A stretch of 64,000 nt of DNA from Candidatus Jordarchaeia archaeon (GTDB taxonomy: Archaea > Asgardarchaeota > Jordiarchaeia > Jordiarchaeales > Jordiarchaeaceae), in NCBI GenBank assembly GCA_029856435.1, contig JAHQXB010000063.1, positions 7,609 through 71,608 of the forward strand. Direction: 5' to 3'. A program made the position numbers and the translations under genes. Positions within the stretch are counted from its first letter, which is position 1, and every line of letters starts with the position of its first letter. Below are positions 1 to 64,000 of this stretch, in pieces. The notes beneath the pieces were generated by a model. The model was not told where the DNA came from, did not search any database, and saw nothing but the letters and a program-made list of their open reading frames with translations.

Positions 1-967
1 CATATGTTTTGGGGGTTAAGGTCTTATAATCTTCTTTTAAGGAGAGCACATAAGCCTGCAATCTTGATTTTTCCTCAGTGAGCTGTAATTTTTTCTGGTA
101 AATTTCTTCCCTTTCGGCTGAAAGATTCTCCTCCCTTCTTTCCAAGCTGGAAATTTTTGTGCATGTAGAGTGGTATTCTTGTTCCTTCTTTTCAAGGGTT
201 GAGTTGAGTTCATTTATTTCGATATTTAGTTTTTCTAATTTTTCTGTGGCTTGGGATAGCTCCATTTCTTTGTGATATTTTTGGGAGAAGGGGTACATGG
301 CCTCCAGTTTATTTTTCATTTTTTCCAATTCAACCTTTTCCAAATATTTCTCTTTTCGAGTTTTTCGCAGTTTAAGCTCCTTTCTGGCTTCTCTCAATCT
401 ATTAGTCAAACCTTTAAGTTTCTCACTGTTTTCCCTGAGTTTTTCCCTACTTTCTTCGATTCTTTTCAGCACTGGGCCTAGCCCCAAAGCATCTACAAAG
501 AAATATGCGCGCTCATTTGGCTTGGCTTTAATAAGGTCGTTTACTTGTCCCTGGTGAATAGTTACCAAGGGATTGTCTGGATTTATACCCGCCTCGGATA
601 GCAACGTCCTCAAATTACGCAGGTGAATGGGTTTACCGTTTAGCCGGAATAGGGACTGTTTTCCCCTACGAAGAATGCGTGTTATTTCGACCATGTCGTC
701 GTCTAAATCTTTGAAAATTTTTTCTCCAAAGCTATTTTTGTTTTCTATTAATATGGATATTCTAGCAGCCTTTTCTCCGTGGCGTATATACCTATCAAGC
801 AATCTATGTCTCTCCCTTGCCAAAGATCCCAAAGCGATTCTAATTGCAGATATGATGGAAGTTTTTCCCGCCCCGTTACGACCCACTATTACATTGAAGG
901 TGGGTGAAATGGGTATCGAAATATTATCATAGGACATAAAGTTATTGAGTTTTAACTCCGTAATCAC
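1..967 (-). CDS. SMC/Rad50-family ATPase, N-terminal head plus the start of the coiled coil (partial; the 3' end lies beyond the window start)
   Basis: Absent from the ORF track because it runs off the edge. My own minus-strand translation from GTG at 967 gives VITELKLNNFMSYDNISIPISPTFNVIVGRNGAGKTSIISAIRIALGS...TIHQGQVNDLI. That covers an SMC-type first strand, a Walker A motif and a Q-loop, followed by K/E/L-rich coiled-coil-like sequence. The GTG start overlaps the TGA stop of the upstream gene (GTGA, 964-967). An alternative ATG lies at 937. Confidence 0.7.
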   Translation of the reverse strand, partial: MITELKLNNFMSYDNISIPISPTFNVIVGRNGAGKTSIISAIRIALGSLARERHRLLDRYIRHGEKAARISILIENKNSFGEKIFKDLDDDMVEITRILRRGKQSLFRLNGKPIHLRNLRTLLSEAGINPDNPLVTIHQGQVNDLIKAKPNERAYFFVDALGLGPVLKRIEESREKLRENSEKLKGLTNRLREARKELKLRKTRKEKYLEKVELEKMKNKLEAMYPFSQKYHKEMELSQATEKLEKLNIEINELNSTLEKKEQEYHSTCTKISSLERREENLSAEREEIYQKKLQLTEEKSRLQAYVLSLKEDYKTLTPKTY

Positions 968-2355
968 GTTCTCGCCCCCCACATCTTCTGCATTGTTTCC
1001 TGAACTCTCTGAAATCTTTCTCGCTTCTCCTTTAAAACTTCAATACTTTTTTCGGGATTGGAAGTTAAAAATTCAAAATTTTTAGCGATAACAATCTCAT
1101 CCTTTGACAATGAGTCCCCACTTTTTAGCTTTGTAAGGGTTAAGAGTAGCTTTTCATATTTTTTATCGTCAGTTACAACATCCTGAATGAGAGCTTGGTG
1201 AAGATACTCCTCCCTTTGCAAGTTTCTTTTTTGTAACTGTTTTTCCTTTATTCTCTGCGATATCTCCGTTCTCATGGAGTGAGCTATTTCCAAAAGTATG
1301 TCTGTTGTCAATATTTTTTTGCGTCTTTTCTCCAGTAAAACCACAGCTCTGGAGACGAGATTTTCAAGATCCGCCCCAGAAAAGTTTTCCGTAGCCTCAG
1401 AAACCTGAGGGAAATCTATGTTCTTCTCATACAAGAGGCGAGACAGCAATACATGTAAAATCTCCGTTCTTGCTCTAACATCAGGTAGGGGAACAGAGAT
1501 TACATCGTCAAACCTTGTCCAAACCGCTGCGTCCAACAAATCCGGCCTGTTGGTAGCTGCGATGACTAGTATGGAGTGGTCGCACAGATTGGTGGAGTCA
1601 AGTTCGTCCAATAAGGCGGAAAGGACGGAGGACTGGTTTAAATCTCTGCTTTGCGCCAGAGCATCAAAATTATCTATAAAAAGAATGAGAGGCTTATTGT
1701 TTAAGTCTTCGCGGATGAATTTGAAAATTGCACGAATACCTAGAACAGTATCCTCTGGTGACCCTGTTGCCAAACTCTTTAGAAAATCGACTATTGGGAC
1801 TTTAGACTCTTTGGCTAGGGCATAGACTAGAGTGGTCTTTCCAGTTCCAGGCCTCCCATATACAAGCAATTTGCCACCCAGCTTAATCCCCTTAGATTTA
1901 AGCTCCGAGATTTTTCTCAGAAAAGAAGCATAATCGTTCAACTGTGCCTTCACATCTTCATAGTTCCCAAGGTGGTCAAATGTGAACGTTAATTCTTCGG
2001 GTTTCTTTATTATAACTTGAAAATCGATCTCCTTTTCACGTTTAACTTTTTGTGTTAAAAGGATTGTTGCTGCTAACGCCCCAACAACTGAGTCAAACTT
2101 CTGGGATAAATTTCTTTTATCTTCCTCTAAACCGTTAATCCTATTAGTGAGGGTACTTATGCTCTTCTTAACAGTTTCTATTACTTCCCCACTCAGACCA
2201 CTAGCACCCTCCTTTAGGGAGTCTAATTCTTCTTTTAAACTGTTTATACTGTTTACAACATCCTCCAAGGCGTCCACAGTTGGAACATCTGCCAAGGGCG
2301 TTGAAATGTAGTCTACTCGTATTCTTCTACTCTTTGGCATGATGCATAACCCCAA
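964..2355 (-). CDS. AAA+ ATPase with an N-terminal coiled coil and a C-terminal helical extension; subfamily unassigned
   Basis: 463-aa ORF. Walker A is YGRPGTGKTT, Walker B is LILFIDNFDAL, and the second region of homology is ATNRPDLLDAAVWTRFD. Residues ~30-100 are heptad-like. No MIT domain or PAN-type OB region is recognisable. Confidence 0.8.
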   Translation of the reverse strand: MGLCIMPKSRRIRVDYISTPLADVPTVDALEDVVNSINSLKEELDSLKEGASGLSGEVIETVKKSISTLTNRINGLEEDKRNLSQKFDSVVGALAATILLTQKVKREKEIDFQVIIKKPEELTFTFDHLGNYEDVKAQLNDYASFLRKISELKSKGIKLGGKLLVYGRPGTGKTTLVYALAKESKVPIVDFLKSLATGSPEDTVLGIRAIFKFIREDLNNKPLILFIDNFDALAQSRDLNQSSVLSALLDELDSTNLCDHSILVIAATNRPDLLDAAVWTRFDDVISVPLPDVRARTEILHVLLSRLLYEKNIDFPQVSEATENFSGADLENLVSRAVVLLEKRRKKILTTDILLEIAHSMRTEISQRIKEKQLQKRNLQREEYLHQALIQDVVTDDKKYEKLLLTLTKLKSGDSLSKDEIVIAKNFEFLTSNPEKSIEVLKEKRERFQRVQETMQKMWGART

Positions 2356-2465
2356 TTTTAGTAAGAGGCACCGCTCCCAGAAAATGTTTTAACTATTTAG
2401 TGTTTTAATGTATAATCAACAAGGGGTACTAAAATATTTCTAGTGGATTTTAAAAGGTAGGAGAA

Positions 2466-2690
2466 ATGAGCGAAAAATATATCACTTTGACCAAGCACTT
2501 CGTCGGAAAATGGAAATGGAACTGTCTAATCTGCTCCCTTGATATCGATCCAGCTAAAGACGCGGGAAACGTGTACCAGTGCGGCAAATGTCGTTACATG
2601 ATGCACCTAGATGAACTCAAAAACTGGATGGCCTCCCGGAACACTAAAAGGTGTCCCTTGTGTGGATGTGAAGTTGAAATCAAGAGCTAA
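2466..2690 (+). CDS. Small RING-like zinc finger protein
   Basis: 74-aa ORF with the pattern CLIC-x15-CGKC-x4-H...CPLC. An AGGAG Shine-Dalgarno-like motif lies upstream of the ATG. It sits inside the ubiquitin-system island. Confidence 0.65.
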   Translation: MSEKYITLTKHFVGKWKWNCLICSLDIDPAKDAGNVYQCGKCRYMMHLDELKNWMASRNTKRCPLCGCEVEIKS

Positions 2691-2717
2691 AGATTCTAAA
2701 TTTTATGTTTAGGATTC

Positions 2718-3425
2718 CTATTTCTGAAGGATAGCGAATTTTCCACAGGTGGGACATTTTCCATTCAGTCTGACGTAGGCTTTTATGCAGCCCTCATGGA
2801 AGAGAACCGAGCAAGATTCACACTTCCAAATTGCTACCACATTGTTAAGGACTGTTTTGCAAAGTCCGCAGATTCCGCTTTTGGGAAGCAGTAGAGGGCG
2901 CAGATAAGCGATAGATGCGAGGTTTAAAGCTTCTGCAAAGGGGCAATAGGTGTGGAAAACGCCTGAACCAGCTTGACAGCCTATTCCACCCAACTGCTTC
3001 CACTCGCTCTTAAGCTCAAATACGTTTCCGACGCGGGTAATAACCCAACAAGGTTCCTTACAAAATCTTGAAAAAATTTTTTTGTAGCCATTTAGGAATC
3101 CTCTTGAAATAGCTTGTGTTGTCGCTGCTAGTTCTTCATCACGAGAATTTCTGAATAAAACATCTCGATTCACGAGATGACCCAATTCGTGAGCCATAAC
3201 AGCAGCAACTTCATCTTCGCTCCATCCCCTCAATTTTTCACTTATAGTAATAAAATGTTCCCTCACAACGCTTTTCCTCCCTTTTCTCAACTCAACGGTT
3301 TTAACACTCGCAAGCATATCCTTCTTAAGTTCACCAAACTTGGTTTTGAATTTTTCATTTTTTAAATCAGGGAACGCAGGCAGCACCAAATTTCTCAGAA
3401 TCCATCCCAAATAATGCTCACTCAT
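2718..3425 (-). CDS. HExxH zinc metalloprotease domain (M48/HtpX-like motif) fused to a C-terminal C4HC3 RING-type zinc finger
   Basis: 235-aa ORF. The N-terminal half carries AHELGHLVNRD (HExxHxxxxD). The C-terminus is CGLC-x12-CESC-x4-H-x2-C-x10-CPTC. Confidence 0.7.
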   Translation of the reverse strand: MSEHYLGWILRNLVLPAFPDLKNEKFKTKFGELKKDMLASVKTVELRKGRKSVVREHFITISEKLRGWSEDEVAAVMAHELGHLVNRDVLFRNSRDEELAATTQAISRGFLNGYKKIFSRFCKEPCWVITRVGNVFELKSEWKQLGGIGCQAGSGVFHTYCPFAEALNLASIAYLRPLLLPKSGICGLCKTVLNNVVAIWKCESCSVLFHEGCIKAYVRLNGKCPTCGKFAILQK

Positions 3426-3515
3426 TAGAACAGCTCCCGAAGACCAAACAGATAAAAAGCAAATAAGAAAGGTAAAACAGCATTTAAAAAGAATTCCGAA
3501 TATACAATATAGACA

Positions 3516-3633
3516 TTCCAGTTAATTTTTCCTTTTCGCTTCCAGAAAATATGGTTTTTTTCCGCCTTTTTTGGGAAAGAAGCCTTAAATAACCCCGGGT
3601 TAAGGATAGGTTTAGGAAAAAATTAATGAGAAA
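3516..3633. repeat. Dispersed ~120-bp intergenic repeat, copy A (inverted relative to copy B at 43187-43306)
   Basis: By hand alignment, the reverse complement of 3516-3633 matches 43187-43306 apart from a few substitutions and 1-nt indels (tttctcattaattttttcctaaacct...ttaacc(c)ggggttatttaaggcttctttccc...ccatattttctggaagcgaaaaggaaaaa). Confidence 0.6.
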
Positions 3634-3719
3634 CTCTATAAATACAAGTAAATTCTGGAATTCAAAGCCATAAAAATTTCAGAGTTTATGGAGAGTTTGA
3701 GGGCAGAAGATGGTTAAAG

Positions 3720-4580
3720 ATGGGAGATATAGATTATTATAAGCGTTTAACATTAGAAGCTAAACTGATTAAACAAAAGTACAAGACACTTGGAACCGGC
3801 AGAGAAGGAAAACTCTCCAAATGGTCGGGCTACATCACAGTTAGAAATCGCCCCCTTTTTGTTTCAATTCAGATACCTGAAGATTTCCCTAACAAGCCAC
3901 CCCTCATAAAGGCCAGCGGTGTTCAAACTAATTTAAATGAGGAGTTAGGCGTTCTCAAAAATTGGAGACAAGAATACAACGTAACAGATGTTATAGACGC
4001 TCTGAGAAAATATTTAGAAGAAAAAATAGATGCAGATAAGACCACACCAAGGAGGCTGGCAGAAGAACTTCAAAGAATGATAGAAAATTCACATTTACTT
4101 ATGAGTAGATCCGAGTATGTGTCCATTAGACTCACGAGGGACACCTCCAGCCTAAGAGAATACAGATTAATGGTTGTATTCCTAAAATACTCAAAACCAA
4201 GACTTAATGGAAAAGTAATAAACATTAAACTAGTTCTCCCAGAAGAATTTCCAACGGTGAAACCAAGAATAGAAATATCCAGCGGCAAAGAAGAAATAGA
4301 TTTGAATTTGGAAAAATATTTAGAGAATCTACCGCCTATGAGGAATTGGACTCCGGATAAGCACCTATTTGAAGTTGCATTATCCATTTTAGAATTTTTT
4401 AGTAATTTTGCGATGGCAGTTTGCCCAATTTGCCTAAACAAAATTACTGCACAGGAATATGATAGCGCCATCAAATGTATAAACCCCAGATGCCGGAGCT
4501 TGTATCACAAAAATTGCTTCGAAGGCTGGATAAGACAAGGATACAAAAGAGAATGTGTGTTTTGTGACACACCAGTATAA
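3720..4580 (+). CDS. Putative E3 ligase: two UBC/RWD-like modules followed by a C4HC3 RING-type finger (FANCL-like architecture)
   Basis: 286-aa ORF. Two modules carry the UBC/RWD signature (IPEDFPNKPPLIKA and LPEEFPTVKPRIEI), neither with a catalytic Cys context. The C-terminus is CPIC-x14-C-x5-C-x4-H-x2-C-x13-CVFC. Confidence 0.6.
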   Translation: MGDIDYYKRLTLEAKLIKQKYKTLGTGREGKLSKWSGYITVRNRPLFVSIQIPEDFPNKPPLIKASGVQTNLNEELGVLKNWRQEYNVTDVIDALRKYLEEKIDADKTTPRRLAEELQRMIENSHLLMSRSEYVSIRLTRDTSSLREYRLMVVFLKYSKPRLNGKVINIKLVLPEEFPTVKPRIEISSGKEEIDLNLEKYLENLPPMRNWTPDKHLFEVALSILEFFSNFAMAVCPICLNKITAQEYDSAIKCINPRCRSLYHKNCFEGWIRQGYKRECVFCDTPV

Positions 4581-4613
4581 ATCAATAAGACATCAAGATG
4601 CCAAGAGTTTAAC

Positions 4614-5765
4614 CTATTTTATGAAGTTTAACTTGAAGGTTTTAGGGGTGGCAAGATATTTTGATATTACAAATATATTTTCGCCAGACTTCAATCCAAC
4701 ATCCTTAAGCCTGAGTTCTTCCCCCAAGGGGAAGTGCTCCCTGTATGCTATTTCGGGGTCGGGAATGGCATATCTTTGGGAAATCTGTACTTTGATGTCA
4801 AAAACCGTAGCATTTGAATCCACGTTCATTTGCTGTGCTTCGTCTCCCAACCCGCAGAGCCAACAGTCAGCTCTTCGCGTCCGAGTCAAGCAATCGAGAC
4901 CCCCGCTGATTCCGTTATATCGAAACATCTCCACACTTCTAGGTAAGCCGAGCAAAACTTTTATTGCCTCTTGGGACTGAATCCCCGCTATTATGGCGTT
5001 CGTAGTTAGGATGGCTGGTAATTTTGGAGCTATCTTTTCCTGTATTTCTTTTGCGAGTTCCTCAGAAACTCCTGGAACTGAGACCAAGTTTTTAAGTTTG
5101 GCGTATTTTAGATCAAGCTCAGTCTTGTAGCCTCTTAAAAATAACTCTTCAACAATATCAAGTGTTAAACCTTTTATTCCGTACTTTTCCAACTCGTTGA
5201 ATAAATCGCGGGGCTTGCGTCTTCTCAAAGAACACCAAACTCTCTGCTTCTCTTTGGGAGGATAACACTCATAACAGGGAGTCACGTAAGGGATTATTAC
5301 ACGTACGTGACCAAAGAAACCATGTGTACCAGCATCAATAAAGGGTTTATTTAGAGACACCGCCACTGAGTTCAGATAACGGCGGCCTTCAAAATTATCC
5401 AAACTACTCAGAAAAATATCAGCTTTCCGATACACATCAATACTAATACACTCTATATTATCATAGTAAGATTCAACTTCTACGTTGGGATTCATTTCAG
5501 TCAAGTTACGTTTAGCAGCCACAACTTTGGGTGAACCGATATCCTGGTCTCTATACAACATTTGCCTACTTAGATTGGAGAGCTCCACAACATCATTATC
5601 TATTATAATTAATTTCCCAACACCCATAAGAATCAAATTTTTTGCCGATTCGCAACCCAGAGCACCCATACCCGCAATTAAAACAGTAGAATTCATCAGT
5701 TTATCCTGATTCCAAGCAACACCCATAACATTCACAAGTTTTTGTCTATGATAACGACCCTCCAT
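4614..5765 (-). CDS. Ubiquitin-activating E1-like enzyme (ThiF/MoeB/Uba family)
   Basis: 383-aa ORF. The nucleotide-binding motif is LIAGMGALGCESAKNLILMGVGKLIIIDNDVVELSNLSRQ. Two CxxC pairs are present (CYEC, CWLC). It is the last gene of the Ubl-E2-E1 string. Confidence 0.85.
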   Translation of the reverse strand: MEGRYHRQKLVNVMGVAWNQDKLMNSTVLIAGMGALGCESAKNLILMGVGKLIIIDNDVVELSNLSRQMLYRDQDIGSPKVVAAKRNLTEMNPNVEVESYYDNIECISIDVYRKADIFLSSLDNFEGRRYLNSVAVSLNKPFIDAGTHGFFGHVRVIIPYVTPCYECYPPKEKQRVWCSLRRRKPRDLFNELEKYGIKGLTLDIVEELFLRGYKTELDLKYAKLKNLVSVPGVSEELAKEIQEKIAPKLPAILTTNAIIAGIQSQEAIKVLLGLPRSVEMFRYNGISGGLDCLTRTRRADCWLCGLGDEAQQMNVDSNATVFDIKVQISQRYAIPDPEIAYREHFPLGEELRLKDVGLKSGENIFVISKYLATPKTFKLNFIK

Positions 5766-5794
5766 GCCAAAACCCTCACAGAAGTTTCACTTTT

Positions 5795-6214
5795 CTACCA
5801 ACCCTGGTTGGCGTAGTTTAGAACATATTCCCGGGCTATTTCAAGAAATTTTTGCGGTTCCCGTCTCTGCTGGTAAGCCGCCTGTGAATTAAGGGGATTA
5901 TCAGGGTTAGGATTGTTCAGCAGCGTCCTCAGAGCTTCTATAACCCCAACAATGTTTGTCTGTGGCTTCCACTCTCTCCCCAATATTGCTATACAAACCG
6001 AAAAAGGCGGCCGATCACCGAAAGCAATATTAGGATGCCATATCCGAGTGTGCCACAAAACTTCCGGTGGCTCAAAAGGAAAACGCCGAGTAATCTTAAT
6101 CTCAACCTTAAACATTCCCCCTTCGTAGGGGGAACCGGCGGAACCGTATATTATTCCGCGCCAATGAGTTAACTTACCATTCACCGAATGGAAGGTAGGC
6201 TCCTCCCTCCTCAT
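5795..6214 (-). CDS. Ubiquitin-conjugating E2 (UBC fold). The annotated ATG probably truncates the N-terminal helix (see finding).
   Basis: 139-aa ORF with WHPNI (HPN motif) and an active-site context FSVCIAIL. Also THWRGIIYGSAGSPYEGGMF, as in canonical E2s. Helix-1-like sequence (SERYWARLALEAQR) is encoded in frame upstream of the ATG but has no start codon. Confidence 0.85.
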   Translation of the reverse strand: MRREEPTFHSVNGKLTHWRGIIYGSAGSPYEGGMFKVEIKITRRFPFEPPEVLWHTRIWHPNIAFGDRPPFSVCIAILGREWKPQTNIVGVIEALRTLLNNPNPDNPLNSQAAYQQRREPQKFLEIAREYVLNYANQGW

Positions 6215-6367
6215 CCGCTGAGCCTCTAATGCGAGCCTAGCCCAGTAGCGTTCCGAATCAAGTTGAGCAGGCGTTTAGGAACCCCCTGAAGAATTATGTT
6301 CTAAGCTTCCATGGTAAGCTAAGACCATGTCGGAATTTTGTGTCGAATAGGAAATCCTTAAATGTTT

Positions 6368-6613
6368 CTAGAAGCCACCTTCAATATCAGAACTGACATA
6401 GAATATTTTATCGCCATCTTGAACTCCAACACTTCCCAGAGGGGCATTATCATCTTGTAGTTCAATACCCCTACAGGTTAGGGTGAGAGCACTTGCTGGA
6501 ACTCCACATTGTTTAGCCACTCTCTCTTTCAGAGACTTCACACTTTCCTCTGGGTCTACCTCCATCTCAAAGGGGGCTTCCTGACCGATAGCAGGTACAA
6601 TTCGGATGAGCAT
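6368..6613 (-). CDS. Ubiquitin-like protein precursor (beta-grasp) with a C-terminal GG followed by one extra residue
   Basis: 81-aa ORF ending ...SSDIEGGF. It is ubiquitin-sized and is the first gene of the Ubl-E2-E1 string. Confidence 0.8.
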   Translation of the reverse strand: MLIRIVPAIGQEAPFEMEVDPEESVKSLKERVAKQCGVPASALTLTCRGIELQDDNAPLGSVGVQDGDKIFYVSSDIEGGF

Positions 6614-6714
6614 TGTTTAACCACCAACAACTTAACTGGTAAGTGTAAATCTTATTATATGTATTCAGAGGAAGATGAACAATTTAAAGTCTTCTCATAG
6701 AAATCTAGCTACTA

Positions 6715-6749
6715 GAAAGACAACCTAGATCACGAGAAAGACAACCTAG
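6715..6749. promoter_or_regulatory. Two direct copies of GAAAGACAACCTAG spaced 21 bp apart, upstream of the Ubl-E2-E1 operon
   Basis: Exact 14-nt copies lie at 6715-6728 and 6736-6749. A partial third copy (acaacct) lies near 6778. They sit ~100-135 bp upstream of the Ubl start (6613, minus strand). Confidence 0.3.
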
Positions 6750-6947
6750 TTTACGGACAGCAACTTCGAATGAAGTACAACCTATAATAAGAGATGTTCT
6801 AATCCGCATTTCCCATTCCTAAAAAGTGAATCTATTTGTGGGTTTCCAGCCGCAAGTATTTGTGAAAAGTAAAAGGGACGTGAAGCGTGAGTCTATCTGT
6901 CCTTTTTTAACGAAAACTAGTTGTGAAGTCTTTTGAAAATTTGTTAT

Positions 6948-7637
6948 TTATTTGGTGAGCCAGCCATATTTTTTGTATGTTTTAATTCCTTCTTTTGATT
7001 TTAGGAATTGAATGAATTTTTTCGCCGTGTCTTTGTTTTTGCAGAAGGCGGTTGCTGCTATTAGGGTGCTTCTGTAAACTTGTGCTTCTCTGGGGATTTC
7101 AATTGCGTCGAATGTTTTGGGGTGTAGAGCTTTGTAGGTATTCCATCCGAATGCCACATCCACCTTTTTTCTGACTATGGAGCCTAGTAGTTCTCCGCAT
7201 CCATCGGCGAAAAGTGTTATGTTTTTTTGTATTTCTTGTGTTAGAGCAGTTTTGCTGGCTATTTCGTCCCAGACTCCCTTTAGACTGTCTACCGTAGATA
7301 TGGCGATTTTGATGTCTTTTTTTGTTAAATCATGGAGGGATCTTATTTTTTTGGGGTTACCTTTCTGTGTTAGGATTACTGATCTTCTGTAGCCTAGGAT
7401 GCTTCTGGTTTCTCTGTCTATTAAATTATTTTTTTGTAGTTCATCCATTATGTATGCTGCTCCACAGGTAAAAACGTCGCAGAGTCCAGTTTCGATTTTG
7501 GGAATTATTTCCGATGGCAGCCCTATGGTATATTTGAGTTCCACGCCACATATTTCTTGAAATCTTTTTCCAGAAATTTTTAGGGGGGTGGCAACATCAC
7601 AGCAAGAACAAATATTTAAAACCTGCTTCTGAGACAA
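6948..7637 (-). CDS. Periplasmic-binding-protein-fold protein (ModA/molybdate-tungstate-binding-like) without an obvious signal peptide
   Basis: 229-aa ORF. General resemblance to type-2 PBP/ModA proteins (DVFTCGAAY..., ILTQKGNPKKIRSLHDL, KIAIS, DVAFGWNTY). The assignment is by motif memory only. Confidence 0.45.
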   Translation of the reverse strand: MSQKQVLNICSCCDVATPLKISGKRFQEICGVELKYTIGLPSEIIPKIETGLCDVFTCGAAYIMDELQKNNLIDRETRSILGYRRSVILTQKGNPKKIRSLHDLTKKDIKIAISTVDSLKGVWDEIASKTALTQEIQKNITLFADGCGELLGSIVRKKVDVAFGWNTYKALHPKTFDAIEIPREAQVYRSTLIAATAFCKNKDTAKKFIQFLKSKEGIKTYKKYGWLTK

Positions 7638-7773
7638 ATATTTTCTCCTCCCTTTTACGGAATGTCAGAGTTATCAATAGTTTTATAATAAAATCTAATA
7701 AAATATGCCTCATATGTGGAAATAATGGATGATGGTGTAGAGTATTTGTGGCTCTGTTATTTGAGAAAAGAAA

Positions 7774-8478
7774 GTGGCGCGTCCGCTTGGGATTGCTCGG
7801 TGGGGAAAACTTATGGTTGATGTTAGGATTTATCCTTTGACTCTTGCTAAGATTATTAGGCATAGTACAATGTTTTCGGGTATAGAAGTGGCAGGTGTTT
7901 TGATTGGGAGATTAGTGAATGGTGTAGTTGAGATTTCGGATTCGGATACCGGTCCGCAGATTGGTACAACGGGCCATGTGAAGCTGGCGAGATATGTGGC
8001 GCCACTCATTGCTGAGAAGCTTCACAGGCAGGGAAGAAGTGATTACATTGTTGGGTGGTATCACTCACACCCGGGATTTGGCTGTTTTCTTTCTCCAATT
8101 GATGTAGACACCCAATCAGGACTCCAGAAGATGTTTTCCAAATGCGTAGCGTTGGTCGTTGACCCTTATGAGTTCATTATTTCGGGTCGCCCACGTGATG
8201 CAAAAATCGAAATGTTTAGAGTTCAAGATGGTAGAATTGTTACACTGGAATATGAGGTTGTTTTTGAGACTGATAAGATTATCAGAAACTTTATTGATAA
8301 CCTAGAGAGAGGCGAGGATCAATACGTAACTTCTTTAGACAAGATTAGGTTAGAGTTTTATGAATGGAACAGAAAGTTGGAAGAAAAAGTAGGTTTTGTT
8401 ACTGAGGAAATCAAACAAATCCGTGAAGCACTGGCAAACATTCTTGAAGCACTAAAGCAAGGTAGACGAATATCATAA
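7774..8478 (+). CDS. JAB1/MPN+ (JAMM) metalloprotease, Rpn11/CSN5-like putative deubiquitinase or Ubl-processing enzyme
   Basis: JAMM motif: EVAGVLIG ... HSHPGFGCFLSPIDV (E, HxH-x7-S-x2-D). The C-terminal ~60 aa are coiled-coil-like. A more likely start is the ATG at 7813 (MVDVRIYP...). Confidence 0.85.
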   Translation: MARPLGIARWGKLMVDVRIYPLTLAKIIRHSTMFSGIEVAGVLIGRLVNGVVEISDSDTGPQIGTTGHVKLARYVAPLIAEKLHRQGRSDYIVGWYHSHPGFGCFLSPIDVDTQSGLQKMFSKCVALVVDPYEFIISGRPRDAKIEMFRVQDGRIVTLEYEVVFETDKIIRNFIDNLERGEDQYVTSLDKIRLEFYEWNRKLEEKVGFVTEEIKQIREALANILEALKQGRRIS

Positions 8479-8610
8479 AATTTTAGAATTCAACAATTAA
8501 TAGGTCGCCTCATAATTTTTTAAGCTCCCTTTTGGCGCAGGACTTGTTTCAGAAATCTTCGGAAAGGAGTGGCCCTTTTGTGATTTTGAAAAGTTTTGGG
8601 TTAGGAGACA

Positions 8611-9342
8611 CTATTTTTTGATTAGGATGCAGATGGGTAGGCTGGCTCTTTTCCAGTCAGCATACTTTCCTTCGTATTCGATTTCAGGCGCTTGCTCCCT
8701 TCCATGAGTTCCCAATACTGCCAGAAGTGTTCCAGGAGTGGCTTGTTTATGGAGTACTTTTAGCCACTTGTCTGTGCGGGAAATTAACTTCTGTGTAATT
8801 TCTTTAGGAGGTCTGAAGCTGTATTGTTTATAAAGGGTTTCAAAGTCGATAAAGTGTATCCATAGAAAATCTGTTCGGTTAAGAATTTTAACAGTTTCAA
8901 TATATGTTCTATTATCTGAATCGCTTGGCCTTGTTTCCACTCCTTTTACTCCCTCGAGGTCCTCTGGCCTGGCAATCATTGTCACTTTACGTCCATGCTC
9001 CGCCATAAAAGTTAAGAGATTAAAATCAGCGTCGGGATTACCATGAATGACCTCTTGTAGGACATGGGGCGTGTAGGGATTCTCAGTTTCCAGCATTAAT
9101 ATTGCTTCTGATTTTCCAATGAGGAATTTAGGCTGATAATAAGTACACTCTAGCAAACCAAAATTGTCAAAAATGGCGAAAATTAAGTGATTGGATCTAA
9201 GAGTGTTAGGAATACCCTCTATTTGGGGTGGTATCCTACTCGGAGGTTGAATGCCCAAAAGGTTCAAAAGCGTAGCTGGAACTTGATTCATTCGTCCTTG
9301 AAACGCAGAGATATCACTCATGTTCCGCTTTCCACCTAACAA
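8611..9342 (-). CDS. Conserved hypothetical protein (possibly an alkaline-phosphatase-superfamily-like fold)
   Basis: 243-aa ORF with good coding appearance. Only a weak resemblance (IFAIFDNFG ... LGTHGRE) to metal-dependent phosphatase/sulfatase-type cores. Confidence 0.3.
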   Translation of the reverse strand: MLGGKRNMSDISAFQGRMNQVPATLLNLLGIQPPSRIPPQIEGIPNTLRSNHLIFAIFDNFGLLECTYYQPKFLIGKSEAILMLETENPYTPHVLQEVIHGNPDADFNLLTFMAEHGRKVTMIARPEDLEGVKGVETRPSDSDNRTYIETVKILNRTDFLWIHFIDFETLYKQYSFRPPKEITQKLISRTDKWLKVLHKQATPGTLLAVLGTHGREQAPEIEYEGKYADWKRASLPICILIKK

Positions 9343-9444
9343 TTGTAGAAGTTGAGAGCTACATGATTAAATTATTCTAAGGATATTATTAAAAATAACC
9401 TTATTTAAAACATTTCATTAAAAACAATTCCGGGGAATGCTTCC

Positions 9445-9789
9445 ATGGAGAAAGAGCTTCCAGGAACAGAAAAGGAAGAAGAAAAGGTAGACGCCCTCGC
9501 AACCCTACTATTTCTAATTTCCATATTAATTTTAGGCTACATTTTTCAAGGCTGGTGGACAGGGTTGTATCCCTTCACAATGAATTCCGTGGGGGAAGTA
9601 ATGATTACTTCACCAATAGTTTTACTAATTTTGGGTTCTCTGTCTCTTTTGAGTTTGGTTGGAGGAATGATTCGCGCCCACTACTCCCGAGAAGGGGTGA
9701 TTCTAACAGCAATAGCGGGAATAATTATACTTCTAATATTGGGTTATGTATTATTATCCAGCTATAACCCGTTTCAACTACTAGGATAA
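9445..9789 (+). CDS. Small integral membrane protein (about 3 TM helices)
   Basis: 114-aa ORF with an acidic N-terminus followed by three hydrophobic stretches. Confidence 0.5.
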   Translation: MEKELPGTEKEEEKVDALATLLFLISILILGYIFQGWWTGLYPFTMNSVGEVMITSPIVLLILGSLSLLSLVGGMIRAHYSREGVILTAIAGIIILLILGYVLLSSYNPFQLLG

Positions 9790-9828
9790 ACAAAGTAGTG
9801 GGGTATGTTTGATTTGATAAGGCTTTTA

Positions 9829-10747
9829 TCACTCTTCGCCGAACAAAATTTTGGATAGTTCTTTTAGTTGTTCTATGCCCCGGATTTCTTTGTCGTAGAG
9901 GGGAACCTCTGTTATGTTAAAGTCGTCGTATAGTTCATGTATTTCTTTAAGGTTCTCTAACTGCATACTTCTACGTGCCCGACAAAAGGGACAGTTAGGT
10001 ATGTCTGGATAAACCATGTTAACGATTATGTGGTCGCAGGGGATTTCGTACTCGTTGAGAGCGGAGAGTAATCTTTCTGTCTCAAAAACAGCCATTGCTT
10101 CAGGTATCATAACAACTACGAAAGCTGTACTCTCCGGATTCGATAGTTCAGCCCGAGCCACATCAATGGTAGTCTTCAGTTTTTCCAAAACTTCCATACT
10201 GCGATCAACTTCACCGCCCTTGCCGATTAATTTTTTAAAGAGTCCCGCTAGTCGTCCAAAGTATTCCCTTATTTTTAGCATGTTAATAACCCAGCCGCTG
10301 AGTACATCTGGCAGCGATAAGAGCCTTAAGGTGTGTCCCGTTGGGGCAGTATCAAATATTACGAGGTCATACTCAGGATTTTCGATGTATTCAAGTACCT
10401 TAGCAAACGCTAAGGCCTCGTCTGCTCCTGGAGGAGTCATACCAGTTAAGCCCCCCATACTCTCCAGTAGTGATTGGGCCTGAGGCTCGGAAAAATCTCC
10501 TTGCTCCAGATTTTTCTTGTAATCCTCAAAGGCTTTATGAGGGTCAATCTCTAATCCGTAGAGATTTTTTACTCCCTTAATTTTCTTAATTTTTGGACCT
10601 ATGTGTTGGTCAAAACTATCACTTAGGCTATGGGCAGGGTCTGTACTAATGATAAGGGTTTTGAGTCCATATTCCGCTGCCCAAATAGCTGCAGCAGCCG
10701 AGCAACTGGTCTTTCCTACTCCCCCTTTTGAGGGACTAGTTAAACAT
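9829..10747 (-). CDS. Get3/ArsA-family ATPase (TRC40-like). The 5' end is anomalous (see finding).
   Basis: The track ORF 9829-10458 contains DTAPTGHTLRLL and a CPFC (CxxC) motif. My translation upstream in the same frame gives LCLTSPSKGGVGKTSCSAAAAIWAAEYGLKTLIISTDPAHSLSDSF, which is the P-loop and switch region. No ATG/GTG/TTG lies in that frame after an in-frame TAG (10750-10752). An SD-preceded ATG at 10745-10747 is out of frame. Confidence 0.8.
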
Positions 10748-10998
10748 AACTAATCTTTCCTCCGAAGAGTAGGAATTTTACTTGCCTCTCTTTTAGTAGA
10801 TCGGCTATTGTCATTGCTTACTTCCACCTGTTTTTCAGTTATGATTATGATTGGTGACATATTTACACATTTATGCTTGAATTTAAGTTTTATTCATTAG
10901 ATTCTACCTGTTTTGAGAATTAATTTTTGACCTATTACCTTGAATCGGAGATTTACAATTTATAAAGGTTGAACTTATTTGAAATCCCTGTATTTATC

Positions 10999-11652
10999 TT
11001 ATTTTATCTTGACTCTTTTACCTGTGACCATATAGTAGATTCTTGCTGCCAAGTTACAGGAGTGGTCTGCTATTCTTTCTAGGTATCTTGCTATGAATAG
11101 GAGGTAGGCGGCATCAGATATTCCGCTTGGCTTCTCTATTACTAGGGTGATTAGTTCTCTAAATATTTGTTCGAAGAGTCCGTCTACTAGGTCGTCGTCC
11201 TCTGAGAGTTTCATTAAATTATCGACTCTTCTTGCGATGAAGGCGTCCAAGGATTTCCTTATCATTCCCTGTGCGATTTCTGACATGCGGGGAATATCTA
11301 TTAGTGGCTTGAAAAAGGGTTTTCCAGCTGTTTTTATGGCTATTTCTGCGATGTCTCCGGAATAGTCGCTTATTCGGTCTATGTCTGTTATGATTTTTAA
11401 GCAGGTTACAATAAAGCGTAAGTCTTCTGCCATGGGTTGCTGAAGTGCTAATAGTTCCATGCAGATTCTCTCTATTTCAAATTCTAGGTCGTCAACCTTC
11501 TTTTCTATCTCTATAACCCTTTGGGCTTGTTCTACGTCTTGTTTTTTGAGAGCGTTTACAGATTCTCGAACCGTCACAATTGACAGCTCACCCATATCGA
11601 CAACCATGTCTGCTAATTTTTTTAGTTGGTTCTGGTAACGTAGCCTCAACAT
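10999..11652 (-). CDS. phoU: Phosphate transport regulator PhoU
   Basis: Two PhoU repeats (ISDYSGDIAE, ERIADHSCNLA). The track ORF starts at 11775 but its first 41 codons overlap pstB, so the ATG at 11652 (MLRLRYQ...) is the likely start. Confidence 0.85.
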   Translation of the reverse strand: MLRLRYQNQLKKLADMVVDMGELSIVTVRESVNALKKQDVEQAQRVIEIEKKVDDLEFEIERICMELLALQQPMAEDLRFIVTCLKIITDIDRISDYSGDIAEIAIKTAGKPFFKPLIDIPRMSEIAQGMIRKSLDAFIARRVDNLMKLSEDDDLVDGLFEQIFRELITLVIEKPSGISDAAYLLFIARYLERIADHSCNLAARIYYMVTGKRVKIK

Positions 11653-11698
11653 TTTCTTTTCAGGTTTTAAAGTTTCTTCCTTCAATGCTATCCTTCCT

Positions 11699-12541
11699 TT
11701 AGCCGAACCTCCCCGTAATGTAATCCCTTGTGCGTTCTTCGCGGGGGTTTTCGAAAATTTTTTCGGTTTCATCATATTCTATAAGTTCGCCTAGATACAT
11801 AAAGGCTGTGTATTGAGAAACTCGCGCGGCCTGCTGCATGTTGTGGGTTACTATAACGACCGTGATTTTTTCTTTGAGATCCCATATAAGGTCTTCGATT
11901 TTTGATGTGGCAATGGGGTCGAGTGCTGAGCACGGCTCATCCATTAAAAGAACTTCCGGATTTATAGATAGTGCCCTAGCGATGCAGAGTCTTTGCTGCT
12001 GACCGCCAGAGAGTTCGTATGCATTTACATTTAACCTGTCTTTAACCTCGTCCCATAGGGCAGCCATTTTTAAACTATCTTCCACAATTTTGTCTAATTC
12101 CTTACTATTGTTTACTCCGTGAATTCTGGGGCCATAGGCAACATTGTCATATATGGACATGGGGAAGGGATTAGGTTTTTGGAAAACCATTCCCACCTTT
12201 TCTCTGATAGCTACCACATCGGCGCTATAATCATAGATGTTTTCGCCGTCAAGAAGCACCTCTCCCTCAACCCTAGCCCCATCAAGATCAACCAACCTAT
12301 TGAATGATCTTATTAATGTGGTTTTACCACACCCTGAAGGGCCAATTATTGCGGTGACCTTATTTTTTAATATTTTTAGGTTTATGTTTTTTAGGACATG
12401 ATTTTTACCAAACCATAGATTTAGGTCTTTAACCTCTATTTTAACGTTCCTTGTTCTAGTCCTTTTTTCTTTAACTACACTGTCCTCTCTATTATTTAAT
12501 GCCGATAATTTGTTTAACACAGATAACATCATTCTCACCAA
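11699..12541 (-). CDS. pstB: Phosphate ABC transporter ATP-binding protein PstB
   Basis: [24 protein letters not shown] and [12 protein letters not shown], in operon context with pstSCA. Confidence 0.95.
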
Positions 12542-13443
12542 CCCTTCCTCCTTTTTAAACCTTTATTTCGAATATACATTGCAAAAATGACGAATAGGAG
12601 AACCAGCCCCACAAGCACAAGAGCTGTTCCAAACTCGTAGGGTTTATTGACTGCTGCAAAAGGACTTGTTGTCGCCTCATAGTACAGGTGATATGTCAAA
12701 GCCATAACCGGCTGAAAGACATTTGTGGGGTAAAGGCTGCTTTGGTAGAAGACGGCTGCCGCGAAAAGTATGGCGGCAGTCTCGCCGGCGACCCGCCCAA
12801 TCCCCAGTATTGTACCTGTGGAGATTCCCGGCGCTGCTGCGGGTAGAACGGTTTTGGTAATGGTTTCCCACTTTGTGGCCCCTAGAGCTAGGCTTGCCTC
12901 TCGAAAGCTTTTCGGTATGGTCTTCAAGGCTTCCTCTGTTGACTTAACTATTATGGGGAGAGCCATGAACCCTAACACAAGCCAGCCTGAGAGGAGAGAG
13001 ACACCGAAGTCTAACTGTTTGCAGAAGAAGGCGAATGCAAAGAGACCGAACACTATCGAGGGAACACCCGCCAAGTTACTAATGGTCTGGATTATGAAAG
13101 ATTTCAGTCGACCCTCGTGCAGGTACTCATTAATGTAGATAGCTGAAAGAATTCCCAAGGGTACAGCTATACAGATAGCACCCGATACTAGAGCAAGAGT
13201 TCCAAATATCATGGGAAGTATCCCCCCATAAGAGAGAGACAAACCTAGTGGTGTGCCATAGAGCATCCTTGCTCCGGGTGTGCCAGTTATAAACTCCCAG
13301 TTGATTACTTGTGCACCGTTAATTATAATTACGCCCATAATTAGGATGAACGAAGCTAAAATTAGGAGGGTGGGAATGCTGAAAAGTATCTCGCCGAGAC
13401 CCACTCCCTTAGTAACAGCGGTTAACTCTTTTTCGACCTTCAC
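12535..13443 (-). CDS. pstA: Phosphate ABC transporter permease PstA
   Basis: 302-aa polytopic membrane ORF with an EAA-like loop ([14 protein letters not shown]). Its ends overlap those of pstC and pstB. Confidence 0.9.
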
Positions 13444-14555
13444 TACCTCACTCCTCCAAACTTCTTTTTGAATCTAGTGTTTATTGTATCTGCTACGAAA
13501 TTAACAATGTAGGTGATTATGAAAAGCACCAGTCCAACACCGAAGAGGGCGCTGTAGTGTAGGGTGCCCACTGCAGTTTCTCCCATCTCTGCCGCTATGG
13601 CTGCAGTCATAGGTTTAACAGAGGTAAAGAAAAGTTCCAAGGATAGGGGGGGAATGTTTGCTACGCCTCCACAAACCATAAGCACAGCCATCGTTTCCCC
13701 AAGCGCCCTACCAACAGCCAAAATAATACTCGCAGTAATTCCAGAAATAGCAGCGGGCAGAAGAACTTTACGTACTGTTTGGAAGTGTGTGGCTCCAAGG
13801 GCGAAAGAGGCTTCCTTGTAAGATTGGGGAACGGAGCTTATTGCGTCCTCGCTAATGGAAACAATGGTGGGAAGAATCATAATTGAGAGAATAATTGCCC
13901 CCGCGAGGGCTGTCTGACCAGATCTAAGATTGAAAATATTGGCAATGTATGGAACAAGAACTGCAAGCCCCACAAAACCATAAACTACGGATGGTATCCC
14001 TGCCAGAAGTTCAATTACTGGCTTTACGACATTTCTAATTCTTGGGGGGCAGTACTCCGATAGGTGAATTGCAGAGAGAATACCAATGGGCACAGCTATA
14101 AGTAGAGCACCGCCAACGACGGTGACGGTTCCAGCTATAAGTGGTAAAATTCCGAATTCGTAGCTACTTGGATCCCAAGTTGAGCCTGAAACAAAGTTTA
14201 CAAAACCAATAACAATGTTTCCATTTGCCTGAATTAAAGCATGAAGCCACAAATAGTCAGATAAACCCATTTCGTTAAGAAGAAGAGTAATATACAGTCC
14301 AATCTGCCAGTAGCCCATCTCCCGAATAATGGGAAGCCCCTGCTGCACTAGGAAAAAAAGAATGAGCATTGTGATGATAAAGCTAGAAAGAGCACAGAGA
14401 CCAGTAAGTCCTTCAGGAGAGAACACCCTCTTTAGAAGCTCCACAACCTTTAGTTGCAATATGTCGATTCTGGGAGTCGCAAATTTCATAAAACTAGAAA
14501 CAAAGTTTTTGAGAATTCCCTGTAAACGTTTTCCCAGAATCATAACACCACCCAT
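13443..14555 (-). CDS. pstC: Phosphate ABC transporter permease PstC
   Basis: 370-aa polytopic membrane ORF with an EAA-like loop (EASFALGATHFQTV), in operon context. Confidence 0.9.
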   Translation of the reverse strand: MGGVMILGKRLQGILKNFVSSFMKFATPRIDILQLKVVELLKRVFSPEGLTGLCALSSFIITMLILFFLVQQGLPIIREMGYWQIGLYITLLLNEMGLSDYLWLHALIQANGNIVIGFVNFVSGSTWDPSSYEFGILPLIAGTVTVVGGALLIAVPIGILSAIHLSEYCPPRIRNVVKPVIELLAGIPSVVYGFVGLAVLVPYIANIFNLRSGQTALAGAIILSIMILPTIVSISEDAISSVPQSYKEASFALGATHFQTVRKVLLPAAISGITASIILAVGRALGETMAVLMVCGGVANIPPLSLELFFTSVKPMTAAIAAEMGETAVGTLHYSALFGVGLVLFIITYIVNFVADTINTRFKKKFGGVR

Positions 14556-14592
14556 TAGGTATATTCCAGTCTCACACTTAATATTATGTGTA

Positions 14593-15513
14593 CTACGCGA
14601 ACGCTACGTAGCCCGCAGCCTCAACAGCCCTTTGACCTATTGGACTTAGCACAAATTTAATGTACATATCAACAGTGGACCCTGGGGTTGGAACCCCATT
14701 AGTAACATAGTAAAGTGGCCTAGTGGCAGGATAATTTCCATTTCTGATGTTTTCTCTTGTTGGAGCGAAAAATGTTCCGTCGCTTCCGGCAATCTCGGCA
14801 GTATTGACGTACTGGGTATAAGCAAAGCTGCAATACCCTATGGAGTAGGGGGTACCTAAAACTGAGAAAACCATGTCCTGATTATTGGTTACTTCTTGAT
14901 TTACCTTTGTCACACTAATCCCGAAGAGTTTTTCGAAGGATTCGCGGGTGCCAGAGTTGGGCTCTCTACCAATAACCCATATTGTTTCAGCAGGCAAACC
15001 TGAGTTAACCTGGTTCCATCTAGTGTAAACTCCGCTGTATATGTTTACCACCTGCTCTTTAGTCAGCTTCAAATTCACTTGCCCGGGAATATTCCAGATT
15101 ATACATATAGCATCCAGTGCCACAGCATTGAGATGGAGTGTTACACCATTTGCAGAAGCTCTAATAAGTTCACTGCTCTTAGGAGGGCGAGAAACAGCTC
15201 CTATGGGCGAAATCCTGTCAATAACATTACTGTACCCCAAGCCTGAGCCCCCAGCAGACACTTGAACATTAATCCCCGTGGCCGCGTGAAAGAGCGGCGC
15301 TTCAGCAAGTGTAATCGGCAAGACTGTGGTTGAACCTGCTATATTTAAGGTGTCTGAAGCCTGACCAGTGTATATACCTAAACTCTGCTGCAAATCTGCC
15401 TGAGGTTTTATGAAGATTATGGGATAAATAATGAACATTGAAATAGCTGCCATTGCTAGTATGAGCATTATTATTAGTAGTGTTTTTTTGCGGGGCAAGT
15501 TTAATGCCATCAT
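14593..15513 (-). CDS. pstS: Phosphate-binding protein PstS (membrane-anchored or signal peptide)
   Basis: 306-aa ORF with an N-terminal hydrophobic segment and PstS-like motifs (GSTTVLP, SGGSGLGY, REPNSGTR). Confidence 0.85.
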   Translation of the reverse strand: MMALNLPRKKTLLIIMLILAMAAISMFIIYPIIFIKPQADLQQSLGIYTGQASDTLNIAGSTTVLPITLAEAPLFHAATGINVQVSAGGSGLGYSNVIDRISPIGAVSRPPKSSELIRASANGVTLHLNAVALDAICIIWNIPGQVNLKLTKEQVVNIYSGVYTRWNQVNSGLPAETIWVIGREPNSGTRESFEKLFGISVTKVNQEVTNNQDMVFSVLGTPYSIGYCSFAYTQYVNTAEIAGSDGTFFAPTRENIRNGNYPATRPLYYVTNGVPTPGSTVDMYIKFVLSPIGQRAVEAAGYVAFA

Positions 15514-15624
15514 TTCCTATCCATTTTCTTCCTTTTCGCATGGACATCTAATTTTATGCTTTACTAATATTTTCCTAAAGATTCATAAGGATACATATGT
15601 ATACTTATTGTAGGTGTTTGTGGT

Positions 15625-16605
15625 ATGGAATCTAGAAAAATTCAAGAGGTTAAGGGGTCTTTCTATGTTTATTTGCCTAAGGACTGGTGTGCAAAGTCTA
15701 AAATAAAAGGTGGAAGCGAGGTAGTTATTCAGCAGTTGGATGATGGAAGTCTAGTAATATTTTCCAATAAGGAAGTCTATAAGCAGAAATTGAGCGGGGT
15801 TTTTGATGTTGAAAACTGCGATTCACATGTAGCCAACGTAATACTGCTTGCAGGGTATATAGTGGGACTGGATCAATTCAGCCTAGTATCTACAAAAGAA
15901 ATTTCCCTTGAATTCAGAGAAAATATAGAAAGCCATGTAAGAAATATGATAGGGGTAGAGGTTGTAGATGAAACAGACAAATCCATAGTAGTTAAGGACA
16001 TAAGTGAGGGCACATCCATAAAGCCTATAATTCAGAGGCTACTTAACACCACGGGTTACATTCTCACTAGTGTAGTAAGGATAATAAGGATCGGGGATCG
16101 CAAAGAGGCTCAGGCAATTATTAACCGTGATGATGATGTTGACAGGTACAATTGGTTGGTTCAGAGGATGGTTCACCTCATACTTGAGAATCCCGCGCTT
16201 GCTCGAGAATTAAATATATTACCCATAGAAGGGCTGCATTATAGCCATATAACAAGATACATTGAAAGAATAGCGGATCACGCAGTGGCCATAGCTGAGC
16301 AAATTTTGGCTAGTGGAACAATTAATGAGGATTTGTCCAAGTTTGCAGAAAAGGCTAATGAAGTATATAATTCACTCATTGATGTTTTCTTTAACAGAAA
16401 CTTGAAGAAGGCTTTTGAGATTTTGGAACAGAGATCTAATCTTAAAAGGGAACTACGAATTTTGGAAAAAGAGTTTCCAGAAAACAAGATAATTATTATA
16501 CACCTTGAAAGAATCATTGATTACTGCTCCGACATTGCTGAAACCGCCATAGATCAAACAGTATACAACATGGTTCTGAAAAAGAGAACCATAAAATGCT
16601 TTTAA
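15625..16605 (+). CDS. AbrB/SpoVT-like DNA-binding domain fused to PhoU domains (putative phosphate-uptake transcription regulator)
   Basis: The N-terminus SFYVYLPKDWCAKSKIKGGSEVVIQQLDDGSLVI is swapped-hairpin AbrB-like. The C-terminal half has two PhoU-type motifs (ERIADHAVAIAE, ERIIDYCSDIAE). It is divergent from the pst operon. Confidence 0.75.
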   Translation: MESRKIQEVKGSFYVYLPKDWCAKSKIKGGSEVVIQQLDDGSLVIFSNKEVYKQKLSGVFDVENCDSHVANVILLAGYIVGLDQFSLVSTKEISLEFRENIESHVRNMIGVEVVDETDKSIVVKDISEGTSIKPIIQRLLNTTGYILTSVVRIIRIGDRKEAQAIINRDDDVDRYNWLVQRMVHLILENPALARELNILPIEGLHYSHITRYIERIADHAVAIAEQILASGTINEDLSKFAEKANEVYNSLIDVFFNRNLKKAFEILEQRSNLKRELRILEKEFPENKIIIIHLERIIDYCSDIAETAIDQTVYNMVLKKRTIKCF

Positions 16606-16638
16606 CGAGTATACGTAGTAATTGAAAAGGAGTTCCGT

Positions 16639-18357
16639 TTAGAAGTCGGCGGAGAAGGGGCGTTCTCCATCTTTGAATTCAGGTATTGTATTCCACGCTT
16701 CATGAATTACCAGTATGGAGGAGGGGTTAATTATTCGATTTGCTTGGTCTATCGCCTCGCGTAAGTTATTCACATTGATGATGGGAAGTCTGCCAATATT
16801 TTTTAAGATCTTCCCAGAAACAAGTATGAGGTTCCTTCCCTCAAATTCTAGGATATTTCTTATCAGAAGGATCTTCGGGTCTTTATAGACCATATCAAGA
16901 AATTCATGATATTTAAGAGCCATAGCTTCTCCTAGCTTTCTTGAATCTTTACGGTCCAAGTCTGCAATCAGTACAGTTAAGCCGTGGGGGTTGAGGAGGT
17001 GTTTTATTGCCCCTATTGATTGTAAACTTGAATAAAAGTCTTGATCGTAGGGTTTTCCTGGTGCTAATATTACCATTTCTACTCTACCATCTACTTTGGT
17101 TGCAAAGAGTCTTCTTGATATTTCTATTCCTTTGGAGTAAGCGTCTTCGGGGTTTCCAGCAACTAAATCTACGATGTTACCTTCACCATCAACAATGGTG
17201 TTTATTATAAAGTCAATGCTGCAAAGTGGAGCTACACTTTGTGAATCTCTATGCACTGGATTTTTCTCAGTAAAGCCTATTCTGCTGTTCAAAAGCATCC
17301 CCCTGACTTGGTTGCACACAATTGCCTCTGCCCCAGCGACTCCAGGTAAGATTGTTTGGTAACCCCCTGTAAATCCAGAGTAAGGATGGGGATGTATGGA
17401 TCCAATGGTTATGCGGTAATCGGCATCCATCACTTTTGTGTTTATCTTAAGTCTGGCTCCAGAGAGTGTTCTACCAACTTCCGTTAGGTTATCTTCGTCC
17501 AAGGAGTCGTGAAAAGTAACATTGTAATTCTCCAAAATGTTACTCCCCAAAATCCTACTTATCGACTTGTTTGAGTTTGGCTTGTTTAGTCCACAGGCCA
17601 CTACTATGTTAATTTGAGGTATTTGTGCTTTTTTTAGGTCATTAAGAACCAGTTTGAGGATGTCGCTTGTAGTGGGGAGAGAATCATAGTCTATGATTAT
17701 AGCGACATTTTGTGCACCAGAAACCTCCCTTACCAGTGAATCAGTTCCCAGTGGTTCGTTTAAAATATTGTCAATAGAGTTTATTGAAAATTTTTTATGG
17801 GTGATTTTTGGGGGCTCTATAACACCGCTTAGAATCTGTTTTGGTATTTTTGCAAACTCCGACCGGCCCCTGCATCTTAATGAAACAATTATTTTATTCT
17901 TGTTTTCTTCCCTTCTGATTTTCTCCTTTTTAAACCAAACCAATTTATCATGCACAATACCCTTAGCAAGACCGTACTGTTCCAATAAGGGATGATTAAC
18001 ATTATAAATGAAAGCAGGTTTGTCTAAGTCATCGAAACCCATACCGAGCTCTTCACCGCACAGTATGGAATTTTGGAGCAGGTCAAAAAGCGCCCCTTTG
18101 TACTTTTCACGCCTCTCCTCTTCGCCATCAATTTTTGACAGATTGTCCAGAATTGCAAAGGCATTAAGGCCCAACCATTTAACATTAAACCCCCTTAAAA
18201 CCTCGGGATGCTTCTCTACCACCTTTTCAACACAAGATTTGAATCTAGAGCTGGCGTTGGATGTATACACCATCTCTACGGCGCTCATTAACTCGCTGAA
18301 GAGCATCACTGATACTATGACTACCCTATCCAATGCAACCTTAGCCTCCTTTTTCAT
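16639..18357 (-). CDS. LarA-like (DUF2088) domain protein with a ~190-aa N-terminal extension
   Basis: 572-aa ORF. The central and C-terminal region resembles the lactate racemase N-terminal domain family (IIIDYDSLPTT..., VVACGLNKP, GSIHPHPYSGFTGGYQTILPGVAG). Confidence 0.55.
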   Translation of the reverse strand: MKKEAKVALDRVVIVSVMLFSELMSAVEMVYTSNASSRFKSCVEKVVEKHPEVLRGFNVKWLGLNAFAILDNLSKIDGEEERREKYKGALFDLLQNSILCGEELGMGFDDLDKPAFIYNVNHPLLEQYGLAKGIVHDKLVWFKKEKIRREENKNKIIVSLRCRGRSEFAKIPKQILSGVIEPPKITHKKFSINSIDNILNEPLGTDSLVREVSGAQNVAIIIDYDSLPTTSDILKLVLNDLKKAQIPQINIVVACGLNKPNSNKSISRILGSNILENYNVTFHDSLDEDNLTEVGRTLSGARLKINTKVMDADYRITIGSIHPHPYSGFTGGYQTILPGVAGAEAIVCNQVRGMLLNSRIGFTEKNPVHRDSQSVAPLCSIDFIINTIVDGEGNIVDLVAGNPEDAYSKGIEISRRLFATKVDGRVEMVILAPGKPYDQDFYSSLQSIGAIKHLLNPHGLTVLIADLDRKDSRKLGEAMALKYHEFLDMVYKDPKILLIRNILEFEGRNLILVSGKILKNIGRLPIINVNNLREAIDQANRIINPSSILVIHEAWNTIPEFKDGERPFSADF

Positions 18358-18788
18358 TCTCTGTCAAAATAACCAGCTCAGACTCATTTGATAGAAATGC
18401 ACAGTTATATTACCCTATAAATCGCTTGAGGATAATATTAACAATAATTGGGGGTAAATGTGTTTCGCATCATAATCAGACCAGAAGTCTCATTACGATG
18501 CTGATGGGTATTCACTTTCTGGAATTCAAACTTGTACGAAAGAAGTATTCGTATTTTGAGAAATTAAATATTTAGGTGATTTTAAACGAATTAAGTAAAC
18601 AAAAAAGATGTACAAATTAAATACCCGCAGCTGTTTACCAACTAGAAATTTAAACATAAAAAGGATTATTCCAACTATTTTCCAAGGCGAAATATTATAA
18701 ACGAAAAGGGAGCAATATTAAAAGTGAAAACGGTACAGATTCAGAATCACGTTAGGCTCACAACAAAAAGTGCAGGAGACGAACTGGT

Positions 18789-19307
18789 ATGGGTGAGGAA
18801 CCCCGGGTTGTTAAAATTTTGGTCACAGGACCTTACTCCTCTGGAAAAAGTACAGTGGTCAGCAAACTCTGCAAAGATGCAGTAAGCATAGATGCGCTTC
18901 AGACAACTGTTGGTTTTGATTTTGGTTCCAGATACGAGGAAGTCAATTTTTTGGATTTGAAGATTTTTGGAACGCCCGGACAAGAGAGGTTCAAATTTTT
19001 ACAAGAGATTTTAGCTAAGGGGAGTGCGGGTATTTTGTTAGTGGTGGATAGTACTTCTCCTGAAAATGTGGATTTAGCGAAAAATATTCTAGTGAGGATA
19101 AGGAAGGAGCTTTCAAAGAAGGTACCTGTTGTTATTCTTGCTAACAAACAGGATTTGGTAGGGGCCTTAAGCCCCGAGGAAGTTAGAAAAAAGATGGGAG
19201 TTTCGCGCAATGTCCCAGTCATAGGCACCGTGGCTCCAGAATCCATTGGTCTAAAAGAAGCTATTACAACTTTAATCAAACTAATGTTAAAGGCGGAAAA
19301 ACAGTAG
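18789..19307 (+). CDS. Small Ras-superfamily GTPase (MglA/Arf-like)
   Basis: G1 is GPYSSGKST, the switch I Thr lies in LQTTVGF, G3 is GTPGQERF and G4 is ANKQDL. 172 aa. Confidence 0.8.
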   Translation: MGEEPRVVKILVTGPYSSGKSTVVSKLCKDAVSIDALQTTVGFDFGSRYEEVNFLDLKIFGTPGQERFKFLQEILAKGSAGILLVVDSTSPENVDLAKNILVRIRKELSKKVPVVILANKQDLVGALSPEEVRKKMGVSRNVPVIGTVAPESIGLKEAITTLIKLMLKAEKQ

Positions 19308-19385
19308 ACGTAAATTAGAACTATTACTTAACTGTAAATTTGTTTTATGATGGTTTTTATTGTGTAATTCTACTGTTTTTGGATT

Positions 19386-20084
19386 CTATATTGCGGGTTT
19401 TCCACATTTTTTGCAGTACCTTGCTTTTGGGGGCAATCTTGATCCACAGTATATGCAGAAGGAAAATTCGTCGTCGTTTTCTGAGAATAGTGTGGTGCTC
19501 CCATAGTTTTGTGGATAGTTTGATTCGTTTTGATTCATTTCTTCAGAGTGGTTAAAAATGTCAGATATGGATTCTGTGGTGTGGCTTCCTTTTTCTTTGG
19601 GAGCGGGTGGGATTGAGTTGTGCTCGGTGTTTTCTGCATTTTCGAATAGGTCTGACGCTGTGATTGGTTTATTGCGGTAGGGGTATGGTTTGGCGGATTC
19701 TTTGGGTTCGCAGTATCGAGGCCCGAGGTTATTAATGTCCAGACCTTTTGAGTATTCTATGAATTTATTGTGCAAGTATGTTTTTAATCGAAAATAGTCT
19801 TCTTTAGATAAGCCCAGTAGTTCAAGTGCTCTATCTCTGTTTTCGCATGGTTTTTCTAAGCTGCAGCAGTAGGCTAAGCTACCATAACAGGTGGTTGCCA
19901 TTGCTTGTTCTTGTGGACTTTTAAATATGGGGGGTATGCGGGCACCACCAATTATTAGGACGCTCCCCTCTTCTACCTTTATGTCTGCGAAGCCTTCTGT
20001 TATTAGAGCTTGTAAAACTTGGTTTGCAGGGTAGACTCTGCCACCAATAACGATGAACCCCTCAGCCTTAGGCGCCCTTTCCAT
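19386..20084 (-). CDS. Hypothetical protein with a C-terminal zinc ribbon
   Basis: 232-aa ORF. The C-terminus is CIYCGSRLPPKARYCKKCG. The N-terminal domain is unrecognised. Confidence 0.4.
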   Translation of the reverse strand: MERAPKAEGFIVIGGRVYPANQVLQALITEGFADIKVEEGSVLIIGGARIPPIFKSPQEQAMATTCYGSLAYCCSLEKPCENRDRALELLGLSKEDYFRLKTYLHNKFIEYSKGLDINNLGPRYCEPKESAKPYPYRNKPITASDLFENAENTEHNSIPPAPKEKGSHTTESISDIFNHSEEMNQNESNYPQNYGSTTLFSENDDEFSFCIYCGSRLPPKARYCKKCGKPAI

Positions 20085-20256
20085 GCGTATCCATCCAGAG
20101 TTTAAAAGTATATTTGAAAACAGCTGTTTTAAGCAGTATTAACATTTTTACGCTTCAAATAGCGGTTCTTAAAATATTTTTTAATGTCCATATTAATAAT
20201 TGTAAATATTTTCCACGTATATTGGTTTAGCTAGTTTTTAATTAAAGGCTAGATGT

Positions 20257-20787
20257 TCATCCGCAAGGTGCTTCGGAGAGAATTATTTCTTCCCTTTTTT
20301 TAGATGTTTTCCTTTTTCTGACCATATTTCTGTTATTAATTTTTTCAGTTTTTCCCGATGGGCAGTTGTGCTTTTCGGGTAGTCTATGTTCGGCGCAGTA
20401 GTATCCGCCGCAGCGTTTACATTTGAAGGTTAAGGGAGTTATGGCCAAGCAGTAGTTGCAAGTTCCGCTGGCATATCCTAAGCGTGTCACCGTTATTTCT
20501 TCGAATTTCACCTTTTTGCCTAAGAGGAGGTATAGTCTTATTAAGATTTTTTTTGCTATTTCTTCGCACTCCTCTTTAGAAATACGCTCTTCTGGAATTA
20601 TTATGTTTATTTTATCTCCGTCCACGATGAGAGTGAGGTCTACAATTCGTCCATTGTGTTCTATGCTTCCCCGGGCAATATTTTGGCCAATAATACTTAA
20701 AGCCATTTCTGAGGTTAATCTCCGGAAGATTACTTGATTTAAGCCATTAATTAGCGCCTGAAAAATTTGATTACTCATACTTTTCAC
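20257..20787 (-). CDS. AN1-type zinc finger protein
   Basis: The C-terminus CNYCLAITPLTFKCKRCGGYYCAEHRLPEKHNC fits the AN1 pattern C-x2-C-x9-12-C-x2-C-x4-C-x2-H-x5-H-x-C. Confidence 0.7.
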   Translation of the reverse strand: MKSMSNQIFQALINGLNQVIFRRLTSEMALSIIGQNIARGSIEHNGRIVDLTLIVDGDKINIIIPEERISKEECEEIAKKILIRLYLLLGKKVKFEEITVTRLGYASGTCNYCLAITPLTFKCKRCGGYYCAEHRLPEKHNCPSGKTEKINNRNMVRKRKTSKKREEIILSEAPCG

Positions 20788-21046
20788 CCAAATTTAGCTC
20801 TTTGAAATAAAAGAGCCACTTAAAGTTTATTAAGTAATCCCAAAAAAATATATCCTGACGCTTACGCAAAAATAAATTCTAGCTATTGGATTTTAGTTAA
20901 ATATTTTATTTACTTGTGTTAACATATGTTTTTTCGGGGTACTAATTTACACTAGTTGGGCTTTTTTTATGCCCACATCAAAAGTTTTAATATGTTAGGT
21001 TAGTAGATATTCTGTAGAGAAAAAGTGAAAGGGGCTGTTAAAAGCG

Positions 21047-21841
21047 TTGTCCAGCAGCAATTTTGAACTAACCCTGGCACGGGAAACTCAACTAATGTAT
21101 CAGAGAACTCGCGGTTTTGAGCCAGTTAAAGGCGATCTTACCCGTTGGAGAGGCGAAATCGCCGGTAGAGGCGAATTCCGAGGACTTAAATTTGAGGTGG
21201 AAATTAGGGTTCCTCCCACATTCCCAATAGATCCTCCTCAAGTGTACATGATTTCTCCCACTGAGCACCCTAATGTAGATATTGAAACGGGAAGAGTTCA
21301 ACTGAATATTTTGGAGCACTGGAGACCGGAATACCACCTTTATCATGTAGTAAACACCTTGAAGGGTGCTTTTGCGAGGATCCCTCCACGTCCAGCAACA
21401 AGTCGAGTTAGATTTGGAAAAGAGGCTCCTAAGGTGACTTTAACACTGGTTGGGAAAGAGGATAAGACCGAGGAGGGAGAAGTAACTAGCTCTGAGGCCG
21501 CTTCAGAATTATCTGAGGGTGAGTCGGAAATCCAGAAACTTAGACGCTTGCTCCAGGAACGCGAGGAAGAAATAGCCATGCTACGTGGCAGATTGTCCGC
21601 TCACAATGTACCAGAAGTGGCTCAGGAGAGCGAGTCTACGTCTCTTCCTGGGGATCCCGCGTTTCGTGAAGTTCTGGATGTTGAGAGCGAGAAAATAGCT
21701 ATTGAGGACTTGATCAGGACACTTGAAGAAAAATTTGAAGCGGGGGAAGTAGGTCCAACCGAGTATGCTAAGCTATATAAGAGGTATAAGAAACAGCTGT
21801 ACATAGTAAACAAGAGACTGGAGAAGCTTTCGGCTAGGTAA
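21047..21841 (+). CDS. ESCRT-I Vps23/Tsg101-like protein: UEV (catalytically inactive E2 variant) domain plus coiled-coil stalk
   Basis: TTG start. A UBC fold with HPNV, but the active-site Cys position reads GRVQLNIL (no Cys). An acidic linker and a long coiled coil follow. It sits directly upstream of the Vps28-like gene. Confidence 0.7.
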   Translation: MSSSNFELTLARETQLMYQRTRGFEPVKGDLTRWRGEIAGRGEFRGLKFEVEIRVPPTFPIDPPQVYMISPTEHPNVDIETGRVQLNILEHWRPEYHLYHVVNTLKGAFARIPPRPATSRVRFGKEAPKVTLTLVGKEDKTEEGEVTSSEAASELSEGESEIQKLRRLLQEREEEIAMLRGRLSAHNVPEVAQESESTSLPGDPAFREVLDVESEKIAIEDLIRTLEEKFEAGEVGPTEYAKLYKRYKKQLYIVNKRLEKLSAR

Positions 21842-21864
21842 TCCGCGAGGATGGAGGATAAAAA

Positions 21865-22533
21865 ATGAAGACTGCAGAAAAATCTAGAGGGAAACAATCG
21901 AAGAACGATTTGGAAGAACATTTGGAATTAGAGGCGGAACTGTACTCTTGCATAGCTACTCTGGATATGCTGGGTAAAAATTATGATAATGGTTTAATTG
22001 ATGCCTCCACCTACAGCCGCCAAATGAGAGCCTACATCCAAAAAATTATCGACGTACGTAAAAAATTGGAAGAAAAAGGTTTTGATCTAACCAAGTTTAT
22101 AGAGCAAGAAAAAATCATAGAAAATTATCCCAACGCTGCGGTGAAGCTAAGAATTGTTAAATCCGATGAAACTGTTATGAGACCAGAGGAAGAGATACCC
22201 TTAGAAATAGTTAAGTTCTCACCAGCAAAATTAGCCACGGAAACAGCTGACCTTGTAACAAACTTCATCACATTAATAGACTGCGTCCAATTAGGAGACT
22301 ATGCCCGGGTGGATAACATAGTTCCCATAATGGATGACATAATACTCCTCATGGAAAACTACACAGGACTGAATGACAAGAACTACTGGGTTTACAAAGA
22401 GATAACCGCTTGGCGTGACAAACTCAAAAACGAGCCTCCAGACCTTGTGATTGACTCCGAAGACGCAAAAAAAATAGAGTACGACGCAGTAAGGTGGTTT
22501 AAAGACTTCCGCCAAAGAATAAGACAATTATAG
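21865..22533 (+). CDS. ESCRT-I Vps28-like protein
   Basis: The N-terminal region AELYSCIATLDMLGKNYDNGLIDASTYSRQMRAYIQK resembles the Vps28 core motif (LYAII.T.E.LEKAY.RD.I...EY) recalled from eukaryotic Vps28. The C-terminal half is helical. Confidence 0.65.
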   Translation: MKTAEKSRGKQSKNDLEEHLELEAELYSCIATLDMLGKNYDNGLIDASTYSRQMRAYIQKIIDVRKKLEEKGFDLTKFIEQEKIIENYPNAAVKLRIVKSDETVMRPEEEIPLEIVKFSPAKLATETADLVTNFITLIDCVQLGDYARVDNIVPIMDDIILLMENYTGLNDKNYWVYKEITAWRDKLKNEPPDLVIDSEDAKKIEYDAVRWFKDFRQRIRQL

Positions 22534-22551
22534 AAGAGGAGCCATAAAAAG

Positions 22552-23286
22552 ATGGGAATACGGGAATTACGCGACCGGATGGAGAAAAAAAAGTACATGC
22601 AAAAAAAGGCCACAGAATTCAAATTGGAGGAAATAAAAAGCGATTTGGAAACCGCAACAGAAACAAAAGAGAAACTGGAAGAAATCGCTAGAAAATATGG
22701 AGTCATCATAGCTACCAGTCCCAAACTACAGGATGAAATTGAAAGAATCAGAAAACAGTACGGAATACCCAACGAATCCATAATCACCCAAATAATTTCC
22801 GAAGAAGAAGTACTTAAAAGGGGAACAATGGGAATAGGAACAAAAATCGACCACGAAAAACTGGGAATGCTACTCTATCAAAGAGCCCTGCTTAAACGCA
22901 AAGAAAACGGAGGAATAATGACCTTCGCAGAAGCCTACCTACTAACAAACACGGGGAAACTCGCCCAAAAACTTGAAAACAAAGACATTGAAAAAGCAGT
23001 AAAAATACTTGAGAAAAACAAACTCATACCAGGAATACGCCAACTGAAAAGCGGAGTAAAAATAATAAGCTTCTTCCCCATAGAACTAACCGACGACCAA
23101 AACGAAGTACTAAGCATAGCAAGTAGAAGCGGAAGCGTCACCCTAGAAGAAATAATGCTAAAAACAGGTTGGACAAAAACCCGCGCACAAAGCGTACTAC
23201 AAACCCTAGAAGAAGAAGGAATAACCAGAAAAGACAAAAGCTACGCCCACGGAGAAAAATACTACTTCCCAGGATTCGTGCACTAA
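22552..23286 (+). CDS. ESCRT-II EAP30-family (Vps22/Vps36-like) protein with tandem winged helices
   Basis: An N-terminal basic helix, then GGIMTFAEAYLL... and a second wH (SGSVTLEEIMLKTGWTKTRAQSVLQTLEEEGI). It lies in a string with the Vps23-like and Vps28-like genes. Confidence 0.6.
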   Translation: MGIRELRDRMEKKKYMQKKATEFKLEEIKSDLETATETKEKLEEIARKYGVIIATSPKLQDEIERIRKQYGIPNESIITQIISEEEVLKRGTMGIGTKIDHEKLGMLLYQRALLKRKENGGIMTFAEAYLLTNTGKLAQKLENKDIEKAVKILEKNKLIPGIRQLKSGVKIISFFPIELTDDQNEVLSIASRSGSVTLEEIMLKTGWTKTRAQSVLQTLEEEGITRKDKSYAHGEKYYFPGFVH

Positions 23287-23457
23287 AACTACTACAATCC
23301 CAGAAGAGCCCTTCACAAAATCCTCTCTTTTCCCGAACGTCACAGCTGCCTTCTGGCTGGTTTTACTTTTAACACCTTCCCCCTTTTTGAAACATTTAAG
23401 GACACTTGAAGTAGAACAAGAATTTAAAAAAAAGGGAGGAAAAGGGAATTTTCCGCA

Positions 23458-25188
23458 CTACTCAGGCGGAATTTCGGCGTATATAGTAGCCATATCTATG
23501 CCTACTCTCTTGTTGTGGGCATAGTATGCCGCGAAGATTAAACCGCCCAGGCCGAATACGAACACGTTGAGCAAGAATCCTTGCAGAGCCAGTGCTCTTA
23601 TAGCTGCAAATATTACGAAAGTTGTGCCGAAGAACGCTATAACACCAGCAATGGTAATGACCGGTACGCGGCCCACTTGCCACTTGAATCCTCTCTCATA
23701 GATTTCGGGCTTAATGTAGGGGAACAGTATTGCTGCCATGGATCCAAACCAGAGCATAGTTGTATCCATAACCACAGTATCGAAGGCCGCCATGAAGATG
23801 TCAAGTGATGAGAGCAGAACACCTGCAACGGCAACTATGGCTACTAGTGTGGTTGCCCAAACTGGGCTGTGCCATCTCTCACTAACCTCAGCGAACTTCA
23901 CTGGGAATGTTCTGTCGAATGACCATGCGAAGGTGGTTCTGGCAGCGGTGATGAGGAATGGTGGAATGTCGTTCATCAACCATAGGGCGCCCGCTATGGC
24001 AATTAGGAATGCGATGGGCCCTGAAGCATATGGAACTTGCAGTGTCGCGTAGAATGGCAACTGAGTTCCTATAGGAGCCGGCCAACTGGGAAGGGCCCAT
24101 GGAGGTATCATCGCCAAGTACATTGAGAGGTTGTCACCCCACACAGCTTGCAGGGCAGCGTATAGACCCGCATATTCAGGGTTCATTGTGAGGGCCCATG
24201 TGATGTCACTCTGAGCTCCTGCTGCGACAACGTACACGTTTGCGAAAAGCCCGCTAGTGTTTAGCGCCAGGAAGCTGATTCCAATGTAGTATGCTGCAAT
24301 TATTAGGGTACCGTAGATTACGGATATTATCATGTTTCTGTTGGGTTCCTTCATCTCGCCACCCACGAATGTGGATGCGGTGAACCCGATGTAAGCCCAA
24401 GTGAGCAGTGCTACTGCGCTAACGGTGTCATCCATTGGTGTGGTGGCAAGGATACCGTTCCAATAATGCAACATGGCTGCTTCAAAGTAGTTGTTGAATA
24501 GTCGGGTAAGGGCGTTGTCCAGCCCTCCACTTGTAATGAAGTCTATGGGGTTGGAGTAGGCTAGGGCGTAGTTGACCATGGCGTTGGCTGTGTTTCCAGT
24601 TATCAGGTAGAATATTGTGAAGAGGCTTCCTATTGCTGAGATGATGAGCATGGCGTTTAGTACTTTTCCAAAGATGTTTAGTCCAGCTACTGTGACTATG
24701 TAGAAGACTATCACCATGATTATTCCTACTATGATGCCAGCTTCTTTTGACTGCATCCAGGTTCCTATTTGGAACAGTCCATCTGTGGGGACTCGTCCAA
24801 TGACTTGGAGTCCGAAGCCCAAGAAGGCTGTGTCTAGAAACGCGATGATGCCGAAGGATAGTGCTACTGATACCCACCAGACCCAGCTGCTTAGGAATCC
24901 TATGAAGGGGCTCATGGTCCGGCTGATATATACGTAGCCGCCGCCGGATCGGGGCATTGCTACTCCGAACAGGGCGAAGACTACTGCAGCAGATATGGCG
25001 GGTATTGCGCCTATGGCGAATGCCAGTGGTACGTTGGCTAAGGGGAGTGTGGCGGGGGTATTTACTGAGTATTTGTTGATTCCTCCGCCGATGACGTTGC
25101 AGAGCACTATGGATAGGGCGGTGAACCATCCAATTTCACGTACTAAACCTGTAGCATCTCTTGCGAAGGTTACCTTTTTTGCTCCCAT
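23458..25188 (-). CDS. APC-superfamily amino acid/polyamine permease
   Basis: 576-aa ORF with 12 or more hydrophobic helices and a typical APC N-terminal motif region (GGGYVYISR). Confidence 0.8.
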   Translation of the reverse strand: MGAKKVTFARDATGLVREIGWFTALSIVLCNVIGGGINKYSVNTPATLPLANVPLAFAIGAIPAISAAVVFALFGVAMPRSGGGYVYISRTMSPFIGFLSSWVWWVSVALSFGIIAFLDTAFLGFGLQVIGRVPTDGLFQIGTWMQSKEAGIIVGIIMVIVFYIVTVAGLNIFGKVLNAMLIISAIGSLFTIFYLITGNTANAMVNYALAYSNPIDFITSGGLDNALTRLFNNYFEAAMLHYWNGILATTPMDDTVSAVALLTWAYIGFTASTFVGGEMKEPNRNMIISVIYGTLIIAAYYIGISFLALNTSGLFANVYVVAAGAQSDITWALTMNPEYAGLYAALQAVWGDNLSMYLAMIPPWALPSWPAPIGTQLPFYATLQVPYASGPIAFLIAIAGALWLMNDIPPFLITAARTTFAWSFDRTFPVKFAEVSERWHSPVWATTLVAIVAVAGVLLSSLDIFMAAFDTVVMDTTMLWFGSMAAILFPYIKPEIYERGFKWQVGRVPVITIAGVIAFFGTTFVIFAAIRALALQGFLLNVFVFGLGGLIFAAYYAHNKRVGIDMATIYAEIPPE

Positions 25189-25769
25189 TTTTTAAGTCCT
25201 CCTTCCTAAGTTGGACTTTCTTCTAAAATTTTTGTTTCACTTATATAAGATTATCTATTTACAATTGTATAGTATTACGACAAACGCCGAAGCGAACCAA
25301 GAAAGGGAGAGTATGGCTTTAGCCAAGGGGAATTAAGAATATTCAAAAAAATTTTTTATTGATATTAGAAATTAAGTCAAAAAAGGTGATTTAACTAATA
25401 ATATGAGAATAAGCCTTGTTAGCGGGGAAAATATATAAAAAATTATTATTTTAAATTATTTTTATATATATTAATAATTGAATAACTATTTTTATTTGAA
25501 AAAATATAAATATTAAGTCAAAATTGTCAAAAAAATTCAAAAGAGGGACAGAAGCGATTTAACCAACGAAAATTGTCGTAAGAATTCTGTTTAATTGACA
25601 AAACCGTTAAAAGAAAAAACCAAACATATAATTTAATGGTTTAAACAAATAACTTTTAAAGATAAACAAAAGCACGTATATAAAAGCCAACTAAACGCCC
25701 CCAAAAAAGCCCTAAAACGCGAAAAAGAAAAGATTCATCCCCAGAAAAGGGAAAAGCAACGTAGAAACA

Positions 25770-28700
25770 GTGGTTGAAATGAAAAACAGGAAAAAAGCTA
25801 CAGTAGCACTCATACTTTGCGCAATACTCTTCTTTACCACGGCAGTCACACTTACCAATATGATACCTTTAGCACTCCCAACTAGCCAGAATAATCCTCC
25901 CCCACCGAAGGAAAACGGAGCTTATGCAATAATCCAGATAAATGGAATATATTACAATGTAACCTGGTTTGAAATAAACAACGAAACCATGAACCAAACA
26001 ATCGAAGACAGCATCGTAGGCACAAATAACTACAGTCTTAACGTCAGCTGGAACAATAATGTTAATTGTTCAGTTGCCATGTCTTTCAACACCACGAATG
26101 ATACAATATATTTCAACGGCGTCCAACTATATATAGGGTATAATAATTCTCCACCAGCTCTCAGGGTGGAGCTAAGAAACGGAACCCAAGAGAACTCAAA
26201 ATGGGTACCAAGCAACGAAACCATAACACACAAAGAATACAGTAGTAGCAATTTTACTCAAGAGGGAAGTTGGAATACTTTACTAAATGAGACATCCATA
26301 AGACTTGTCCCATTACATACCTATTTCATACTGCTCAGGTTGGATGACACTACAGGTGAGGATAATAGTAGTTATTACTATTGGCGGTGTACTCCAGATA
26401 GCGGTAGTGATAGTGATGGTGTCGATGAGGGAAACGCACTGGCCCTAGGATTTAAAGATATAAGCGATTTAAATAACTCTGCTCTTTGGGCTGGCTGCAG
26501 TGATGATTATGACTGCTGGATGATTGTGAATTTCACGAAGCTTCAATACACTCTAAGCCTACAGCTTCCTGTGAATTGGACGCTGAGTTACCTTATGGTG
26601 GATGTTTTCAACAGTACCGGATCTTTCTTTTATCACATTTCGGATAGTGTCTCGGGGAACATTACTGGGGGTACAGGGAGCTTCAATGTTACTCTGCCTG
26701 ATGGCGATAGACTGTATCTTGCAGTTATTAAATTTACAGACATACGTCCAATTTCGTGGTTAACCGTAATTGAAGATACGAGGAATTCTGATGGCTACGC
26801 CCACACTGTAGGAAATATGAGTGAAGCTCAAAGATTTAGGTTGCCACACGACTCAAACAATCTCTCAGTGCAAATATTGATACGCAACACGGGCTTGACA
26901 GAGAATCTCATAGCGGAGATATGGAATGCCACGTTCGTTGAGTCAGTGGGTAGCTATAACCTTACAGGGAAAGTAGTTGAGTTGGATGTGCCATACTGGA
27001 ACGTTAATTCAGACTATAATTGGTATACCCTCAACTTTGAAGGCTACTTCTTGGAAGGGGACTATTTTCTAGTGATTCATACGAAGGACTGGGCGGGCGA
27101 TCCAAGTAGCGGTTTGTTTTACGATTGGGCAAGTCGTACTAGCTTTTATGAGATTCCCCCATTAGAAGGCTATGAAATATGGACTTCACAGGATAACCGC
27201 AACAATTGGAACTGGCAGGATATGCGAGACCCTTACGGTCACAGGTACTGGCATTGTATGAAGGTGGAGTCGTACAATTCAACGGACACAAGGAACATTA
27301 GTATCTGGATTAATGACAAGCTGGTTGGCAACAATTGGGTGTGGAATGATACAGTTTGGATACCGATACAAAAGACTCAGGGTGATAATGTCACCTTCAC
27401 CGTAACCAGTAATATAGACTTTGAGTATAGTTTAGACTATGACATGTATTACTATAATTATAGCTATGATTTGAATAATGAAACGCAGTTCTACGTTAAC
27501 AATTATTCCATGAGCAACAGCACCCAAGGCTATTTCGCCCAGTACTTTACCAGCAGCCAGCTGGGATACAACAGTAGCAAGGGACTGGTTAACCTGACTT
27601 TCAAGGCTTGGAACATAACCAGTAAGGAGTGGATAGTTACAAGCATTAACGCCACAATAAGCGCCTCAATGTATTACACAGAAAACATTTCGGTGCCATC
27701 TGCGACAGAACTAAACTACACTTATATACATAGCAGTGACGCTACCATTTCCCTTTCACAAGAACCCCTACACATCGACTACTCTGACCTAAATGTATGC
27801 GCAGTTGACATGGTTCAACTTAATGGCACAATCCTCTATGGCAACTGGACAAACAACACCTTAACCAGTAAGGTAACAGTGCTCAAAAACGCTTTTAACG
27901 ATACATTAATAGGGCAAGAAATCTTGGCAGGGGACAATGTAACAATCACCGTGAACTTTTACTCCATGGTAAATATTGAAACCCCAATCCTACCCTACAT
28001 TGGTGAGCCAGCCACATTAAATATTACGAATGTAATCGATACTCCTGACTACTTGAACGTAACCATAATAAGACCCAACGGCACAATACAAACGTGTCAA
28101 GGAACCAAGGTGAATAATGAGAACTGGAGCATTAGTTTCACACCTGAAGAAGCCGGAAAATACATTGCGTCAATCACCACGCAATCCACAGGTGAAAATA
28201 TAATAAGGAGAGAAGTGGCAAATCAAAGTTTAGAACAATATTACTATGTATTCAATGTATACCAATTAGGGGTGGGACTTAATAAACCTGACATTGGCGC
28301 CAAGGAAACTCTAAGCCTAGGAGTACCATATACGTTACAGATATGGGTAAGGTACTTACCATTCAACTCCTCGGAAACCCCGCAGGTTAATGTAAGTAGC
28401 ATAACAGTTTTCCTGAATGGTAGTAAAACAATAAATGATCCAGAATTCAATACTTTAACGGGATTCTGGGAGCTTACAATAATATGGAACAGCCTCTGTA
28501 ACCTAAACATCACAGTGAACGTTACTGATGATAACAATAGGATTATCGTCGAAAGTTTTGTAGTTCAAGTGGTCTTCCCAAAACCACCATCACCTATTCC
28601 CATATTATCATTGATGACAGCATATGCGGCCGTGAGTCAGTTCAATATGGACACACTGGCAAGAATCGCCACTATCGTATTCTGGCTACTAATAGTAGTT

Positions 28701-28772
28701 CTCATCTTTATGCGCGTCTTTTATCCAGATACTCTAATCAAAATCCACAAAAAGCTACTGAGAAAAACATGA
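25770..28772 (+). CDS. Large secreted surface protein with very many N-x-S/T sequons and a C-terminal TM anchor (candidate S-layer or surface glycoprotein)
   Basis: 1000-aa ORF. It has an N-terminal signal/TM segment (VALILCAILFFTTAVTL) and a C-terminal TM (IATIVFWLLIVVLIF) followed by basic residues. Sequons occur throughout (NVT, NET, NQT, NYS, NVS, NCS, NTT, NDT ...). Confidence 0.6.
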   Translation: MVEMKNRKKATVALILCAILFFTTAVTLTNMIPLALPTSQNNPPPPKENGAYAIIQINGIYYNVTWFEINNETMNQTIEDSIVGTNNYSLNVSWNNNVNCSVAMSFNTTNDTIYFNGVQLYIGYNNSPPALRVELRNGTQENSKWVPSNETITHKEYSSSNFTQEGSWNTLLNETSIRLVPLHTYFILLRLDDTTGEDNSSYYYWRCTPDSGSDSDGVDEGNALALGFKDISDLNNSALWAGCSDDYDCWMIVNFTKLQYTLSLQLPVNWTLSYLMVDVFNSTGSFFYHISDSVSGNITGGTGSFNVTLPDGDRLYLAVIKFTDIRPISWLTVIEDTRNSDGYAHTVGNMSEAQRFRLPHDSNNLSVQILIRNTGLTENLIAEIWNATFVESVGSYNLTGKVVELDVPYWNVNSDYNWYTLNFEGYFLEGDYFLVIHTKDWAGDPSSGLFYDWASRTSFYEIPPLEGYEIWTSQDNRNNWNWQDMRDPYGHRYWHCMKVESYNSTDTRNISIWINDKLVGNNWVWNDTVWIPIQKTQGDNVTFTVTSNIDFEYSLDYDMYYYNYSYDLNNETQFYVNNYSMSNSTQGYFAQYFTSSQLGYNSSKGLVNLTFKAWNITSKEWIVTSINATISASMYYTENISVPSATELNYTYIHSSDATISLSQEPLHIDYSDLNVCAVDMVQLNGTILYGNWTNNTLTSKVTVLKNAFNDTLIGQEILAGDNVTITVNFYSMVNIETPILPYIGEPATLNITNVIDTPDYLNVTIIRPNGTIQTCQGTKVNNENWSISFTPEEAGKYIASITTQSTGENIIRREVANQSLEQYYYVFNVYQLGVGLNKPDIGAKETLSLGVPYTLQIWVRYLPFNSSETPQVNVSSITVFLNGSKTINDPEFNTLTGFWELTIIWNSLCNLNITVNVTDDNNRIIVESFVVQVVFPKPPSPIPILSLMTAYAAVSQFNMDTLARIATIVFWLLIVVLIFMRVFYPDTLIKIHKKLLRKT

Positions 28773-28905
28773 ATTCTCTCATTTTTTTCATTAATTGATA
28801 GAAGAGATTTTACACCCTCCTCAACTTTAAGTCGGGACTTTATAGCCAATGATTCTGTAATTCCGTACCTCTATTTTTGGAGGGTTAAATAGAGAAAAGG
28901 AGGGA

Positions 28906-29112
28906 TGGTGCGGAGGACGAGATGTGTTCAGGGGGTAGCAGGTACCACCGCCTTTGAACTCGTGTAGGCCTATGTGAACTCCCAGATGACTGGGGGTTTC
29001 TACGCCACAGGAGCTCTGATATGCGAGTGATTTGAACTCGAAAACCTCAGTCCTGCTCCATGCCAGTCGAGCCCTTGAGGGGCGACATTTGACCTGGCTC
29101 GGAAACCTCCGC
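28906..29112 (-). tRNA. tRNA-Leu(GAG) with four introns (D-loop, 37/38, variable arm, T-loop) and an encoded CCA
   Basis: Hand-folded cloverleaf elements:
- acceptor GCGGAGG (29112-29106) / CCTCCGC (28916-28910), then A and CCA;
- D arm TCC-GAGCCAGGTCAAA...GGA;
- anticodon stem CAGGA/TCCTG with loop CTGAGG..C (anticodon 29048-29046);
- variable arm GGC-GTAG-GCC;
- T arm ACGAG-TTCAAA..T-CTCGT.
Intervening segments: 29087-29060 (28 nt), 29044-29014 (31 nt), 28999-28970 (30 nt) and 28952-28923 (30 nt). The 88-nt mature tRNA plus 119 nt of introns gives the observed 207 nt. Confidence 0.85.
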
Positions 29113-29180
29113 ACATATACATATATTGGCAAAATAGGATTACACTAAACCAGTTTTTATAAGTTTCTATGGTAGGTAAC

Positions 29181-29287
29181 GGTGATGTAGATTAGTCCTA
29201 TTCTATCCCTCATTTCGAGGCTCTAAATTATAAAAGAAGCCCTATGAAAGCTTCCTTCGAAGGTGAAACCGAATGAATCTACACCGC
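29181..29287. mobile_element. Possible 107-bp MITE-like element or structured RNA, flanked by a 10-bp direct repeat
   Basis: Direct repeat ggtaggtaac at 29171-29180 and 29288-29297. Just inside lie imperfect inverted ends, ggtgatgtagatt (29181-29193) and aatctacaccgc (29276-29287), with 11 of 12 positions pairing. An internal palindrome ccttcgaagg is present. Confidence 0.3.
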
Positions 29288-29488
29288 GGTAGGTAACAAT
29301 ATAATGCAATATGATTATATTTTTCGTGTTTAAAAAAGGGGATAGCATACTATTAAAAAATTTTTTGGGACTCTATTTTTAAAGAGTAAGGTTCAAAAGG
29401 AAAACGTATAAAAATTATAATGCGTATCCATTTTGTGTGGTAGAACTTTGTCTGAGCCCAAAAATTTATTTAGGATATTTGGAATAGT

Positions 29489-29657
29489 GCAGGGATTTCC
29501 GAGTGGTCAATACCCAGCAGTGGTTGGCTACAGGAGCTGGGCTTAGGACCCAGTGGCGTAGTGGTGTCGGCCTGTTTTGGTGGCGCCGCGTAAGCCTTCG
29601 CGTGTTCGAAAAGAAGCATCAGATTGATGCAGCTCGATAGTCACGCTCCCTGCACCA
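29489..29657 (+). tRNA. tRNA-Leu(UAG) with three introns (D-loop, variable arm, T-loop) and an encoded CCA
   Basis: Hand-folded cloverleaf elements:
- acceptor GCAGGGA (29489-29495) / TCCCTGC (29647-29653), then A and CCA;
- intact anticodon arm CTGGG-CTTAGGA-CCCAG (anticodon 29544-29546);
- T arm GCGTG-TTCGAA[30 nt, 29611-29640]T-CACGC.
Extra sequence: ~19 nt in the D-loop (within 29511-29532) and ~32 nt in the variable arm (about 29562-29593). Confidence 0.85.
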
Positions 29658-29695
29658 ATTTTTAAAAGTAGGTATATGCCCTGTTTATTTGGACT

Positions 29696-30544
29696 GTGAG
29701 GTCTTTATTTTTTGGTTTTTGTTTGACGGTGGTTATTTTGGATAAGCGTATTGATAGGATCGATCGCAAGATTGATAAGGGTAGAATTAAAAGGAAGCGC
29801 TCAGAGGATTTGGAGACGACGCAAGCGGTTATTGATAAGAGAACCGCTATGGTTTTGTACGATTTGATTAATAGGGGTTTTTTGGATAGTATGAAGGGGG
29901 TTGTGGCTTCGGGTAAGGAGTCGAATGTTTATTGGGCGACTGCCGAGGAAAATGGGTTTACTCGGGATTTGGCGGTCAAGATTTATAGGACTTCGACTAT
30001 GGATTTTAAGAGGATTTGGGTTTACATTCAGGGGGATCCTCGCTTTACTAAGGTTAAGAGGGATACGCGTTCCATTGTTTATGCATGGGCTGAGAAGGAG
30101 TTCAAGAATCTTAGGTTGGCGGATGAGGCGGGTGTTAGAGTTCCCAAACCCGTTGTTTGGAGGGGTAACGTTCTCGTTATGGAGTTTATTGGTGAAAATG
30201 GAGTTTCTGCCCCTAGGCTGAGAGAGGCAATGGTTGAGGATCCGGAGCCCATTTTTAAAATTGTTTTTGATTATGTTGCTAAGCTTTATGAGAAGGCGGA
30301 ATTGGTGCATGCAGATCTTAGCGAGTATAATATTTTATATTGGGATGAGCCGGTAATAATTGATGTTTCTCAAGCGGTTCTTCTCAGCCACCCTTTAGCA
30401 TTAGATTTTTTGGCTCGTGATCTAAGGAATATTTTAAGATATTTTTCAAGTTTAGGAGTGGAGGTTCCCTCCTTGGAAGAAGCATATAAAAAAGTTACGG
30501 GTGAAGAATTGGTTGGAGACAAGAGAATTTATAAAAGTTCCTAA
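29696..30544 (+). CDS. rio1: RIO-type serine protein kinase Rio1
   Basis: SGKESNVYWA, AVKIYRTS, LVMEFIG, LVHADLSEYNILY and IIDVSQAV. The GTG start at 29696 gives a hydrophobic leader, so a TTG near 29738 (MDKRIDR...) may be the true start. Confidence 0.85.
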   Translation: MRSLFFGFCLTVVILDKRIDRIDRKIDKGRIKRKRSEDLETTQAVIDKRTAMVLYDLINRGFLDSMKGVVASGKESNVYWATAEENGFTRDLAVKIYRTSTMDFKRIWVYIQGDPRFTKVKRDTRSIVYAWAEKEFKNLRLADEAGVRVPKPVVWRGNVLVMEFIGENGVSAPRLREAMVEDPEPIFKIVFDYVAKLYEKAELVHADLSEYNILYWDEPVIIDVSQAVLLSHPLALDFLARDLRNILRYFSSLGVEVPSLEEAYKKVTGEELVGDKRIYKSS

Positions 30545-31094
30545 AGAGCGGGTGGCAGTCATCATAGGTTCAAATGGACAGGTTAAATCTATAATTGAAA
30601 GGGAAACCAAAACCAAGCTAGACATCAATAGTGAAGATGGCAGCATAGTTATCACTCCAACTGAGGAAACAGATGATCCTTTAGCGGTTTGGAAGGCTAG
30701 AGACATTGTGAGGGCTATTGGCAGAGGCTTCAGCCCCACCAGAGCCCTTAGACTCTTGGATGAGGGGGAACTGTTGGAAATAGTGGATCTCACACTTTTC
30801 ACCAATAAATCTAAGAATTCTCTGACCAGAATTAAGGGTCGGATTATAGGCGCCGGAGGAAAAACGAGAAAAATTATAGAGGAGATCAGTGGCGCCAATA
30901 TATCAGTTTATGGGCACACGGTGGCCATAATAGGAAATGTTGAACAGGGCAGAATGGCTAAGGAAGCAATAATGATGCTGATTAAGGGTGCCCCCCACTC
31001 CACAGTTTATAGTGTCCTCCAGAAGAGAAAAAGGTCCCAAAAGAGAAAATGGACCTCTTGGAAGACCTTGGGAGAAAATCAAATCGGAAGCTAA
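30501..31094 (+). CDS. KH-domain RNA-binding protein (archaeal Dim2/Pno1-like)
   Basis: Two KH-like GxxG regions (IIGSNGQVK, IIGAGGKTRK). It follows rio1, which is the conserved archaeal rio1-KH-aIF1A neighbourhood. Confidence 0.8.
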   Translation: MKNWLETREFIKVPKERVAVIIGSNGQVKSIIERETKTKLDINSEDGSIVITPTEETDDPLAVWKARDIVRAIGRGFSPTRALRLLDEGELLEIVDLTLFTNKSKNSLTRIKGRIIGAGGKTRKIIEEISGANISVYGHTVAIIGNVEQGRMAKEAIMMLIKGAPHSTVYSVLQKRKRSQKRKWTSWKTLGENQIGS

Positions 31095-31096
31095 AA

Positions 31097-31414
31097 TCAA
31101 ATTCCCTTCAAATAACCATTATCCTCAAGCCACTTTGCCTGCCCTTTAGAGTATCTCCAAATTATATCCGCCCTGTCATCCTGAAAGTCCCAAGGGGCAA
31201 CAATGACGACGTCCCCCTCTTTGATCCAGACACGTTTCTTCATTTTTCCTCTTATTCTGCTGAGTCTAACTTTCCCATCGGTACACTTTACTTGAAGGCG
31301 GTCGTAGCCCATCATTTTAACCACTATTCCAAGAATTTCGCCCTGTCTTGGAGTGCGAACCTTCCGGAATTCGCCTTCGTCTTCTTCTATGAGGTCTTTT
31401 TTCTTCGGTGTCAC
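31097..31414 (-). CDS. eif1a: Translation initiation factor aIF-1A
   Basis: 105-aa S1/OB-fold protein (GIVVKMMGYDRLQVKCTDGKVRLSRIRGKMKKRVWIKEGDVVIVAPWDFQ). GTG start. Confidence 0.9.
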   Translation of the reverse strand: MTPKKKDLIEEDEGEFRKVRTPRQGEILGIVVKMMGYDRLQVKCTDGKVRLSRIRGKMKKRVWIKEGDVVIVAPWDFQDDRADIIWRYSKGQAKWLEDNGYLKGI

Positions 31415-31479
31415 AATTTCAACCTTCTTTTAGTCCCTTAAGAATACGTTTCCGTTCTTTTAAAATTTCCTAAATGGCT

Positions 31480-31660
31480 GAACTTGTTAAAAAATTGTTG
31501 TTCGGTTTTTCTTGGTTTGGTGTTTCCGCAGGGTGCTTGAGTGATTCTTGCAGGTTTGCGATGGTGCTCTCCCCGCCGTCATGGGAGGTGGCACCCGCCA
31601 CAACAGAACCTTGGAAGAGTCGCAGTTCAGACCGAGAAACGAAATTATTTTTTAACAAGT
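31480..31660. mobile_element. 181-bp MITE-like element, or excised structured RNA, with perfect 14-bp terminal inverted repeats and an 11-bp flanking direct repeat
   Basis: aacttgttaaaaaa (31480-31493) is the exact reverse complement of ttttttaacaagtt (31647-31660). Both are flanked on the outside by ctaaatggctg (31469-31479 and 31661-31671). The interior is GC-rich with nested helices (ggtgc/gcacc, ctccc/gggag). Confidence 0.45.
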
Positions 31661-31709
31661 TCTAAATGGCTGTTGGGAATTGTTAGGTTTCCTAGAGGAG
31701 TACCGATTA

Positions 31710-32777
31710 TTAAGTTTCTGGTATGAGGATGGTTATTTCTTCGTCTATTTTTATTGCTTGTATTATTTCTCCTTCTTTAAGGTTTGTGTGGGTTTGCTCT
31801 CTTTTTATTTCTGCTATTTCATATGTTTTTAGGTCCATTAGTTGGATGGTATCTTTAGTTTTGGAGATTATGAGGTATTGTTTTGTTTCTGGTTTCCAGC
31901 TTTGTATTTCTGATTCCCAGAAGTCCTTGTACTGTATAATTTGCTTTTCTCCAGTTTTGGGGTTTTTTCCTATAAGGTTGCCTTTTTCGATTTTTTCGAA
32001 TATGAGGGTTTTGTCCGTTAATTGTATAATCTCGCCTGGAGTGAAGGAGGGGAGTCTCACTGATACTGATGTTGTTCCTTTCTTTTTTCCATCCTTCATT
32101 CCGGACAATTTGAATGATTCATGGATATTTGCGCCCATTTGTTCTTTTGCGGATGTGGCAATGCTTTTCGCGAGTCCAGTTGAGCTAACGTAGAGGTCGA
32201 AGCCTTCTTTTTTCTCCTTTATTTCGGGTATGTATTCATCTTTGTATCTTTCAGATTCGAGAGCTTTGTCTATTATTTGGTAGATTTGTTGTCTCTCTTC
32301 TTCGCTTATTCTGCCTCTTAGCCCCCTGAACTGGACTATGGCCTCATAGGCGCCTTGTTTTTTCTTAGTACAAATGCCGCAAGGTGAAGATTCGAGTTTT
32401 ACGGTGACTTTGACCATTTCACTGATGGCAGTGTCGTTTTTTTTGGCGGTTATTAAAATGGGAACATCGATTTTTCCGGTTAATTCCACTTCTTCGGCTA
32501 TCTGTGGTTGTATAATTATCTCAAATTCTGGTGAGTGTTTTATGAAGCGCTGTAAGTTCTGCTCTATTACTATCTCTAAGAATTCTTTCGGGTTAAAGCT
32601 ATTGGTTTGCACCCACTTTTTGGAAAGCTTGTAACTGTAACAGTGTGGACAAATTCTCACTTCAAACTCATGTTTAACACTGAATGGGGGATTCTTCTTG
32701 AGGTAACATGATTCACAGAGGTTTTCAATCAGGGGGATATCTGTTTTTCCACACAGCGCACAGAATCTTTTTGTCAT
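31710..32777 (-). CDS. NMD3-family protein (archaeal 60S-export/ribosome-biogenesis factor homologue)
   Basis: N-terminal Cys clusters CALCG...CESC...CPHC and 355 aa, typical of archaeal NMD3-like proteins. Confidence 0.8.
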   Translation of the reverse strand: MTKRFCALCGKTDIPLIENLCESCYLKKNPPFSVKHEFEVRICPHCYSYKLSKKWVQTNSFNPKEFLEIVIEQNLQRFIKHSPEFEIIIQPQIAEEVELTGKIDVPILITAKKNDTAISEMVKVTVKLESSPCGICTKKKQGAYEAIVQFRGLRGRISEEERQQIYQIIDKALESERYKDEYIPEIKEKKEGFDLYVSSTGLAKSIATSAKEQMGANIHESFKLSGMKDGKKKGTTSVSVRLPSFTPGEIIQLTDKTLIFEKIEKGNLIGKNPKTGEKQIIQYKDFWESEIQSWKPETKQYLIISKTKDTIQLMDLKTYEIAEIKREQTHTNLKEGEIIQAIKIDEEITILIPET

Positions 32778-32804
32778 TTACATGTTACCTCATAAAGTAT
32801 GAAT

Positions 32805-33122
32805 CTACATAATTACCTTTTGTGCGTGGGCTACGCCTTCAATTTTTATGATTCCTTGGGGAGGTATTAGTCCCTCAATTATGGCTTGGGAAACAATGTT
32901 GTTGCCAACTATGTTTATTATGGTTCCTTGTTTGATTGCTGCTATGCCCTCCTCTATTGAGACCAGCTCACCACAATAAAATTCCTTTTTCACCTCTATT
33001 TTGAGCTTGCCTTCTCTGAAGGTTTTTCCTAATATCTCTTCGTCGCAAACGGCAACCATAATTTCATTATTTACTCTCCTTACATGAAGGTAGACTCGCA
33101 TCTTAAAGCTCTCCTTACTCAT
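32805..33122 (-). CDS. DUF424-like small conserved archaeal protein
   Basis: The core MRVYLHVRRVNNEIMVAVCDEEILGKTF... resembles DUF424. The track ORF start (33245) overlaps aIF2-beta, so an internal ATG at 33122 or 33101 is more likely. Confidence 0.55.
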   Translation of the reverse strand: MSKESFKMRVYLHVRRVNNEIMVAVCDEEILGKTFREGKLKIEVKKEFYCGELVSIEEGIAAIKQGTIINIVGNNIVSQAIIEGLIPPQGIIKIEGVAHAQKVIM

Positions 33123-33147
33123 TATGGTAGGTGGCTTTGAAGCAACT

Positions 33148-33558
33148 CTATTGTATGGCTTTGATTGATGCTCTTGCTCCGCAGGCTTCGCACACAAGGA
33201 AGTAGAATCTATCCTGTTTTTCAATATGGGTGTCTGGCTTTCCACACTCGGAACAGAGAACGTAGGTGTGGGTGTATCTTGATATTAGTTCATCAAGAGC
33301 CTTGTTTGTAAACTTTCCCTGGAAAATCGCTCTCTGACCTTCTATAATACCTGCGGTTGCTAACTCCCGCATAAGATACTTCATTAAGTGTTGAGGGTCT
33401 CTGTTCAGAGCCGAAGCTATATCTCTATAGTTTCTAACAATTGTCCTGTTTCCCTCAACAAAAATTACTGATTTGGGGATCTCGAATCTTTTGCGTTCAA
33501 AAACTTCAGGGGGTAACTGTTGACGTGCTCTATCTAATAGACGCTCATAGTTTTCCAT
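33148..33558 (-). CDS. eif2b: Translation initiation factor aIF-2 beta subunit
   Basis: 136 aa. An eIF2-beta/eIF5-type core and a C-terminal zinc ribbon CSECGKPDT...CEACGA. Confidence 0.9.
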   Translation of the reverse strand: MENYERLLDRARQQLPPEVFERKRFEIPKSVIFVEGNRTIVRNYRDIASALNRDPQHLMKYLMRELATAGIIEGQRAIFQGKFTNKALDELISRYTHTYVLCSECGKPDTHIEKQDRFYFLVCEACGARASIKAIQ

Positions 33559-33578
33559 TACACAACCACCTCGAGTGT

Positions 33579-34250
33579 TTAGAGTTTCCTGTAAGTCTGT
33601 GGCCTGGGCTCATAGATTGTTCCATCAGACAACAACTCTGTGAGGCAGGACTCTAATTCCTTAAGTGATAATCCAGTTTCTTTCTTTATGATCTGGAAAT
33701 CCACTCCTTCACCTTCGTCAAATTTTTCGATAACTTCCATAATGCGGGTAATCTTACTGGCGAGGTCTTCTTCAGGTACAGTTTTATCTTCTTCGGATAC
33801 TCCAATATCTTCTTTTAGAGGGCTAGTCTCACCTACAGGTTTTAACAACATTAACTCCAATTCTCTAACAATTTCCCAATTGGGGTCGTCAACATTTATA
33901 ACAAGTTCTGGGACTAAATAAACCTCGCCCCGATACTCTTTAACCTTACCGATAATGTCTACTATATCACCAATCTGGACCTTATTAATAGGGGAATTCT
34001 GATTCTTCCAGAACTTAGCCCTAATTGTCTCGGAACCATCATCAATTGTAATGCTACCAAAGTCTGGCTGGGAGCTGATAAACTTGTCGACCACAGTTCC
34101 CATAACCCTAGCTCTCTGAACCTCTAATCCTGAACCAGTAACGATAAACCGCCCATTAGGTTTTTCCACCCACTTACCATTAACCAGATCCGAAATATGC
34201 ACCTTATACGCGGTGGCCCTCTTTTTAATGATTCTACTCAACTCCATCAC
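33579..34250 (-). CDS. OB-fold plus C-terminal winged-helix protein (RPA32/Stn1-like ssDNA-binding subunit)
   Basis: OB-like core (RARVMGTVVDKF...ITIDDGSETIRAKFW...GDIVDIIGKVKEYRGEVYL), an acidic linker, and a C-terminal wH (VDFQIIKKETGLSLKELESCLTELLSDGTIYE). Confidence 0.55.
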   Translation of the reverse strand: MMELSRIIKKRATAYKVHISDLVNGKWVEKPNGRFIVTGSGLEVQRARVMGTVVDKFISSQPDFGSITIDDGSETIRAKFWKNQNSPINKVQIGDIVDIIGKVKEYRGEVYLVPELVINVDDPNWEIVRELELMLLKPVGETSPLKEDIGVSEEDKTVPEEDLASKITRIMEVIEKFDEGEGVDFQIIKKETGLSLKELESCLTELLSDGTIYEPRPQTYRKL

Positions 34251-34350
34251 TCTGAAAATTTCTTAAACAGTTTAACATCTTTATTCGACACATTCCAGAA
34301 CGATTTCCAATAAGCATTAATTTGGAATCCTAAGGGTGGATTTTGAACGT

Positions 34351-35211
34351 TCAAAAAAACTGAACGCCATAAATTTTTTCTGGAAGTTCCTTGTTAACTT
34401 TCCAAAGTCTATCCTTTAAATCTTCTTGCTTTCTTAATTGATTTACCAACTTGGGTACAGATTTTGGTCCCAGTACCGCCCCTGGCCTCTTGGGATCGTC
34501 AAGGTAATCAGTTTCGAGGAGGAAGCGGTCTCCCTCCTTAAACGCAGCTTCGACATTTTTCCTAGATGCAATTAGGGAGGGAAAAATTTTTTCGCGTTCA
34601 CAAATTTTAATTAGCGGTGGACAAAAATGCTTTATTACCCTACAGGGGCTCAAGTTAGATTTTCGTATCATGCCAGATAATTCAATTATTTCCTTTTCGC
34701 CCACACTTTCTGTATGAAGCTGTACCGCGCACCCACAGTCTCTTGCCCTTCCAAGAGCGTAAAGTAATATTTCATTTGAGACTTCCCAAATTTCGGGACT
34801 TACCTGATAATGGGGCCGCCCCACCTCCCCAATGGCTATCGCTCTCCCCTCCTCAATCCACTTTACCGCTATGTCCAAACCAGCACACATAAGCTCCTTG
34901 GCTTTTTTTATTTCCATTCCTCTGTTTAACATCTGTGTCAGTTCAGCTGGGTGAACTCCTATAACACCATAGGCATAAATATTGAAAGCCCTAATTTTTT
35001 CCACGCAATCAGAAACATAACTGTAACAGGTTTCATAATCGGAAGGCTTTGAAACAGTTACTCCATAGCTCCATGAAGGGAGACAAACTATAATTAGAGC
35101 TGTACCCCCCGCTCTCTTGAATTCTTTTCCAATGTTTACAGGTCCAAGTCCTTTAAATGGATTAATGTGCATATGGTTATCCGTGGCGGGAAAACTTTGC
35201 ATATTAATCAC
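34351..35211 (-). CDS. TatD-family metal-dependent hydrolase
   Basis: DNHMHIN at the N-terminus, IGEVGRPHY, VQLHTES and a C-terminal ETDYLDD, consistent with the TatD/amidohydrolase fold. Confidence 0.7.
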   Translation of the reverse strand: MINMQSFPATDNHMHINPFKGLGPVNIGKEFKRAGGTALIIVCLPSWSYGVTVSKPSDYETCYSYVSDCVEKIRAFNIYAYGVIGVHPAELTQMLNRGMEIKKAKELMCAGLDIAVKWIEEGRAIAIGEVGRPHYQVSPEIWEVSNEILLYALGRARDCGCAVQLHTESVGEKEIIELSGMIRKSNLSPCRVIKHFCPPLIKICEREKIFPSLIASRKNVEAAFKEGDRFLLETDYLDDPKRPGAVLGPKSVPKLVNQLRKQEDLKDRLWKVNKELPEKIYGVQFF

Positions 35212-35439
35212 ACACAGCTAATTCTCTTGAAAATAGTAGGGTGAGAAAATTTAATATTTGTTATTTATCAGCATTTTTTACCAAACGTTTAAAACAGCCC
35301 TGTCTCATCGTTCTGATAATGAGAACATAATTCTGAAGAAACATTTTTACATATGGGAATGTTTGTTCCAAAAGGTTCTTAAGAAAAATTATTGTTGCTA
35401 CCTAAAATAAGGTGACTTATTTGTTCGAGGTGGTAGAGT

Positions 35440-37449
35440 TTGAGTAGGATACTGATTACTTCCGCGTTGCCCTATGCTAATGGTGACCTTCACATAGGAC
35501 ATGTTTCCAGCACATATATTCCCGCTGACGCTTATGCAAGATTTTGCAGATTAAAAAAACACGACGTAGTTTTTGTATGTGGAAGCGACGACCACGGGAC
35601 TCCAATTTCAGTTGCAGCACGCGAAGCAGGGCGCACACCCCTCGAACATATCGATTATTATCGCGAGAGACAACTAAATGATCTTAAAGCATTAAACATA
35701 AGTTTTGATAACTATTATAAAACTCACAGCGAAGAAAACCGGGAAATAACAGAATACTTTCTCCTAAAACTAAGAGAAAAGGGCTACATCTACCAGAAAG
35801 AAGTTGAAGAATTCTACTGCGAGAGGGACAAAACCTATCTTCCCGACAGAATGATAAAAGGCACCTGCCCCCACTGCGGAGCAGAAGACCAGTATAGTGA
35901 CGCCTGTGAAGTTTGTGGAAGAACAATTGAGCCGGGAGAAATACTTAAACCCTACTGCATCCTGTGTGGTGAACCTCCAGTAACCAGAAGGGAAAAACAT
36001 TTCATATTCAAGCTAAGTGTGTTCTCTGACAGATTATACCAATGGTTAACATCGGACAAAACGGGTAAGAACTTTCCCAAAGATGTTATAAACTATGTTG
36101 TTCAATGGATAAAATCGGGGCTCCAAGACTGGGACATCACTCGGGAGGATTACTGGGGATTCAAATTACCATACCCTGACGCAAAGGAGAACCAGTACGT
36201 CTATGTCTGGTTCGATGCACCCATAGGGTATATAGCCTCCACAATTAATTGGAGTAGAAAAAACAAAGCAAACTGGGAGGACTACTGGAAGAGGGAGGAT
36301 AGCTTCATCACACATTTCATTGGTAAGGATATAATATACCACCACTTTCTTTTCTGGCCAGCCATGCTTATGGGAACCGAGGAAATAACGCTCCCCAAAA
36401 AGTATGTGGTGAACGGATACCTCACCCTCGAAGGTTTAAAGATGAGCAAAAGCCGAAAATGGCTAATTCCCCTAAACTACATTTTGCAAAGATACCCGGC
36501 AGATTATGTGAGATTTTATCTGGCCTTCAAAGCCGCAAACACCATAAAGGACAATAACTTCAGCTGGGAAGAATTTCAAGAAAGAATAAACGGAGACCTT
36601 GTGGACAACATTGGAAACTTCATCCACCGAATCCTGCACTTCATCAACAACCGATACAACAGCAAAATACCAGAACCCTCAGATTTCGACGAACAGGACA
36701 GGGAATTTATCCAATTAATTAAAACCGCCCCTGACGAACTCGCCACATACTATGAAGAATGCGACCTCTCAAAAGCCATCAAAAGAATAATCGAACTCTT
36801 CAAATTCGCCAATAGTTACTTCTCAGCAAAAGAGCCCTGGAAAGCCATAAAGGAAAAACCCAAACAAGCCAAAAACACGCTCTACCTTTGCGCCAACTTC
36901 CTGCTCTCAGCATCTATACTCCTATATCCAATAGTACCCCAATCAGCAGAAAAACTCCAAGAACTACTAAAAATAAAACCAGAAAATTGGGACACCGCAA
37001 AAGAGTTCCTACTAAAACCCGAACACCAAATCCAAAAAGCAGAACCGCTATTCGAGAAAATCCCAAAAGAAGAAATAATAAAAGAAATAGAAACATTAAA
37101 ACAACAAACAGAACAAGCAGGAAAAAAGGTAGAAGTCGACATCAGCGAATTCGACAAACTGGACATAAGAATAGGGGAAATAATCTCCGCAAAACAACTA
37201 CAAGGAGACCTAACACACATAATCGTCAAAACAGAGCCCAACAAACAATTAAACATAATAGGCAAACTAGGAAAAAACTACAAACCCCAAGAATTAAACG
37301 GTAAAAAAGTAACAGTGATAACAAATCTTAAACCCAAAAAGATCCAAGGAATACTATCAGAAGGCATGCTCCTAGCAGCCATAGACGGAGAAAAAATATC
37401 ACTACTAGTACCAGACAAGGACGTTGAAACAGGAAGCAAAGTCAAATAA
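35440..37449 (+). CDS. metG: Methionyl-tRNA synthetase with a C-terminal tRNA-binding (Trbp111/EMAP-like) domain
   Basis: TTG start. PYANGDLHIGH (HIGH), a zinc knuckle CPHCG...CEVCG, KMSKS, and a C-terminal OB domain (LDIRIGEIISAK...). Confidence 0.95.
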   Translation: MSRILITSALPYANGDLHIGHVSSTYIPADAYARFCRLKKHDVVFVCGSDDHGTPISVAAREAGRTPLEHIDYYRERQLNDLKALNISFDNYYKTHSEENREITEYFLLKLREKGYIYQKEVEEFYCERDKTYLPDRMIKGTCPHCGAEDQYSDACEVCGRTIEPGEILKPYCILCGEPPVTRREKHFIFKLSVFSDRLYQWLTSDKTGKNFPKDVINYVVQWIKSGLQDWDITREDYWGFKLPYPDAKENQYVYVWFDAPIGYIASTINWSRKNKANWEDYWKREDSFITHFIGKDIIYHHFLFWPAMLMGTEEITLPKKYVVNGYLTLEGLKMSKSRKWLIPLNYILQRYPADYVRFYLAFKAANTIKDNNFSWEEFQERINGDLVDNIGNFIHRILHFINNRYNSKIPEPSDFDEQDREFIQLIKTAPDELATYYEECDLSKAIKRIIELFKFANSYFSAKEPWKAIKEKPKQAKNTLYLCANFLLSASILLYPIVPQSAEKLQELLKIKPENWDTAKEFLLKPEHQIQKAEPLFEKIPKEEIIKEIETLKQQTEQAGKKVEVDISEFDKLDIRIGEIISAKQLQGDLTHIIVKTEPNKQLNIIGKLGKNYKPQELNGKKVTVITNLKPKKIQGILSEGMLLAAIDGEKISLLVPDKDVETGSKVK

Positions 37450-37663
37450 CCAAAAAATTGAACCTACCAACACCTTTGCAACTGTTGTTACATGTTTAAG
37501 ATTTTACTATCTTACCTTATCTTGAGTATAATGTTGATTAGTGAAAGCATTAGAATTACTTTCTCTTCTTCTAAGCCACAAATACTCTTCTTTTAGGAAG
37601 CGCCTTTTCCCAAAAGTAGTCTTTAACACCCAGCCCAAAAGCTTGGCTTAAAGAACGCTAAAT

Positions 37664-38448
37664 TTAAAGCCACCACTGGAAAAGCAAGCACCCAGAGGTA
37701 ACAAGTATCCCCAAATTCACCCAACCCCATCGGCTTGGAGACAGGGAAATCCTCAACGTAATCTTCTCAGAATAGCTGCTTAAATTGAACTCTTCTGCAG
37801 CCCACATGGCTACTCCACGAGGCCACTCTAACAATCTCTTAACATCTTCCTCACTAGGCTCAACCATTAAAAGCATACTATTATCTAGGTAACTCTTGGA
37901 ATGGGGGTTCCCAAGGGATTCGAAGGTAGAATAGGAAATCGTAGCCGTAGATAATACGCCACGGGATTTCTACCCCCGTCCCGTAAGGAAACCATGGAAC
38001 CTATTACCACCACCCTATGGTTGTCCAGTACGGTAGATTATTAGCGACGATGTGAAAGTATGGGTCTGCTATCATTGTTCCGTTGGAGCTGCAAATTGAT
38101 ATTTTGGTCACGGTTTGGATGGTTCCGTTTATTTCCAGCTCGTACACTCTTGACTGTTGTGGTGCAGTTTTCACCATCGATTGTGACAGTGCCATTCCGC
38201 TCATACACCAATTTTCCCTGCTGTACCTTGACGTCTATGTCTTTGAACGACTCGTACACCTGCTGGGTTATGTTCTCCATTTTCAGTTCTATCTCTCGGC
38301 TTAGAAGCTGATCGAATTGTTTGAATTGTTCTAGGTACACTGGGTTCTGTTTCAGGAAGCTGAAGAAGTTGCGTTTCAAAGTTTCATTATCTGGATTGTT
38401 TTGACTCATTAACGAACCATATTCTGGAGTGTTTTTGATATTCTGCAT
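37664..38448 (-). pseudogene. Series of same-strand ORF fragments: an interrupted hypothetical gene that is either intron-containing or decayed
   Basis: The fragments are 38448-38041, 38204-38004 (+1 frame), 38000-37881 (same frame as the previous fragment, after TAATAG) and 37876-37664 (+1 frame). Removing 37854-37884 (31 nt) fuses the last two frames (...PFQELP|SEEDVKRLL...). Confidence 0.35.
37854..37884 (-). other. 31-nt stop-containing insertion (candidate mRNA intron) in a hypothetical gene
   Basis: The minus strand reads CCTAG|ATAATAGTATGCTTTTAATGGTTGAGCCTAG|TGAGG. The segment is bounded by a 5-nt repeat CCTAG. It contains TAA, TAG and TGA, and its length is 1 mod 3, which is the shift needed to join the two ORFs. 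Confidence 0.4.
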
Positions 38449-38495
38449 CTGCCATTCTCAGAATCCCTGATTTATACTGTCCTGGAATGTTTTCT

Positions 38496-38729
38496 TTAAT
38501 TCATCGACTTCTCGAGGGTGAGTGAACCATTCTCTATCCTTGCAATTGCTTCTGGGTCCAGTAAAGAATCTGCCCCCAAGTTAATCTTCTGGTTTGAAAC
38601 AAGCAGGGACATCCCAGTGTGAGGCAGTTTGGTTCTGGCAGCCTGTACACTTACTGTTGTTATGCCAATTCCTATCCCTAGTATAATTGCCGCAAAAAAC
38701 GACACAAAGAAAACTTTACTCTTGCACAT
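38496..38729 (-). CDS. Small membrane-anchored or secreted hypothetical protein
   Basis: 77-aa ORF with an N-terminal hydrophobic segment (VFFVSFFAAIILGIGIGITTV). Confidence 0.35.
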   Translation of the reverse strand: MCKSKVFFVSFFAAIILGIGIGITTVSVQAARTKLPHTGMSLLVSNQKINLGADSLLDPEAIARIENGSLTLEKSMN

Positions 38730-38985
38730 CCAAAATCCTCCAACAATTTAACTTATTATCTATAAAAAGTAGTATATACATCGGAAGTTTGGAGACACTA
38801 CACTCCTTACCAGTGAAGAGATATTGTGTTTTGAGAGATGCTCATCTTTTAAGTTTGTGAAAAAAAGAGCTATCTCAACCCCCAAAAAATAATCCTCCAG
38901 ACAATAATAGAGTGCAACCAATCTCACATAAAAAACACCAAAAAAACAACCCACACACAAACCTACAAACACACAACAACAATCA

Positions 38986-39888
38986 TCACACCCATTCCTG
39001 AAAAACAACACTGGAATAGGTATCAATAACATCTTCCATCTCAAAAATTTTCAGTAAAAATCTATTATAATGTTTAATATCCTTGACACGTACCACAGCC
39101 ATTAACCCATACTCCTCGCCTGTCCGATAAAGACTCCAAACCTCATCAAACCCACACAGATTCCTAGCCACCGAAAGATAGGCTGCGGGATCAACTCTAA
39201 TTTCTAAATAAAACTTCGCATCCAAACCAATTGCAGAAAAATCTACTTTTGCAGTATAACCGATAATTACGTCCTCACTGCGAAGTTTAGAAATTCGCCG
39301 AGAAACCACAGGTTGCGAAACACCTAACTTCTTAGCCAAATCAGTTTGGGAATAAGGCATAGAATTGGTTTGCTGCCTAAGGATACTAAGCAACTTCCAA
39401 TCAAAATCAGAAACAGGGTAATAATCGGTTTTTGAATCAGGAACAACAAAACCCGACTCCTTGAAGGTAGCCAGTATCTCCACCAAACGATACTTCTTAA
39501 ACCTAGAAACCACCATCAAACAATCAAGACCAGAAAGAAAAGAAGAAAACTCAGAAGGAGAACGAAAACGATACACCCCCAAAAGAGAATACTCACCCGA
39601 AATCCCATCCATAGACTGAATCTGGGGAATACTTAACAGACCTCTAACAATATCATACTCGTGAGGATTCGTCTTAACAAAAAGAAAAATACTACGATCA
39701 AAAAGTATCTTCAAAGGATTCAAAACTACAGTATATCCTCTCAAAACCTTCCTCTCAAATAACCGACTAATCACCTTAGCAATATGATTACGGCTCTTAC
39801 CCAGCCTCTCCGCCAAACCCTTCACACCAGCAGAAGAATCCTTCAACAAAAGATTCAAAACCGCCTCTTCTAGAGCATCTAACCGCAT
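38986..39888 (-). CDS. Tandem (duplicated) Lrp/AsnC-family transcription regulator
   Basis: There are two HTH regions (GVKGLAERLGKSRNHIAKVISRL and QTDLAKKLGVSQPVVSRRISKL), each followed by a RAM-like domain. The likely start is the ATG at 39888 (MRLDALE...). It is divergent from ahcY. Confidence 0.8.
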   Translation of the reverse strand: MRLDALEEAVLNLLLKDSSAGVKGLAERLGKSRNHIAKVISRLFERKVLRGYTVVLNPLKILFDRSIFLFVKTNPHEYDIVRGLLSIPQIQSMDGISGEYSLLGVYRFRSPSEFSSFLSGLDCLMVVSRFKKYRLVEILATFKESGFVVPDSKTDYYPVSDFDWKLLSILRQQTNSMPYSQTDLAKKLGVSQPVVSRRISKLRSEDVIIGYTAKVDFSAIGLDAKFYLEIRVDPAAYLSVARNLCGFDEVWSLYRTGEEYGLMAVVRVKDIKHYNRFLLKIFEMEDVIDTYSSVVFQEWV

Positions 39889-40003
39889 AAAAACCACACA
39901 AAACAAGCCAGTACAAAAGCAAATTATAACAAACAAAATATATAAACTTTATAAGATTACACCCACAAAAAGGAAAACAAAAACACCACAAGGGAGAAAA
40001 AGT

Positions 40004-41374
40004 ATGACACAAACGCAAAAAGGAGAAAAATTTGAAGTCAAAGACCTAAAACTAGCACCAAGCGGACGAGCAACAATTGAGTGGGCAGAATCAAGAATGC
40101 CCGTGCTCATGCAAATAAGAGAGAGGTTCCGAAAAGAAAAACCGCTTAAAAACACCATAGTAGGAGCATGCCTCCATGTAACAAAAGAAACAGCAGTTCT
40201 TGCAAAAACCCTGAAAGCTGGAGGTGCAGAAGTCTACCTCTGTGCCTCAAACCCCCTATCAACACAGGACCATGTAGCCGCCGCACTGGTAGAAGAAGGA
40301 ATAAACACATTCGCCTGGAAAGGCATGGACTACGAAGGCTACTACCGAGCAATAGCCAACGTTATTAAGGGAGAACCGAACATCACACTAGACGACGGCG
40401 CCGACCTAGTATCAACCTTAATCAAACTCAAAAGAGGAGAAACCGGCGAGGAAATCAAGGTAGTTAAGAAAATTCTTGGAAGCCGAACAGACTGGGCGGA
40501 CAAAGTATGGGCCGGAGCCGAGGAGACCACAACGGGCGTAATCCGCCTTAGAGCCATGGCAAAAGATAACGTGCTACTATACCCAATTATAGCTACAAAT
40601 GATACCCCCACAAAATGGGAAACATAAACACCCCCCGTGTTTAAGCCCAAATTTGACAACCTGTGGGGAACTGGGCAAAGCACCATAGACGGCATACTGA
40701 GAGCAACAGCAGACCTTATCGCGGGCAAAATTTTTGTAGTCGCAGGGTATGGCCATTGCGGTAGAGGCGTAGCGCTAAGAGCTAAGGGGCTAGGAGCGAG
40801 AAGAGTCATCATATGCGAGATAAATCCACATCGAGCCTTAACAGCCGCCTTAGAGGGTATGGAAGTAATGCCCATGAGGGAAGCCGCAGAGGTGGGAGAC
40901 ATTTTCGTAACCGCCACAGGATGCAAGAACGTCATAAATGCAGAACATATGAAAAAGATGAAAAACGGAGCAGTGATGTGTAACACAGGTCACTTTAATG
41001 TGGAAATAAATATACCTGACTTGGAGAAAATCAGCGTTAGCAAGAGAGAGATAAGACCACTAGTCGATGAGTACACACTGGAGGATGGAAGAAAAATCTA
41101 CCTACTAGCCCAAGGCAGGCTTGTGAATCTAGCATGTGCTGAGGGACACCCAAGCGAAGTTATGGACATGAGCTTTTCTGATCAGGCTTTAGCTGTGGAG
41201 TGGATTGTTAAGAATAGGGATAAGCTGTCTGGGATGGGTAGTGTGGTTTTGGATATTCCTGAAGAGATTGATAGGACTGTTGCAGAATTGAAGTGTAAGG
41301 CTATGGGTCTTAGATTAGATGTTTTGACCCCTGAGCAGGAAGCTTATTTGTCGGGCTGGGCTGAAGGAACCTAG
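40004..41374 (+). CDS. ahcY: S-adenosyl-L-homocysteine hydrolase, interrupted by a 30-nt in-frame insertion carrying a TAA
   Basis: Track ORFs 40004-40627 and 40637-41374 are in the same frame. Together they give a full AhcY ([17 protein letters not shown], ...[36 protein letters not shown]). Confidence 0.9.
40616..40645 (+). other. 30-nt insertion with an in-frame TAA and an internal hairpin inside ahcY (candidate mRNA intron; the junction is ambiguous by 1-2 nt)
   Basis: tgggaaacataaacaccccccgtgtttaag. Removing it gives NDTPTK-PK-FDN, which is the canonical ND..TK..FDN spacing. Helices tggg/ccca, caaa/tttg and aaacat/gtgttt, with an aag bulge, are visible. Confidence 0.55.
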
Positions 41375-41525
41375 TTTCCCTCTTCCTTTTTATTTTGCGA
41401 GGTTTTGTTGTTTTTTTGGTCTACTTACTTTATAGGTTTATGGTTTTTTTGTTGTTGCAGGGTTAAGTCTATCTTTATTGGGGATTTTGCCTCTCCAAAA
41501 ATAAAAAGTTCTAGTTAATTTGCTT

Positions 41526-41852
41526 TTAAATTAGGGATAATAGCGCTATTGGAGCGAGGTTCTGGGTTAACAATTGGTTAATTAGTTGATATAAGTAGAT
41601 TCCGAGGTATTGGGTTACTCCGCCTGAAATTTCGATGATTATAGGGATAAGGAGATGCCACTTAGAGGAAACCCCTATTAGCAGTAGGCTTATTACTATT
41701 CCTATTATGTAGGAGAGGCGGCGGTGGAAGACGGCTAGTAGTGCTAGGTTCATGATGAACATACCCACCCCAATCATTAGTAGTATACCAAAAATTGTGT
41801 TGAGCAGATTATAAGTTAAGGGGTTGGTAAGAAGCCAGTACACATTTATCAT
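41526..41852 (-). CDS. Small integral membrane protein
   Basis: 108-aa ORF, almost entirely hydrophobic (3-4 TM helices). Confidence 0.45.
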   Translation of the reverse strand: MINVYWLLTNPLTYNLLNTIFGILLMIGVGMFIMNLALLAVFHRRLSYIIGIVISLLLIGVSSKWHLLIPIIIEISGGVTQYLGIYLYQLINQLLTQNLAPIALLSLI

Positions 41853-42055
41853 AGGAATCCTCTCTATTGTATTTTTGTGTAGGAAAGGATATGAACCCCT
41901 CGAAATTTAATAGGCTGATTTCATTATTGGGGGAGGTAAGATGTATAGGAAAGTTTTAATTACGTTTTTAGGATTAAATTTTGCAGATATTTGGCGTTGA
42001 TTGTTGATTTTTGTGGTTTGGATGTTGATGTTAATGTTGATTGGAGGAGAATCTG

Positions 42056-43174
42056 ATGGATACTGAGGAAAAGGTTCAGCGTGTCTTGCGTGGCTTGAGT
42101 GAGGTTATTACTGTTGAGGATTTGCGCAATTTGTTTGAGGTAGATAACCACCCTAAGGCTTACATAGGTGTTGAGCCTTCTGGATAAACCTTTTAGGCTT
42201 TCTAGGGTTCCAGAATATTTCATTTGGGCTGGGTGGTTTGGGCCTGGAAGGTTCAGGATTTGGTTCTTTGTGATGTGGATATGCATGTTCTCGAAGCGAC
42301 TTGGCATGCTAAGATTAATGACAAGTTTGGTGGAAACATGGATACCATACACACCTGTGCAAAGTATATTGAGCACTGTTTACAAGCGTTGGGTGTAGAT
42401 ATTGGTAGGGTTCGTTTTCCAAAGGCTGAGGATCTTATGGATAGTTTGGATTATTGGGCCACAGTGATAAACATTGCTAAAAACACTACGCTGGCACGTA
42501 TTAAGAGAGCTATGAGTATTATGGGCCGCAAAGTAGACGATGCTGAATCGGATTATTCAAAAACGCTTTATCCTTGCATACAAGTGGCTGACATCTTATA
42601 TGCTGGTTTTAAGCTGTGTCTGGGTGGGACTGACCAGAGAAGAGCTCACATATTGGCGAGGGAGTTGGCTCCTAAGTTCGGCTTGGATTGGAAGCCGGTA
42701 GCGATTCACACTCCTCTCCTCATAGGCTTGGAGGGATTATCGAGGATGGAGGTTGAAGGTGTGAATGAGGATGTTTTAATGGAGGCCAAGATGTCGAAAT
42801 CCAAACCTCAAACAGCAATTTTTATACATGATAAGCCAGAGGAAATCAGGAGTAAAATCTCTGCTGCCTTTTGCCCACCTAAACAGGTAGAATTCAATCC
42901 AATAATTGAAATAAATAGGCTTCTTCTTTTTTCCAGAGAAGGTTTCATTCTTCATGTGGAACGTGAGGAAAAATTTGGAGGGGATGTAGATTTTGAGAGC
43001 TTTGATGAATTGAAATCTGCCTACAGCGCCGGTAATCTCCATCCTCTGGACTTGAAACGGGCTACTGCAGAGGCACTCATTGCACTGCTGAAAAATGTTA
43101 GACAACATTTTGAAAAGAATAGTGAAGCCCGTAACCTTTTAGAAACATTAAAAAAGGCTACAGTGACCCGGTAA
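42056..43174 (+). CDS. tyrS: Tyrosyl-tRNA synthetase (archaeal type), interrupted by a 30-nt in-frame insertion carrying three stops
   Basis: A 43-codon ORF from ATG 42056 (MDTEEKVQRVL...KAYIGVEPSG) is in the same frame as track ORF 42224-43174 (KMSKS, FGGDV, LHPLDLKRATAEALI). By memory it is collinear with M. jannaschii TyrRS. Confidence 0.9.
42185..42214 (+). other. 30-nt insertion with three in-frame stops inside tyrS (candidate mRNA intron)
   Basis: taaaccttttaggctttctagggttccaga. Removing it gives EPSG-IF-HLGW. The upstream 6 nt tctgga (42179-42184) are complementary to the last 6 nt, tccaga (42209-42214). Confidence 0.6.
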
Positions 43175-43186
43175 TAAACCTATGAC

Positions 43187-43306
43187 TTTCTCATTAATTT
43201 TTTCCTAAACCTCTTCTTAACCGGGGTTATTTAAGGCTTCTTTCCCCAAAAAAAGGTGGAAAAAACCATATTTTCTGGAAGCGAAAAGGAAAAAATTTAG
43301 TTGGAA
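43187..43306. repeat. Dispersed ~120-bp intergenic repeat, copy B, with 11-nt inverted termini
   Basis: It matches the reverse complement of 3516-3633. The internal inverted termini are aattttttcct (43196-43206) and aggaaaaaatt (43287-43297). Confidence 0.6.
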
Positions 43307-43423
43307 AATTTATAGTAGGGATACTTCCACGCAGGATCATAAGAAAACTTTATTTTGTTCGGGTTTAACATTGTGTTCAAGAGAATGTCGTTTGTTTCTC
43401 TTTGCTAGTTTGGATGGCTGATT

Positions 43424-43849
43424 ATGTCTTGTAATAATTTATATGAAGAATTGGAACGGTTGATATCAAAGCTCAGAACGATTTCTGAAAACGGTACCCC
43501 CATTGTTGTGGAGGGCTATAAAGACGAGAGAAGCCTAAGAGAACTGGGAGTTCAAGGAATAATTCTCAAGTTATCTGGAAGAAAACTCATAGAAATCGCT
43601 GAGGAACTTGCCAATTATGAGAACTTTCTGATTCTAACCGACTTTGACCGCAAAGGACAAAATATGGCGCTGCGCCTCTTGGAGTATTTAGATTACCACA
43701 AGGCGGAGTTGACGCTGAGTTTCAGGAGAAGATTTAAAAATTTAACCTCAAAAGTCACCTGCGACATAGAAGGATTAGCATCCTCATATTTCACTCTTCA
43801 AAACAAAAACAATGAAAACATGGAATTCGAAGTTGAAAAATTCTTTTAA
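43424..43849 (+). CDS. Small Toprim-domain protein (RNase M5/primase-like)
   Basis: 141-aa ORF. It has a Toprim Glu context (PIVVEGYKDERSL) and a DxD context (LILTDFDRKGQ). Confidence 0.6.
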   Translation: MSCNNLYEELERLISKLRTISENGTPIVVEGYKDERSLRELGVQGIILKLSGRKLIEIAEELANYENFLILTDFDRKGQNMALRLLEYLDYHKAELTLSFRRRFKNLTSKVTCDIEGLASSYFTLQNKNNENMEFEVEKFF

Positions 43850-44009
43850 GAATAAGTGGGAGAAAGACATAATTATATCCGAAAATACGTTAATGTTAAA
43901 AATGGCATATTATCATGCTAAAGCTTAATTAAATAAACAGTCACTCTTACCAAAACTTCAATCATTATACACCCTTATTATCTTATTTCATTATGGAGGT
44001 GACGCTTAC

Positions 44010-45242
44010 ATGGTTAATCGAAACGAGTTTAGCACAACAAAGTACATTATAAAAGCTAAAATAGAAGTAGACGGAGTTGTTGAAAAACCAGACGTTGTAG
44101 GAGCAATATTTGGACAAACCGAGGGACTGCTGGGTTCTGAACTTGACCTGCGGGAGCTACAGAGAACTGGGCGAATAGGTAGAATAAAAGTTACAATAGA
44201 ATCGCATGGAGGCAAATCAACGGGAACAGTAATAATCCCCTCAAGCCTTGACAAAGTGGAAACTGCAATGCTAGCAGCCGCTGTGGAATCCGTTGACAGA
44301 GTAGGGCCATGTACCGCTCATGCAACCTTAGAGATAATTGAAGATGTACGAGAGGTTAAAAGAAGAAAGATTGTTCAGAGAGCAGCAGATATTATAAGAA
44401 AATGGTCCGAAGAGGTGTCGCCTGAAAGTCAACAGCTCACAGACGAGGTTTTGGATGCAGTTCGAGTAGCTGAAATCACTAAGTACGGTCCTGAAGAATT
44501 ACCAGCGGGACCAGCCATAGACAGCTCTGACGATATAATAATAGTTGAAGGGCGGGCGGATGTTCTTAATCTTTTGAGATGTGGTTATAAGAACGTTATA
44601 GCGATGGAAGGAACAAGTATACCAAAGACTATAATCGATCTTAGCAAGAAAAAAACGATCACAGCCTTTCTAGATGGGGATAGGGGAGGGGACTTGATTC
44701 TGAAGGAATTACAACAAGTAGCAGATATAGATTATGTGGCGCGAGCTCCTCAGGGAAGGGAGGTTGAAGAACTCACCCAAAAGGAAGTGGTTAAGGCCCT
44801 GAGAAACAGATTACCTGTAGAGCAATTAGAAGCAGAAGAACCCAAAAAGAAGGAGAAGGAGAAAAGAAGAGAGCAGGAAAAAGAAGAAAAAAAGGAAAGA
44901 GAGTTGGAAGAAAAAAAACCCAAAAGGATGGAAATTCCTCCCAAAATTAAGCTTCCAGAACAGATTCTGAGCTACCTGCACAACATCAAGGCTTCAAATA
45001 AGGCTGTACTTTTGGGGAAAAATTTTGAATTAATGGAAGAAATGGAGGTATCTTCGTTAGCAGAGCGTCTGAAAGAAGTGGACTCGGTTAGAGCCATCAT
45101 TTTTGACGGAATTATTACTCAGAGGTTGGTGGACCTAGCTCAGGATAAAGGGGTGGAGTATATTTTAGGGGTAAGACAAGAGAATGTTACAAAGAAACCC
45201 TTAAATTTAAAGATTGTAGAGTTCAACGAGGTAATAACTTAA
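44010..45242 (+). CDS. dnaG: Archaeal DnaG-like primase (Toprim; exosome-associated type)
   Basis: N-terminus KYIIKAKIEVDGVVEKPDVVGAIFGQTEGLLG and Toprim motifs (IIIVEGRADVLNL, FLDGDRGGDLI). A GGAGGTGA Shine-Dalgarno motif lies upstream. Confidence 0.85.
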   Translation: MVNRNEFSTTKYIIKAKIEVDGVVEKPDVVGAIFGQTEGLLGSELDLRELQRTGRIGRIKVTIESHGGKSTGTVIIPSSLDKVETAMLAAAVESVDRVGPCTAHATLEIIEDVREVKRRKIVQRAADIIRKWSEEVSPESQQLTDEVLDAVRVAEITKYGPEELPAGPAIDSSDDIIIVEGRADVLNLLRCGYKNVIAMEGTSIPKTIIDLSKKKTITAFLDGDRGGDLILKELQQVADIDYVARAPQGREVEELTQKEVVKALRNRLPVEQLEAEEPKKKEKEKRREQEKEEKKERELEEKKPKRMEIPPKIKLPEQILSYLHNIKASNKAVLLGKNFELMEEMEVSSLAERLKEVDSVRAIIFDGIITQRLVDLAQDKGVEYILGVRQENVTKKPLNLKIVEFNEVIT

Positions 45243-45281
45243 AAATTTACACCCCGTTAGAAACTGTAGGGTGAGAAATTT

Positions 45282-46403
45282 TTGAAGGAAAAAAGTGAAA
45301 AGATTCGACATATTTCTACTTCCGTCCGTGAAGAGCCTTTAAAAAAGAAGGAACGAATGCAATATCTATCTGTGGTGGAGCTACAGCCATCAGGTTTTCC
45401 TTTCCGGCTTGTGGGAGAGGAGCCCCCTATAGCCTTATTGACCGACGACACTGAACTGTTCCAAGCATACGCTAGGGAACAGTGGGCGGGTATTTGTGTT
45501 AAGAAGGGGGATTACCTATTTGACCAACTGGTTTTCCCAGATTTCGCCTTTAAGGTTTCCGACGCTCAGCCAGCTCGGGGAAGGATAGGTTTTTCCACAC
45601 GTTTCATTCTTAAGAGGAAACCCTTCAGTGAGGAGAAGAGACCGTCAATTCGTTTCTCAGATGTTATAGGGCAAAACGAAGCTAAAAGCAAGTGTCTGAT
45701 AATTAAAAAATATTTGGAAAATCCGAAAGCCTTTGGGGACTGGGCGCCGAGAAACATTCTGTTCTATGGGCCTCCAGGAACGGGGAAAACAATGCTGGCT
45801 CAAGCACTGGCCAACGAAACAAATGCGCCCTTCTATTTAATTAAATCCACAGATTTGATAGGAGTTAATGTCGGTGATGCTTCAAGAAGGATACACTCTG
45901 TCTTCAAAATAGCGTCGGACAATGCGCCTAGCGTTATATACCTTGACGAAATTGACGCCATAGGGTTAGATCGCAGCTTCCAAAACATAAGAGGGGACGT
46001 ATCAGAGGTAGTTAATGCTTTGTTGGGGGAGCTGGACGGATTAACCGCGAATTTTGGCGTTGTATGCATAGGAGCCACAAATAATCCTATCATGCTAGAT
46101 AAGGGAATCAGAAGCAGATTCGAAGAGGAAATAGAGTTCAAACTTCCCAACGCTGAAGAACGGGAACAAATTCTCAGACTCTACATATCAAAAATGCCCT
46201 TGCCGGTAAAAGTGGACATTAAAAAGATAGTTAGAAACACTGAAGGCTTCTCTGGAAGAGACCTTAAAGACAAAATCCTTAAAGCAGCGCTACACAAAGC
46301 TATACTACAAGAGGAAAAATGTGTAACCCAAGACATAATAGACGCCGTACTTAAACAACTCAATGACAAATCACCAAAAGAAAAACCCAAAATGTTCACT
46401 TGA
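45282..46403 (+). CDS. AAA ATPase with a Cdc48-N-like domain and a single AAA module
   Basis: TTG start. ILFYGPPGTGKTMLAQALA, VIYLDEIDAIG and GATNNPIMLDKGIRSRFE. Confidence 0.8.
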   Translation: MKEKSEKIRHISTSVREEPLKKKERMQYLSVVELQPSGFPFRLVGEEPPIALLTDDTELFQAYAREQWAGICVKKGDYLFDQLVFPDFAFKVSDAQPARGRIGFSTRFILKRKPFSEEKRPSIRFSDVIGQNEAKSKCLIIKKYLENPKAFGDWAPRNILFYGPPGTGKTMLAQALANETNAPFYLIKSTDLIGVNVGDASRRIHSVFKIASDNAPSVIYLDEIDAIGLDRSFQNIRGDVSEVVNALLGELDGLTANFGVVCIGATNNPIMLDKGIRSRFEEEIEFKLPNAEEREQILRLYISKMPLPVKVDIKKIVRNTEGFSGRDLKDKILKAALHKAILQEEKCVTQDIIDAVLKQLNDKSPKEKPKMFT

Positions 46404-46461
46404 AATAATTTAAATTGTTAAACCCAAAAATTTCTATAAACAGTTTTCTACAGATTAACAG

Positions 46462-47013
46462 GTGCCAGTCTTGAAAATCATCGGCCTTGTAGGAATGCCG
46501 GGCAGCGGAAAGACATTAGCGGTAAATGTAGCAAAAAACTTGGGTATACCAGTAATATCAATGGGAGACGTGGTTCGTGAAGAGGTAAAATTAAGAGGCT
46601 TGGAGGAAACGCCCCAAAACGTAGGCTATGTGTCAAAGGATTTGAGGGAAAAAGAAGGCCCCCAAGCTGTGGCCCAAAGGATACTCGCCAAAATTAAGAA
46701 GGAAAAGGCTCCCGTTATTCTTGTTGAGGGAATTAGAAGCCTCCAAGAGATAGAATTATTCAAGACACTCACATCTGACTTCACACTAGTCGCTATCCAT
46801 TCGTCGCCCAAAACCCGCTACCGACGTTTAAGTGGAAGGGGACGGTCGGACGACGCTAAGGACATCAGAATTTTTCAGGAAAGAGACCTCAGAGAAATAA
46901 ATTATGGGATAGGGGCGGCAATCGCTATGGCAGATTACATGATAGTAAATGAGGGCAGCGAATCAGAGCTGATGAGAAAAGTTCAAACAATTCTAGAGGG
47001 GATAATACAATGA
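46462..47013 (+). CDS. P-loop nucleotide kinase (UPF0200/dephospho-CoA-kinase-like family)
   Basis: IGLVGMPGSGKT P-loop, 183 aa. It is followed by the UPF0201-like gene, a common archaeal pairing. Confidence 0.6.
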   Translation: MPVLKIIGLVGMPGSGKTLAVNVAKNLGIPVISMGDVVREEVKLRGLEETPQNVGYVSKDLREKEGPQAVAQRILAKIKKEKAPVILVEGIRSLQEIELFKTLTSDFTLVAIHSSPKTRYRRLSGRGRSDDAKDIRIFQERDLREINYGIGAAIAMADYMIVNEGSESELMRKVQTILEGIIQ

Positions 47014-47441
47014 TAGAAATGGAAATCGAAGCCCCAGTATACCACACTGAGAGTAGAGACAAAGTGGAAAAAGCTCTAAAGTCTGTCGTGGACACAACCT
47101 ACACTTTATTAGAGGGGGTAGGATTAAAGGTTCTTCGTGGCAAAGCTCAAGGTCTGGAGGGACTTGTGAAACTTCATCAACAGTTGAGGGAACAACTCAT
47201 AGTTGAATCGGCAAGAAAAATTTTGGTAAGAAACATAATGGGAAACACAGTAACATTCTACCTACATAAGCAAGCAGCCTTTATGGGAAAAATACACTTC
47301 TGCCAACCAGAATCAGAATCCCCAATGGGTTCCATAAAAGTAACAATAAAAAGCACCAACATTGAGAAGCTGGTGGACTGGCTTACGCCAAAAACTATTG
47401 AGGGCAAGCCCTTAGAGAGGCCCCCACCAACAGACTGTTAA
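47010..47441 (+). CDS. UPF0201-like small conserved archaeal protein (predicted RNA-binding)
   Basis: 143-aa ORF overlapping the upstream kinase gene by 4 nt. The assignment rests mainly on size and neighbourhood. Confidence 0.45.
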   Translation: MIEMEIEAPVYHTESRDKVEKALKSVVDTTYTLLEGVGLKVLRGKAQGLEGLVKLHQQLREQLIVESARKILVRNIMGNTVTFYLHKQAAFMGKIHFCQPESESPMGSIKVTIKSTNIEKLVDWLTPKTIEGKPLERPPPTDC

Positions 47442-47459
47442 AAAAGGGAAGAAATAAAA

Positions 47460-48266
47460 TTGGCAGGTATGAAACTAGGCATCTCAACTATGCCCTTCAT
47501 AAAAAGTCACTTCAACGAAATTGTGAAAACAATTGAGAATACTCCAGAAAATTTAGAATTGGACTGTTGGGAAATCATTGAAGAAGGATTCCACTTTTTA
47601 AACCCGGAAAGAATAAAAATGTTAAAGAATGCCGCTTCAACATGCAAAATAAGTTATACAGTTCACGCTCCCTTCGCAGGAATCAACTTAGCCTCACCAG
47701 AGCCTCTCCAATCGGTTCTGCTAGATTTCATGGACAAGTCACTTGAAAGAAGCCACACCCTAGAGGCTGAAATATTTATAGTACACCCAGGGGTACTTTC
47801 ACCCTTCACGATTCACTTCCCCGAATTAGCTTGGGAGAGCCTAAAAAACGCAATAAGACATCTGTGTAAGCTTTCAGAGGCTTTGGGCTCTCCTAAAATT
47901 GCAGTTGAAAATATGGCGCCACCTTATCCTTTTCTGGTTTCCCAAAGTCAAGATATAGAGAGGCTGTTTCAAGAACTTGAAGATTGTGAATTTGGTTTGT
48001 GTCTGGACATTGGACACGCCCAAAAATCGGGCGGAGTGAAAACCTTCATTAAACATGTGGAACAGTACGTAACACATGTGCATGCCCATGATAATATTGG
48101 GGATGATGACGCTCACCTACAGGTTGGAAAGGGAATCGTTGATTGGAAATATGTTGTCGGCACACTTAAAAAACTAAATTTTGGAGGATATATTGTTGTT
48201 GAGAATACTACCTTAGATGATGCTTATAATAGTGTGCGCTTTTTAAAATCAGTTATTAACCATTAG
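47460..48266 (+). CDS. Xylose-isomerase-like TIM-barrel protein (sugar phosphate isomerase/epimerase or AP-endonuclease-2 family)
   Basis: 268-aa ORF with metal-ligand-like motifs (VHAPF, IVHPG, VENM, DIGHA, HAHDN, LQVGKG). Confidence 0.6.
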   Translation: MAGMKLGISTMPFIKSHFNEIVKTIENTPENLELDCWEIIEEGFHFLNPERIKMLKNAASTCKISYTVHAPFAGINLASPEPLQSVLLDFMDKSLERSHTLEAEIFIVHPGVLSPFTIHFPELAWESLKNAIRHLCKLSEALGSPKIAVENMAPPYPFLVSQSQDIERLFQELEDCEFGLCLDIGHAQKSGGVKTFIKHVEQYVTHVHAHDNIGDDDAHLQVGKGIVDWKYVVGTLKKLNFGGYIVVENTTLDDAYNSVRFLKSVINH

Positions 48267-48278
48267 GTTTTCTCAGTA

Positions 48279-49181
48279 CTATTCCAGAACTATCTCCATA
48301 AGATCCTCTCCTAGGATGCTGTTTTTAAAAATTTTTTTAGCTTGTTCCAAAAGTTCGTTGGAGTTCTTGTACCTTGAACTTATATGAGTAAGAATCAATT
48401 TTTGCACCCCCGCTTCTTTAGCCACTTTTGCAGCTTGGGTGGTTGTGGAGTGCTTTGTCTCCATTGCCTTTTCTTCCAAGTCTTCTCCATATGTGCTATC
48501 ATGTATTAGGATAGTGGCGCCTCTACTTATTCTTTTAACAGAGTCGCAGGGAGGAGTATCTCCTGAATAAACAATTCTTCTTCCAGGCCTTGGAGGATCC
48601 ACCACTAGGTTTGGCTCTATTCTTCTCCCATCTGGAAGTGTAACGTTTTCGCCGTATTGTAATTTTTTCCATAGAGGTCCCATAGGTATTCCTAAAGCTC
48701 TAGCCTTTTCAGGATGGAATTTACCCGGCCTATCCTTTTCAATAAAGGCAAAGGCAAAAGAATTGTTGTGCTCCGTCCTTGTACATTCAATGGTATAGAG
48801 GTTCGTCTCACATACTAACCCTTCAGTAACCTCTTCGATATACACGTGGAATGTGAGAGTAAATTCTACCGTTGTCTCTATGGCTTTGACGAAGTCGGCA
48901 ATGCCCTTTGGACCAAATATGTAGAGGGGTTTCTCACGGTTCATTAGAGAAAGTGTTTGCAATATTCCGGGAATGCCCATTATGTGGTCACCGTGAAGGT
49001 GAGTGATAAAAATTCTATTAATTCTGTTTACACTTAAATTTGCCTTCTCCATCTGTCTTTGTGTTCCCTCAGCACAGTCGAACAAAATAATCTCTCTATC
49101 TATCTTTATGGCTATTGCCGGAAGGTTCCTATCGGCAGTAGGCATTCCGCCAGAGGTTCCCAGCAGTACTATTTTCAGCAA
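48279..49181 (-). CDS. rnz: Ribonuclease Z (tRNA 3' endonuclease)
   Basis: LGTSGGMPT, the ITHLHGDH metallo-beta-lactamase motif and a C-terminal THIS..., 300 aa. Confidence 0.9.
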   Translation of the reverse strand: MLKIVLLGTSGGMPTADRNLPAIAIKIDREIILFDCAEGTQRQMEKANLSVNRINRIFITHLHGDHIMGIPGILQTLSLMNREKPLYIFGPKGIADFVKAIETTVEFTLTFHVYIEEVTEGLVCETNLYTIECTRTEHNNSFAFAFIEKDRPGKFHPEKARALGIPMGPLWKKLQYGENVTLPDGRRIEPNLVVDPPRPGRRIVYSGDTPPCDSVKRISRGATILIHDSTYGEDLEEKAMETKHSTTTQAAKVAKEAGVQKLILTHISSRYKNSNELLEQAKKIFKNSILGEDLMEIVLE

Positions 49182-49184
49182 CTT

Positions 49185-50216
49185 TCACTTCCTCAGCACT
49201 ATAATTTGACGTGTTAAACTCTTGTGTACCGGTATCAAATGTTTTTCTACTATTCGAAAACTTGTCCCCGAAATAAATTCATTTACATTGATTGTTAAGG
49301 GAGTGCCCAGACAGACATATCCCTTTGGACTAGATAGTTCATCCAATTCCTGTAAGAAGAACTCAATAAGTTCCTCGGGGCGGGCGCCCTTAGTGGAGGC
49401 CGATCCTCCGTATGGAGGATCCGTTGCTATGCTGTCAAAACGGTTGAAGGGAAGATGCTTTGCGTCTGAAAGTATAATGTTCCAGTTGACTACGTTGAAG
49501 TGTAGGAGGTTCCTTTTCGCGCCTCGAACCATTTTTTTGTCTACGTCGGAACCTATAGTTTTACAACCCATAAGGCCCGCCTCAATTAGAAGACCTCCCG
49601 CTCCACAGAATGGATCCAAGAAGAATTCTTTGGGTCTAGCCCGGGAGAGATTAACCATGGCTCTGGCAAGATGGGGATTCATAGAGCTGGGAATAAAGAA
49701 AGGCCTGAACTTTGCCTTTCTGAGACCTAAGGCCTTCCTTTCAGATTCCCTGACACTTATCCCAAATAGGAATACGCCGTCCGTTAAAACGCCATAAAAC
49801 AATTTATCAGGGTTTTCAAGATTGGCCCTTGCCCCCACACTTCTATGAATGAAGGCGCCGATTTCTTTTTCCAAAAGGAGTGAACTCACCTCCGGTGAAT
49901 AATTTTTTATGCGTTTCACTCTAACGGCAAAAGTTTCTCTGGCTGAGATGTGTTTCTGAAAATCTGTGTCTCGAAGCGAAGTCATTATCTGGTTGAAATC
50001 CGCTTCACATTTAAATAGTGAAATGCAGCATCTGTGAACCATTGCGGCGCGTTCAGCTATTCTTTGGCAGCTCTCTTCCTCCGCGTTTAAGAGTAGTATT
50101 TGGTCATATTTTTCTGCTTTATAATCCATGTTCAGGCTTTCAAGTATTGCTAAGCACTCTGCAATGGCTATTGTTGTGGTTTCTCCAGATAGAAGGTAAA
50201 AATGGTTTTTAATCAC
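49185..50216 (-). CDS. THUMP-domain tRNA (guanine-N2) methyltransferase (Trm11/TrmG10 family)
   Basis: An N-terminal THUMP-like region, a SAM motif DPFCGAGGLLIEA and a catalytic DPPYG. Confidence 0.8.
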   Translation of the reverse strand: MIKNHFYLLSGETTTIAIAECLAILESLNMDYKAEKYDQILLLNAEEESCQRIAERAAMVHRCCISLFKCEADFNQIMTSLRDTDFQKHISARETFAVRVKRIKNYSPEVSSLLLEKEIGAFIHRSVGARANLENPDKLFYGVLTDGVFLFGISVRESERKALGLRKAKFRPFFIPSSMNPHLARAMVNLSRARPKEFFLDPFCGAGGLLIEAGLMGCKTIGSDVDKKMVRGAKRNLLHFNVVNWNIILSDAKHLPFNRFDSIATDPPYGGSASTKGARPEELIEFFLQELDELSSPKGYVCLGTPLTINVNEFISGTSFRIVEKHLIPVHKSLTRQIIVLRK

Positions 50217-51106
50217 TCTTTCAACGCCTCAGCGATAATAGGAGCTACAGACACTAAACTAACATCGCTGGGGACTGTGTCGGTTGCAATTATTTCAGTT
50301 ACTCCTGCGTTAAGAATCCTCAACCGGGAGTCCCCCACTAGGATGGCGTGAGTGCATGCGGCGTAAATTTTTGAGGCGCCTTGATTTTTAGCGATTTCAA
50401 CTGCTTTAACCATAGTTCCGCCAGTACTGATAATGTCATCCACTACAACCACATCGTGATTGATGACATCGATCTCTTTACTCTTGGTTTCGATTTCACC
50501 CGTGTACTTATCCCTAGACTTGCTGAGAACCACATATTCGGCGCCTAAAAATTCCGCGAGTTTTTTGGCCCTATTCGTAGCTCCTTCATCTGGGGAGATA
50601 ATAACAGGCTTCATCAGTTCATACTTGTTTAAATATTCACCCAGAAGGGGAACAGCGCTCAAGTCCTTCACAGGAATTCTGAGATTCTCAAAAAGTCTTT
50701 TGTTATGAATATCAACTGTTATTATTTCGTCGGCACCCGCATTCTGGATTATGTTACAAACTATTTTTCCACTCACCGCTTCGCCGGGCAGAAATCTTTT
50801 GTCTTGTCGGGCGTAAGCAAAATAGGGAACAACCGCTGAAACCTTCGCTACGCCCAATTCTTTTAGAGTTTCAATTATGAAACAGAGCTCAACTATACCT
50901 TGATCAGGGTTTGGAGGTATCGTGGACTGAACCACAATAGCGTGACGATTTTTTGGCGCCTCTTTAATTCTGATGTATTTCTCCCCATCTGGGAAGGTCT
51001 TGAACTCAACTGGAATAACTTCACATTTTAAACATCTAGAGATACGCAGACCCAAGAGTTGTGAACTGGGACCAGGTACTACTACTTTTTCCGACAAATT
51101 CATCAA
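50213..51106 (-). CDS. prs: Ribose-phosphate pyrophosphokinase
   Basis: FPDGE, YARQDK, and the PRPP-binding loop VVVVDDIISTGGTM. Confidence 0.9.
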   Translation of the reverse strand: MMNLSEKVVVPGPSSQLLGLRISRCLKCEVIPVEFKTFPDGEKYIRIKEAPKNRHAIVVQSTIPPNPDQGIVELCFIIETLKELGVAKVSAVVPYFAYARQDKRFLPGEAVSGKIVCNIIQNAGADEIITVDIHNKRLFENLRIPVKDLSAVPLLGEYLNKYELMKPVIISPDEGATNRAKKLAEFLGAEYVVLSKSRDKYTGEIETKSKEIDVINHDVVVVDDIISTGGTMVKAVEIAKNQGASKIYAACTHAILVGDSRLRILNAGVTEIIATDTVPSDVSLVSVAPIIAEALKE

Positions 51107-51361
51107 CTCTTCTCTAAAACATTAATCTACCAAATTTTCTAAAAATCTGCTCTTAACACGAGATAACTTACAGATATTTAAAGGCTGTTCATCTTTATTC
51201 CTGATATATTAAAAATATTTTAGGTCAAATAAGCTCGCAAAAACATCCACAGAACATTATTTTGGGTTGCAGCATCTGACTACAATGTTTTAAAAGTTGG
51301 AAGGGTACATATGTATCTAGAAAACTCTTTAATTTTGGTGAAGCTTTTGCTAAAGGAAACA

Positions 51362-52363
51362 ATGATTTACGAGAAGCTTGAAAATGACATGGTAAAATGC
51401 GGGATCTGTCCTCATCGCTGTTTAATTAAACCCGGAAAGAGAGGAAAATGTAAAACAAGAGAAAACAGAGAGGGGGTTCTCTACTCCCTTGTTTATTCTT
51501 CAATATCTGCGATGGCTAATGATCCCATTGAGAAAAAACCTCTGTTCCACTTTTATCCGGGTAGCACTGCCTTTTCTATATCAACAGTGGGTTGTACTTT
51601 TCATTGTCTCCACTGCCAAAACTGGAGCATCTCTCAAGCAGAGCCCGAATCTGGCTTAACTAGGGAGTTCCCACCAGAAGAGATTGTTTCAGCAGCTAAG
51701 AGAAGTGGTAGCCGTTCCATTGCATATACCTATAATGAGCCCTTCGTTTTCTACGAATTCGTCTATGATACTGCAAAGATTGCAAAGGAAAACAACATAA
51801 AAAATATTCTGGTTACAAATGGATATGCTACACCTGAGGCCATAGAAAAAATAGCCCCTTTAATAGATGCAGCAAACATTGATGTGAAAGCAATGAGCGA
51901 AGAATTTTACAAAGAAGTATGTGGGGCGCGGCTTCAACCAGTCTTAGACGCCGTGCTCCTCATGAAGGAGAAGGGCATTCATGTAGAAATTACGTATCTG
52001 ATAATCCCCCAGAAAAATGATAGTGCAGAGGAAATAAAGAGATTTGTAGAATGGGTTAAGGGTAATTTGGGACTGGATATACCCATCCATTTCTCAAGGT
52101 TTTATCCCCATTACAAAATGACAAATCTTAATCCCACCCCAGTTCAAACAGTCATTAAAGCCAGAGAAATCGGGCAAAAAGCAGGGCTGCACTACGTCTA
52201 TTGCGGGAATATACCGGGGCAGGGAGAGAACACGTATTGCTACAATTGTAACCAATTAATAGTGGGACGATGGGGATACTCAATAGAAGAGTACAAACTT
52301 GCCAAAGGCAACACGTGCCCAAACTGCGGAACGAAGATAAACATGATTGGAGGAGGGGGATAG
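51362..52363 (+). CDS. AmmeMemoRadiSam-system-type radical SAM enzyme (PflA-related)
   Basis: CGICPHRC...GKCKTR, EKKPLFHFYPG and the radical SAM cluster CTFHCLHCQNW. The track ORF starts at 51311, but the ATG at 51362 (MIYEKLEN...) is more likely. Confidence 0.8.
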   Translation: MIYEKLENDMVKCGICPHRCLIKPGKRGKCKTRENREGVLYSLVYSSISAMANDPIEKKPLFHFYPGSTAFSISTVGCTFHCLHCQNWSISQAEPESGLTREFPPEEIVSAAKRSGSRSIAYTYNEPFVFYEFVYDTAKIAKENNIKNILVTNGYATPEAIEKIAPLIDAANIDVKAMSEEFYKEVCGARLQPVLDAVLLMKEKGIHVEITYLIIPQKNDSAEEIKRFVEWVKGNLGLDIPIHFSRFYPHYKMTNLNPTPVQTVIKAREIGQKAGLHYVYCGNIPGQGENTYCYNCNQLIVGRWGYSIEEYKLAKGNTCPNCGTKINMIGGGG

Positions 52364-52380
52364 CTCCCATCTAAAATGTT

Positions 52381-53530
52381 TTAGGATACTGGACGCCAGA
52401 TAATTCCTAGTTCATCCGCTGTTTTGTATGCTTCCTCCATTTCGTGGCTAGTAACCCTTCTACATATGTCTGCATATTCCTTCCTTCTTGGCACCTCGTG
52501 TGTTGGGTGATACTGTTCCATTATGTTAACTAAAGCCTTGGGGCAATTTTTAGCCACCCATTCAAGAACCGGTTTGGTGCAACACTCAATGTGTCCCGGT
52601 AAAACTAGGTGCCTTATTATCATGCCAGATGTTCCTGGTTCCACAGTTTCATCATAGGCCATTTTATGATTTCTTGAAACAATTTCCCAGTAATTAGAAA
52701 CTTTACTCAACCTTTCTGCGCATTGATCATTCCCATATTTAAAGTCGGGGAGCCAGAAATCCATAACGTCTAATAAAAGCTTCATACATTCTTTGGAACA
52801 GTACATATTAGAATTCCATAGTTGTACAATGTTTGTTTTAGTTTCCCTTACGCCCTTTAAAATGTTGTAGGTGTTTGGAGTTGGTTCTCCACCCACATAA
52901 TTTATGTTTCTTGCACCTTCCCTCTTTAGATCTCTTGAGATTCGTGCAAGGCTCTCACCCGAAGTTTCTATACCGTTTTTTGGATTTGTGGAAATGTCAT
53001 AGTTCTGACAAAACACGCATTTAAAAGTGCAACTGGAGAAGAAGAATGCACCGTAAGAGCCTTAACTCTTAAGCGTTTGTGCCTGAAGGAACTAAAGGGG
53101 CCTCTTCTCCAGTATGTATGAATGCTGAGGATACATAAGACTCTCTGCCAAGTTTACAAAATCCTTTTTCACCCTCCAGTCTATTAGCCCCACACCGTCT
53201 TTCACAGAAATGACACTGCGATAGAATCCTTCTTGCTAGTTCCACCTTAGCATCTAAATAAGAAATCTTCGGCGAATCAATGTTTCCCAGATCCAGTTCA
53301 CCTGCATCAATCCGCCTCAAGACACTCCTAAAAACACCACTTATTCTATCATGCTCATCCCAAAGCTTGCCCAGCTCCGCATCTAGCTCAACATCTACAC
53401 CTACTTTTAAAGCTATCATAAACTTAGCATAAAGCCTATCATTGAATACCTCATAGTACCTCCAAAGCCTCTCACGAACTGTACCGTCATCCCAAACACG
53501 GTAAGCATCTGGGCGAATTAGCTTCCACAT
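52381..53530 (-). CDS. PflX-type radical SAM protein, interrupted by a 13-nt hairpin insertion just upstream of the CxxxCxxC motif
   Basis: Track ORFs 53069-53530 (…CHFCERRCGANR…HTGEEAPLVPSGTNA*) and 52381-53016 belong to one protein. My translation upstream of 53016 gives GSYGAFFFSSCTFKCVFCQNYDIS in the +1 frame. Confidence 0.8.
53062..53074 (-). other. 13-nt palindromic insertion carrying two TAA codons inside the radical SAM gene (candidate mini-intron)
   Basis: The minus strand reads ACAAAC|GCTTAAGAGTTAA|GGCTCT. The stem is CTTAA/TTAAG with loop GAG. Removing it gives ...PSGTN-GSYGAFFFSSC..., which restores the frame and the usual G-xx-GSG-x-FF spacing. The junction is ambiguous by 1 nt. 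Confidence 0.5.
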
Positions 53531-53861
53531 TTTTTAAACCCTCCAACTCTTTAAGTTCTTAATAAAACAGACACAACAAGTAAATATAATTTTTACACAA
53601 AATCCCAAAAATATTTGTGATTGTAATGAGGGAAATGCAGACTTATTTGGCTCCTTTTCCCCTCAAACAGGCTCTATAGTTTACTAGAAGCCAATTTTTG
53701 AAGCGCGGATGAACTGTTCTACATCACTATTAGAATGTGGGAAAATACTTAAATGTATATTAAAGCCTCAGAAATGAGGATTATAATTTAAAAAGTTATG
53801 GATGAGAAATGTTCATGCTGTTCAATTCGAGAACCAAATATAGTCATTTCTAAAAAGAGTA

Positions 53862-54884
53862 TTGGAGGCTAATTTTTTGACCTGTCACGTCTTGGTGGGC
53901 GGTTTCTTCGGAGATGAAGGAAAAGGGAAAATTATTTCCTACCTAGCTATAAAGGATAATGCGTCAATATGTGTAAGGGCAGGTGTTGGCACAAACGCGG
54001 GACACACAGTTGAATACAAAGGTAAAACCTACAAGTTGAGGCAGATATCAAGCGGATTTGTCCAAGAAAAGGCCAAAATACTAATCGGGCCCGGCGTACT
54101 GGTTAATCCTGACATTCTAAAAAAGGAGATAGAGGAAACAGGAGTGGGGAACAGAATAAAAATTGATGGACAGTGCGCAATAATCGAAGCAAAGCACATA
54201 GAAGAAGATAGAGGCTCCTCGTTTCTCAAAGAGAAGATTGGGAGTACTGGCAGCGGATGTGGACCTTGCAACGTGGAGAGGGTAATGAGACGGGCTAAAC
54301 TGGCAAAGGACATTGCAAATCTTTCCCAGTATATCACAGATGTCCCATTGGAGGTTAACACAGCCATCGATGAGGGTAAGCATGTTTTAGTGGAGGGAAC
54401 TCAAGGCACGTTCCTGTCACTATACCACGGTACTTACCCTTTTGTAACCAGTAAAGACACCACCGCATCTCAAGCTTGTGCAGATGTGGGCGTGGGGCCA
54501 ACCAAGGTGGACGAAGTTTTCGTTGTTTTCAAGTCGTATACTACTAGAGTTGGAGCAGGACCTCTCACTGAAGAATTGTCTGAGGAGGAAGCTAAAAAGA
54601 GGGGGTGGTTTGAAACTGCAACAGTGACTGGAAGGAAAAGAAGAGCAGCGCCCTTTAACTTTGAATTGGCAAAAAGAGCCGTCATGCTCAATGGCGCCAC
54701 ACAGGCTGCCTTGACGAAACTTGACGTAATCTATCCAGAATGCGCTGGAGCTAGGTCTATAGAAGACCTGTCCAGAGAGGCCCTCTCCTTCGTAAGAAAA
54801 ATTGAGGAAACAATAAAAATTCCCGTAAGTCTTATAGGAACAGGGCCTAACACCATGGATATAATAGACCTCAGAGAAGCATAA
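53862..54884 (+). CDS. purA: Adenylosuccinate synthetase (short archaeal type)
   Basis: TTG start. GGFFGDEGKGKII, NAGHTV, GSTGSGCGP and TGRKRR. Confidence 0.9.
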   Translation: MEANFLTCHVLVGGFFGDEGKGKIISYLAIKDNASICVRAGVGTNAGHTVEYKGKTYKLRQISSGFVQEKAKILIGPGVLVNPDILKKEIEETGVGNRIKIDGQCAIIEAKHIEEDRGSSFLKEKIGSTGSGCGPCNVERVMRRAKLAKDIANLSQYITDVPLEVNTAIDEGKHVLVEGTQGTFLSLYHGTYPFVTSKDTTASQACADVGVGPTKVDEVFVVFKSYTTRVGAGPLTEELSEEEAKKRGWFETATVTGRKRRAAPFNFELAKRAVMLNGATQAALTKLDVIYPECAGARSIEDLSREALSFVRKIEETIKIPVSLIGTGPNTMDIIDLREA

Positions 54885-54914
54885 TTCTTGATAAAAACAT
54901 AAAGTATTGTGAAA

Positions 54915-55694
54915 TTAGAGCTTTTCTTTAGAAGTGGTGAGCTGGGGGACTTCTTTTGACATGAAGTTTCTTAAGGCTCTTATTAGTGCATCGACCCCCT
55001 CTATCATGGATATTGCGACAGGGATGCGTTCCACTTCTGCTATTTTTACAGCAAGGGGGTCCAGTTTCTTTGGTCCATGAATTATAAGTAGGGACGGTTT
55101 CAATGAGCGGGTGGTTCCTATCTGGCTAGTTTTAATAGCCACCATAGAAGCTCTTCCACTAATCACATTTGTGAATATGGCAGCACGCTGGGGCGTAGCT
55201 CCATAGAGTTTGAGAAGCTGTTCGGAGGAAAGATTAACTATAGCGTTGATGACGTCAATAGCAGTATATCCATATATCGGCTGGCTTAGCAGATCCTTGT
55301 TTACAAGTACTTCGCATTCTAGGTATTCACATAAAACCTCAGATTTGATAGCATATGGAAACTCTCTAATATCTAGAATGATGTCTGAAGGAATTTCCTT
55401 GGTTATAATTCTAGTCAAACCATTAACTACTTGGCCGCCCTTCAGGTCGTCTAGGTAGACTAAAGCCTCAACAAATTTTTTAATGGTGTCTATTCGGGGA
55501 GAAACCCTTCTACCACTCTCATAGTCACTAATCACTGAGGGAGAGAGTCCAAGAATGTCCGCTAGGTCCTTTTGAGGAATCTGAAACCTTTCTCTCCACT
55601 TCCGCATCACTTTGCCTGGATCATCAGATAATGCTATTTCTCCGGCAATGCTCTGACATAAACTTTTTTTACTTTCATCGATGGAGCTACGCAT
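54915..55694 (-). CDS. XRE-family HTH transcription regulator with a C-terminal archaeal regulator domain
   Basis: HTH region IPQKDLADILGLSPSVISDYESGRR. 259 aa. Confidence 0.6.
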   Translation of the reverse strand: MRSSIDESKKSLCQSIAGEIALSDDPGKVMRKWRERFQIPQKDLADILGLSPSVISDYESGRRVSPRIDTIKKFVEALVYLDDLKGGQVVNGLTRIITKEIPSDIILDIREFPYAIKSEVLCEYLECEVLVNKDLLSQPIYGYTAIDVINAIVNLSSEQLLKLYGATPQRAAIFTNVISGRASMVAIKTSQIGTTRSLKPSLLIIHGPKKLDPLAVKIAEVERIPVAISMIEGVDALIRALRNFMSKEVPQLTTSKEKL

Positions 55695-55966
55695 AGACTA
55701 TGAACACTCCTTTGAAAAATAGTTTAATGATTTAAAGCATTTAAGGGATAGAATATAAGTCTTTCGACAAATGTTGAAAAAAGTTCTAATTTTGTCGAAT
55801 ATACCCTTTATGAAACGGCAATTTTATTTTGGGAAATTTATAGGTCGAACTTCTTTATAAATAAAATTTGTTTTAAATTATTTAAAATTTTTGTGTAGAT
55901 TTTTCCAAAATTTTTAAATAGTATGAGGAATTTTTATCCGTTTTGTGTCATTCTTTTTTGTATCTA

Positions 55967-56509
55967 TTAGAGCTTTTTTAATATGTTATCTAGGCTATCT
56001 ACATCTGATTTGAGCACGTTTTGAAGATGCTTCAGAGCGAAATTGTGATCTTCATCTGTTAGTGCCGCTACACAGTCCCTTGGAACTATTACTTTATATC
56101 CGAGCAGGGTGGCGCTGCTACCCGTGTGTAGAATGCAGATATCGGTACACACTCCCGTTAACACAAGCGTGTCTATTTTCTTACTTTTTAGAATTTTTTC
56201 TAGGTTCGTTCTAAAGAAGCCGTCATATGTTTTTTTCTTAACTACTATGTCATCCTTCTGGGGCTTCAGCTCATCTATAACCTCAGATCCCTTAGTTTTT
56301 TCTACAGCGTGTGGCGGCCATATTTTGAATTCTCGGTCATCAGGGTCATGGCTATCCGCTATGAATATTACGGGGATTTTTTTGTTCCTTGCGTGTTCTA
56401 TGAGTCTCTTTATGGGAGCTATTATTTTTCTTCCAGCAGAACATTCTAGGGGTGCTCCTTCCAGAATAAAATCATTTAGCATATCTATAACCAAGATTGC
56501 AGGTTTCAT
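55967..56509 (-). CDS. Isochorismatase-family cysteine hydrolase (nicotinamidase-like)
   Basis: ILVIDMLNDF, the active-site context LTGVCTDICI. 180 aa. Confidence 0.75.
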   Translation of the reverse strand: MKPAILVIDMLNDFILEGAPLECSAGRKIIAPIKRLIEHARNKKIPVIFIADSHDPDDREFKIWPPHAVEKTKGSEVIDELKPQKDDIVVKKKTYDGFFRTNLEKILKSKKIDTLVLTGVCTDICILHTGSSATLLGYKVIVPRDCVAALTDEDHNFALKHLQNVLKSDVDSLDNILKKL

Positions 56510-56512
56510 TTC

Positions 56513-58159
56513 TCAGCATCCTCCAAATTTTTTAATTTTTTCTACGAATGACTCGAGACTGCATTCAAAAGCGCCCACAGGATACTCTAAATCGAAATTA
56601 TTTAACACTTCTGGGTGAATTTCACCGACATGCCCTATAATTTTTCGATCGGTCTCAATTGAAGCCACCCGTCCTTCCATAAAACTTGGGTGGGAGATTG
56701 GGCGGAATTTCCACTGTTTACATCCTAACTCCCTTAGGAGAGCCTCTACGATAGCCTTTATGTCAGTGAACCCTACCTTAGTGTCGGTAATGGCTGCTGC
56801 GACGTTTAGTTGGCGTCGGGCACTAGTTTCAGCTTCAGGATCATAAAATACGATATCTCCCACTTCAAATATTTTTTGAGGAAGAGCTTCGTGCTTATTA
56901 ATTTTTAGAATCTTAATTAGCCCTGGAAGTAGGGCATCTCTAACCATGTTGAATTCGACACTCACAGGATTAAGTAGCTCCACTGGTTTACCTTTCGTTC
57001 GCATGTAATCATAGTGTTCTTTGAAGTTTGTCAATGTGAAGCTGATAACTTCATTAAGCCCCAGCCCTACTAACACACTTTTTACAATGTTTGATAATTT
57101 CTGGTAGGGGTGGGCTTCAGCAATAGTCAAGGTTTTGGGAAAAGTTGGCTTCAGGTTGTAAAGACCATAACCTATGGCTACCTCTTCTACAAAGTCTACT
57201 TCGTGCATAATATCGTGGCGATATGCTGGAACCCGCACATTTATCTTGTCACCATTATATTCTGCTTCCATGCGAACTTTTTCTAGGGATTTAATGATTT
57301 CCTGTACGGGGAGCTCTAGTCCCAGTAAGCGGTTTACATAATCCGGGTGTATCGACCAAGTTTTGGGTGTAAGGTCAGGGGTTGTGATAACTTTGTCGGA
57401 GTATTCCACTTTCACACTCTCTATTTTAGCGCCCCCCTCAGCTAGAGAGGTTACGAGAATGTTTAGTGTACTAGTAACATCCTTCATTGTGGTCCCGGTT
57501 ACATCTATGAAAAGATTTCTAGTTTCCTCCGTGAGCTGGGTCAAAATGCCATTAATTATGGGGGGGAAGGATAAAACGTTGTTGTTAACATCAGTGATGA
57601 GGGGATATTTAGGTTTTCCTTCCATTATGTGGGCGTAATCCCTACCCTTTGGATGTTTCATCAAAATTTCTTTGGGAGTAAGCTCCACTGCCCAGTTAAG
57701 AGGAATAAATTTTATTCCCTCAGGATCTACAGCTCGATACTCGAAGGGGGGTTTAACCTTGTCAAAATCATGAATCCCTATAGACGATTTTACCCTGTCT
57801 CTACCTATAGCCCAATGTAGGTCTTCTTGCATCCCTATAAGTTCAACTATGTTTTCATCGTTAAGTGAAACATTTCTAACTACTGCACAGACAATGTATG
57901 GTCTAATCTCTGCCAGTGCGGGATCTACTCTCACTACCACGCCGCTTTCGGCAACCTTGTATTTTGGAAGCCCAGTCTCTATTTCCATAAATCCTCGGAG
58001 AGCCCGAGCAATTCCTTCCTGGCTTGAAAAGTCTGGACGATTAGGATTATATTCGACTTTAAGGTAATTTTCTGCCTTCTCTTCTATGTCCACTCCCAGC
58101 CAGGGAACCATTTTTTCAAGTTCGTCGGAATCGATTTTTCTTCCCAACAATTCACTCAT
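56513..58159 (-). CDS. pheT: Phenylalanyl-tRNA synthetase beta subunit (archaeal type)
   Basis: 548-aa ORF with B3/4 and B5 domain-like regions. It sits directly downstream of pheS. Confidence 0.9.
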   Translation of the reverse strand: MSELLGRKIDSDELEKMVPWLGVDIEEKAENYLKVEYNPNRPDFSSQEGIARALRGFMEIETGLPKYKVAESGVVVRVDPALAEIRPYIVCAVVRNVSLNDENIVELIGMQEDLHWAIGRDRVKSSIGIHDFDKVKPPFEYRAVDPEGIKFIPLNWAVELTPKEILMKHPKGRDYAHIMEGKPKYPLITDVNNNVLSFPPIINGILTQLTEETRNLFIDVTGTTMKDVTSTLNILVTSLAEGGAKIESVKVEYSDKVITTPDLTPKTWSIHPDYVNRLLGLELPVQEIIKSLEKVRMEAEYNGDKINVRVPAYRHDIMHEVDFVEEVAIGYGLYNLKPTFPKTLTIAEAHPYQKLSNIVKSVLVGLGLNEVISFTLTNFKEHYDYMRTKGKPVELLNPVSVEFNMVRDALLPGLIKILKINKHEALPQKIFEVGDIVFYDPEAETSARRQLNVAAAITDTKVGFTDIKAIVEALLRELGCKQWKFRPISHPSFMEGRVASIETDRKIIGHVGEIHPEVLNNFDLEYPVGAFECSLESFVEKIKKFGGC

Positions 58160-58210
58160 CCTATTGCAAGTCAGGGTTATTACTGGAATTTTAATTCCCT
58201 CCGATAATTT

Positions 58211-59734
58211 CTATAATAGTATGGGAGTTCTTCTAATCCACCCTAAATCGTTTTTATAGAGGTCTCTTATGTCCTCTAAACCTAGGCGAAGCATAGCAAG
58301 CCTTTCAAAACCCCCGCCCCAAGCTAGAACAGGAACTTTTACGCCGAGGGGAATCGTTACTTCGGGGCGAAAGATGCCCATACCGCAGAGTTCTATCCAA
58401 CCAAACTCTTCCACGTAAACAGTGGATTGTAGCGAAGGCTCCGTGTATGGGAAATAGCTAGGCCAGAACTGCACCTTCTCGAAACCTAAACGTTTATAAA
58501 ACTCAGTTAAGGTTCCCATCAGGTCTCTAAGTGTCACATTCTCGTCTACAATAATACCCTCTATTTGAAAGAATTCTGCTAAATGTTTGTAGTCCAGTTT
58601 TTCATTCCTATAGACTCTGTCAACGGAAAAAACCTTTACGGGGGGTTCGGGGTGCTCCGCCAGGTAGCGAATCGTTGTTGCGGTAGTATGTGTTCTCAGA
58701 ATAGTTTGGCGAGCAATACGGGCATCCCATTTGTAGCCCCATCCAGTTGAACCAGTTTTCCATCCGTCTTCGTGTGTTTTTGACACCCTTTGAACAGTCT
58801 GTTTATCCGGAAGCTTGGCGGTTTTGGGAAACTTTAGATAAAAGGTATCATGCATTTCTCGTGCCGGATGGTCCTGAGGTTGGAACAAGGCGTCAAAATT
58901 CCAAAAAGCAGACTCCACAAACGGTCCTCTTATTTCGGTGAATCCTAAATTCAAAAAGATTTCCCTAATTTCGTTAATCAATTCCGCTACGGGGTGAATT
59001 TTCCCCGGATGAATCGTGACTACTGGAGCTTCAACATCATACTTCCTAAATTTGGTACTGCGCCATTTCCCTGACTTTATGAGATCTGAAGTAAGGATGC
59101 TGACTTCCTCTACAACACTAACTCCTGATTGAACGAGTCTTCTTCCCTCCTCAGTTATAATTAGAGAACGAACCTTTTCCTGGCGTACGTTAATTACATT
59201 TCTTTTTTGTAAAAGGTCAAGCATTTCTTTCATTTCGTTTGGTAGCTGGGATTCCTCTACTACACCTCTGTCCTTTAATAAGTTTAATAAGTTCTCGTCA
59301 TCCCCTAGAGGGGGCTGCTCCTTAACACAGATAAGAGTTTCGTTATCTTGTTTCCTAAATTCAGCCCAATTTTTTCTTCGAAGCCACCCGAGAGCTATTT
59401 TTAGTTCCTCCTCGGAGAAACTAGCTTCTTTAGAAAGTTGGGATAAAGTGGCGCTGCCCCCCAACTTTAATATAATATTCAAGAGCCGCCTCTCCGGAAG
59501 TCCTTCTTCCACGTATCTAGAGCCCTCTTTGAGTATTTCCACGTAAAGTTTTTGTGTTTCTCTCAGCTCAACCAAACCCTTTTCGCCCAGCCATGCTGAG
59601 GCTCTAACCACCGCAACATGGTCTAACCCCGTTTCTTTCCCTAAATCGCTGATTGTGGTTTCCGCTTTGCTATTGCTTAATGCTTTTAGAATTTTAAGCT
59701 CTATTTCCCGTAAATTTACTTGTTCTTTCTCCAT
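58211..59734 (-). CDS. pheS: Phenylalanyl-tRNA synthetase alpha subunit (archaeal type with N-terminal wH repeats)
   Basis: Class II motifs (HPAREMHDTFY, LRTHTTA, GMGIFRPEV, GGGFERLAML). 507 aa. Confidence 0.9.
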   Translation of the reverse strand: MEKEQVNLREIELKILKALSNSKAETTISDLGKETGLDHVAVVRASAWLGEKGLVELRETQKLYVEILKEGSRYVEEGLPERRLLNIILKLGGSATLSQLSKEASFSEEELKIALGWLRRKNWAEFRKQDNETLICVKEQPPLGDDENLLNLLKDRGVVEESQLPNEMKEMLDLLQKRNVINVRQEKVRSLIITEEGRRLVQSGVSVVEEVSILTSDLIKSGKWRSTKFRKYDVEAPVVTIHPGKIHPVAELINEIREIFLNLGFTEIRGPFVESAFWNFDALFQPQDHPAREMHDTFYLKFPKTAKLPDKQTVQRVSKTHEDGWKTGSTGWGYKWDARIARQTILRTHTTATTIRYLAEHPEPPVKVFSVDRVYRNEKLDYKHLAEFFQIEGIIVDENVTLRDLMGTLTEFYKRLGFEKVQFWPSYFPYTEPSLQSTVYVEEFGWIELCGMGIFRPEVTIPLGVKVPVLAWGGGFERLAMLRLGLEDIRDLYKNDLGWIRRTPILL

Positions 59735-60020
59735 GTCTTTTTCCTCCAGAGCCTAAACAATAGAGGCTGGCAACTAATTACTGGCTCAGCGTTAACCAAA
59801 CGTTTAAAACTCTTAAAAAAATTTGGGTTACCCTTACTTAAGAGCCCTCATAATTATTTTTAGTAAAATTATAAAAAAGTTACGAAGTGCATTTTTGACA
59901 TTTCCCGCAACTTAGTCGGGAGCCTTCTTGTCAACGGTTCTGCAAGAGGCATAATCGAAAAGGGTAATATTAATAAGATTTGTTTCGCAATGATATTCGG
60001 GTGTTTGTTAGAATAGAAAT

Positions 60021-60494
60021 TTATTTCAATAGTTTTCCCTGTTCATTTATTTTTCCTTCTCGAATTCTCGTACTCGAAATGCGTTGCCCATCTTGAGCTA
60101 GAACAAGGGGTGCTAGAACGATTTCTAGAGGAGGTAACCCTTTTTCCTCACGTATCATGTTAATTTTTTTAACTCCGGGCAGTGTTTCTTCGGTTGCAAC
60201 TAAAGCTTCTAAACCCGCATCCATTATAGCTGGACCGTAGGGATCATCCAAGCTTATTATTTCAGCCCTATTCAAGTAACCTTCTTCTTTGAGAAACTCC
60301 TCCAATTTTTTCTTTCTCACCGCGTAAGGTTCTATCTTGTTTGCCAGAGTCTTGTGTTGTGCCATTCTGCTTGTGGTCAGCCCAATCATTACTCGTTCAC
60401 TGACCTCGAAGGCTTTACGTATCAGAGCTTTGTGCCCAATGTGAAGTCTATCAAAAGTTCCCGAAACACCAACTAACCTAAAACGGTAGGACAT
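60021..60494 (-). CDS. Archaeal phosphopantetheine adenylyltransferase (cytidylyltransferase family)
   Basis: GTFDRLHIGHKALI (HxGH nucleotidyltransferase motif) and ISSTRIR. 157 aa. Confidence 0.8.
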   Translation of the reverse strand: MSYRFRLVGVSGTFDRLHIGHKALIRKAFEVSERVMIGLTTSRMAQHKTLANKIEPYAVRKKKLEEFLKEEGYLNRAEIISLDDPYGPAIMDAGLEALVATEETLPGVKKINMIREEKGLPPLEIVLAPLVLAQDGQRISSTRIREGKINEQGKLLK

Positions 60495-60595
60495 ATTAAT
60501 TTCTCCAAAATCACTATTATACTGGTAACAATTATATATGCATCTTCACAGAAAACTTAACGAGTTAAAACTATTGTATGGTGGGGACATAAATA

Positions 60596-61477
60596 ATGCT
60601 TGATGCTAATGTTTTGGAGTCTTATAGGACGGCCGGCGGTATAGCGGCTAAGGTTAGAGAAGAAGCAGGAAAAATCGTGAAGGAGGGGATACCACTAATA
60701 AAAGTCTGTGAGGTACTTGAGAGGAAAATAGTAAAGGAGGGTGGGAAGCCTGCTTTTCCACTAAACATTTCATTAGACGATGTGGCTGCCCATTATACCT
60801 CGCCTCCCGATGATAAAACAACTATTCCCCCCAAGGCCCTAGTTAAGGTGGATATAGGAGTTCACGTTGAAGGCTACATTGCCGATACAGCCGTTACAAT
60901 CAGTGTGGGTAAGGTGGGGATGGAACTAATCAAGGCATCAGAACTAGCCCTCGAAAACGCCTTGAAAACAATAAAACATGGAGCAAAATCTAGCAGTATA
61001 GGAGAAATTATTGAAAAAACCATAAAAGAATTTGGCTTTAAACCCATTTCCAACCTCACCGGCCACTTACTAGAAAGGTATAATCTACATGCGGGAAAAG
61101 CCATCCCAAATGTGAAGACGAGGATAGGATTTGTTCTAAAGGAGGGAGAAGTTTACGCCATGGAGCCCTTCGCCACCATAGGGGAGGGAATAGTGGAAGA
61201 CTCCAAGTACGCCTACATTTACCGCCTACCCAGCCCCAAAGCATCACCACAATTTTTATCCTATATTGCTCGAGAATTTAAAACATTGCCCTTCGCAGCT
61301 CGATGGCTAATCTACAAGTTTCCAAGAAACAAAATAGAGGAACTCATCAGAAAGTTTATATTGTCACAAACAATTCAAGCCTACCCGGTTTTAATGGAAA
61401 GGGGAAAGGGAGCGGTATCCCAAGCGGAACACACATTTATCGTTAAAAGGAATGGCTGCGAAGTAATCTCTGCTTAG
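60596..61477 (+). CDS. map: Methionine aminopeptidase, type 2 (archaeal)
   Basis: Pita-bread fold metal-ligand contexts (VKVDIGVHVEGYIADTA, GHLLERY, AMEPF, AEHTF). 293 aa. Confidence 0.9.
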   Translation: MLDANVLESYRTAGGIAAKVREEAGKIVKEGIPLIKVCEVLERKIVKEGGKPAFPLNISLDDVAAHYTSPPDDKTTIPPKALVKVDIGVHVEGYIADTAVTISVGKVGMELIKASELALENALKTIKHGAKSSSIGEIIEKTIKEFGFKPISNLTGHLLERYNLHAGKAIPNVKTRIGFVLKEGEVYAMEPFATIGEGIVEDSKYAYIYRLPSPKASPQFLSYIAREFKTLPFAARWLIYKFPRNKIEELIRKFILSQTIQAYPVLMERGKGAVSQAEHTFIVKRNGCEVISA

Positions 61478-61893
61478 TACTCCTCCTTCTCCTCTATCTT
61501 AGACATGGGCACAGAGTATATGGCACTTATGTATCTCTCAGAATTACAAGCGTTGCAAGTCCCAATTTTTTTGAAAACGTAGTCACCCCTTTGGAAATCT
61601 CTAACCTCCCTATAATCACAACCATAACATTTCAAAACTGTCACAGTCTTATACTCTACAGCTGGCTTGGAGCGGGAAAACAGTATCAAAGGATAAATTG
61701 CAATAAGAAACGCGAAAAACGCATATAACAATCTCTGATTCCTAACACCAGTAAACAAATCCCAAAAAAGATCACTCAACGAAGGATTAAAGTAGAGATA
61801 TAGTATGAACACTCCAACGGCTGCGACTCCCGCCGAGAACACGAATAAAAACAAATTGAATATTCTTCTTCTACTCTGCGACACAATGATCAC
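61474..61893 (-). CDS. Membrane protein with a C-terminal zinc-ribbon-like motif
   Basis: 139-aa ORF with two hydrophobic helices, then CYGC...CNAC. Confidence 0.4.
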   Translation of the reverse strand: MIIVSQSRRRIFNLFLFVFSAGVAAVGVFILYLYFNPSLSDLFWDLFTGVRNQRLLYAFFAFLIAIYPLILFSRSKPAVEYKTVTVLKCYGCDYREVRDFQRGDYVFKKIGTCNACNSERYISAIYSVPMSKIEEKEEY

Positions 61894-61899
61894 CCAATT

Positions 61900-63051
61900 T
61901 TAACCTATACCTATACAATTACCTATTCCAGCAACAATAACCGTGTCGCCGGGCTTGGTGCGTTCAAGAATCATGTTTTTTACCCGCTCAGCGGCTTTAT
62001 AGGCACCATCATAAATTTCCTTCTTCATAGGGGTCAAAGCTTCTTCAACAGACATTTTAATTATAACTGCATCCACAGGAACTTTATGACTCGTTACCTC
62101 CTGCTCTATCTTAAACTTGTCAACACCCGGACCGCCAATAGCAGCCCCAACACCCTCCACTACTTTACCAGTCTTCTCTCCTTCAAATTTCAACCCAGCG
62201 TCAATCATAATAACTCTAGCAATTTTCCCATTAGCCTCCTTGATAAGATTAACAATAGCATCACCCGGCTTTCCAACACGACCCCCCGGACCGATAGCCC
62301 TCACAATTAACACATTTCTATCCTCAAAAGTTATGGGAGTTAGGGAAATGTCCTCAGCAATCTCACTAGACTCGGCATTCCCATCCTTCGAAAATTCGTT
62401 TTTAAAAATAGAAGCAACGAGAGCACCAGCACCGTCCCCTATAGGCTGACCCTCATTAAAGGCCTTCAAAGCGTTATAATAAGCCTTAGCATACTTCATA
62501 ATAAATGAAAGCGCAACCTGAACACTCACAATCATAGCATAATTATTAGTCTCCTTACCCATGTAGTAGAAGTGCCTAATAACCAAAAACATCTGACGCA
62601 AAGCCATAGCAGCCTCAAAGGTCATATCAATGTTAGCCCTCTGATCACGATCCGCAGCCGGCGCCAACCTAGCAATAAGATCATCAAACCTAGACTTCCT
62701 CACATCAAGCAAATGTTCAAGCCTCTTAAAAACACCCGAAGGATCACGCTCCACAGGCTCAATTAAAACAAACTCCATATAGTCCTCCACTATGGGCGCA
62801 GGATCCTTCTCCGGCTTACCCAACTCCCTAATCATCCTAATAGTAGTCTTTTTAGCCTCCTCAGACCACTTCTCAAGCTGAGTTATAACCTCCCGAATCT
62901 GCGCCAAATACTGCATACTCTGAACCTTCAAAATTAAACCACTAAAAATCATAAAGATAAAGAAAAGGAATATCAGAATATTCATGATAAGAATGTATGG
63001 GTCAGAATAGCCAAGCGGCAACTGCAACGAGGGAAACAACATAACCATCAC
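61900..63051 (-). CDS. Conserved archaeal membrane-anchored protein (DUF1512-like)
   Basis: 383-aa ORF with an N-terminal TM helix followed by a large soluble domain. The family call is from memory of DUF1512 architecture only. Confidence 0.4.
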   Translation of the reverse strand: MMVMLFPSLQLPLGYSDPYILIMNILIFLFFIFMIFSGLILKVQSMQYLAQIREVITQLEKWSEEAKKTTIRMIRELGKPEKDPAPIVEDYMEFVLIEPVERDPSGVFKRLEHLLDVRKSRFDDLIARLAPAADRDQRANIDMTFEAAMALRQMFLVIRHFYYMGKETNNYAMIVSVQVALSFIMKYAKAYYNALKAFNEGQPIGDGAGALVASIFKNEFSKDGNAESSEIAEDISLTPITFEDRNVLIVRAIGPGGRVGKPGDAIVNLIKEANGKIARVIMIDAGLKFEGEKTGKVVEGVGAAIGGPGVDKFKIEQEVTSHKVPVDAVIIKMSVEEALTPMKKEIYDGAYKAAERVKNMILERTKPGDTVIVAGIGNCIGIG

Positions 63052-63195
63052 ACAACACTAAACCTTCACATTTGCAAAACTATTAAAACACACACATAAA
63101 AGATTTATAAGCATTGCCAGAAAACACAATCCAAAATACTCCTGAGAAAATAAAAGGCATAGAAAAGTAAAAGGCAAAGTTAAGAAAAAGTGGAT

Positions 63196-63379
63196 TGGTC
63201 CCGCAGGCCGGACTTTCAAATATAGTGTATAGTGCACTATAAACTTTGAACCAGCGACGTTGGGGCTGAGTACTATGCGCACCCAGTTATCCCGGTGTCT
63301 GAGTGCCTACTGGGGTAAGCCACACTTAACGAGTGCAGCTCTACAGCCGGGCACTCTAGCCAGTCTGAGTTACTGCGGG
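63196..63379 (-). tRNA. tRNA-Tyr(GUA) with three introns (37/38, variable loop, T-loop), a C1-G72 pair and an encoded CCA
   Basis: Hand-folded cloverleaf elements:
- acceptor CCCGCAG (63379-63373) / CTGCGGG (63206-63200), then A and CCA;
- D arm ACTC-AGACTGGCTA-GAGT;
- anticodon stem CCCGG/CCGGG with loop CTGTAGA (anticodon 63344-63342);
- variable loop AT..GTC;
- T arm GCTGG-TTCAAA..T-CCGGC.
Introns: 63339-63296 (44 nt), 63288-63259 (30 nt) and 63244-63213 (32 nt). The spliced 3' half (AUGUC GCUGG UUCAAAU CCGGC) matches M. jannaschii tRNA-Tyr as I recall it. Confidence 0.9.
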
Positions 63380-63498
63380 ACCTTCAGGGTATCCTTTTCA
63401 GTTATGATTTCTAGATGTTTATTGTCAGATAAATTTTTCGTATTTGCGGATGCGGATTTAACTTGTATATTTTTTAAGGGTTGGTTGGGAGATGTGTT

Positions 63499-64000
63499 TT
63501 AGGTTAGAGCTTTGGCTAGGGTTCCCGCTATTTCTACGACGGATATTGGCGAGGGGATAGTGGTTGTTCCAATGACGGTGTAGGCTCCGGCGGTGTATAT
63601 TTTTTTGAGGGCGTTGTCTACAAGGACGGGGTGGGTGCATGCGGCGACTATTTTTTTTGCGCCTTTCTTTTTGAGGGTTTCGATGGTTTTTGCTATGGTT
63701 CCTCCTGTGGAGATGATGTCGTCTATTATTACTATGTCTCTGTTTTTCACTTCTATTTCTCTGGTTGTTATTTCAACTTCTGTGGAGCTGAGTCTCTTTT
63801 TTTCGAGTACATCGTATTCTGTTCCTAGTTGTTCTGCGGCTAGTTTGGCCCATTGTTCGGCTTCTTCGTCTGGTCCTATGATTAGTGGTTTTTGTAGTGA
63901 TAGGTTTGCTCCTATGTAGCTTGCTATGTCTGGAATTGCTGTGAGGTTTTTTGCGGGGATTTTGAATATTTTTCTCATGTCGTCTACTCTGTGGAGGTGC
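63499..64000 (-). CDS. Second ribose-phosphate pyrophosphokinase paralogue (C-terminal part; the 5' end lies beyond the window end)
   Basis: The track ORF shows the PRPP loop IVIIDDIISTGGTI. The frame stays open upstream of the listed Met to the window edge (…HLHRVDDMRKIF…). Confidence 0.8.
   Translation of the reverse strand, partial: HLHRVDDMRKIFKIPAKNLTAIPDIASYIGANLSLQKPLIIGPDEEAEQWAKLAAEQLGTEYDVLEKKRLSSTEVEITTREIEVKNRDIVIIDDIISTGGTIAKTIETLKKKGAKKIVAACTHPVLVDNALKKIYTAGAYTVIGTTTIPSPISVVEIAGTLAKALT

What the first reader, a model, noticed from the sequence alone, without database searches (positions are those of the whole stretch)
42185..42214. tyrS is split at its HIGH signature by a 30-nt in-frame insertion full of stop codons
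A 43-codon ORF (ATG 42056 to TAA 42185-42187; too short for the ORF track) and ORF 42224-43174 are in the same frame. Together they encode a complete archaeal TyrRS.

Reading straight through gives ...KAYIGVEPSG * TF * AF * GSR IFHLGWVVW... Deleting exactly 10 codons (42185-42214) gives EPSG-IF-HLGW. That is the spacing of the class I signature EPSG-KI-HLGH in M. jannaschii TyrRS (recalled from memory).

The 6 nt before the insertion (tctgga, 42179-42184) are perfectly complementary to its last 6 nt (tccaga, 42209-42214). A helix can therefore juxtapose both junctions, as the exon-intron helices do in this window's tRNA introns.

The length of 30 nt matches the modal tRNA-intron length here. 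An aaRS gene is normally essential, so simple pseudogenisation is unlikely.

My inference is an RNA-level excision, most likely a splicing-endonuclease or BHB-like intron in an mRNA. This is documented in archaea essentially only for cbf5.
Basis: partly seen in the sequence, partly recalled or inferred. Interest (0 to 1): 0.9.

Follow-up and report, generated by a model that had tools for sequence, protein, structure and literature searches.

The report
Splicing-endonuclease mini-intron inside Asgard tyrS
The tyrosyl-tRNA synthetase gene of this Asgard archaeon is interrupted at its active-site motif by a 30-base archaeal (bulge-helix-bulge) intron that must be cut out of the mRNA, and three other genes in the same window carry similar introns, a type previously documented for only one archaeal protein gene (cbf5).

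Summary
tyrS (42056-43174) is one reading frame broken by three in-frame stops just before the HIGH motif.

- Cutting after the 2nd bulge nucleotide gives EPSG-LF-HLGW.
- The intron sits at the same site in all 18 Jordarchaeia/Freyarchaeia loci recovered. Its ends are invariant and its interior variable.
- It is 31 nt, so frameshifting, in 4 of 9 variants. Exon 1 has dN/dS 0.08-0.36.

This excludes pseudogene, artefact, read-through and recoding.

Three more such introns lie in the window: ahcY 40622-40651, arsA/get3 10728-10756 and a PflX-like radical SAM gene 53046-53076. Each predicted junction matches the family consensus. Close relatives carry intron-less arsA alleles with exactly the predicted junction.

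No transcript evidence was obtainable. No tRNA genes were found in the window. I found no prior report beyond cbf5.

The parts
42056..42185 (+). tyrS exon 1 (43 codons MDTEE...VEPSG plus U, the first base of the junction Leu codon)
   Evidence: Conserved in 9 sequence variants with dN/dS 0.08-0.36 against the window.
42186..42215 (+). tyrS BHB mini-intron, 30 nt (AAACCUUUUAGGCUUUCUAGGGUUCCAGAA)
   Evidence: It is the only one of 24 possible 30-nt deletions that gives the consensus EPSG-LF-H. It is 30 nt in 5 variants and 31 nt in 4 variants among relatives.
42216..43174 (+). tyrS exon 2 (UA completes the Leu codon; then FHLGW...KMSKS...; stop TAA 43172-43174)
   Evidence: The spliced product aligns to the intron-less homolog P0012 over residues 5-362.
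42180..42183 (+). H2a: 5' strand of the central 4-bp helix (CUGG, in exon 1)
   Evidence: Invariant in all 9 variants, including synonymous positions.
42184..42186 (+). 5' bulge AUA; predicted cleavage between 42185 and 42186
   Evidence: Cut rule from PMC2738675. The bulge is ACA in 4 variants, which removes the first stop codon.
42187..42209 (+). Intron hairpin H3 (AACCUU ... AGGGUU, 6 bp, 11-nt loop)
   Evidence: The interior varies between relatives, with UAG/CUA replaced by CAG/CUG in L034.
42210..42213 (+). H2b: 3' strand of the central helix (CCAG, at the intron 3' end)
   Evidence: Invariant.
42214..42216 (+). 3' bulge AAU; predicted cleavage between 42215 and 42216. The outer closing helix is only 1 bp (relaxed BHB).
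40622..40651 (+). Second BHB mini-intron, in ahcY (exons 40004-40621 and 40652-41374): UGGG AA|A hairpin CCCA AA|U. Product [11 protein letters not shown].
   Evidence: The closest intron-less homologs read TKWEFDN. Lengths in relatives are 27, 28, 29, 29 and 30 nt.
10728..10756 (-). Third BHB mini-intron, 29 nt, in arsA/get3 (exon 1 10814-10757, exon 2 10727-9829): GAGG AA|A 9-bp hairpin CCUC AA|A. Product FGGK-GGVGKT (Walker A).
   Evidence: Intron-less alleles in L039 and L041 have exactly this junction, and the intron is present in the 97% relative L040.
53046..53076 (-). Fourth BHB mini-intron, 31 nt, in a PflX-like radical SAM gene (exon 1 53530-53077, exon 2 53045-52381): GCAC AA|A hairpin GUGC AU|U. 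Product PSGT-I-FFSSC.
   Evidence: Homologs have Ile at the junction residue in 34 of 57, Val in 17 and Phe in 2.

Best explanation
The 30 nt at 42186-42215 are an archaeal bulge-helix-bulge (BHB) intron in the tyrS pre-mRNA of a Jordarchaeia/Freyarchaeia (Asgard) archaeon.

Proposed mechanism.
- In the transcript, the last bases of exon 1 (CUGG) pair with the 3' end of the intron (CCAG) to form the central 4-bp helix.
- The 5' part of the intron forms a hairpin stacked on that helix.
- This leaves a 3-nt bulge at each end: AUA and AAU.
- The tRNA splicing endonuclease EndA cuts between the 2nd and 3rd nucleotide of each bulge.
- An RtcB-type ligase joins the exons. This creates a UUA Leu codon that does not exist in the DNA.
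- The mRNA then encodes a complete TyrRS reading ...EPSG-LF-HLGW....
- Unspliced mRNA terminates at codon 44.

Shown here: the motif, its register, its conservation, the length variation, purifying selection on both exons, and the agreement of predicted junctions with intron-less homologs and alleles.

Inferred: that cleavage and ligation actually occur, and which enzymes do it.

The same architecture interrupts three other genes in the window, so this is a class of element rather than a one-off.
For: 1. Motif in register. H2 CUGG/CCAG, a 3-nt bulge and a 6-bp H3 sit exactly where a 30-nt excision is needed. Such a motif occurs at 3.6e-4 of positions.

2. Cut rule. The rule from the cbf5 literature (PMC2738675) predicts Leu. 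102 of 108 intron-less homologs have Leu and none has Ile. Only 1 of 24 possible deletions gives LF.

3. Conservation.
- The intron is at the same site in all 18 related loci, including the curated complete chromosome CP147778.1.
- Its ends are invariant and its interior variable.
- It is 31 nt in 4 of 9 variants, and exactly those loci change frame between exons.

4. Selection. Exon 1 has dN/dS 0.08-0.36 with dS up to 1.5.

5. Replication in other genes.
- ahcY: predicted junction WE equals the homolog consensus. Lengths are 27, 28, 29, 29 and 30 nt. One A.A mismatch becomes A-U or G-C in relatives.
- arsA: the junction equals the intron-less alleles of relatives at 83-87% identity.
- pflX: the junction residue Ile is the consensus.
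- Three further ahcY introns in relatives fit the rule: two at sites uninterrupted in the window, one in the diverged region next to L004's site C. One of them has a unique possible junction.

6. Host context.
- 92-95% of tRNA genes in Freyarchaeia and Atabeyarchaeia carry introns, many at non-canonical positions (PMC11291895).
- Asgard archaea have (alpha-beta)2 EndA with the L1 loop that confers broad specificity (PMC5829648).
Against: - There is no transcript or proteomic evidence. A search of metagenome/metatranscriptome contigs for the spliced junction returned only an unrelated chance match. No full-length TyrRS above 57% identity exists in the protein database.
- The 3' bulge is not closed by a stable outer helix (H1 = 1 bp for tyrS, 0-3 bp for the others). 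The motif is therefore a relaxed BHB, not a strict hBHBh'.
- The minimum-free-energy fold of the tyrS region slips one A-U pair (bulge UAA, 5-bp helix). That register would give a 28-nt, out-of-frame excision. The local fold is not more stable than shuffles (z = -0.32).
- Formal covariation is weak. The tyrS helices are invariant. The ahcY hairpin has one double-sided change, and 69 of 500 shuffles reach the observed score.
- EndA and RtcB of this genome were not examined.
Confidence: 0.87

Rival explanations
1. Translational bypassing (hopping), as in phage T4 gene 60 or the mitochondrial 'byp' elements. The ribosome takes off at GGA, skips about 30 nt over a hairpin, and lands to resume decoding. 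No RNA cutting is involved.
For: The gap is short. In the window it starts with a stop codon directly after a GGA Gly codon, and it contains a hairpin. This superficially resembles gene 60 (my own knowledge).
Against: - There is no matching landing codon. The codon before the resumption point is AGA, not GGA.
- Bypassing could only give G-I-F, whereas the family consensus is G-L-F. The Leu codon UUA arises only by joining 42185 to 42216.
- The stop after the take-off codon is CAA in 4 of 9 variants.
- The same architecture includes 56-nt and 191-nt insertions in relatives.
- The BHB register predicts all junctions.
Confidence: 0.03
2. The genes are decaying pseudogenes, or are expressed as split polypeptides (43 aa plus 316 aa), and the insertion is never removed.
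For: Gene callers annotate only the C-terminal ORF in all relatives. No spliced product was found in databases.
Against: - Both exons are under purifying selection across lineages with dS up to 1.5.
- The insertion is retained at one precise site, with invariant ends.
- The cut falls inside the HIGH motif, and for arsA inside the Walker A loop after a 19-aa exon. Fragments split there cannot plausibly function.
- Four housekeeping genes are affected in the same way.
- The other aaRS genes in the window are intact.
Confidence: 0.04
3. Stop-codon read-through or recoding. The ten extra codons are translated, with UAA/UAG read as amino acids, giving a TyrRS with a 10-residue insert.
For: The insertion is in frame in the window. 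Stop-codon recoding (Sec) is documented in Jordarchaeia (PMC9723677).
Against: - 4 of 9 tyrS variants are 31 nt and shift the frame.
- The ahcY intron occurs at 27, 28, 29 and 30 nt. The arsA intron is 29 nt and the pflX intron 31 nt.
- Jordarchaeia recode only UGA, and Pyl/UAG recoding is restricted to Sifarchaeia. The stops here are UAA and UAG.
- An insert would break the EPSG-xx-HxG spacing that 108 homologs keep.
Confidence: 0.01
4. Sequencing or assembly artefact.
For: None beyond the prior that MAGs contain errors.
Against: The same insertion appears in 18 loci from independent samples and assemblers (NCBI, JGI, ENA, Logan). These include a manually curated complete chromosome validated with long reads (PMC11291895).
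Confidence: 0.005

Closest known systems
cbf5 pre-mRNA intron of Crenarchaeota (Aeropyrum, Sulfolobus, Desulfurococcales; Watanabe 2002, Yoshinari 2006, Yokobori 2009 = PMC2738675)
   Same: [quoted passage not shown]
- The predicted cut is between bulge nucleotides 2 and 3.
- It lies at a codon of the catalytic motif.
- The host has a hetero-oligomeric, broad-specificity EndA.
- Gain and loss occur between related lineages.
   Different: - The genes differ: tyrS, ahcY, arsA/get3 and a radical SAM gene rather than cbf5.
- The phylum differs: Asgard (Jordarchaeia/Freyarchaeia) rather than Crenarchaeota.
- There are several interrupted genes per 64 kb, and up to three introns in one gene in a relative, instead of a single gene per genome.
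- Splicing is experimentally shown for cbf5 and only inferred here.
Non-canonical archaeal tRNA introns (Thermoproteales; Freyarchaeia and Atabeyarchaeia, PMC11291895)
   Same: - The same BHB/relaxed-BHB recognition logic and presumably the same enzymes.
- The same lineage shows extreme intron load in tRNA genes (92-95% of tRNA genes).
- The intron sizes are similarly small.
   Different: - The host RNA is an mRNA, so the outer helix cannot be supplied by a tRNA stem. Here it is 0-3 bp.
- Excision must preserve the reading frame and create a junction codon.
- No tRNA gene was found in this window for direct comparison.
HAC1/XBP1 unconventional mRNA splicing in eukaryotes (Ire1 plus tRNA ligase/RtcB)
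   Same: Spliceosome-independent excision of a short mRNA intron at stem-loop sites, with ligation by a tRNA-type ligase (RtcB in metazoa). (My own knowledge; PMC8718801 abstract.)
   Different: The endonuclease (Ire1) and the recognition motif differ. That system is regulatory and affects a single gene. Nothing here indicates regulation.
Translational bypass elements (T4 gene 60; yeast mitochondrial byps)
   Same: Short, stop-containing, hairpin-forming insertions inside essential coding sequence that do not appear in the protein.
   Different: They need matched take-off and landing codons and are never removed from the RNA. Those features are absent here (see the rival explanations).

Membership tests
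Archaeal BHB intron (EndA substrate) | Central 4-bp helix with a 3-nt bulge at the 3' side of its 5' strand, followed by a second helix | tested here: met
   CUGG/CCAG, bulge AUA and 6-bp H3 AACCUU/AGGGUU. The same holds in ahcY, arsA and pflX and in three introns in relatives.
Archaeal BHB intron (EndA substrate) | A second 3-nt bulge at the 3' side of the other strand, closed by an outer helix (strict hBHBh') | tested here: inconclusive
   Three unpaired nucleotides (AAU) follow H2b, but the outer helix is only 1 bp (0-3 bp in the other introns). This corresponds to a relaxed motif, which only broad-specificity EndAs cleave (PMC5829648).
Archaeal BHB intron (EndA substrate) | Cleavage between bulge nucleotides 2 and 3 yields the functional mature sequence | tested here: met
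   Predicted junctions against homologs or alleles:
- LF: 78 of 108 homologs; Leu in 102 of 108.
- WE: the homolog consensus.
- GGK|GGVGKT: identical to intron-less alleles.
- T-I-FF: Ile in 34 of 57 homologs.
- EGH|PSEV: the unique possible junction.
Archaeal BHB intron (EndA substrate) | Intron interior is free to vary in sequence and length, with no reading-frame constraint | tested here: met
   tyrS is 30 or 31 nt. ahcY is 27, 28, 29 or 30 nt. The interiors are variable and the ends invariant.
Archaeal BHB intron (EndA substrate) | Spliced RNA, a circular intron, and EndA/RtcB dependence are observed | not testable with these tools
   A junction search in metagenome contigs gave only a chance hit. 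No read-level RNA data were available.
Archaeal BHB intron (EndA substrate) | Host encodes a broad-specificity EndA ((alpha-beta)2 with L1 loop, or epsilon2) | not tested
   This is reported for Asgard archaea in general (PMC5829648). EndA is not in this window and the genome could not be fetched.
cbf5-type pre-mRNA intron | Located in cbf5 at the catalytic Asp codon | tested here: not met
   The host genes are tyrS, ahcY, arsA and a radical SAM gene. It is the same kind of element but not the same locus or family.
Translational bypass element | Matched take-off and landing codons, with a stop immediately after take-off | tested here: not met
   Take-off is GGA and the landing-position codon is AGA. 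UAA is replaced by CAA in 4 of 9 variants.
Self-splicing group I/II intron or other curated RNA family | Match to an Rfam covariance model; size above 200 nt | tested here: not met
   No Rfam match was found in the window at the gathering threshold or at E<=1 apart from one chance miRNA hit. The element is 30 nt.
Archaeal-type tyrosyl-tRNA synthetase (NCBIfam PRK08560) | Full-length profile match with class I signatures (HxGH-like, KMSKS) | tested here: met
   The spliced product scores 415.6 bits against a cutoff of 220, covering profile 1-339 of 342. HLGW and KMSKS are both present. Homologs of this clade also have H-[IVL]-G-W.

The most novel reading that the evidence does not exclude
Jordarchaeia/Freyarchaeia (Asgard archaea) may carry a proliferating population of uniform ~30-nt EndA-dependent mini-introns in protein-coding genes, not only in tRNAs.
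- At 4 per 64 kb (about 6% of genes here), this extrapolates to roughly 200 per 3.6-Mb genome.
- They sit preferentially inside the most conserved catalytic motifs.
- Gain and loss are ongoing between close relatives: the arsA intron is present at 97% identity and absent at 79-87%, and two different introns lie 7 nt apart in ahcY.

If so, mRNA splicing would be a routine, essential step of gene expression in a prokaryote close to the eukaryotic stem. It would also offer a natural system for studying how introns invade coding genes.
Probability: 0.5. Interest if true: 0.92.

Novelty: new member of a known kind. Interest (0 to 1): 0.86.

Why it matters
- **Scope of the known class.** Protein-coding BHB introns have been documented for a single archaeal gene, cbf5, in Crenarchaeota since 2002. 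EndA papers up to 2025 still cite only that case. This window shows the same mechanism class in at least four housekeeping genes of an Asgard archaeon, including an aminoacyl-tRNA synthetase that is normally essential. Presence/absence polymorphism between close relatives is clear.
- **Annotation.** Public annotations of these genomes systematically truncate or fragment such genes: TyrRS is called as about 313 aa and AdoHcyase as 2-4 pieces. Completeness estimates, metabolic reconstruction and phylogenomic markers are affected.
- **Gene expression.** It implies obligatory mRNA splicing in a prokaryote where transcription and translation are presumed coupled.
- **Intron evolution.** It makes questions about intron gain, insertion-site bias (all seven introns lie in catalytic motifs) and the EndA/RtcB substrate range directly testable with existing wetland metatranscriptomes.

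Tried and rejected
- **Structure-only scans.** Scans for BHB motifs that fuse ORFs were dominated by chance hits and initially missed the known cases. They are useful only as confirmation.
- **Same-frame ORF-pair screen.** It found tyrS and ahcY but missed the frameshifting arsA and pflX introns.
- **Suspicious neighbouring ORFs.** Pfam on 20 of them showed all to be separate intact genes, except that a 'no-hit' segment later proved to be pflX exon 1.
- **tRNA search.** ARAGORN with and without introns, Rfam at two thresholds and a T-loop pattern found nothing.
- **Rfam on the 191-nt ahcY intron of L004.** Nothing found.
- **Formal covariation counts.** Uninformative or weak, because the sequences are few and close.
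- **E2 (UQ_con) gene.** I considered a short upstream exon. Relatives call the same 139-aa ORF, so I rejected it.
- **MFE register of the tyrS helix (5 bp, bulge UAA).** Rejected because it predicts a 28-nt, out-of-frame excision.
Full report
**1. Observation**

- An ATG at 42056 opens 43 codons (MDTEE...KAYIGVEPSG) ending at TAA 42185.
- Two further in-frame stops follow: TAG 42194 and TAG 42203.
- The same frame then runs to TAA 43172-43174 and encodes the rest of an archaeal-type TyrRS.
- With 30 nt removed, the protein matches NCBIfam PRK08560 (tyrosine--tRNA ligase) at 415.6 bits in a single stretch over profile positions 1-339 of 342.
- The complementarity of tctgga (42179-84) and tccaga (42209-14) is real.

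**2. Organism and relatives**

A protein search showed a clear split.
- The eleven closest homologs (80-96% identity) are all called as about 302-336-aa proteins lacking the N-terminus.
- Homologs at 57% identity or less are full length.

A genome scan and contig look-ups retrieved 18 loci from Jordarchaeia/Freyarchaeia MAGs.
- They include the curated complete chromosome CP147778.1 (Ca. Freyarchaeum deiterrae).
- All carry an insertion at exactly this site.
- A Heimdallarchaeal ortholog has none and reads EPSG-LF-HVGW.

The window therefore comes from an Asgard archaeon of this class. About 95% nucleotide-level matches are L001-L003.

**3. What the comparison shows**

There are nine distinct intron variants.
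- The flanking and terminal bases (CUGG-AYA-ARCC ... GGUU-CCAG-AAU-AUUUCA) are invariant. The interior varies by substitution and by a 1-nt indel.
- Five variants are 30 nt and four are 31 nt. In exactly the 31-nt loci, exon 2 is in a different frame from exon 1. This excludes any model in which the insertion is translated.
- The first stop (UAA) is CAA in four variants, so the stops themselves are not the conserved feature.
- Exon 1 evolves under purifying selection: dN/dS 0.08-0.36 at dS 0.37-1.5. It is therefore translated as part of a functional protein.

**4. Structure and exact boundaries**

The BHB geometry is outer helix, 4-bp central helix, 3-nt bulge, inner helix, repeated with two-fold symmetry. 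Cleavage falls between the 2nd and 3rd bulge residues, as stated for the cbf5 introns in PMC2738675.

The tyrS region fits as follows.

| Element | Coordinates | Sequence |
|---|---|---|
| H2a | 42180-83 | CUGG |
| 5' bulge | 42184-86 | AUA |
| H3 (6 bp) | 42187-92 / 42204-09 | AACCUU / AGGGUU |
| H2b | 42210-13 | CCAG |
| 3' bulge | 42214-16 | AAU |

- The rule gives cuts at 42185|42186 and 42215|42216, so the intron is 42186-42215.
- The junction codon is U+UA = Leu, giving EPSG-LF-HLGW.
- Independent test: of 108 full-length homologs, 102 have Leu at that position (LF 78, LV 22) and none has Ile.
- Of the 24 possible 30-nt deletions, only this one gives LF.

Caveats.
- The minimum-free-energy fold slips one A-U pair, because U42209 can pair with A42184 instead of A42187. 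That register would give an out-of-frame 28-nt excision.
- The local fold is no more stable than shuffled sequence (z = -0.32).
- The outer helix closing the 3' bulge is only 1 bp.

This is a relaxed BHB. That fits the (alpha-beta)2 EndA with L1 loop reported for Asgard archaea (PMC5829648).

**5. The feature is one of a class**

*ahcY.* The adjacent ahcY gene (40004-41374) has an in-frame stop-containing block.
- The BHB rule (UGGG AA|A hairpin CCCA AA|U) defines a 30-nt intron at 40622-40651 and predicts [11 protein letters not shown].
- The closest intron-less homologs, at 74% identity and including a Jordarchaeales MAG, read [11 protein letters not shown]. Simple removal of the stop-containing codons would give PK.
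- In relatives this intron is 27, 28, 29, 29 or 30 nt.
- Its 9-bp hairpin keeps pairing. An A.A mismatch in the window is A-U in L005 and L028 and G-C in L004.

*arsA/get3 (minus strand).* The Pfam match began before any start codon.
- A 19-codon exon 1 (ATG 10814) is separated from exon 2 by a 29-nt intron at 10728-10756.
- The motif is perfect: GAGG AA|A, a 9-bp hairpin, CCUC AA|A.
- Splicing yields FGGKGGVGKT and raises the Pfam score from 310 to 323 bits.
- Relatives at 79-87% identity, including the complete genome, have full-length genes. The two inspected at DNA level, L039 (the complete genome) and L041, lack the intron and read F-G-G-K-G-G-V-G-K-T contiguously. A 97% relative (L040) has the intron.
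- This is a precise presence/absence polymorphism and a recent gain.

*PflX-like radical SAM gene (minus strand).* It is split by a 31-nt intron at 53046-53076 (GCAC AA|A ... GUGC AU|U).
- The predicted product is PSGT-I-FFSSCTFKCVFCQN.
- Homologs have Ile at that residue in 34 of 57, Val in 17 and Phe in 2.

*Relatives.* ahcY carries three additional introns.
- 56 nt in EETTTG|I (L004/L029).
- 191 nt in EGHPS|E (L004/L029/L030).
- 31 nt in EGH|PSE (L027/L028), 7 nt away from the previous one and unrelated in sequence.
- All obey the rule. The last has a unique possible junction.

*Background and extent.*
- The background frequency of the in-register motif is 1.7e-3 (H3 >= 4 bp) or 3.6e-4 (H3 >= 6 bp) per position. 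Seven independent coincidences are not chance.
- Pfam annotation of the remaining coding segments found no other interrupted gene.
- Synteny comparison with five relatives over about 35 kb found none either.
- That makes about 4 of roughly 70 genes.

**6. Formal covariation**

Pair counts on alignments are weak.
- The tyrS H2 and outer H3 are 100% paired but invariant.
- The ahcY structure is 95% paired, against 45% or less for slid controls. It has only one double-sided change, and 69 of 500 shuffles reach the observed score.

I therefore rest the case on register, junction, length and allele evidence, not on covariation.

**7. Rivals**

- *Read-through or recoding.* Excluded by the frameshifting variants. 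In addition, Jordarchaeia recode only UGA (PMC9723677), while the stops here are UAA and UAG.
- *Pseudogene or split protein.* Contradicted by selection on both exons and by cuts through the HIGH and Walker A motifs.
- *Artefact.* Excluded by 18 independent assemblies, including a long-read-validated complete genome (PMC11291895).
- *Translational bypassing.* It lacks matched take-off and landing codons (GGA against AGA). It cannot make the consensus Leu codon. It cannot explain the 56-nt and 191-nt members.
- *Self-splicing introns.* Excluded by size and by the absence of Rfam matches.

**8. What is not shown**

- No transcript, cDNA or peptide evidence was obtainable. The only hit to the spliced junction in metagenome contigs was an unrelated chance match.
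- EndA and RtcB of this genome were not examined.
- Whether a second tyrS exists elsewhere in the genome could not be tested.
The lineage is, however, reported to have introns in 92-95% of its tRNA genes.

**9. Novelty**

- Full-text searches and targeted reading found protein-coding BHB introns reported only for crenarchaeal cbf5.
- The papers describing these Asgard genomes mention tRNA introns only.
- The kind of element is known. Its occurrence in tyrS and other housekeeping genes, in Asgard archaea, at this density and with visible gain and loss, appears to be new.
- The library does not cover all journals, so an existing report cannot be excluded.

Noticed in passing
window 40622-40651 (+), gene 40004-41374: The adenosylhomocysteinase gene next to tyrS carries its own 30-nt BHB mini-intron inside the catalytic TK..FDN motif. 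The predicted junction WE equals the homolog consensus. The length is 27-30 nt in relatives.
   Followed up: yes
window 10728-10756 (-), gene 10814-9829: The ArsA/Get3-like ATPase has a 19-codon first exon and a 29-nt frameshifting BHB intron inside the Walker A loop. The intron is absent from relatives at 79-87% identity, including the complete Ca. Freyarchaeum deiterrae genome, and present in a 97% relative. This is a recent gain.
   Followed up: yes
window 53046-53076 (-), gene 53530-52381: A PflX-like radical SAM gene is split by a 31-nt BHB intron just upstream of the CxxxCxxC cluster motif. The upstream 'hypothetical' 153-aa ORF is really its exon 1.
   Followed up: yes
L004 2231-2286 and 2904-3094; L028 about 3279-3309: Relatives carry extra ahcY introns that the window lacks: 56 nt in EETTTG, 191 nt in EGHPS|E, and an unrelated 31-nt one 7 nt upstream (EGH|PSE). 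These look like independent colonisation of neighbouring sites. The 191-nt intron has no Rfam match.
   Followed up: partly
all seven introns (window and L004/L028): Every intron lies inside the most conserved, catalytic motif of its host protein: HIGH, TK/FDN, EETTTG, EGHPSE, Walker A and the radical-SAM cluster region. This is reminiscent of intein and homing-intron site preference. The cause is unknown.
   Followed up: no
window 3507-3640 and 43179-43340: Two inverted copies of a ~111-130-nt element (84% identical; arms 3526-3636 and 43184-43294). Both are intergenic and both are absent from 92-95%-identical relatives. It is a MITE-like mobile element, recently inserted. One copy sits directly after the tyrS stop codon.
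   Followed up: partly
window 58210-56513 (-): The PheRS beta subunit has no ATG/GTG/TTG before the start of its B1 domain. An ATT codon 8 nt downstream of GGAGG looks like the start, which would be a non-canonical initiation codon. Alternatively there may be an undetected short upstream exon.
   Followed up: no
window 2718-8478 and 18789-23286: Typical Asgard eukaryote-like gene clusters.
- Ubiquitin-like protein (6371-6616), E2 (5795-6214), E1/ThiF (4614-5765), RING proteins and a JAB deubiquitinase (7774-8478).
- An ESCRT-I/II-like trio: UEV/Vps23-like, Vps28 and EAP30 (21047-23286).
- An Arf/Ras-like small GTPase (18789-19307).
   Followed up: partly
window 25716-28769 (+): A 1000-aa ORF with good coding statistics and no Pfam match.
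   Followed up: no
window 1-64000: No tRNA, rRNA or other Rfam family is detectable in 64 kb by ARAGORN or Infernal. In a lineage where most tRNAs have several introns, this may partly reflect the tools' blindness to heavily disrupted tRNA genes.
   Followed up: partly
window 10757-10762 versus L039/L041: In intron-bearing arsA alleles, the exon codons that pair with the intron 3' end are GGA GGA. Intron-less alleles have GGT GGC or GGT GGG. So the exon bases forming the central helix differ with intron presence, and it is unclear which came first.
   Followed up: no

Follow-up and report, generated by a model that had tools for sequence, protein, structure and literature searches.

A putative 31-nt bulge-helix-bulge intron in a radical SAM gene of an Asgard archaeon, and candidate introns of the same design in other genes of the same 64 kb

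A radical SAM gene on the minus strand of an Asgard archaeon is interrupted just upstream of the CxxxCxxC motif. We consider it probable (roughly 0.85) that the gene is intact and that the interruption is a 31-nt archaeal bulge-helix-bulge (BHB) intron, which would be removed by the tRNA-splicing machinery; the splicing itself is deduced from the DNA sequence. The motif is conserved among relatives, its excision restores the protein exactly, the exons on both sides are under selection, and the same design is found in two other protein genes and one tRNA gene of the window, by which we mean the whole 64-kb stretch of DNA that was analyzed.

The first-pass annotation had reported that the radical SAM open reading frame (ORF) is broken ahead of CxxxCxxC, and this was confirmed on the minus strand: ORF 53530..53069 ends with the residues HTGEEAPLVPSGTNA followed by TAA (also given as EEAPLVPSGTNA-TAA), and the frame encoding GSYGAFFFSSCTFKCVFCQN resumes 13 nt later. 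The intervening 13 nt, GCTTAAGAGTTAA at 53074..53062 of the minus strand, do contain the palindrome CTTAA-GAG-TTAAG and the two TAA triplets described earlier, and their removal does fuse the frames into one radical SAM protein of 378 aa. This 13-nt-deleted protein matched Pfam PF04055 (Radical_SAM) and PF13353 (Fer4_12), and the fused protein showed a weak likeness to the pyruvate formate-lyase and NrdG activases. In the alignment with homologues, the protein without gaps was instead a product of 372 aa, obtained by joining the two exons given below together with the parts of the interruption.

53077..53530, minus strand: exon 1 of the radical SAM (PflX-like) gene, starting with the ATG at 53530 and ending on base 1 of the split Ile codon, 53077
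52381..53045, minus strand: exon 2, from the UC that completes the Ile codon through FFSSCTFKCVFCQN... and on to the stop
53046..53076, minus strand: putative BHB intron of 31 nt, ACGCUUAAGAGUUAAGGCUCUUACGGUGCAU, with an in-frame TAA and a frame shift of +1
53079..53082, minus strand: predicted central helix H, 5' strand GCAC, within the exon codons GGC ACA
53076..53078, minus strand: predicted bulge 1, AAA, with the 5' splice site between 53077 and 53076
53052..53075, minus strand: predicted inner helix h' and loop, CG..UAAGAG-UUAAGG-CUCUUA-CG, a hairpin in every variant, which encloses the 13 nt at 53074..53062
53048..53051, minus strand: predicted central helix H, 3' strand GUGC, intronic and the same in all nine variants though non-coding
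53045..53047, minus strand: predicted bulge 2, AUU, with the 3' splice site between 53046 and 53045
53101..53113, minus strand: possible long-range outer helix h, 5' strand ACUGGAGAAGAGG, pairing with 53044..53032
53032..53044, minus strand: possible long-range outer helix h, 3' strand CUUCUUCUCCAGU, pairing with 53113..53101

The RNA of this region is laid out as 5'-G GCAC AAA CGC..hairpin..GCG GUGC AUU CUUC-3'. In a canonical 37/38 tRNA intron, each strand consists of a flank, a 4-nt helix strand, a 3-nt bulge and a flank, and the elements of the radical SAM intron stand in the same order. The GCAC/GUGC central helix of 4 bp was Watson-Crick paired in all nine sequence variants available, and the bulge at the 5' site, AAA (AAU in the distant variant L009), lay between GCAC and a hairpin beginning with CGC. 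Without any constraint, the minimum free energy (MFE) structure consisted of the 4-bp helix, the 3-nt bulge and the stacked hairpin in six of the nine variants. In a 91-nt context, the BHB fold of the window's variant was 0.9 kcal/mol less stable than the MFE; an A in this variant, at a position where its closest relatives show a G, weakens one C-G pair, and when the A was swapped to the G of the relatives the BHB fold became the MFE. The outer helix adjoining bulge 2 is only 1-2 bp long (G-C, in some variants plus A-U), and because of this the motif is formally of the relaxed HBh' type unless the long-range helix forms. The latter was seen in the 91-nt fold as 13 bp that leave bulge 2 exactly 3 nt long with an 18-nt loop opposite, and both of its strands are constrained coding sequence. 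The radical SAM intron is predicted to have the bulge-helix-bulge geometry of archaeal tRNA introns.

Cleavage at a BHB motif takes place between the second and third residues of each bulge (PMC2738675). Applied to the radical SAM gene, this rule removes 53076..53046 and joins GGC ACA A|UC UUC UUC, which reads ...PSGT-I-FFSSC. In all nine variants the one rule gave the identical SGT|IFF junction and one and the same Ile codon, and the spliced coding sequence was 372 aa long in every variant free of contig-end loss and gapless at the junction when compared with intron-less homologues. A neighboring cut (ACA|...GCA|) would place Phe at this position in eight of the nine variants, where homologues always have Ile. 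The second base of bulge 2 varies, being U or, in L002, A; the base is intronic under the BHB rule, so variation is expected there.

The proposed course of events is as follows. In the pre-mRNA, exonic GCAC would pair with intronic GUGC to form the 4-bp central helix, followed on the 5' side by the 3-nt bulge AAA and the inner hairpin, with the AUU stretch on the 3' side closed either weakly beside the helix or by the long-range helix. The tRNA-splicing endonuclease EndA, presumed to be the enzyme, would cleave each bulge 3' of its second base, and an RNA ligase, probably of the RtcB type, would join the exons. The product, GGC ACA A|UC UUC, would encode ...PSGT-I-FFSSCTFKCVFCQN and hence a normal enzyme of 372 aa.

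The interruption is not confined to one assembly. DNA of relatives was taken from NCBI metagenome-assembled genomes, ENA and Logan assemblies, JGI metagenomes and the complete chromosome CP147778.1 (labelled Freyarchaeota). A protein search with the fused radical SAM protein returned thousands of full-length archaeal homologues with at most 65% identity, from Baldr-, Odin-, Thor-, Hel- and Heimdall-type Asgard archaea and from Thermoproteota, all of which read ...EEAPLVPSGT-IFF-xxC.... The close relatives (83-97% identity) were represented only by C-terminal fragments of 211-233 aa, in Jordarchaeaceae and Jordarchaeum, so the gene is broken in these relatives as well. The protein collection, taken as a stand-in for transcripts, yielded no spliced full-length protein of at least 83% identity for either the radical SAM enzyme or the S-adenosyl-L-homocysteine (SAH) hydrolase considered below, which speaks against splicing. 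At the DNA level, nine distinct sequence variants were found, all of them broken at one and the same codon; they come from Jordarchaeia/Freyarchaeia assemblies that are independent of one another and from a more distant lineage, L009/L089, which is syntenic, has 66% protein identity and is labelled 'Thermoproteota archaeon S9B3_HD70'. Between the conserved flanks GGCACAA and TCTTC, the intron measured 27, 28, 31, 32 or 34 nt in these nine variants. Its ends are invariant (xCGCU... and ...CGGUGCAx) and its middle varies in sequence and length; the inner hairpin is present in every variant, with differing sequence, length and register. When eight loci were inspected directly (L010-L013, L017-L019 and L009), the interruption was found in L009 only, and at the remaining homologous loci the match lengths were all multiples of three.

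Both exons of the radical SAM gene are under strong purifying selection. Pairwise dN/dS of exon 1 was 0.05-0.11 and that of exon 2 was 0.04-0.07, where dS could be estimated, dS being saturated between lineages. The exonic helix bases GCAC were invariant in every gene that has the intron, even at the third codon position of GGC and of ACA, and the intron-less homologues vary at the same site (GGG ACA, GGC ACC, GGT ACT and others). That these bases do not change despite saturated dS, but are free to do so in homologues that lack the intron, is as expected if the RNA motif itself is selected. A covariance model and pair counting detected no column-wise covariation in the radical SAM intron; this result is uninformative and gives no support either way, because the pairs of H and of the proximal part of h' are the same in every variant and the distal stems are out of register between variants.

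How do other explanations of the interruption compare with splicing of a BHB intron? The first-pass annotation had proposed a 13-nt insertion defined by the CTTAA-GAG-TTAAG palindrome, and had counted a very short spliced intron among its possible origins. This was the right kind of answer, but the size, the boundaries and the defining structure were different: the 13 nt (53074..53062) are the middle part of the 31-nt interruption 53076..53046. Removal of the 13 nt regains a single reading frame, and it was thought to restore the usual spacing of the family; however, homologues read ...EEAPLVPSGT-IFF-(T/S/A)(S/G)C in every intact case, and against these the 13-nt model leaves a six-residue insertion, NGSYGA, that is seen in no homologue and replaces the invariant Ile by Phe. 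The orthologous introns in other lineages lack the palindrome, and we know of no splicing system that recognizes it. A search for further copies of the hairpin, as had been suggested, was run within the 64-kb window and found the palindrome in a single exact copy, with 4 near-matches versus 3.15 expected by chance. We conclude that the palindrome is not the signal of the intron and that the GCAC/GUGC helix with its 3-nt bulges is; a 13-nt mini-intron is scarcely credible. The two other origins that had been offered, a lesion that inactivates the gene and a footprint left by an excised element, agree poorly with an interruption that is kept at one codon in nine variants, at 27-34 nt, between exons that are both under strong purifying selection. 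A decaying pseudogene could be suspected from the in-frame stop and the frame shift, and from the fact that the orthologues are broken too. The first-pass annotation would have taken similarly broken and decaying orthologues as evidence against its proposal; the orthologue comparison showed them to be broken, but not decaying. Both halves are constrained across lineages with saturated synonymous sites, there are no more stops or indels, the complete spliced coding sequences are exactly 372 aa, and the length of the intron shifts by non-multiples of three with the junction fixed, all of which make decay extremely improbable. Although the source is a metagenome-assembled genome, an error of sequencing or assembly has virtually no chance of being the cause, as the interruption is common to many independent assemblies and projects, among them the curated, circularized complete genome CP147778.1.

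Two further explanations accept a functional gene. The ribosome might frameshift or hop over the gap with no RNA splicing, and a non-coding gap of variable length with a stop and a hairpin is something that bypassing tolerates. In the bypassing of phage T4 gene 60, there is likewise a stop codon and a hairpin in a segment that is missing from the protein; the event takes place on the ribosome and requires matched take-off and landing codons. The radical SAM gap differs from gene 60 in having a BHB motif and no such codons: no matched pair gives the conserved product (ACA faces GCA), and a hop from GGC to GGC would yield PSG-SYGAFFF in the window. Frameshifting would need +1, -1 or stop read-through, lineage by lineage, since with lengths of 27, 28, 31, 32 and 34 nt the required shift differs between lineages (0, +1, +2), and it would insert 9-11 unconserved residues ahead of the Fe-S motif; a programmed frameshift would have a conserved slippery site and one fixed direction of shift, and the direction here is not fixed. 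Canonical BHB geometry that recurs in a tRNA gene of the window points to an endonuclease rather than to the ribosome, and we regard recoding as very unlikely. Gene callers do annotate two ORFs here, and the gene could be imagined to be genuinely split, with polypeptides of 153 aa and about 211-233 aa assembling into the enzyme. However, the downstream product, MFCQN..., would retain one of the three cluster cysteines; the other two are lost because the first downstream ATG, GTG or TTG in the window falls inside CxxxCxxC. Moreover, the start chosen by the gene caller differs by lineage (TTG in one, the non-standard CTG in another), and the break lies inside the invariant SGTIFF stretch, arguing that two cooperating polypeptides are highly unlikely.

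The putative BHB intron of the radical SAM gene has counterparts in two other protein genes of the window. ORF 9829..10458 matched only positions 105-304 of the ArsA profile of Pfam, and ORFs 40004..40627 and 40637..41374 were recognized by their Pfam half-matches as one SAH hydrolase gene. The introns of both genes were thus found through Pfam half-matches and not by a motif scan.

10728..10756, minus strand: putative BHB intron of the ArsA/Get3 ATPase gene, 29 nt, inside the P-loop; exons 10814..10757 and 10727..9829
40622..40651, plus strand: putative BHB intron of the SAH hydrolase gene, 30 nt, with an in-frame TAA; exons 40004..40621 and 40652..41374

Outer helices are present in both introns. 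In the ArsA intron, GAGG pairs with CCUC as helix H, each bulge is AAA and the inner helix is 9 bp long; the unconstrained MFE was a textbook hBHBh' structure with z = -4.3. Splicing would give FGGK|GGVGKT and a protein of 318 aa that matches positions 2-304 of the 305 of ArsA_ATPase. When relatives were sought by an exact look-up of the ArsA fragment, no record of it was found. In the SAH hydrolase intron, UGGG (40616-19) pairs with CCCA (40646-49) as helix H, the two bulges read AAA and AAU, 7 bp and a closing C-G pair make up the inner hairpin, and the outer helix has 7 bp (40606-12 with 40662-68). Splicing would yield TKWE|FDN, which is the consensus of the homologues. Six variants of this intron, 23-34 nt long, had one common junction, and the hairpin sequence of one of them was unrelated to the others. 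In the covariation test, 94% of cells were paired, a value reached by none of 500 shuffles, and one pair occurred as A-U, G-C and C-G; the test gave modest support for the structure. The SAH hydrolase gene of CP147778.1 has three BHB introns, of 56, 29 and 191 nt. The motif of the 56-nt intron was read by eye, and the unconstrained fold agreed with it (CCGG/CCGG helix, AAU bulge, hairpin).

A generic BHB scan of the window gave about 900 matches per strand, compared with about 790 in shuffled sequence, and because the matches barely exceed the shuffles the BHB motif alone is not diagnostic. When a filter for the joining of ORFs was added, the radical SAM intron was recovered but was swamped by gene boundaries. 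The other adjacent same-strand ORF pairs of the window were considered as split genes and are separate genes by Pfam. ARAGORN and Rfam searches of the window returned no tRNA or other match. A 207-nt stretch of the minus strand, 29112..28906, nevertheless became an 88-nt tRNA-Leu(GAG) after three excisions by the BHB rule, the only one of 2477 combinations tested to yield this result.

28906..29112, minus strand: gene for tRNA-Leu(GAG), interrupted by three BHB-type introns at 29087..29060, 29038..28978 (doubtful boundaries) and 28953..28924

Very short introns that are removed from mRNA by an endonuclease and an RtcB-type ligase, with no spliceosome, are found in HAC1 and XBP1, the XBP1 intron being 26 nt long. 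Their endonuclease is IRE1, which recognizes twin stem-loops and acts in a regulated stress response. The radical SAM case resembles them in that removal alters the reading frame and enables the active protein to be made; it differs in having a BHB in place of the twin stem-loops, and stress regulation is a feature of HAC1 and XBP1. A link of RtcB to splicing of this type appears as an entry among the references of PMC6379350. A close precedent is the pre-mRNA intron of crenarchaeal cbf5 (Desulfurococcales, Sulfolobales), likewise a short BHB or relaxed-BHB intron in a protein gene (PMC2738675); the sources named for it are Watanabe 2002, Yoshinari 2006 and Yokobori 2009 (PMC2738675). A hetero-oligomeric EndA cleaves it between bulge residues 2 and 3, and the intron lies in the codon of a catalytic residue and has been gained and lost between lineages (PMC2738675). 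In contrast to the one gene of Crenarchaeota, there are here at least three genes within 64 kb of Asgard DNA, and in one relative a single gene carries three introns; cbf5 splicing was demonstrated with cDNA, whereas the radical SAM case is known in silico only. The host is also a different one, a PflX-like radical SAM gene rather than cbf5 with its intron at the catalytic Asp codon. The radical SAM intron would work like the cbf5 intron but is a separate intron lineage. According to a 2020 paper, the cbf5 mRNA intron is the only case besides one intron in a Haloferax 5'-UTR. The mRNA of Haloferax volcanii HVO_1309 also has a BHB motif that the archaeal splicing endonuclease cleaves, but the intron is in the untranslated 5' leader and not in the coding sequence, and the host is a euryarchaeon with an alpha'2 enzyme (PMC7714728).

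In Freyarchaeia and Atabeyarchaeia, 92-95% of tRNA genes have introns, often several and at non-canonical positions, in an account in which introns of protein genes go unmentioned (PMC11291895). Such non-canonical archaeal tRNA introns (PMC11291895; Marck and Grosjean 2003) resemble the radical SAM intron in motif, in size range and in the enzymes presumed to act on them; they differ in the host RNA, which is here an mRNA. An intron in an mRNA therefore has to be excised with single-nucleotide precision if the reading frame is to be kept, and this has to happen before or in competition with translation. The Asgard EndA is an (alpha-beta)2 enzyme with an L1 loop and broad specificity, of the type that cuts relaxed motifs. 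Open-access papers and preprints yielded no report of BHB introns in Asgard mRNA. The mechanism is already known; the novelty lies in which lineage and which genes are its hosts, and in how frequent it appears to be.

Three of about 60 genes of the window have putative BHB introns in the coding sequence, and a relative has up to three in one gene. We lean, by a narrow margin, towards the view that interruption of protein genes by BHB introns is routine in Jordarchaeia/Freyarchaeia and not an oddity of a single gene. If so, a sizeable share of the proteome would depend on EndA/RtcB-type splicing of mRNA before translation, and this Asgard lineage would be a natural system for studying how mRNA splicing and translation are made compatible without a nucleus; present annotations of these genomes would then miscall such genes systematically, as truncated or split. 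If the introns of the window are confirmed at the RNA level, one has to ask how translation of unspliced mRNA is avoided where transcription and translation are coupled. The proliferation of tRNA introns in these genomes would also be linked to their protein genes, and the reporting of these genes by gene callers as fragments or pseudogenes would be distorting metabolic reconstructions and completeness estimates of Asgard archaea. The Asgard archaea are the group closest to eukaryotes, and the BHB mechanism would operate there in at least three unrelated genes within 64 kb. The three protein-gene introns of the window are located at catalytic motifs, the most conserved ones, namely before the Fe-S motif of the radical SAM enzyme, inside the P-loop of ArsA and in the conserved TKWEFDN sequence of SAH hydrolase.

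Beyond the radical SAM gene, three further genes of the window carry intervening sequences:

Window 10814..9829, minus strand: ArsA/Get3 ATPase gene with a 29-nt intron in the P-loop (10756..10728).
Window 40004..41374, plus strand: S-adenosyl-L-homocysteine (SAH) hydrolase gene with a bulge-helix-bulge (BHB) intron (40622..40651); the gene reads as two ORFs.
Window 29112..28906, minus strand: tRNA-Leu(GAG) gene of 207 nt with three intervening sequences, the boundaries of the middle one uncertain.

The minimum free energy structure of the ArsA/Get3 intron is a textbook hBHBh' fold, and splicing in silico yields a protein of 318 aa whose Pfam match spans the complete profile. The 30-nt SAH hydrolase intron, also of the BHB type, carries an in-frame TAA, and its removal in silico restores TKWE|FDN across the junction. 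Neither ARAGORN nor Rfam detected the tRNA-Leu(GAG) gene, which is overlapped by a spurious 101-aa ORF (28827..29132).

The window's three protein-gene introns (radical SAM, SAH hydrolase and ArsA/Get3) share AAA as their first bulge and have an A-rich second one (AUU, AAU and AAA, respectively); AA|N was seen again in the tRNA-Leu introns. The recurrent bulge sequence may reflect either a preference of the enzyme or a common origin of the introns. Outside the bulges, no sequence similarity was found among the three coding-sequence introns and the tRNA-Leu introns.

The SAH hydrolase intron is retained across six variants, with lengths of 23-34 nt. BHB introns were located in the SAH hydrolase genes of three related loci:

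L100 (complete chromosome CP147778.1): 2036-2091, 2175-2203 and 2709-2899.
L097: 2645-2675.
L099: 2501-2695.

The additional introns in these relatives measure 56, 191, 31 and 195 nt, and two of their sites are separated by only two codons (GH^PS versus HPS^EV). Since the corresponding sites are intron-free in the window's gene, introns have been gained or lost between close lineages. In a more distant, syntenic lineage (L009, 3455-3481, and L089; labelled Thermoproteota archaeon S9B3_HD70), the radical SAM gene is interrupted at the codon that is split in the window, by an intron of 27 nt that keeps the frame, yet contains TGA. The intron is thus either old or was passed on together with the gene.

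In public annotations P0024, P0074 and P0015 (loci L001, L002 and L006), the downstream radical SAM exon is entered as a 'radical SAM protein' in its own right; the start codons assigned to it differ and are in some cases non-standard. Annotation of these genomes wrongly presents intron-split genes as fragments.

A 1000-aa ORF (25770..28772, plus strand) gave no Pfam match. Eukaryote-like genes are abundant in the window, at 3720..8478 and 18789..23286, and include:

Ubiquitin system: ThiF-type E1, two UQ_con E2-like proteins, a RING protein and a JAB protease.
ESCRT-I/II-like genes: Vps23/UEV, Vps28 and EAP30.
A Ras/Arf-type small GTPase.

This gene content is consistent with an Asgard origin.

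What the first reader, a model, noticed from the sequence alone, without database searches (positions are those of the whole stretch)
63196..63379. tRNA-Tyr(GUA) has three introns, retains the archaeal C1-G72 identity pair, and superficially mimics an RNase P motif
After removing 44 nt (37/38), 30 nt (variable loop, between AT and GTC) and 32 nt (T-loop), the gene gives a 75-nt tRNA plus CCA. Its 3' half (AUGUC-GCUGG-UUCAAAU-CCGGC) is nearly identical to M. jannaschii tRNA-Tyr as I remember it. C1-G72 is the known archaeal/eukaryal TyrRS identity element.

The T-loop intron is an AT-rich hairpin. Its junction with the exon creates GAAAGTCCGG, which could be mistaken for RNase P CR-I.

The cognate synthetase gene (tyrS) in the same window is itself interrupted.
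Basis: partly seen in the sequence, partly recalled or inferred. Interest (0 to 1): 0.65.

Follow-up and report, generated by a model that had tools for sequence, protein, structure and literature searches.

The report
Three-intron tRNA-Tyr gene in Asgard archaeon
This is a genuine tyrosine tRNA gene broken by three short introns, which is already known to be typical of its Asgard archaeal lineage; the less expected result is that its partner enzyme gene (tyrS) and a neighbouring gene (ahcY) carry the same kind of mini-intron inside their protein-coding sequence.

Summary
Window 63196-63379 (minus strand) encodes a 184-nt pre-tRNA-Tyr(GUA). Removing 44 nt (position 37/38), 30 nt (45/46) and 32 nt (59/60) leaves a canonical 75-nt tRNA plus encoded CCA, with C1-G72 and A73. 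Standard finders miss the gene; ARAGORN accepts the spliced form. Seven orthologues from Freyarchaeota/Jordarchaeia (Asgard) assemblies share the exons but carry one, two or three of the inserts, which fixes the boundaries of introns 2 and 3. Rfam's tRNA model accepts the one- and two-intron orthologues (43-48 bits). [quoted passage not shown] The RNase P resemblance is a chance 10-mer. No RNA data cover the locus.

The kind is published: Valentin-Alvarado et al. 2024 report introns in 92-95% of tRNA genes in this group, up to four per gene, and three-intron tRNA-Tyr in Atabeyarchaeia. So this is a new member of a known kind.

The linked remark led further. tyrS and ahcY each carry a conserved 27-31-nt BHB mini-intron inside the coding sequence. 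Some versions shift the frame, and excision by the BHB rule restores the protein exactly. In the searched literature, cbf5 was the only such intron reported inside an archaeal coding sequence.

The parts
63341..63379 (-). tRNA-Tyr exon 1: acceptor 5' strand (C1 at 63379), D-arm, anticodon stem 5' strand, and loop nucleotides 32-37 with anticodon GUA at 63344-63342
   Evidence: Identical in all 7 orthologues.
63297..63340 (-). Intron 1, 44 nt, canonical position 37/38. BHB of hBH type: outer helix = anticodon stem, central helix CUGU/UCAG paired 3 of 4, bulges AG^A and AC^A, inner helix weak.
   Evidence: Present in all 8 genes at 43-47 nt. The central helix is 4 of 4 (CUGU/ACAG) in L001. The published tRNAscan boundaries for the L001 gene agree.
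63289..63296 (-). Exon 2: A38, anticodon stem 3' strand CCGGG, A44, U45
63259..63288 (-). Intron 2, 30 nt, position 45/46 (variable loop). Relaxed BHB of HBh' type: central helix CGGG/CCCA paired 3 of 4, bulges AU^A and AC^G, 7-8-bp inner hairpin, no outer helix.
   Evidence: Absent from L001 and L006. Present in L004, where the central helix is 4 of 4 and one inner-helix pair is changed on both sides (C-G to U-A).
63245..63258 (-). Exon 3: G46 U47 C48, T-stem 5' strand GCUGG, T-loop U54-A59
63213..63244 (-). Intron 3, 32 nt, position 59/60 (T-loop), 28% G+C. Strict hBHBh': outer helix = T-stem (5 bp), central helix UUCA/UGAA 4 of 4, bulges AA^G and AG^U, inner helix of two U.U then 7 bp.
   Evidence: p about 5e-4; P of central helix 0.92. 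Absent from L001, L004 and L006. Sequence variation among copies is confined to the hairpin loop plus one U-A to U.G change in the central helix.
63196..63212 (-). Exon 4: U60, T-stem 3' strand CCGGC, acceptor 3' strand CUGCGGG (G72), discriminator A73 (63199), encoded CCA (63198-63196)
   Evidence: CCA is encoded in 7 of the 8 genes and absent in L004.
63185..63189 (-). Run of five T, 6 nt after CCA: likely archaeal oligo-T terminator
   Evidence: Read from the sequence. The functional assignment rests on general knowledge of archaeal termination and was not tested.
63208..63217 (-). GAAAGUCCGG across the intron 3/exon 4 junction: the supposed RNase P CR-I look-alike
   Evidence: Present in the sequence. 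No RNase P match at gathering score or at E<=10, so it is a chance 10-mer.
42186..42215 (+). Linked observation: 30-nt BHB mini-intron inside tyrS (gene 42056-43174). Central helix CUGG/CCAG 4 of 4, bulges AU^A and AA^U, 6-bp inner helix. Carries three in-frame stops.
40622..40651 (+). Linked observation: 30-nt BHB mini-intron inside ahcY (gene 40004-41374). Central helix UGGG/CCCA 4 of 4, bulges AA^A and AA^U, inner helix 8 of 9. Carries an in-frame TAA.

Best explanation
Window 63196-63379 (minus strand) is a functional tRNA-Tyr(GUA) gene of an uncultured Freyarchaeota/Jordarchaeia (Asgard) archaeon. It is interrupted by three protein-spliced (BHB-type) introns at positions 37/38, 45/46 and 59/60.

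Shown here:
- the exon/intron anatomy;
- a canonical spliced cloverleaf;
- intron boundaries fixed by orthologues that lack intron 2 and/or intron 3;
- BHB geometry at each junction, with the cut after the second nucleotide of each 3-nt bulge.

Inferred from established archaeal tRNA biology and from the literature on Asgard enzymes:
- The gene is transcribed as one precursor that ends at the T-run after the encoded CCA.
- The splicing endonuclease EndA, reported as the broad-specificity (alpha-beta)2 type with the L1 loop in other Asgard lineages, cuts both bulges of each motif.
- RtcB-type ligase joins the exons.
- The mature 78-nt tRNA is charged by the archaeal-type TyrRS through C1-G72, A73 and the anticodon.

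Intron 2's central helix uses nucleotides 40-43, which intron 1's motif needs as the anticodon stem. The two motifs cannot form together, so splicing probably needs refolding or a set order. The order could not be determined.
For: - ARAGORN and Rfam find nothing in the unedited window. ARAGORN calls the spliced 78-mer tRNA-Tyr(gta).
- Seven orthologues all come from Freyarchaeota/Jordarchaeia assemblies or related metagenome contigs.
  - L001 and L006 have only intron 1.
  - L004 has introns 1 and 2.
  - L002, L003, L005 and L007 have all three, like the window.
- Rfam's tRNA model matches L001, L006 and L004 end to end at 48.2, 44.8 and 43.2 bits (gathering score 29), at exactly the coordinates I delimited.
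- On the spliced alignment, 100% of cells pair, against 48% or less when the partners are slid. Three T-stem pairs change on both sides across the intron 3 site.
- BHB registers at the independently fixed boundaries are given. Intron-shuffle controls reach the observed pairing in about 5e-4 of trials for intron 3 and 2e-4 for intron 2.
- The weak central helices in the window (3 of 4) are perfect in relatives: intron 1 in L001, intron 2 in L004.
- Published table: the L001 gene is listed as tRNA-Tyr GTA, 125 nt, with one 47-nt intron at the same place. Atabeyarchaeia tRNA-Tyr genes have three introns.
- The four Asgard genomes analysed in PMC5829648 (Odin-, Loki-, Thor- and Heimdallarchaeota) carry (alpha-beta)2 EndA with the L1 loop.
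Against: - There is no RNA-level evidence. Four metatranscriptome runs gave zero reads or contigs on the locus.
- Intron 1's BHB in the window is no better than shuffles (13%) and is not predicted by thermodynamic folding. It rests on its canonical position and on conservation.
- Intron 2 has no outer helix, and its central helix competes with the anticodon stem.
- EndA and RtcB genes were not looked for in this genome; only 64 kb is available.
- Whether the genome holds another, uninterrupted tRNA-Tyr gene is unknown.
Confidence: 0.9

Rival explanations
1. The locus is a decaying tRNA-Tyr pseudogene that has accumulated insertions, and the real tRNA-Tyr is encoded elsewhere.
For: Standard finders reject the locus. 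Only 64 kb of the genome is visible, so a second copy cannot be excluded.
Against: All 75 exon positions give a perfect cloverleaf. Exon 1, exon 2 and both acceptor strands are identical across 8 assemblies, while T-stem changes are compensatory. The inserts sit exactly at BHB registers. The complete Freyarchaeia genome lists the orthologue as its only tRNA-Tyr.
Confidence: 0.04
2. Only the 37/38 insert is a true intron. The variable-loop and T-loop inserts stay in the RNA as expansions or are removed by some other nuclease pathway.
For: Intron 2 has only a relaxed BHB without an outer helix. There are no RNA data.
Against: A 32-nt hairpin inside the T-loop would destroy the T-loop/D-loop contact that the conserved G18 G19 and U54 U55 C56 imply. 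Intron 3 has the best BHB of the three. Relaxed HBh' motifs are known substrates of L1-loop EndA (PMC5829648). Orthologues without these inserts have the same exons.
Confidence: 0.03
3. The locus encodes another RNA class, such as an RNase P RNA fragment or an sRNA, rather than a tRNA.
For: The 10-mer GAAAGUCCGG resembles RNase P CR-I.
Against: There is no RNase P or other credible Rfam match, even at E<=10. The orthologous loci are called tRNA by Rfam. By eye, intron 1 has no C box or D box.
Confidence: 0.01
4. For the linked tyrS and ahcY inserts: they are not spliced from the mRNA. Instead they are skipped by ribosome hopping (as in T4 gene 60: take-off codon, stop, hairpin) or read through, or the genes are pseudogenes.
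For: In tyrS, the take-off-like GGA is followed directly by UAA and a hairpin. Metatranscriptome contigs of relatives still contain the inserts, and no spliced joint was seen.
Against: - The same BHB rule restores a 362-363-aa TyrRS in 7 loci, although the insert is 30 or 31 nt long.
- The product EPSGLFH(L/I)G matches the EPSGLFHIG of uninterrupted homologues. Among the 120 listed homologues, 106 of the 107 with a recognisable motif have this two-residue spacing. Hopping to GGU would give EPSG-SRIF-HLG.
- The U/C change at the last exon nucleotide is synonymous only after splicing (UUA or CUA, both Leu).
- The ahcY inserts have no matched take-off and landing codons.
- In L008, the only 31-nt register with a BHB is also the only one that restores [14 protein letters not shown].
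- Both genes are conserved and essential-type, and are split in the same way in independent assemblies.
Confidence: 0.08

Closest known systems
Multi-intron tRNA genes of Freyarchaeia and Atabeyarchaeia (Valentin-Alvarado et al. 2024, Nat Commun, PMC11291895, Supplementary Data 4)
   Same: Same or sister lineage. In those genomes 92-95% of tRNA genes have introns, over half have several, often at non-canonical positions, with up to four per gene. Both Atabeyarchaeia tRNA-Tyr(GTA) genes are listed with three observed introns. The Freyarchaeia tRNA-Tyr listed there is my orthologue L001.
   Different: The published Freyarchaeia tRNA-Tyr has one intron and the window's has three. The 1/2/3-intron series among close relatives of a single gene, and the BHB anatomy of each junction, are not described in the text I read.
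Multiple-intron tRNAs of Thermoproteales (Sugahara et al. 2008, Mol Biol Evol, as cited in PMC11291895; known to me from memory, not read here)
   Same: Up to three BHB introns per tRNA, at non-canonical positions including the T-arm. Relaxed BHB motifs. Host with heteromeric broad-specificity EndA.
   Different: A different phylum (TACK/Thermoproteota rather than Asgard). No sequence relationship was tested.
[quoted passage not shown]
   Same: Three ectopic introns in one tRNA gene, including one in the T-arm.
   Different: A eukaryotic nuclear gene. One intron lies in the D-arm rather than the variable loop. The endonuclease context differs.
The conserved 37/38 intron of eukaryotic tRNA-Tyr (PMC12168002, abstract seen)
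   Same: tRNA-Tyr carries a 37/38 intron in every orthologue seen here, as it does almost universally in eukaryotes.
   Different: No evidence here for a modification-guiding role. The sequences are unrelated, and common ancestry was not tested.
cbf5 pre-mRNA BHB intron of Crenarchaeota (Watanabe 2002; Yokobori 2009, PMC2738675)
   Same: This is the closest precedent for the tyrS and ahcY inserts: a short BHB intron inside an archaeal protein-coding sequence, presumably cut by the tRNA splicing endonuclease, with gain and loss among relatives.
   Different: Different genes (tyrS, ahcY) and a different phylum (Asgard). At least three introns occur in two genes within a few kb. As of 2020, cbf5 was described as the only such case inside a coding sequence (PMC7714728).

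Membership tests
Archaeal/eukaryal-type tRNA-Tyr | Canonical cloverleaf with anticodon GUA after intron removal | tested here: met
   ARAGORN on the spliced 78-mer. Rfam RF00005 scores 43-48 bits on orthologues with near-identical exons. 100% of cells pair on the alignment.
Archaeal/eukaryal-type tRNA-Tyr | C1-G72 first pair, A73 discriminator, and a short (5-nt) variable loop rather than the long bacterial arm | tested here: met
   Read directly from the sequence: C1 at 63379, G72, A73 at 63199, variable loop AUGUC. That these are TyrRS identity elements is from my own knowledge and was not tested.
Archaeal BHB (endonuclease-spliced) intron | Two 3-nt bulges separated by a 4-bp helix, with both cuts after the second bulge nucleotide | tested here: met
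   Intron 3 is a strict hBHBh' with the central helix 4 of 4. Introns 1 and 2 have the central helix 3 of 4 in the window and 4 of 4 in L001 and L004 respectively. All have correctly placed 3-nt bulges.
Archaeal BHB (endonuclease-spliced) intron | Flanking helices h and h' (full motif) or at least one of them (relaxed hBH or HBh') | tested here: met
   Intron 1: outer helix 5 bp, inner helix weak (hBH). Intron 2: inner helix 7-8 bp, no outer helix (HBh'). Intron 3: outer helix 5 bp and inner helix 7 bp. So two of the three are relaxed motifs.
Archaeal BHB (endonuclease-spliced) intron | Excision and exon ligation seen at the RNA level | tested here: inconclusive
   Four metatranscriptome runs gave no reads or contigs on the tRNA locus. 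Nothing supports or contradicts splicing.
Archaeal BHB (endonuclease-spliced) intron | Host encodes a broad-specificity EndA able to cut relaxed, non-canonical motifs | not tested
   Only literature. (alpha-beta)2 EndA with the L1 loop is reported for four other Asgard lineages (PMC5829648). Two K01170 endonuclease genes are listed for Atabeyarchaeia-1. This organism's genome beyond the window is not available.
RNase P RNA | Match to the RNase P covariance models (CR-I to CR-V in their structural context) | tested here: not met
   No match at gathering score over the whole window or at E<=10 over 63000-63600.
Self-splicing group I or group II intron | Ribozyme core of hundreds of nucleotides | tested here: not met
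   The inserts are 30-44 nt and have no Rfam match.
Split or permuted tRNA gene | Exons at separate loci or in permuted order | tested here: not met
   All four exons are collinear within 184 nt.
BHB intron in an archaeal protein-coding gene (cbf5 type), for tyrS and ahcY | BHB motif whose excision restores a conserved, full-length reading frame | tested here: met
   tyrS in 7 loci, with inserts of 30 or 31 nt. ahcY intron 1 in 4 loci, 30 or 27 nt. ahcY intron 2 in L008 and L009 only, with a unique register. RNA-level splicing was not observed.

The most novel reading that the evidence does not exclude
In the Freyarchaeota/Jordarchaeia Asgard lineage, BHB introns are not confined to tRNAs. The tRNA splicing endonuclease would also have to splice 27-31-nt mini-introns out of the mRNAs of core housekeeping genes: tyrS across the clade, and ahcY at two sites, one of them polymorphic. 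Tyrosine decoding would then depend on that enzyme twice, for the tRNA and for its synthetase. Public annotations of these genes are systematically truncated. This would extend protein-gene BHB introns well beyond cbf5 and place them in Asgard archaea, the closest known archaeal relatives of eukaryotes. Any functional coupling between the tRNA-Tyr and tyrS introns is much less likely (about 0.1), because nearly all tRNAs in the group have introns.
Probability: 0.8. Interest if true: 0.8.

Novelty: new member of a known kind. Interest (0 to 1): 0.5.

Why it matters
**For the tRNA itself**
- Routine tools (ARAGORN, Rfam) miss the gene, so genomes of this group will seem to lack tRNA-Tyr and will score lower on tRNA-based completeness.
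- The 1/2/3-intron series in a single orthologous gene is a compact natural data set on how BHB introns are gained and lost at positions 45/46 and 59/60.
- Introns 1 and 2 have mutually exclusive motifs, which gives a testable case of ordered or refolding-dependent splicing.

**For the linked result**
- If the tyrS and ahcY mini-introns are spliced as predicted, endonuclease-dependent mRNA splicing in archaea is not a cbf5 curiosity. It would be a recurrent feature of an Asgard class.
- That bears on ideas about how protein-gene introns and the eukaryotic TSEN endonuclease and HAC1/XBP1-type mRNA splicing arose.
- It also means database entries for these proteins need correcting. All 11 close TyrRS homologues are N-terminally truncated.

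Tried and rejected
1. **RNA evidence.** Runs X25-X28 gave no reads on the tRNA locus. X25 and X29 contigs of relatives at 82-94% identity cover ahcY and tyrS but keep the inserts. The raw-read runs X26 and X27 gave nothing. So there is no evidence either way.
2. **Splicing order from folding.** The RNAfold ensembles predict intron 3's motif (P 0.92) and partly intron 2's (0.36-0.47), but never intron 1's. They also give the mature anticodon stem only P 0.2, so the method is uninformative here.
3. **BHB geometry as a stand-alone detector.** About 1.2% of all registers in the precursor pass a loose filter, and thousands pass in the window. It is useful only together with independently fixed boundaries.
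4. **Window-wide scan for BHB plus ORF fusion.** Strict versions gave 5 and 9 candidates. Apart from ahcY, those inspected were rejected:
   - 1023-1072 (minus strand) joins an AAA ATPase to a separate SMC/Rad50-like gene.
   - 51630-51673, 29850-29908 and 45587-45627 give nonsense left exons or break intact Pfam domains.
   - The rest lie at gene boundaries or in a promoter region.
5. **Other overlapping or adjacent ORF pairs in the window.** They are distinct genes with complete domains. The Toprim pair at 43424-45242 is two separate genes.
6. **Mobile-element idea.** None of the five inserts recurs in the window or resembles another.
7. **Other interrupted tRNAs.** ARAGORN in intron mode finds none in the window.
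8. **C/D-box guide in intron 1.** By eye there is no RUGAUGA or CUGA box.
9. **Source lookup.** Exact-sequence lookup of the neighbouring 383-aa protein found nothing.

Full report
**1. What is at the coordinates**

The plus strand of 63196-63379 is the reverse complement of a tRNA-like sequence. On the minus strand the 184 nt read: CCCGCAG-UA-ACUC-AGACUGGCUA-GAGU-G-CCCGG-CUGUAG [44 nt] A-CCGGG-AU [30 nt] GUC-GCUGG-UUCAAA [32 nt] U-CCGGC-CUGCGGG-A-CCA.

ARAGORN finds no tRNA anywhere in the 64-kb window, and Rfam reaches no gathering score. After removing the three stretches, ARAGORN calls a 78-nt tRNA-Tyr(gta) with a regular cloverleaf. It has 7-, 4-, 5- and 5-bp stems, U8, A14, G18 G19, U33, G37, a G15-C48 pair, U54 U55 C56, C1-G72, A73 and an encoded CCA.

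**2. Where the window comes from, and the natural experiment**

A pattern taken from exon 1 hit five genome assemblies. Four are labelled Candidatus Freyarchaeota or Jordarchaeia (Asgard archaea), including the complete chromosome CP147778.1; the fifth is an unclassified uncultured archaeon. It also hit two JGI metagenome contigs. DNA runs holding the window's sequence are sediment and hot-spring metagenomes.

The eight genes have identical exons 1 and 2 and identical acceptor strands, but differ in how many inserts they carry.

| Loci | Inserts |
|---|---|
| L001, L006 | 37/38 only (47 and 43 nt) |
| L004 (Ca. Jordarchaeum madagascariense) | 37/38 and 45/46 |
| L002, L003, L005, L007, window | all three |

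Genes without the T-loop insert read GC(A/U)(A/G)G-UUCAAAU-C(U/C)(U/G)GC, and genes without the variable-loop insert read GGGA-CGUC. So the boundaries of introns 2 and 3 are fixed by comparison, not by assumption.

Rfam's tRNA model matches the one- and two-intron orthologues over model positions 1-71, at exactly the coordinates I delimited (48.2, 44.8 and 43.2 bits; gathering score 29). It is the third insert that takes the window's copy below detection.

On the spliced alignment every cell of the cloverleaf pairs, against 48% or less when the partners are slid. Three T-stem pairs change on both sides, across the intron 3 site.

**3. Are they BHB introns?**

I used the rule that both cuts fall after the second nucleotide of a 3-nt bulge and that the bulges flank a 4-bp helix. 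With that rule, the independently fixed boundaries give the following.

| Intron | Outer helix | Central helix | Bulges | Inner helix | Type |
|---|---|---|---|---|---|
| 3 | T-stem, 5 bp | UUCA/UGAA, 4 of 4 | AA^G, AG^U | two U.U, then 7 bp | strict hBHBh' |
| 2 | none | CGGG/CCCA, 3 of 4 (CCCG, 4 of 4 in L004) | AU^A, AC^G | 7-8 bp | relaxed HBh' |
| 1 | anticodon stem | CUGU/UCAG, 3 of 4 (ACAG, 4 of 4 in L001) | AG^A, AC^A | weak | hBH |

Shuffling each intron while keeping the exons reaches the observed central-plus-inner-helix pairing in 0.05% (intron 3), 0.02% (intron 2) and 13% (intron 1) of trials.

BHB geometry alone is a loose criterion: about 1.2% of all registers in the precursor pass a simple filter. 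The weight therefore rests on three independently fixed boundaries all landing on such registers. Variation among copies fits a structural constraint. In intron 3 it is confined to the hairpin loop plus one U-A to U.G change in the central helix. In intron 2 of L004, one inner-helix pair is changed on both sides (C-G to U-A) and two G.U pairs become Watson-Crick.

**4. Mechanism**

Shown: the anatomy above. The rest is inferred from established archaeal tRNA processing.
- One precursor is made, ending at the T5 run 6 nt after CCA.
- EndA cleaves in both bulges of each motif.
- An RtcB-type ligase joins the exons.
- No CCA addition is needed, because CCA is encoded.

Relaxed hBH and HBh' motifs need the broad-specificity enzyme. 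The four Asgard genomes analysed in PMC5829648 (Odin-, Loki-, Thor- and Heimdallarchaeota) have the (alpha-beta)2 EndA with the L1 loop, and two endonuclease genes are listed for Atabeyarchaeia-1. I could not check this organism's own genes.

One structural consequence can be read from the sequence. The central helix of intron 2 uses nucleotides 40-43, which are the 3' strand of the anticodon stem that intron 1's motif needs. The two motifs exclude each other, so refolding or a set order is required. Folding of all splicing intermediates did not resolve the order.

There is no RNA-level evidence. Metatranscriptomes from the hot-spring studies gave nothing on the locus.

**5. The RNase P remark**

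GAAAGUCCGG lies at 63217-63208, across the intron 3/exon 4 junction.

The T-arm GCUGG-UUCAAAU-CCGGC is indeed identical to the M. jannaschii-derived tRNA-Tyr sequence printed in three papers.

**6. Comparison with what is known**

Valentin-Alvarado et al. 2024 (PMC11291895) report that 92-95% of tRNA genes in complete Freyarchaeia and Atabeyarchaeia genomes have introns. [quoted passage not shown] Their Supplementary Data 4 lists up to four introns per gene and tRNA-Tyr(GTA) with three observed introns in both Atabeyarchaeia genomes. It lists the Freyarchaeia tRNA-Tyr as 125 nt with one 47-nt intron, which is my L001.

Three-intron tRNAs are also known from Thermoproteales (from memory, cited in that paper) and from the red alga C. 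merolae (PMC9602550). The window's gene is therefore a new member of a published kind. What it adds is the 1/2/3-intron series for one gene.

The intron count does not track TyrRS similarity. The genome with 87% TyrRS identity to the window has one intron, and the one with 82% has two. That suggests both gain and loss, although TyrRS identity is only a crude proxy for relatedness.

**7. The interrupted tyrS, followed up**

tyrS (42056-43174, + strand) reads EPSG*TF*AF*GSRIFHLG. The BHB rule picks one register, 42186-42215. Its central helix is CUGG/CCAG (4 of 4), its bulges are AU^A and AA^U, and its inner helix is 6 bp. Excision gives a 362-aa protein with EPSG-LF-HLG.

- All 11 close homologues in the protein database (80-96% identity) are called N-terminally truncated (273-336 aa). 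All listed homologues at 57% identity or less cover at least 94% of the query at about 350-380 aa.
- In seven loci the insert is 30 nt (two loci) or 31 nt (five loci). The 31-nt versions shift the frame. The same rule still restores a 362-363-aa frame every time. The hairpin sequence varies while its pairing is kept. The U/C difference at the last exon nucleotide is synonymous only after splicing (UUA or CUA, both Leu).
- Uninterrupted homologues read EPSGLFHIGW. Among the 120 listed homologues, 106 of the 107 with a recognisable motif have the two-residue spacing. A naive in-frame deletion would give IF, and hopping or read-through would add residues.

**8. Two more protein-gene introns**

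ahcY (40004-41374) is split by an in-frame TAA inside the conserved TK-xx-FDN motif. Register 40622-40651 has a central helix UGGG/CCCA (4 of 4), bulges AA^A and AA^U, and an inner helix of 8 of 9 pairs. Excision restores [18 protein letters not shown]. It is the best register in all four loci examined. In Jordarchaeum the insert is 27 nt, and the single inner-helix mismatch is repaired.

L008 and L009 carry a further 31-nt insert near codon 375 of ahcY, which is absent from the window, L013, L015 and L016. Of the 15 possible registers, only one has a BHB, and only that one restores [14 protein letters not shown].

Window-wide scans and Pfam checks of other adjacent ORF pairs found no further convincing case.

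In the library searched, cbf5 of Crenarchaeota is the only BHB intron reported inside an archaeal coding sequence, with one 5'-UTR case in Haloferax. The Jordarchaeia genome paper does not mention introns at all, and the Freyarchaeia paper mentions them only in tRNA genes. RNA evidence is lacking. Assembled metatranscriptome contigs of relatives still contain the inserts, and raw-read runs had no reads.

**9. Verdict**

The tRNA is an ordinary member of a recently published phenomenon, so on its own it is of modest interest. That evidence is purely in silico. It is the part a specialist would find surprising and the part that most deserves an RNA-level test.

Noticed in passing
window 42186-42215 (+), within tyrS 42056-43174: A 30-nt BHB mini-intron inside the TyrRS coding sequence, conserved (30 or 31 nt) in all 7 loci examined. 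Excision restores EPSGLFH(L/I)G, exactly as in uninterrupted homologues.
   Followed up: yes
window 40622-40651 (+), within ahcY 40004-41374: A 30-nt BHB mini-intron with an in-frame TAA inside the conserved TK-xx-FDN motif of S-adenosylhomocysteine hydrolase. Also present in L016 and L017 (30 nt) and L015 (27 nt, with the inner-helix mismatch repaired).
   Followed up: yes
L008 344-374, and the same site in L009: A second, frameshifting 31-nt BHB insert in ahcY (near codon 375), present only in these two Freyarchaeota assemblies and absent from the window, L013/L015 and L016. A single register both forms a BHB and restores [14 protein letters not shown].
   Followed up: yes
Proteins P0001-P0011; loci L008-L017: Public gene calls for TyrRS in this clade are all N-terminally truncated (273-336 aa instead of about 362 aa), with a separate 43-74-aa upstream ORF. 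ahcY is called as two proteins (207 aa plus 244-245 aa). These are systematic annotation errors caused by the mini-introns.
   Followed up: partly
L002, L003 and L007, the roughly 20 nt directly upstream of the tRNA 5' end (L002 about 961-980, minus strand): A direct duplicate of the tRNA's first 10-11 nt (GGTCCCGCAGTAA followed by TTTTA or CTTTA) sits just upstream of the gene. It is absent from the window and L005. It could be a small tandem duplication, an integration scar or another tiny insert.
   Followed up: no
window 63356-63350 with 63307-63301 (minus strand; precursor positions 24-30 and 73-79): A perfect 7-bp complementarity between the 3' part of intron 1 (GGCACUC) and the D-stem/anticodon-stem strand (GAGUGCC). 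It dominates the predicted minimum-energy fold and excludes intron 1's BHB. The segment is conserved in 7 of the 8 orthologues. Its significance is unknown and it may be chance.
   Followed up: partly
window about 40633, in a metatranscriptome contig of run X29: A relative at about 82% identity has the ahcY insert shorter by 2 nt (28 nt), another length that is not a multiple of three. A loose end at 40667 is another organism's uninterrupted ahcY reading TK-YL-FDNRY.
   Followed up: partly
window 63100-63125 (minus strand), and the same region in all orthologous loci: A conserved TATA-like element (GCTTATAAA) and leader lie downstream of the tRNA, ahead of the DUF1512 gene (61900-63051). Synteny of tRNA-Tyr with this promoter-like element holds in all seven orthologous loci, including the one-intron relatives.
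   Followed up: no
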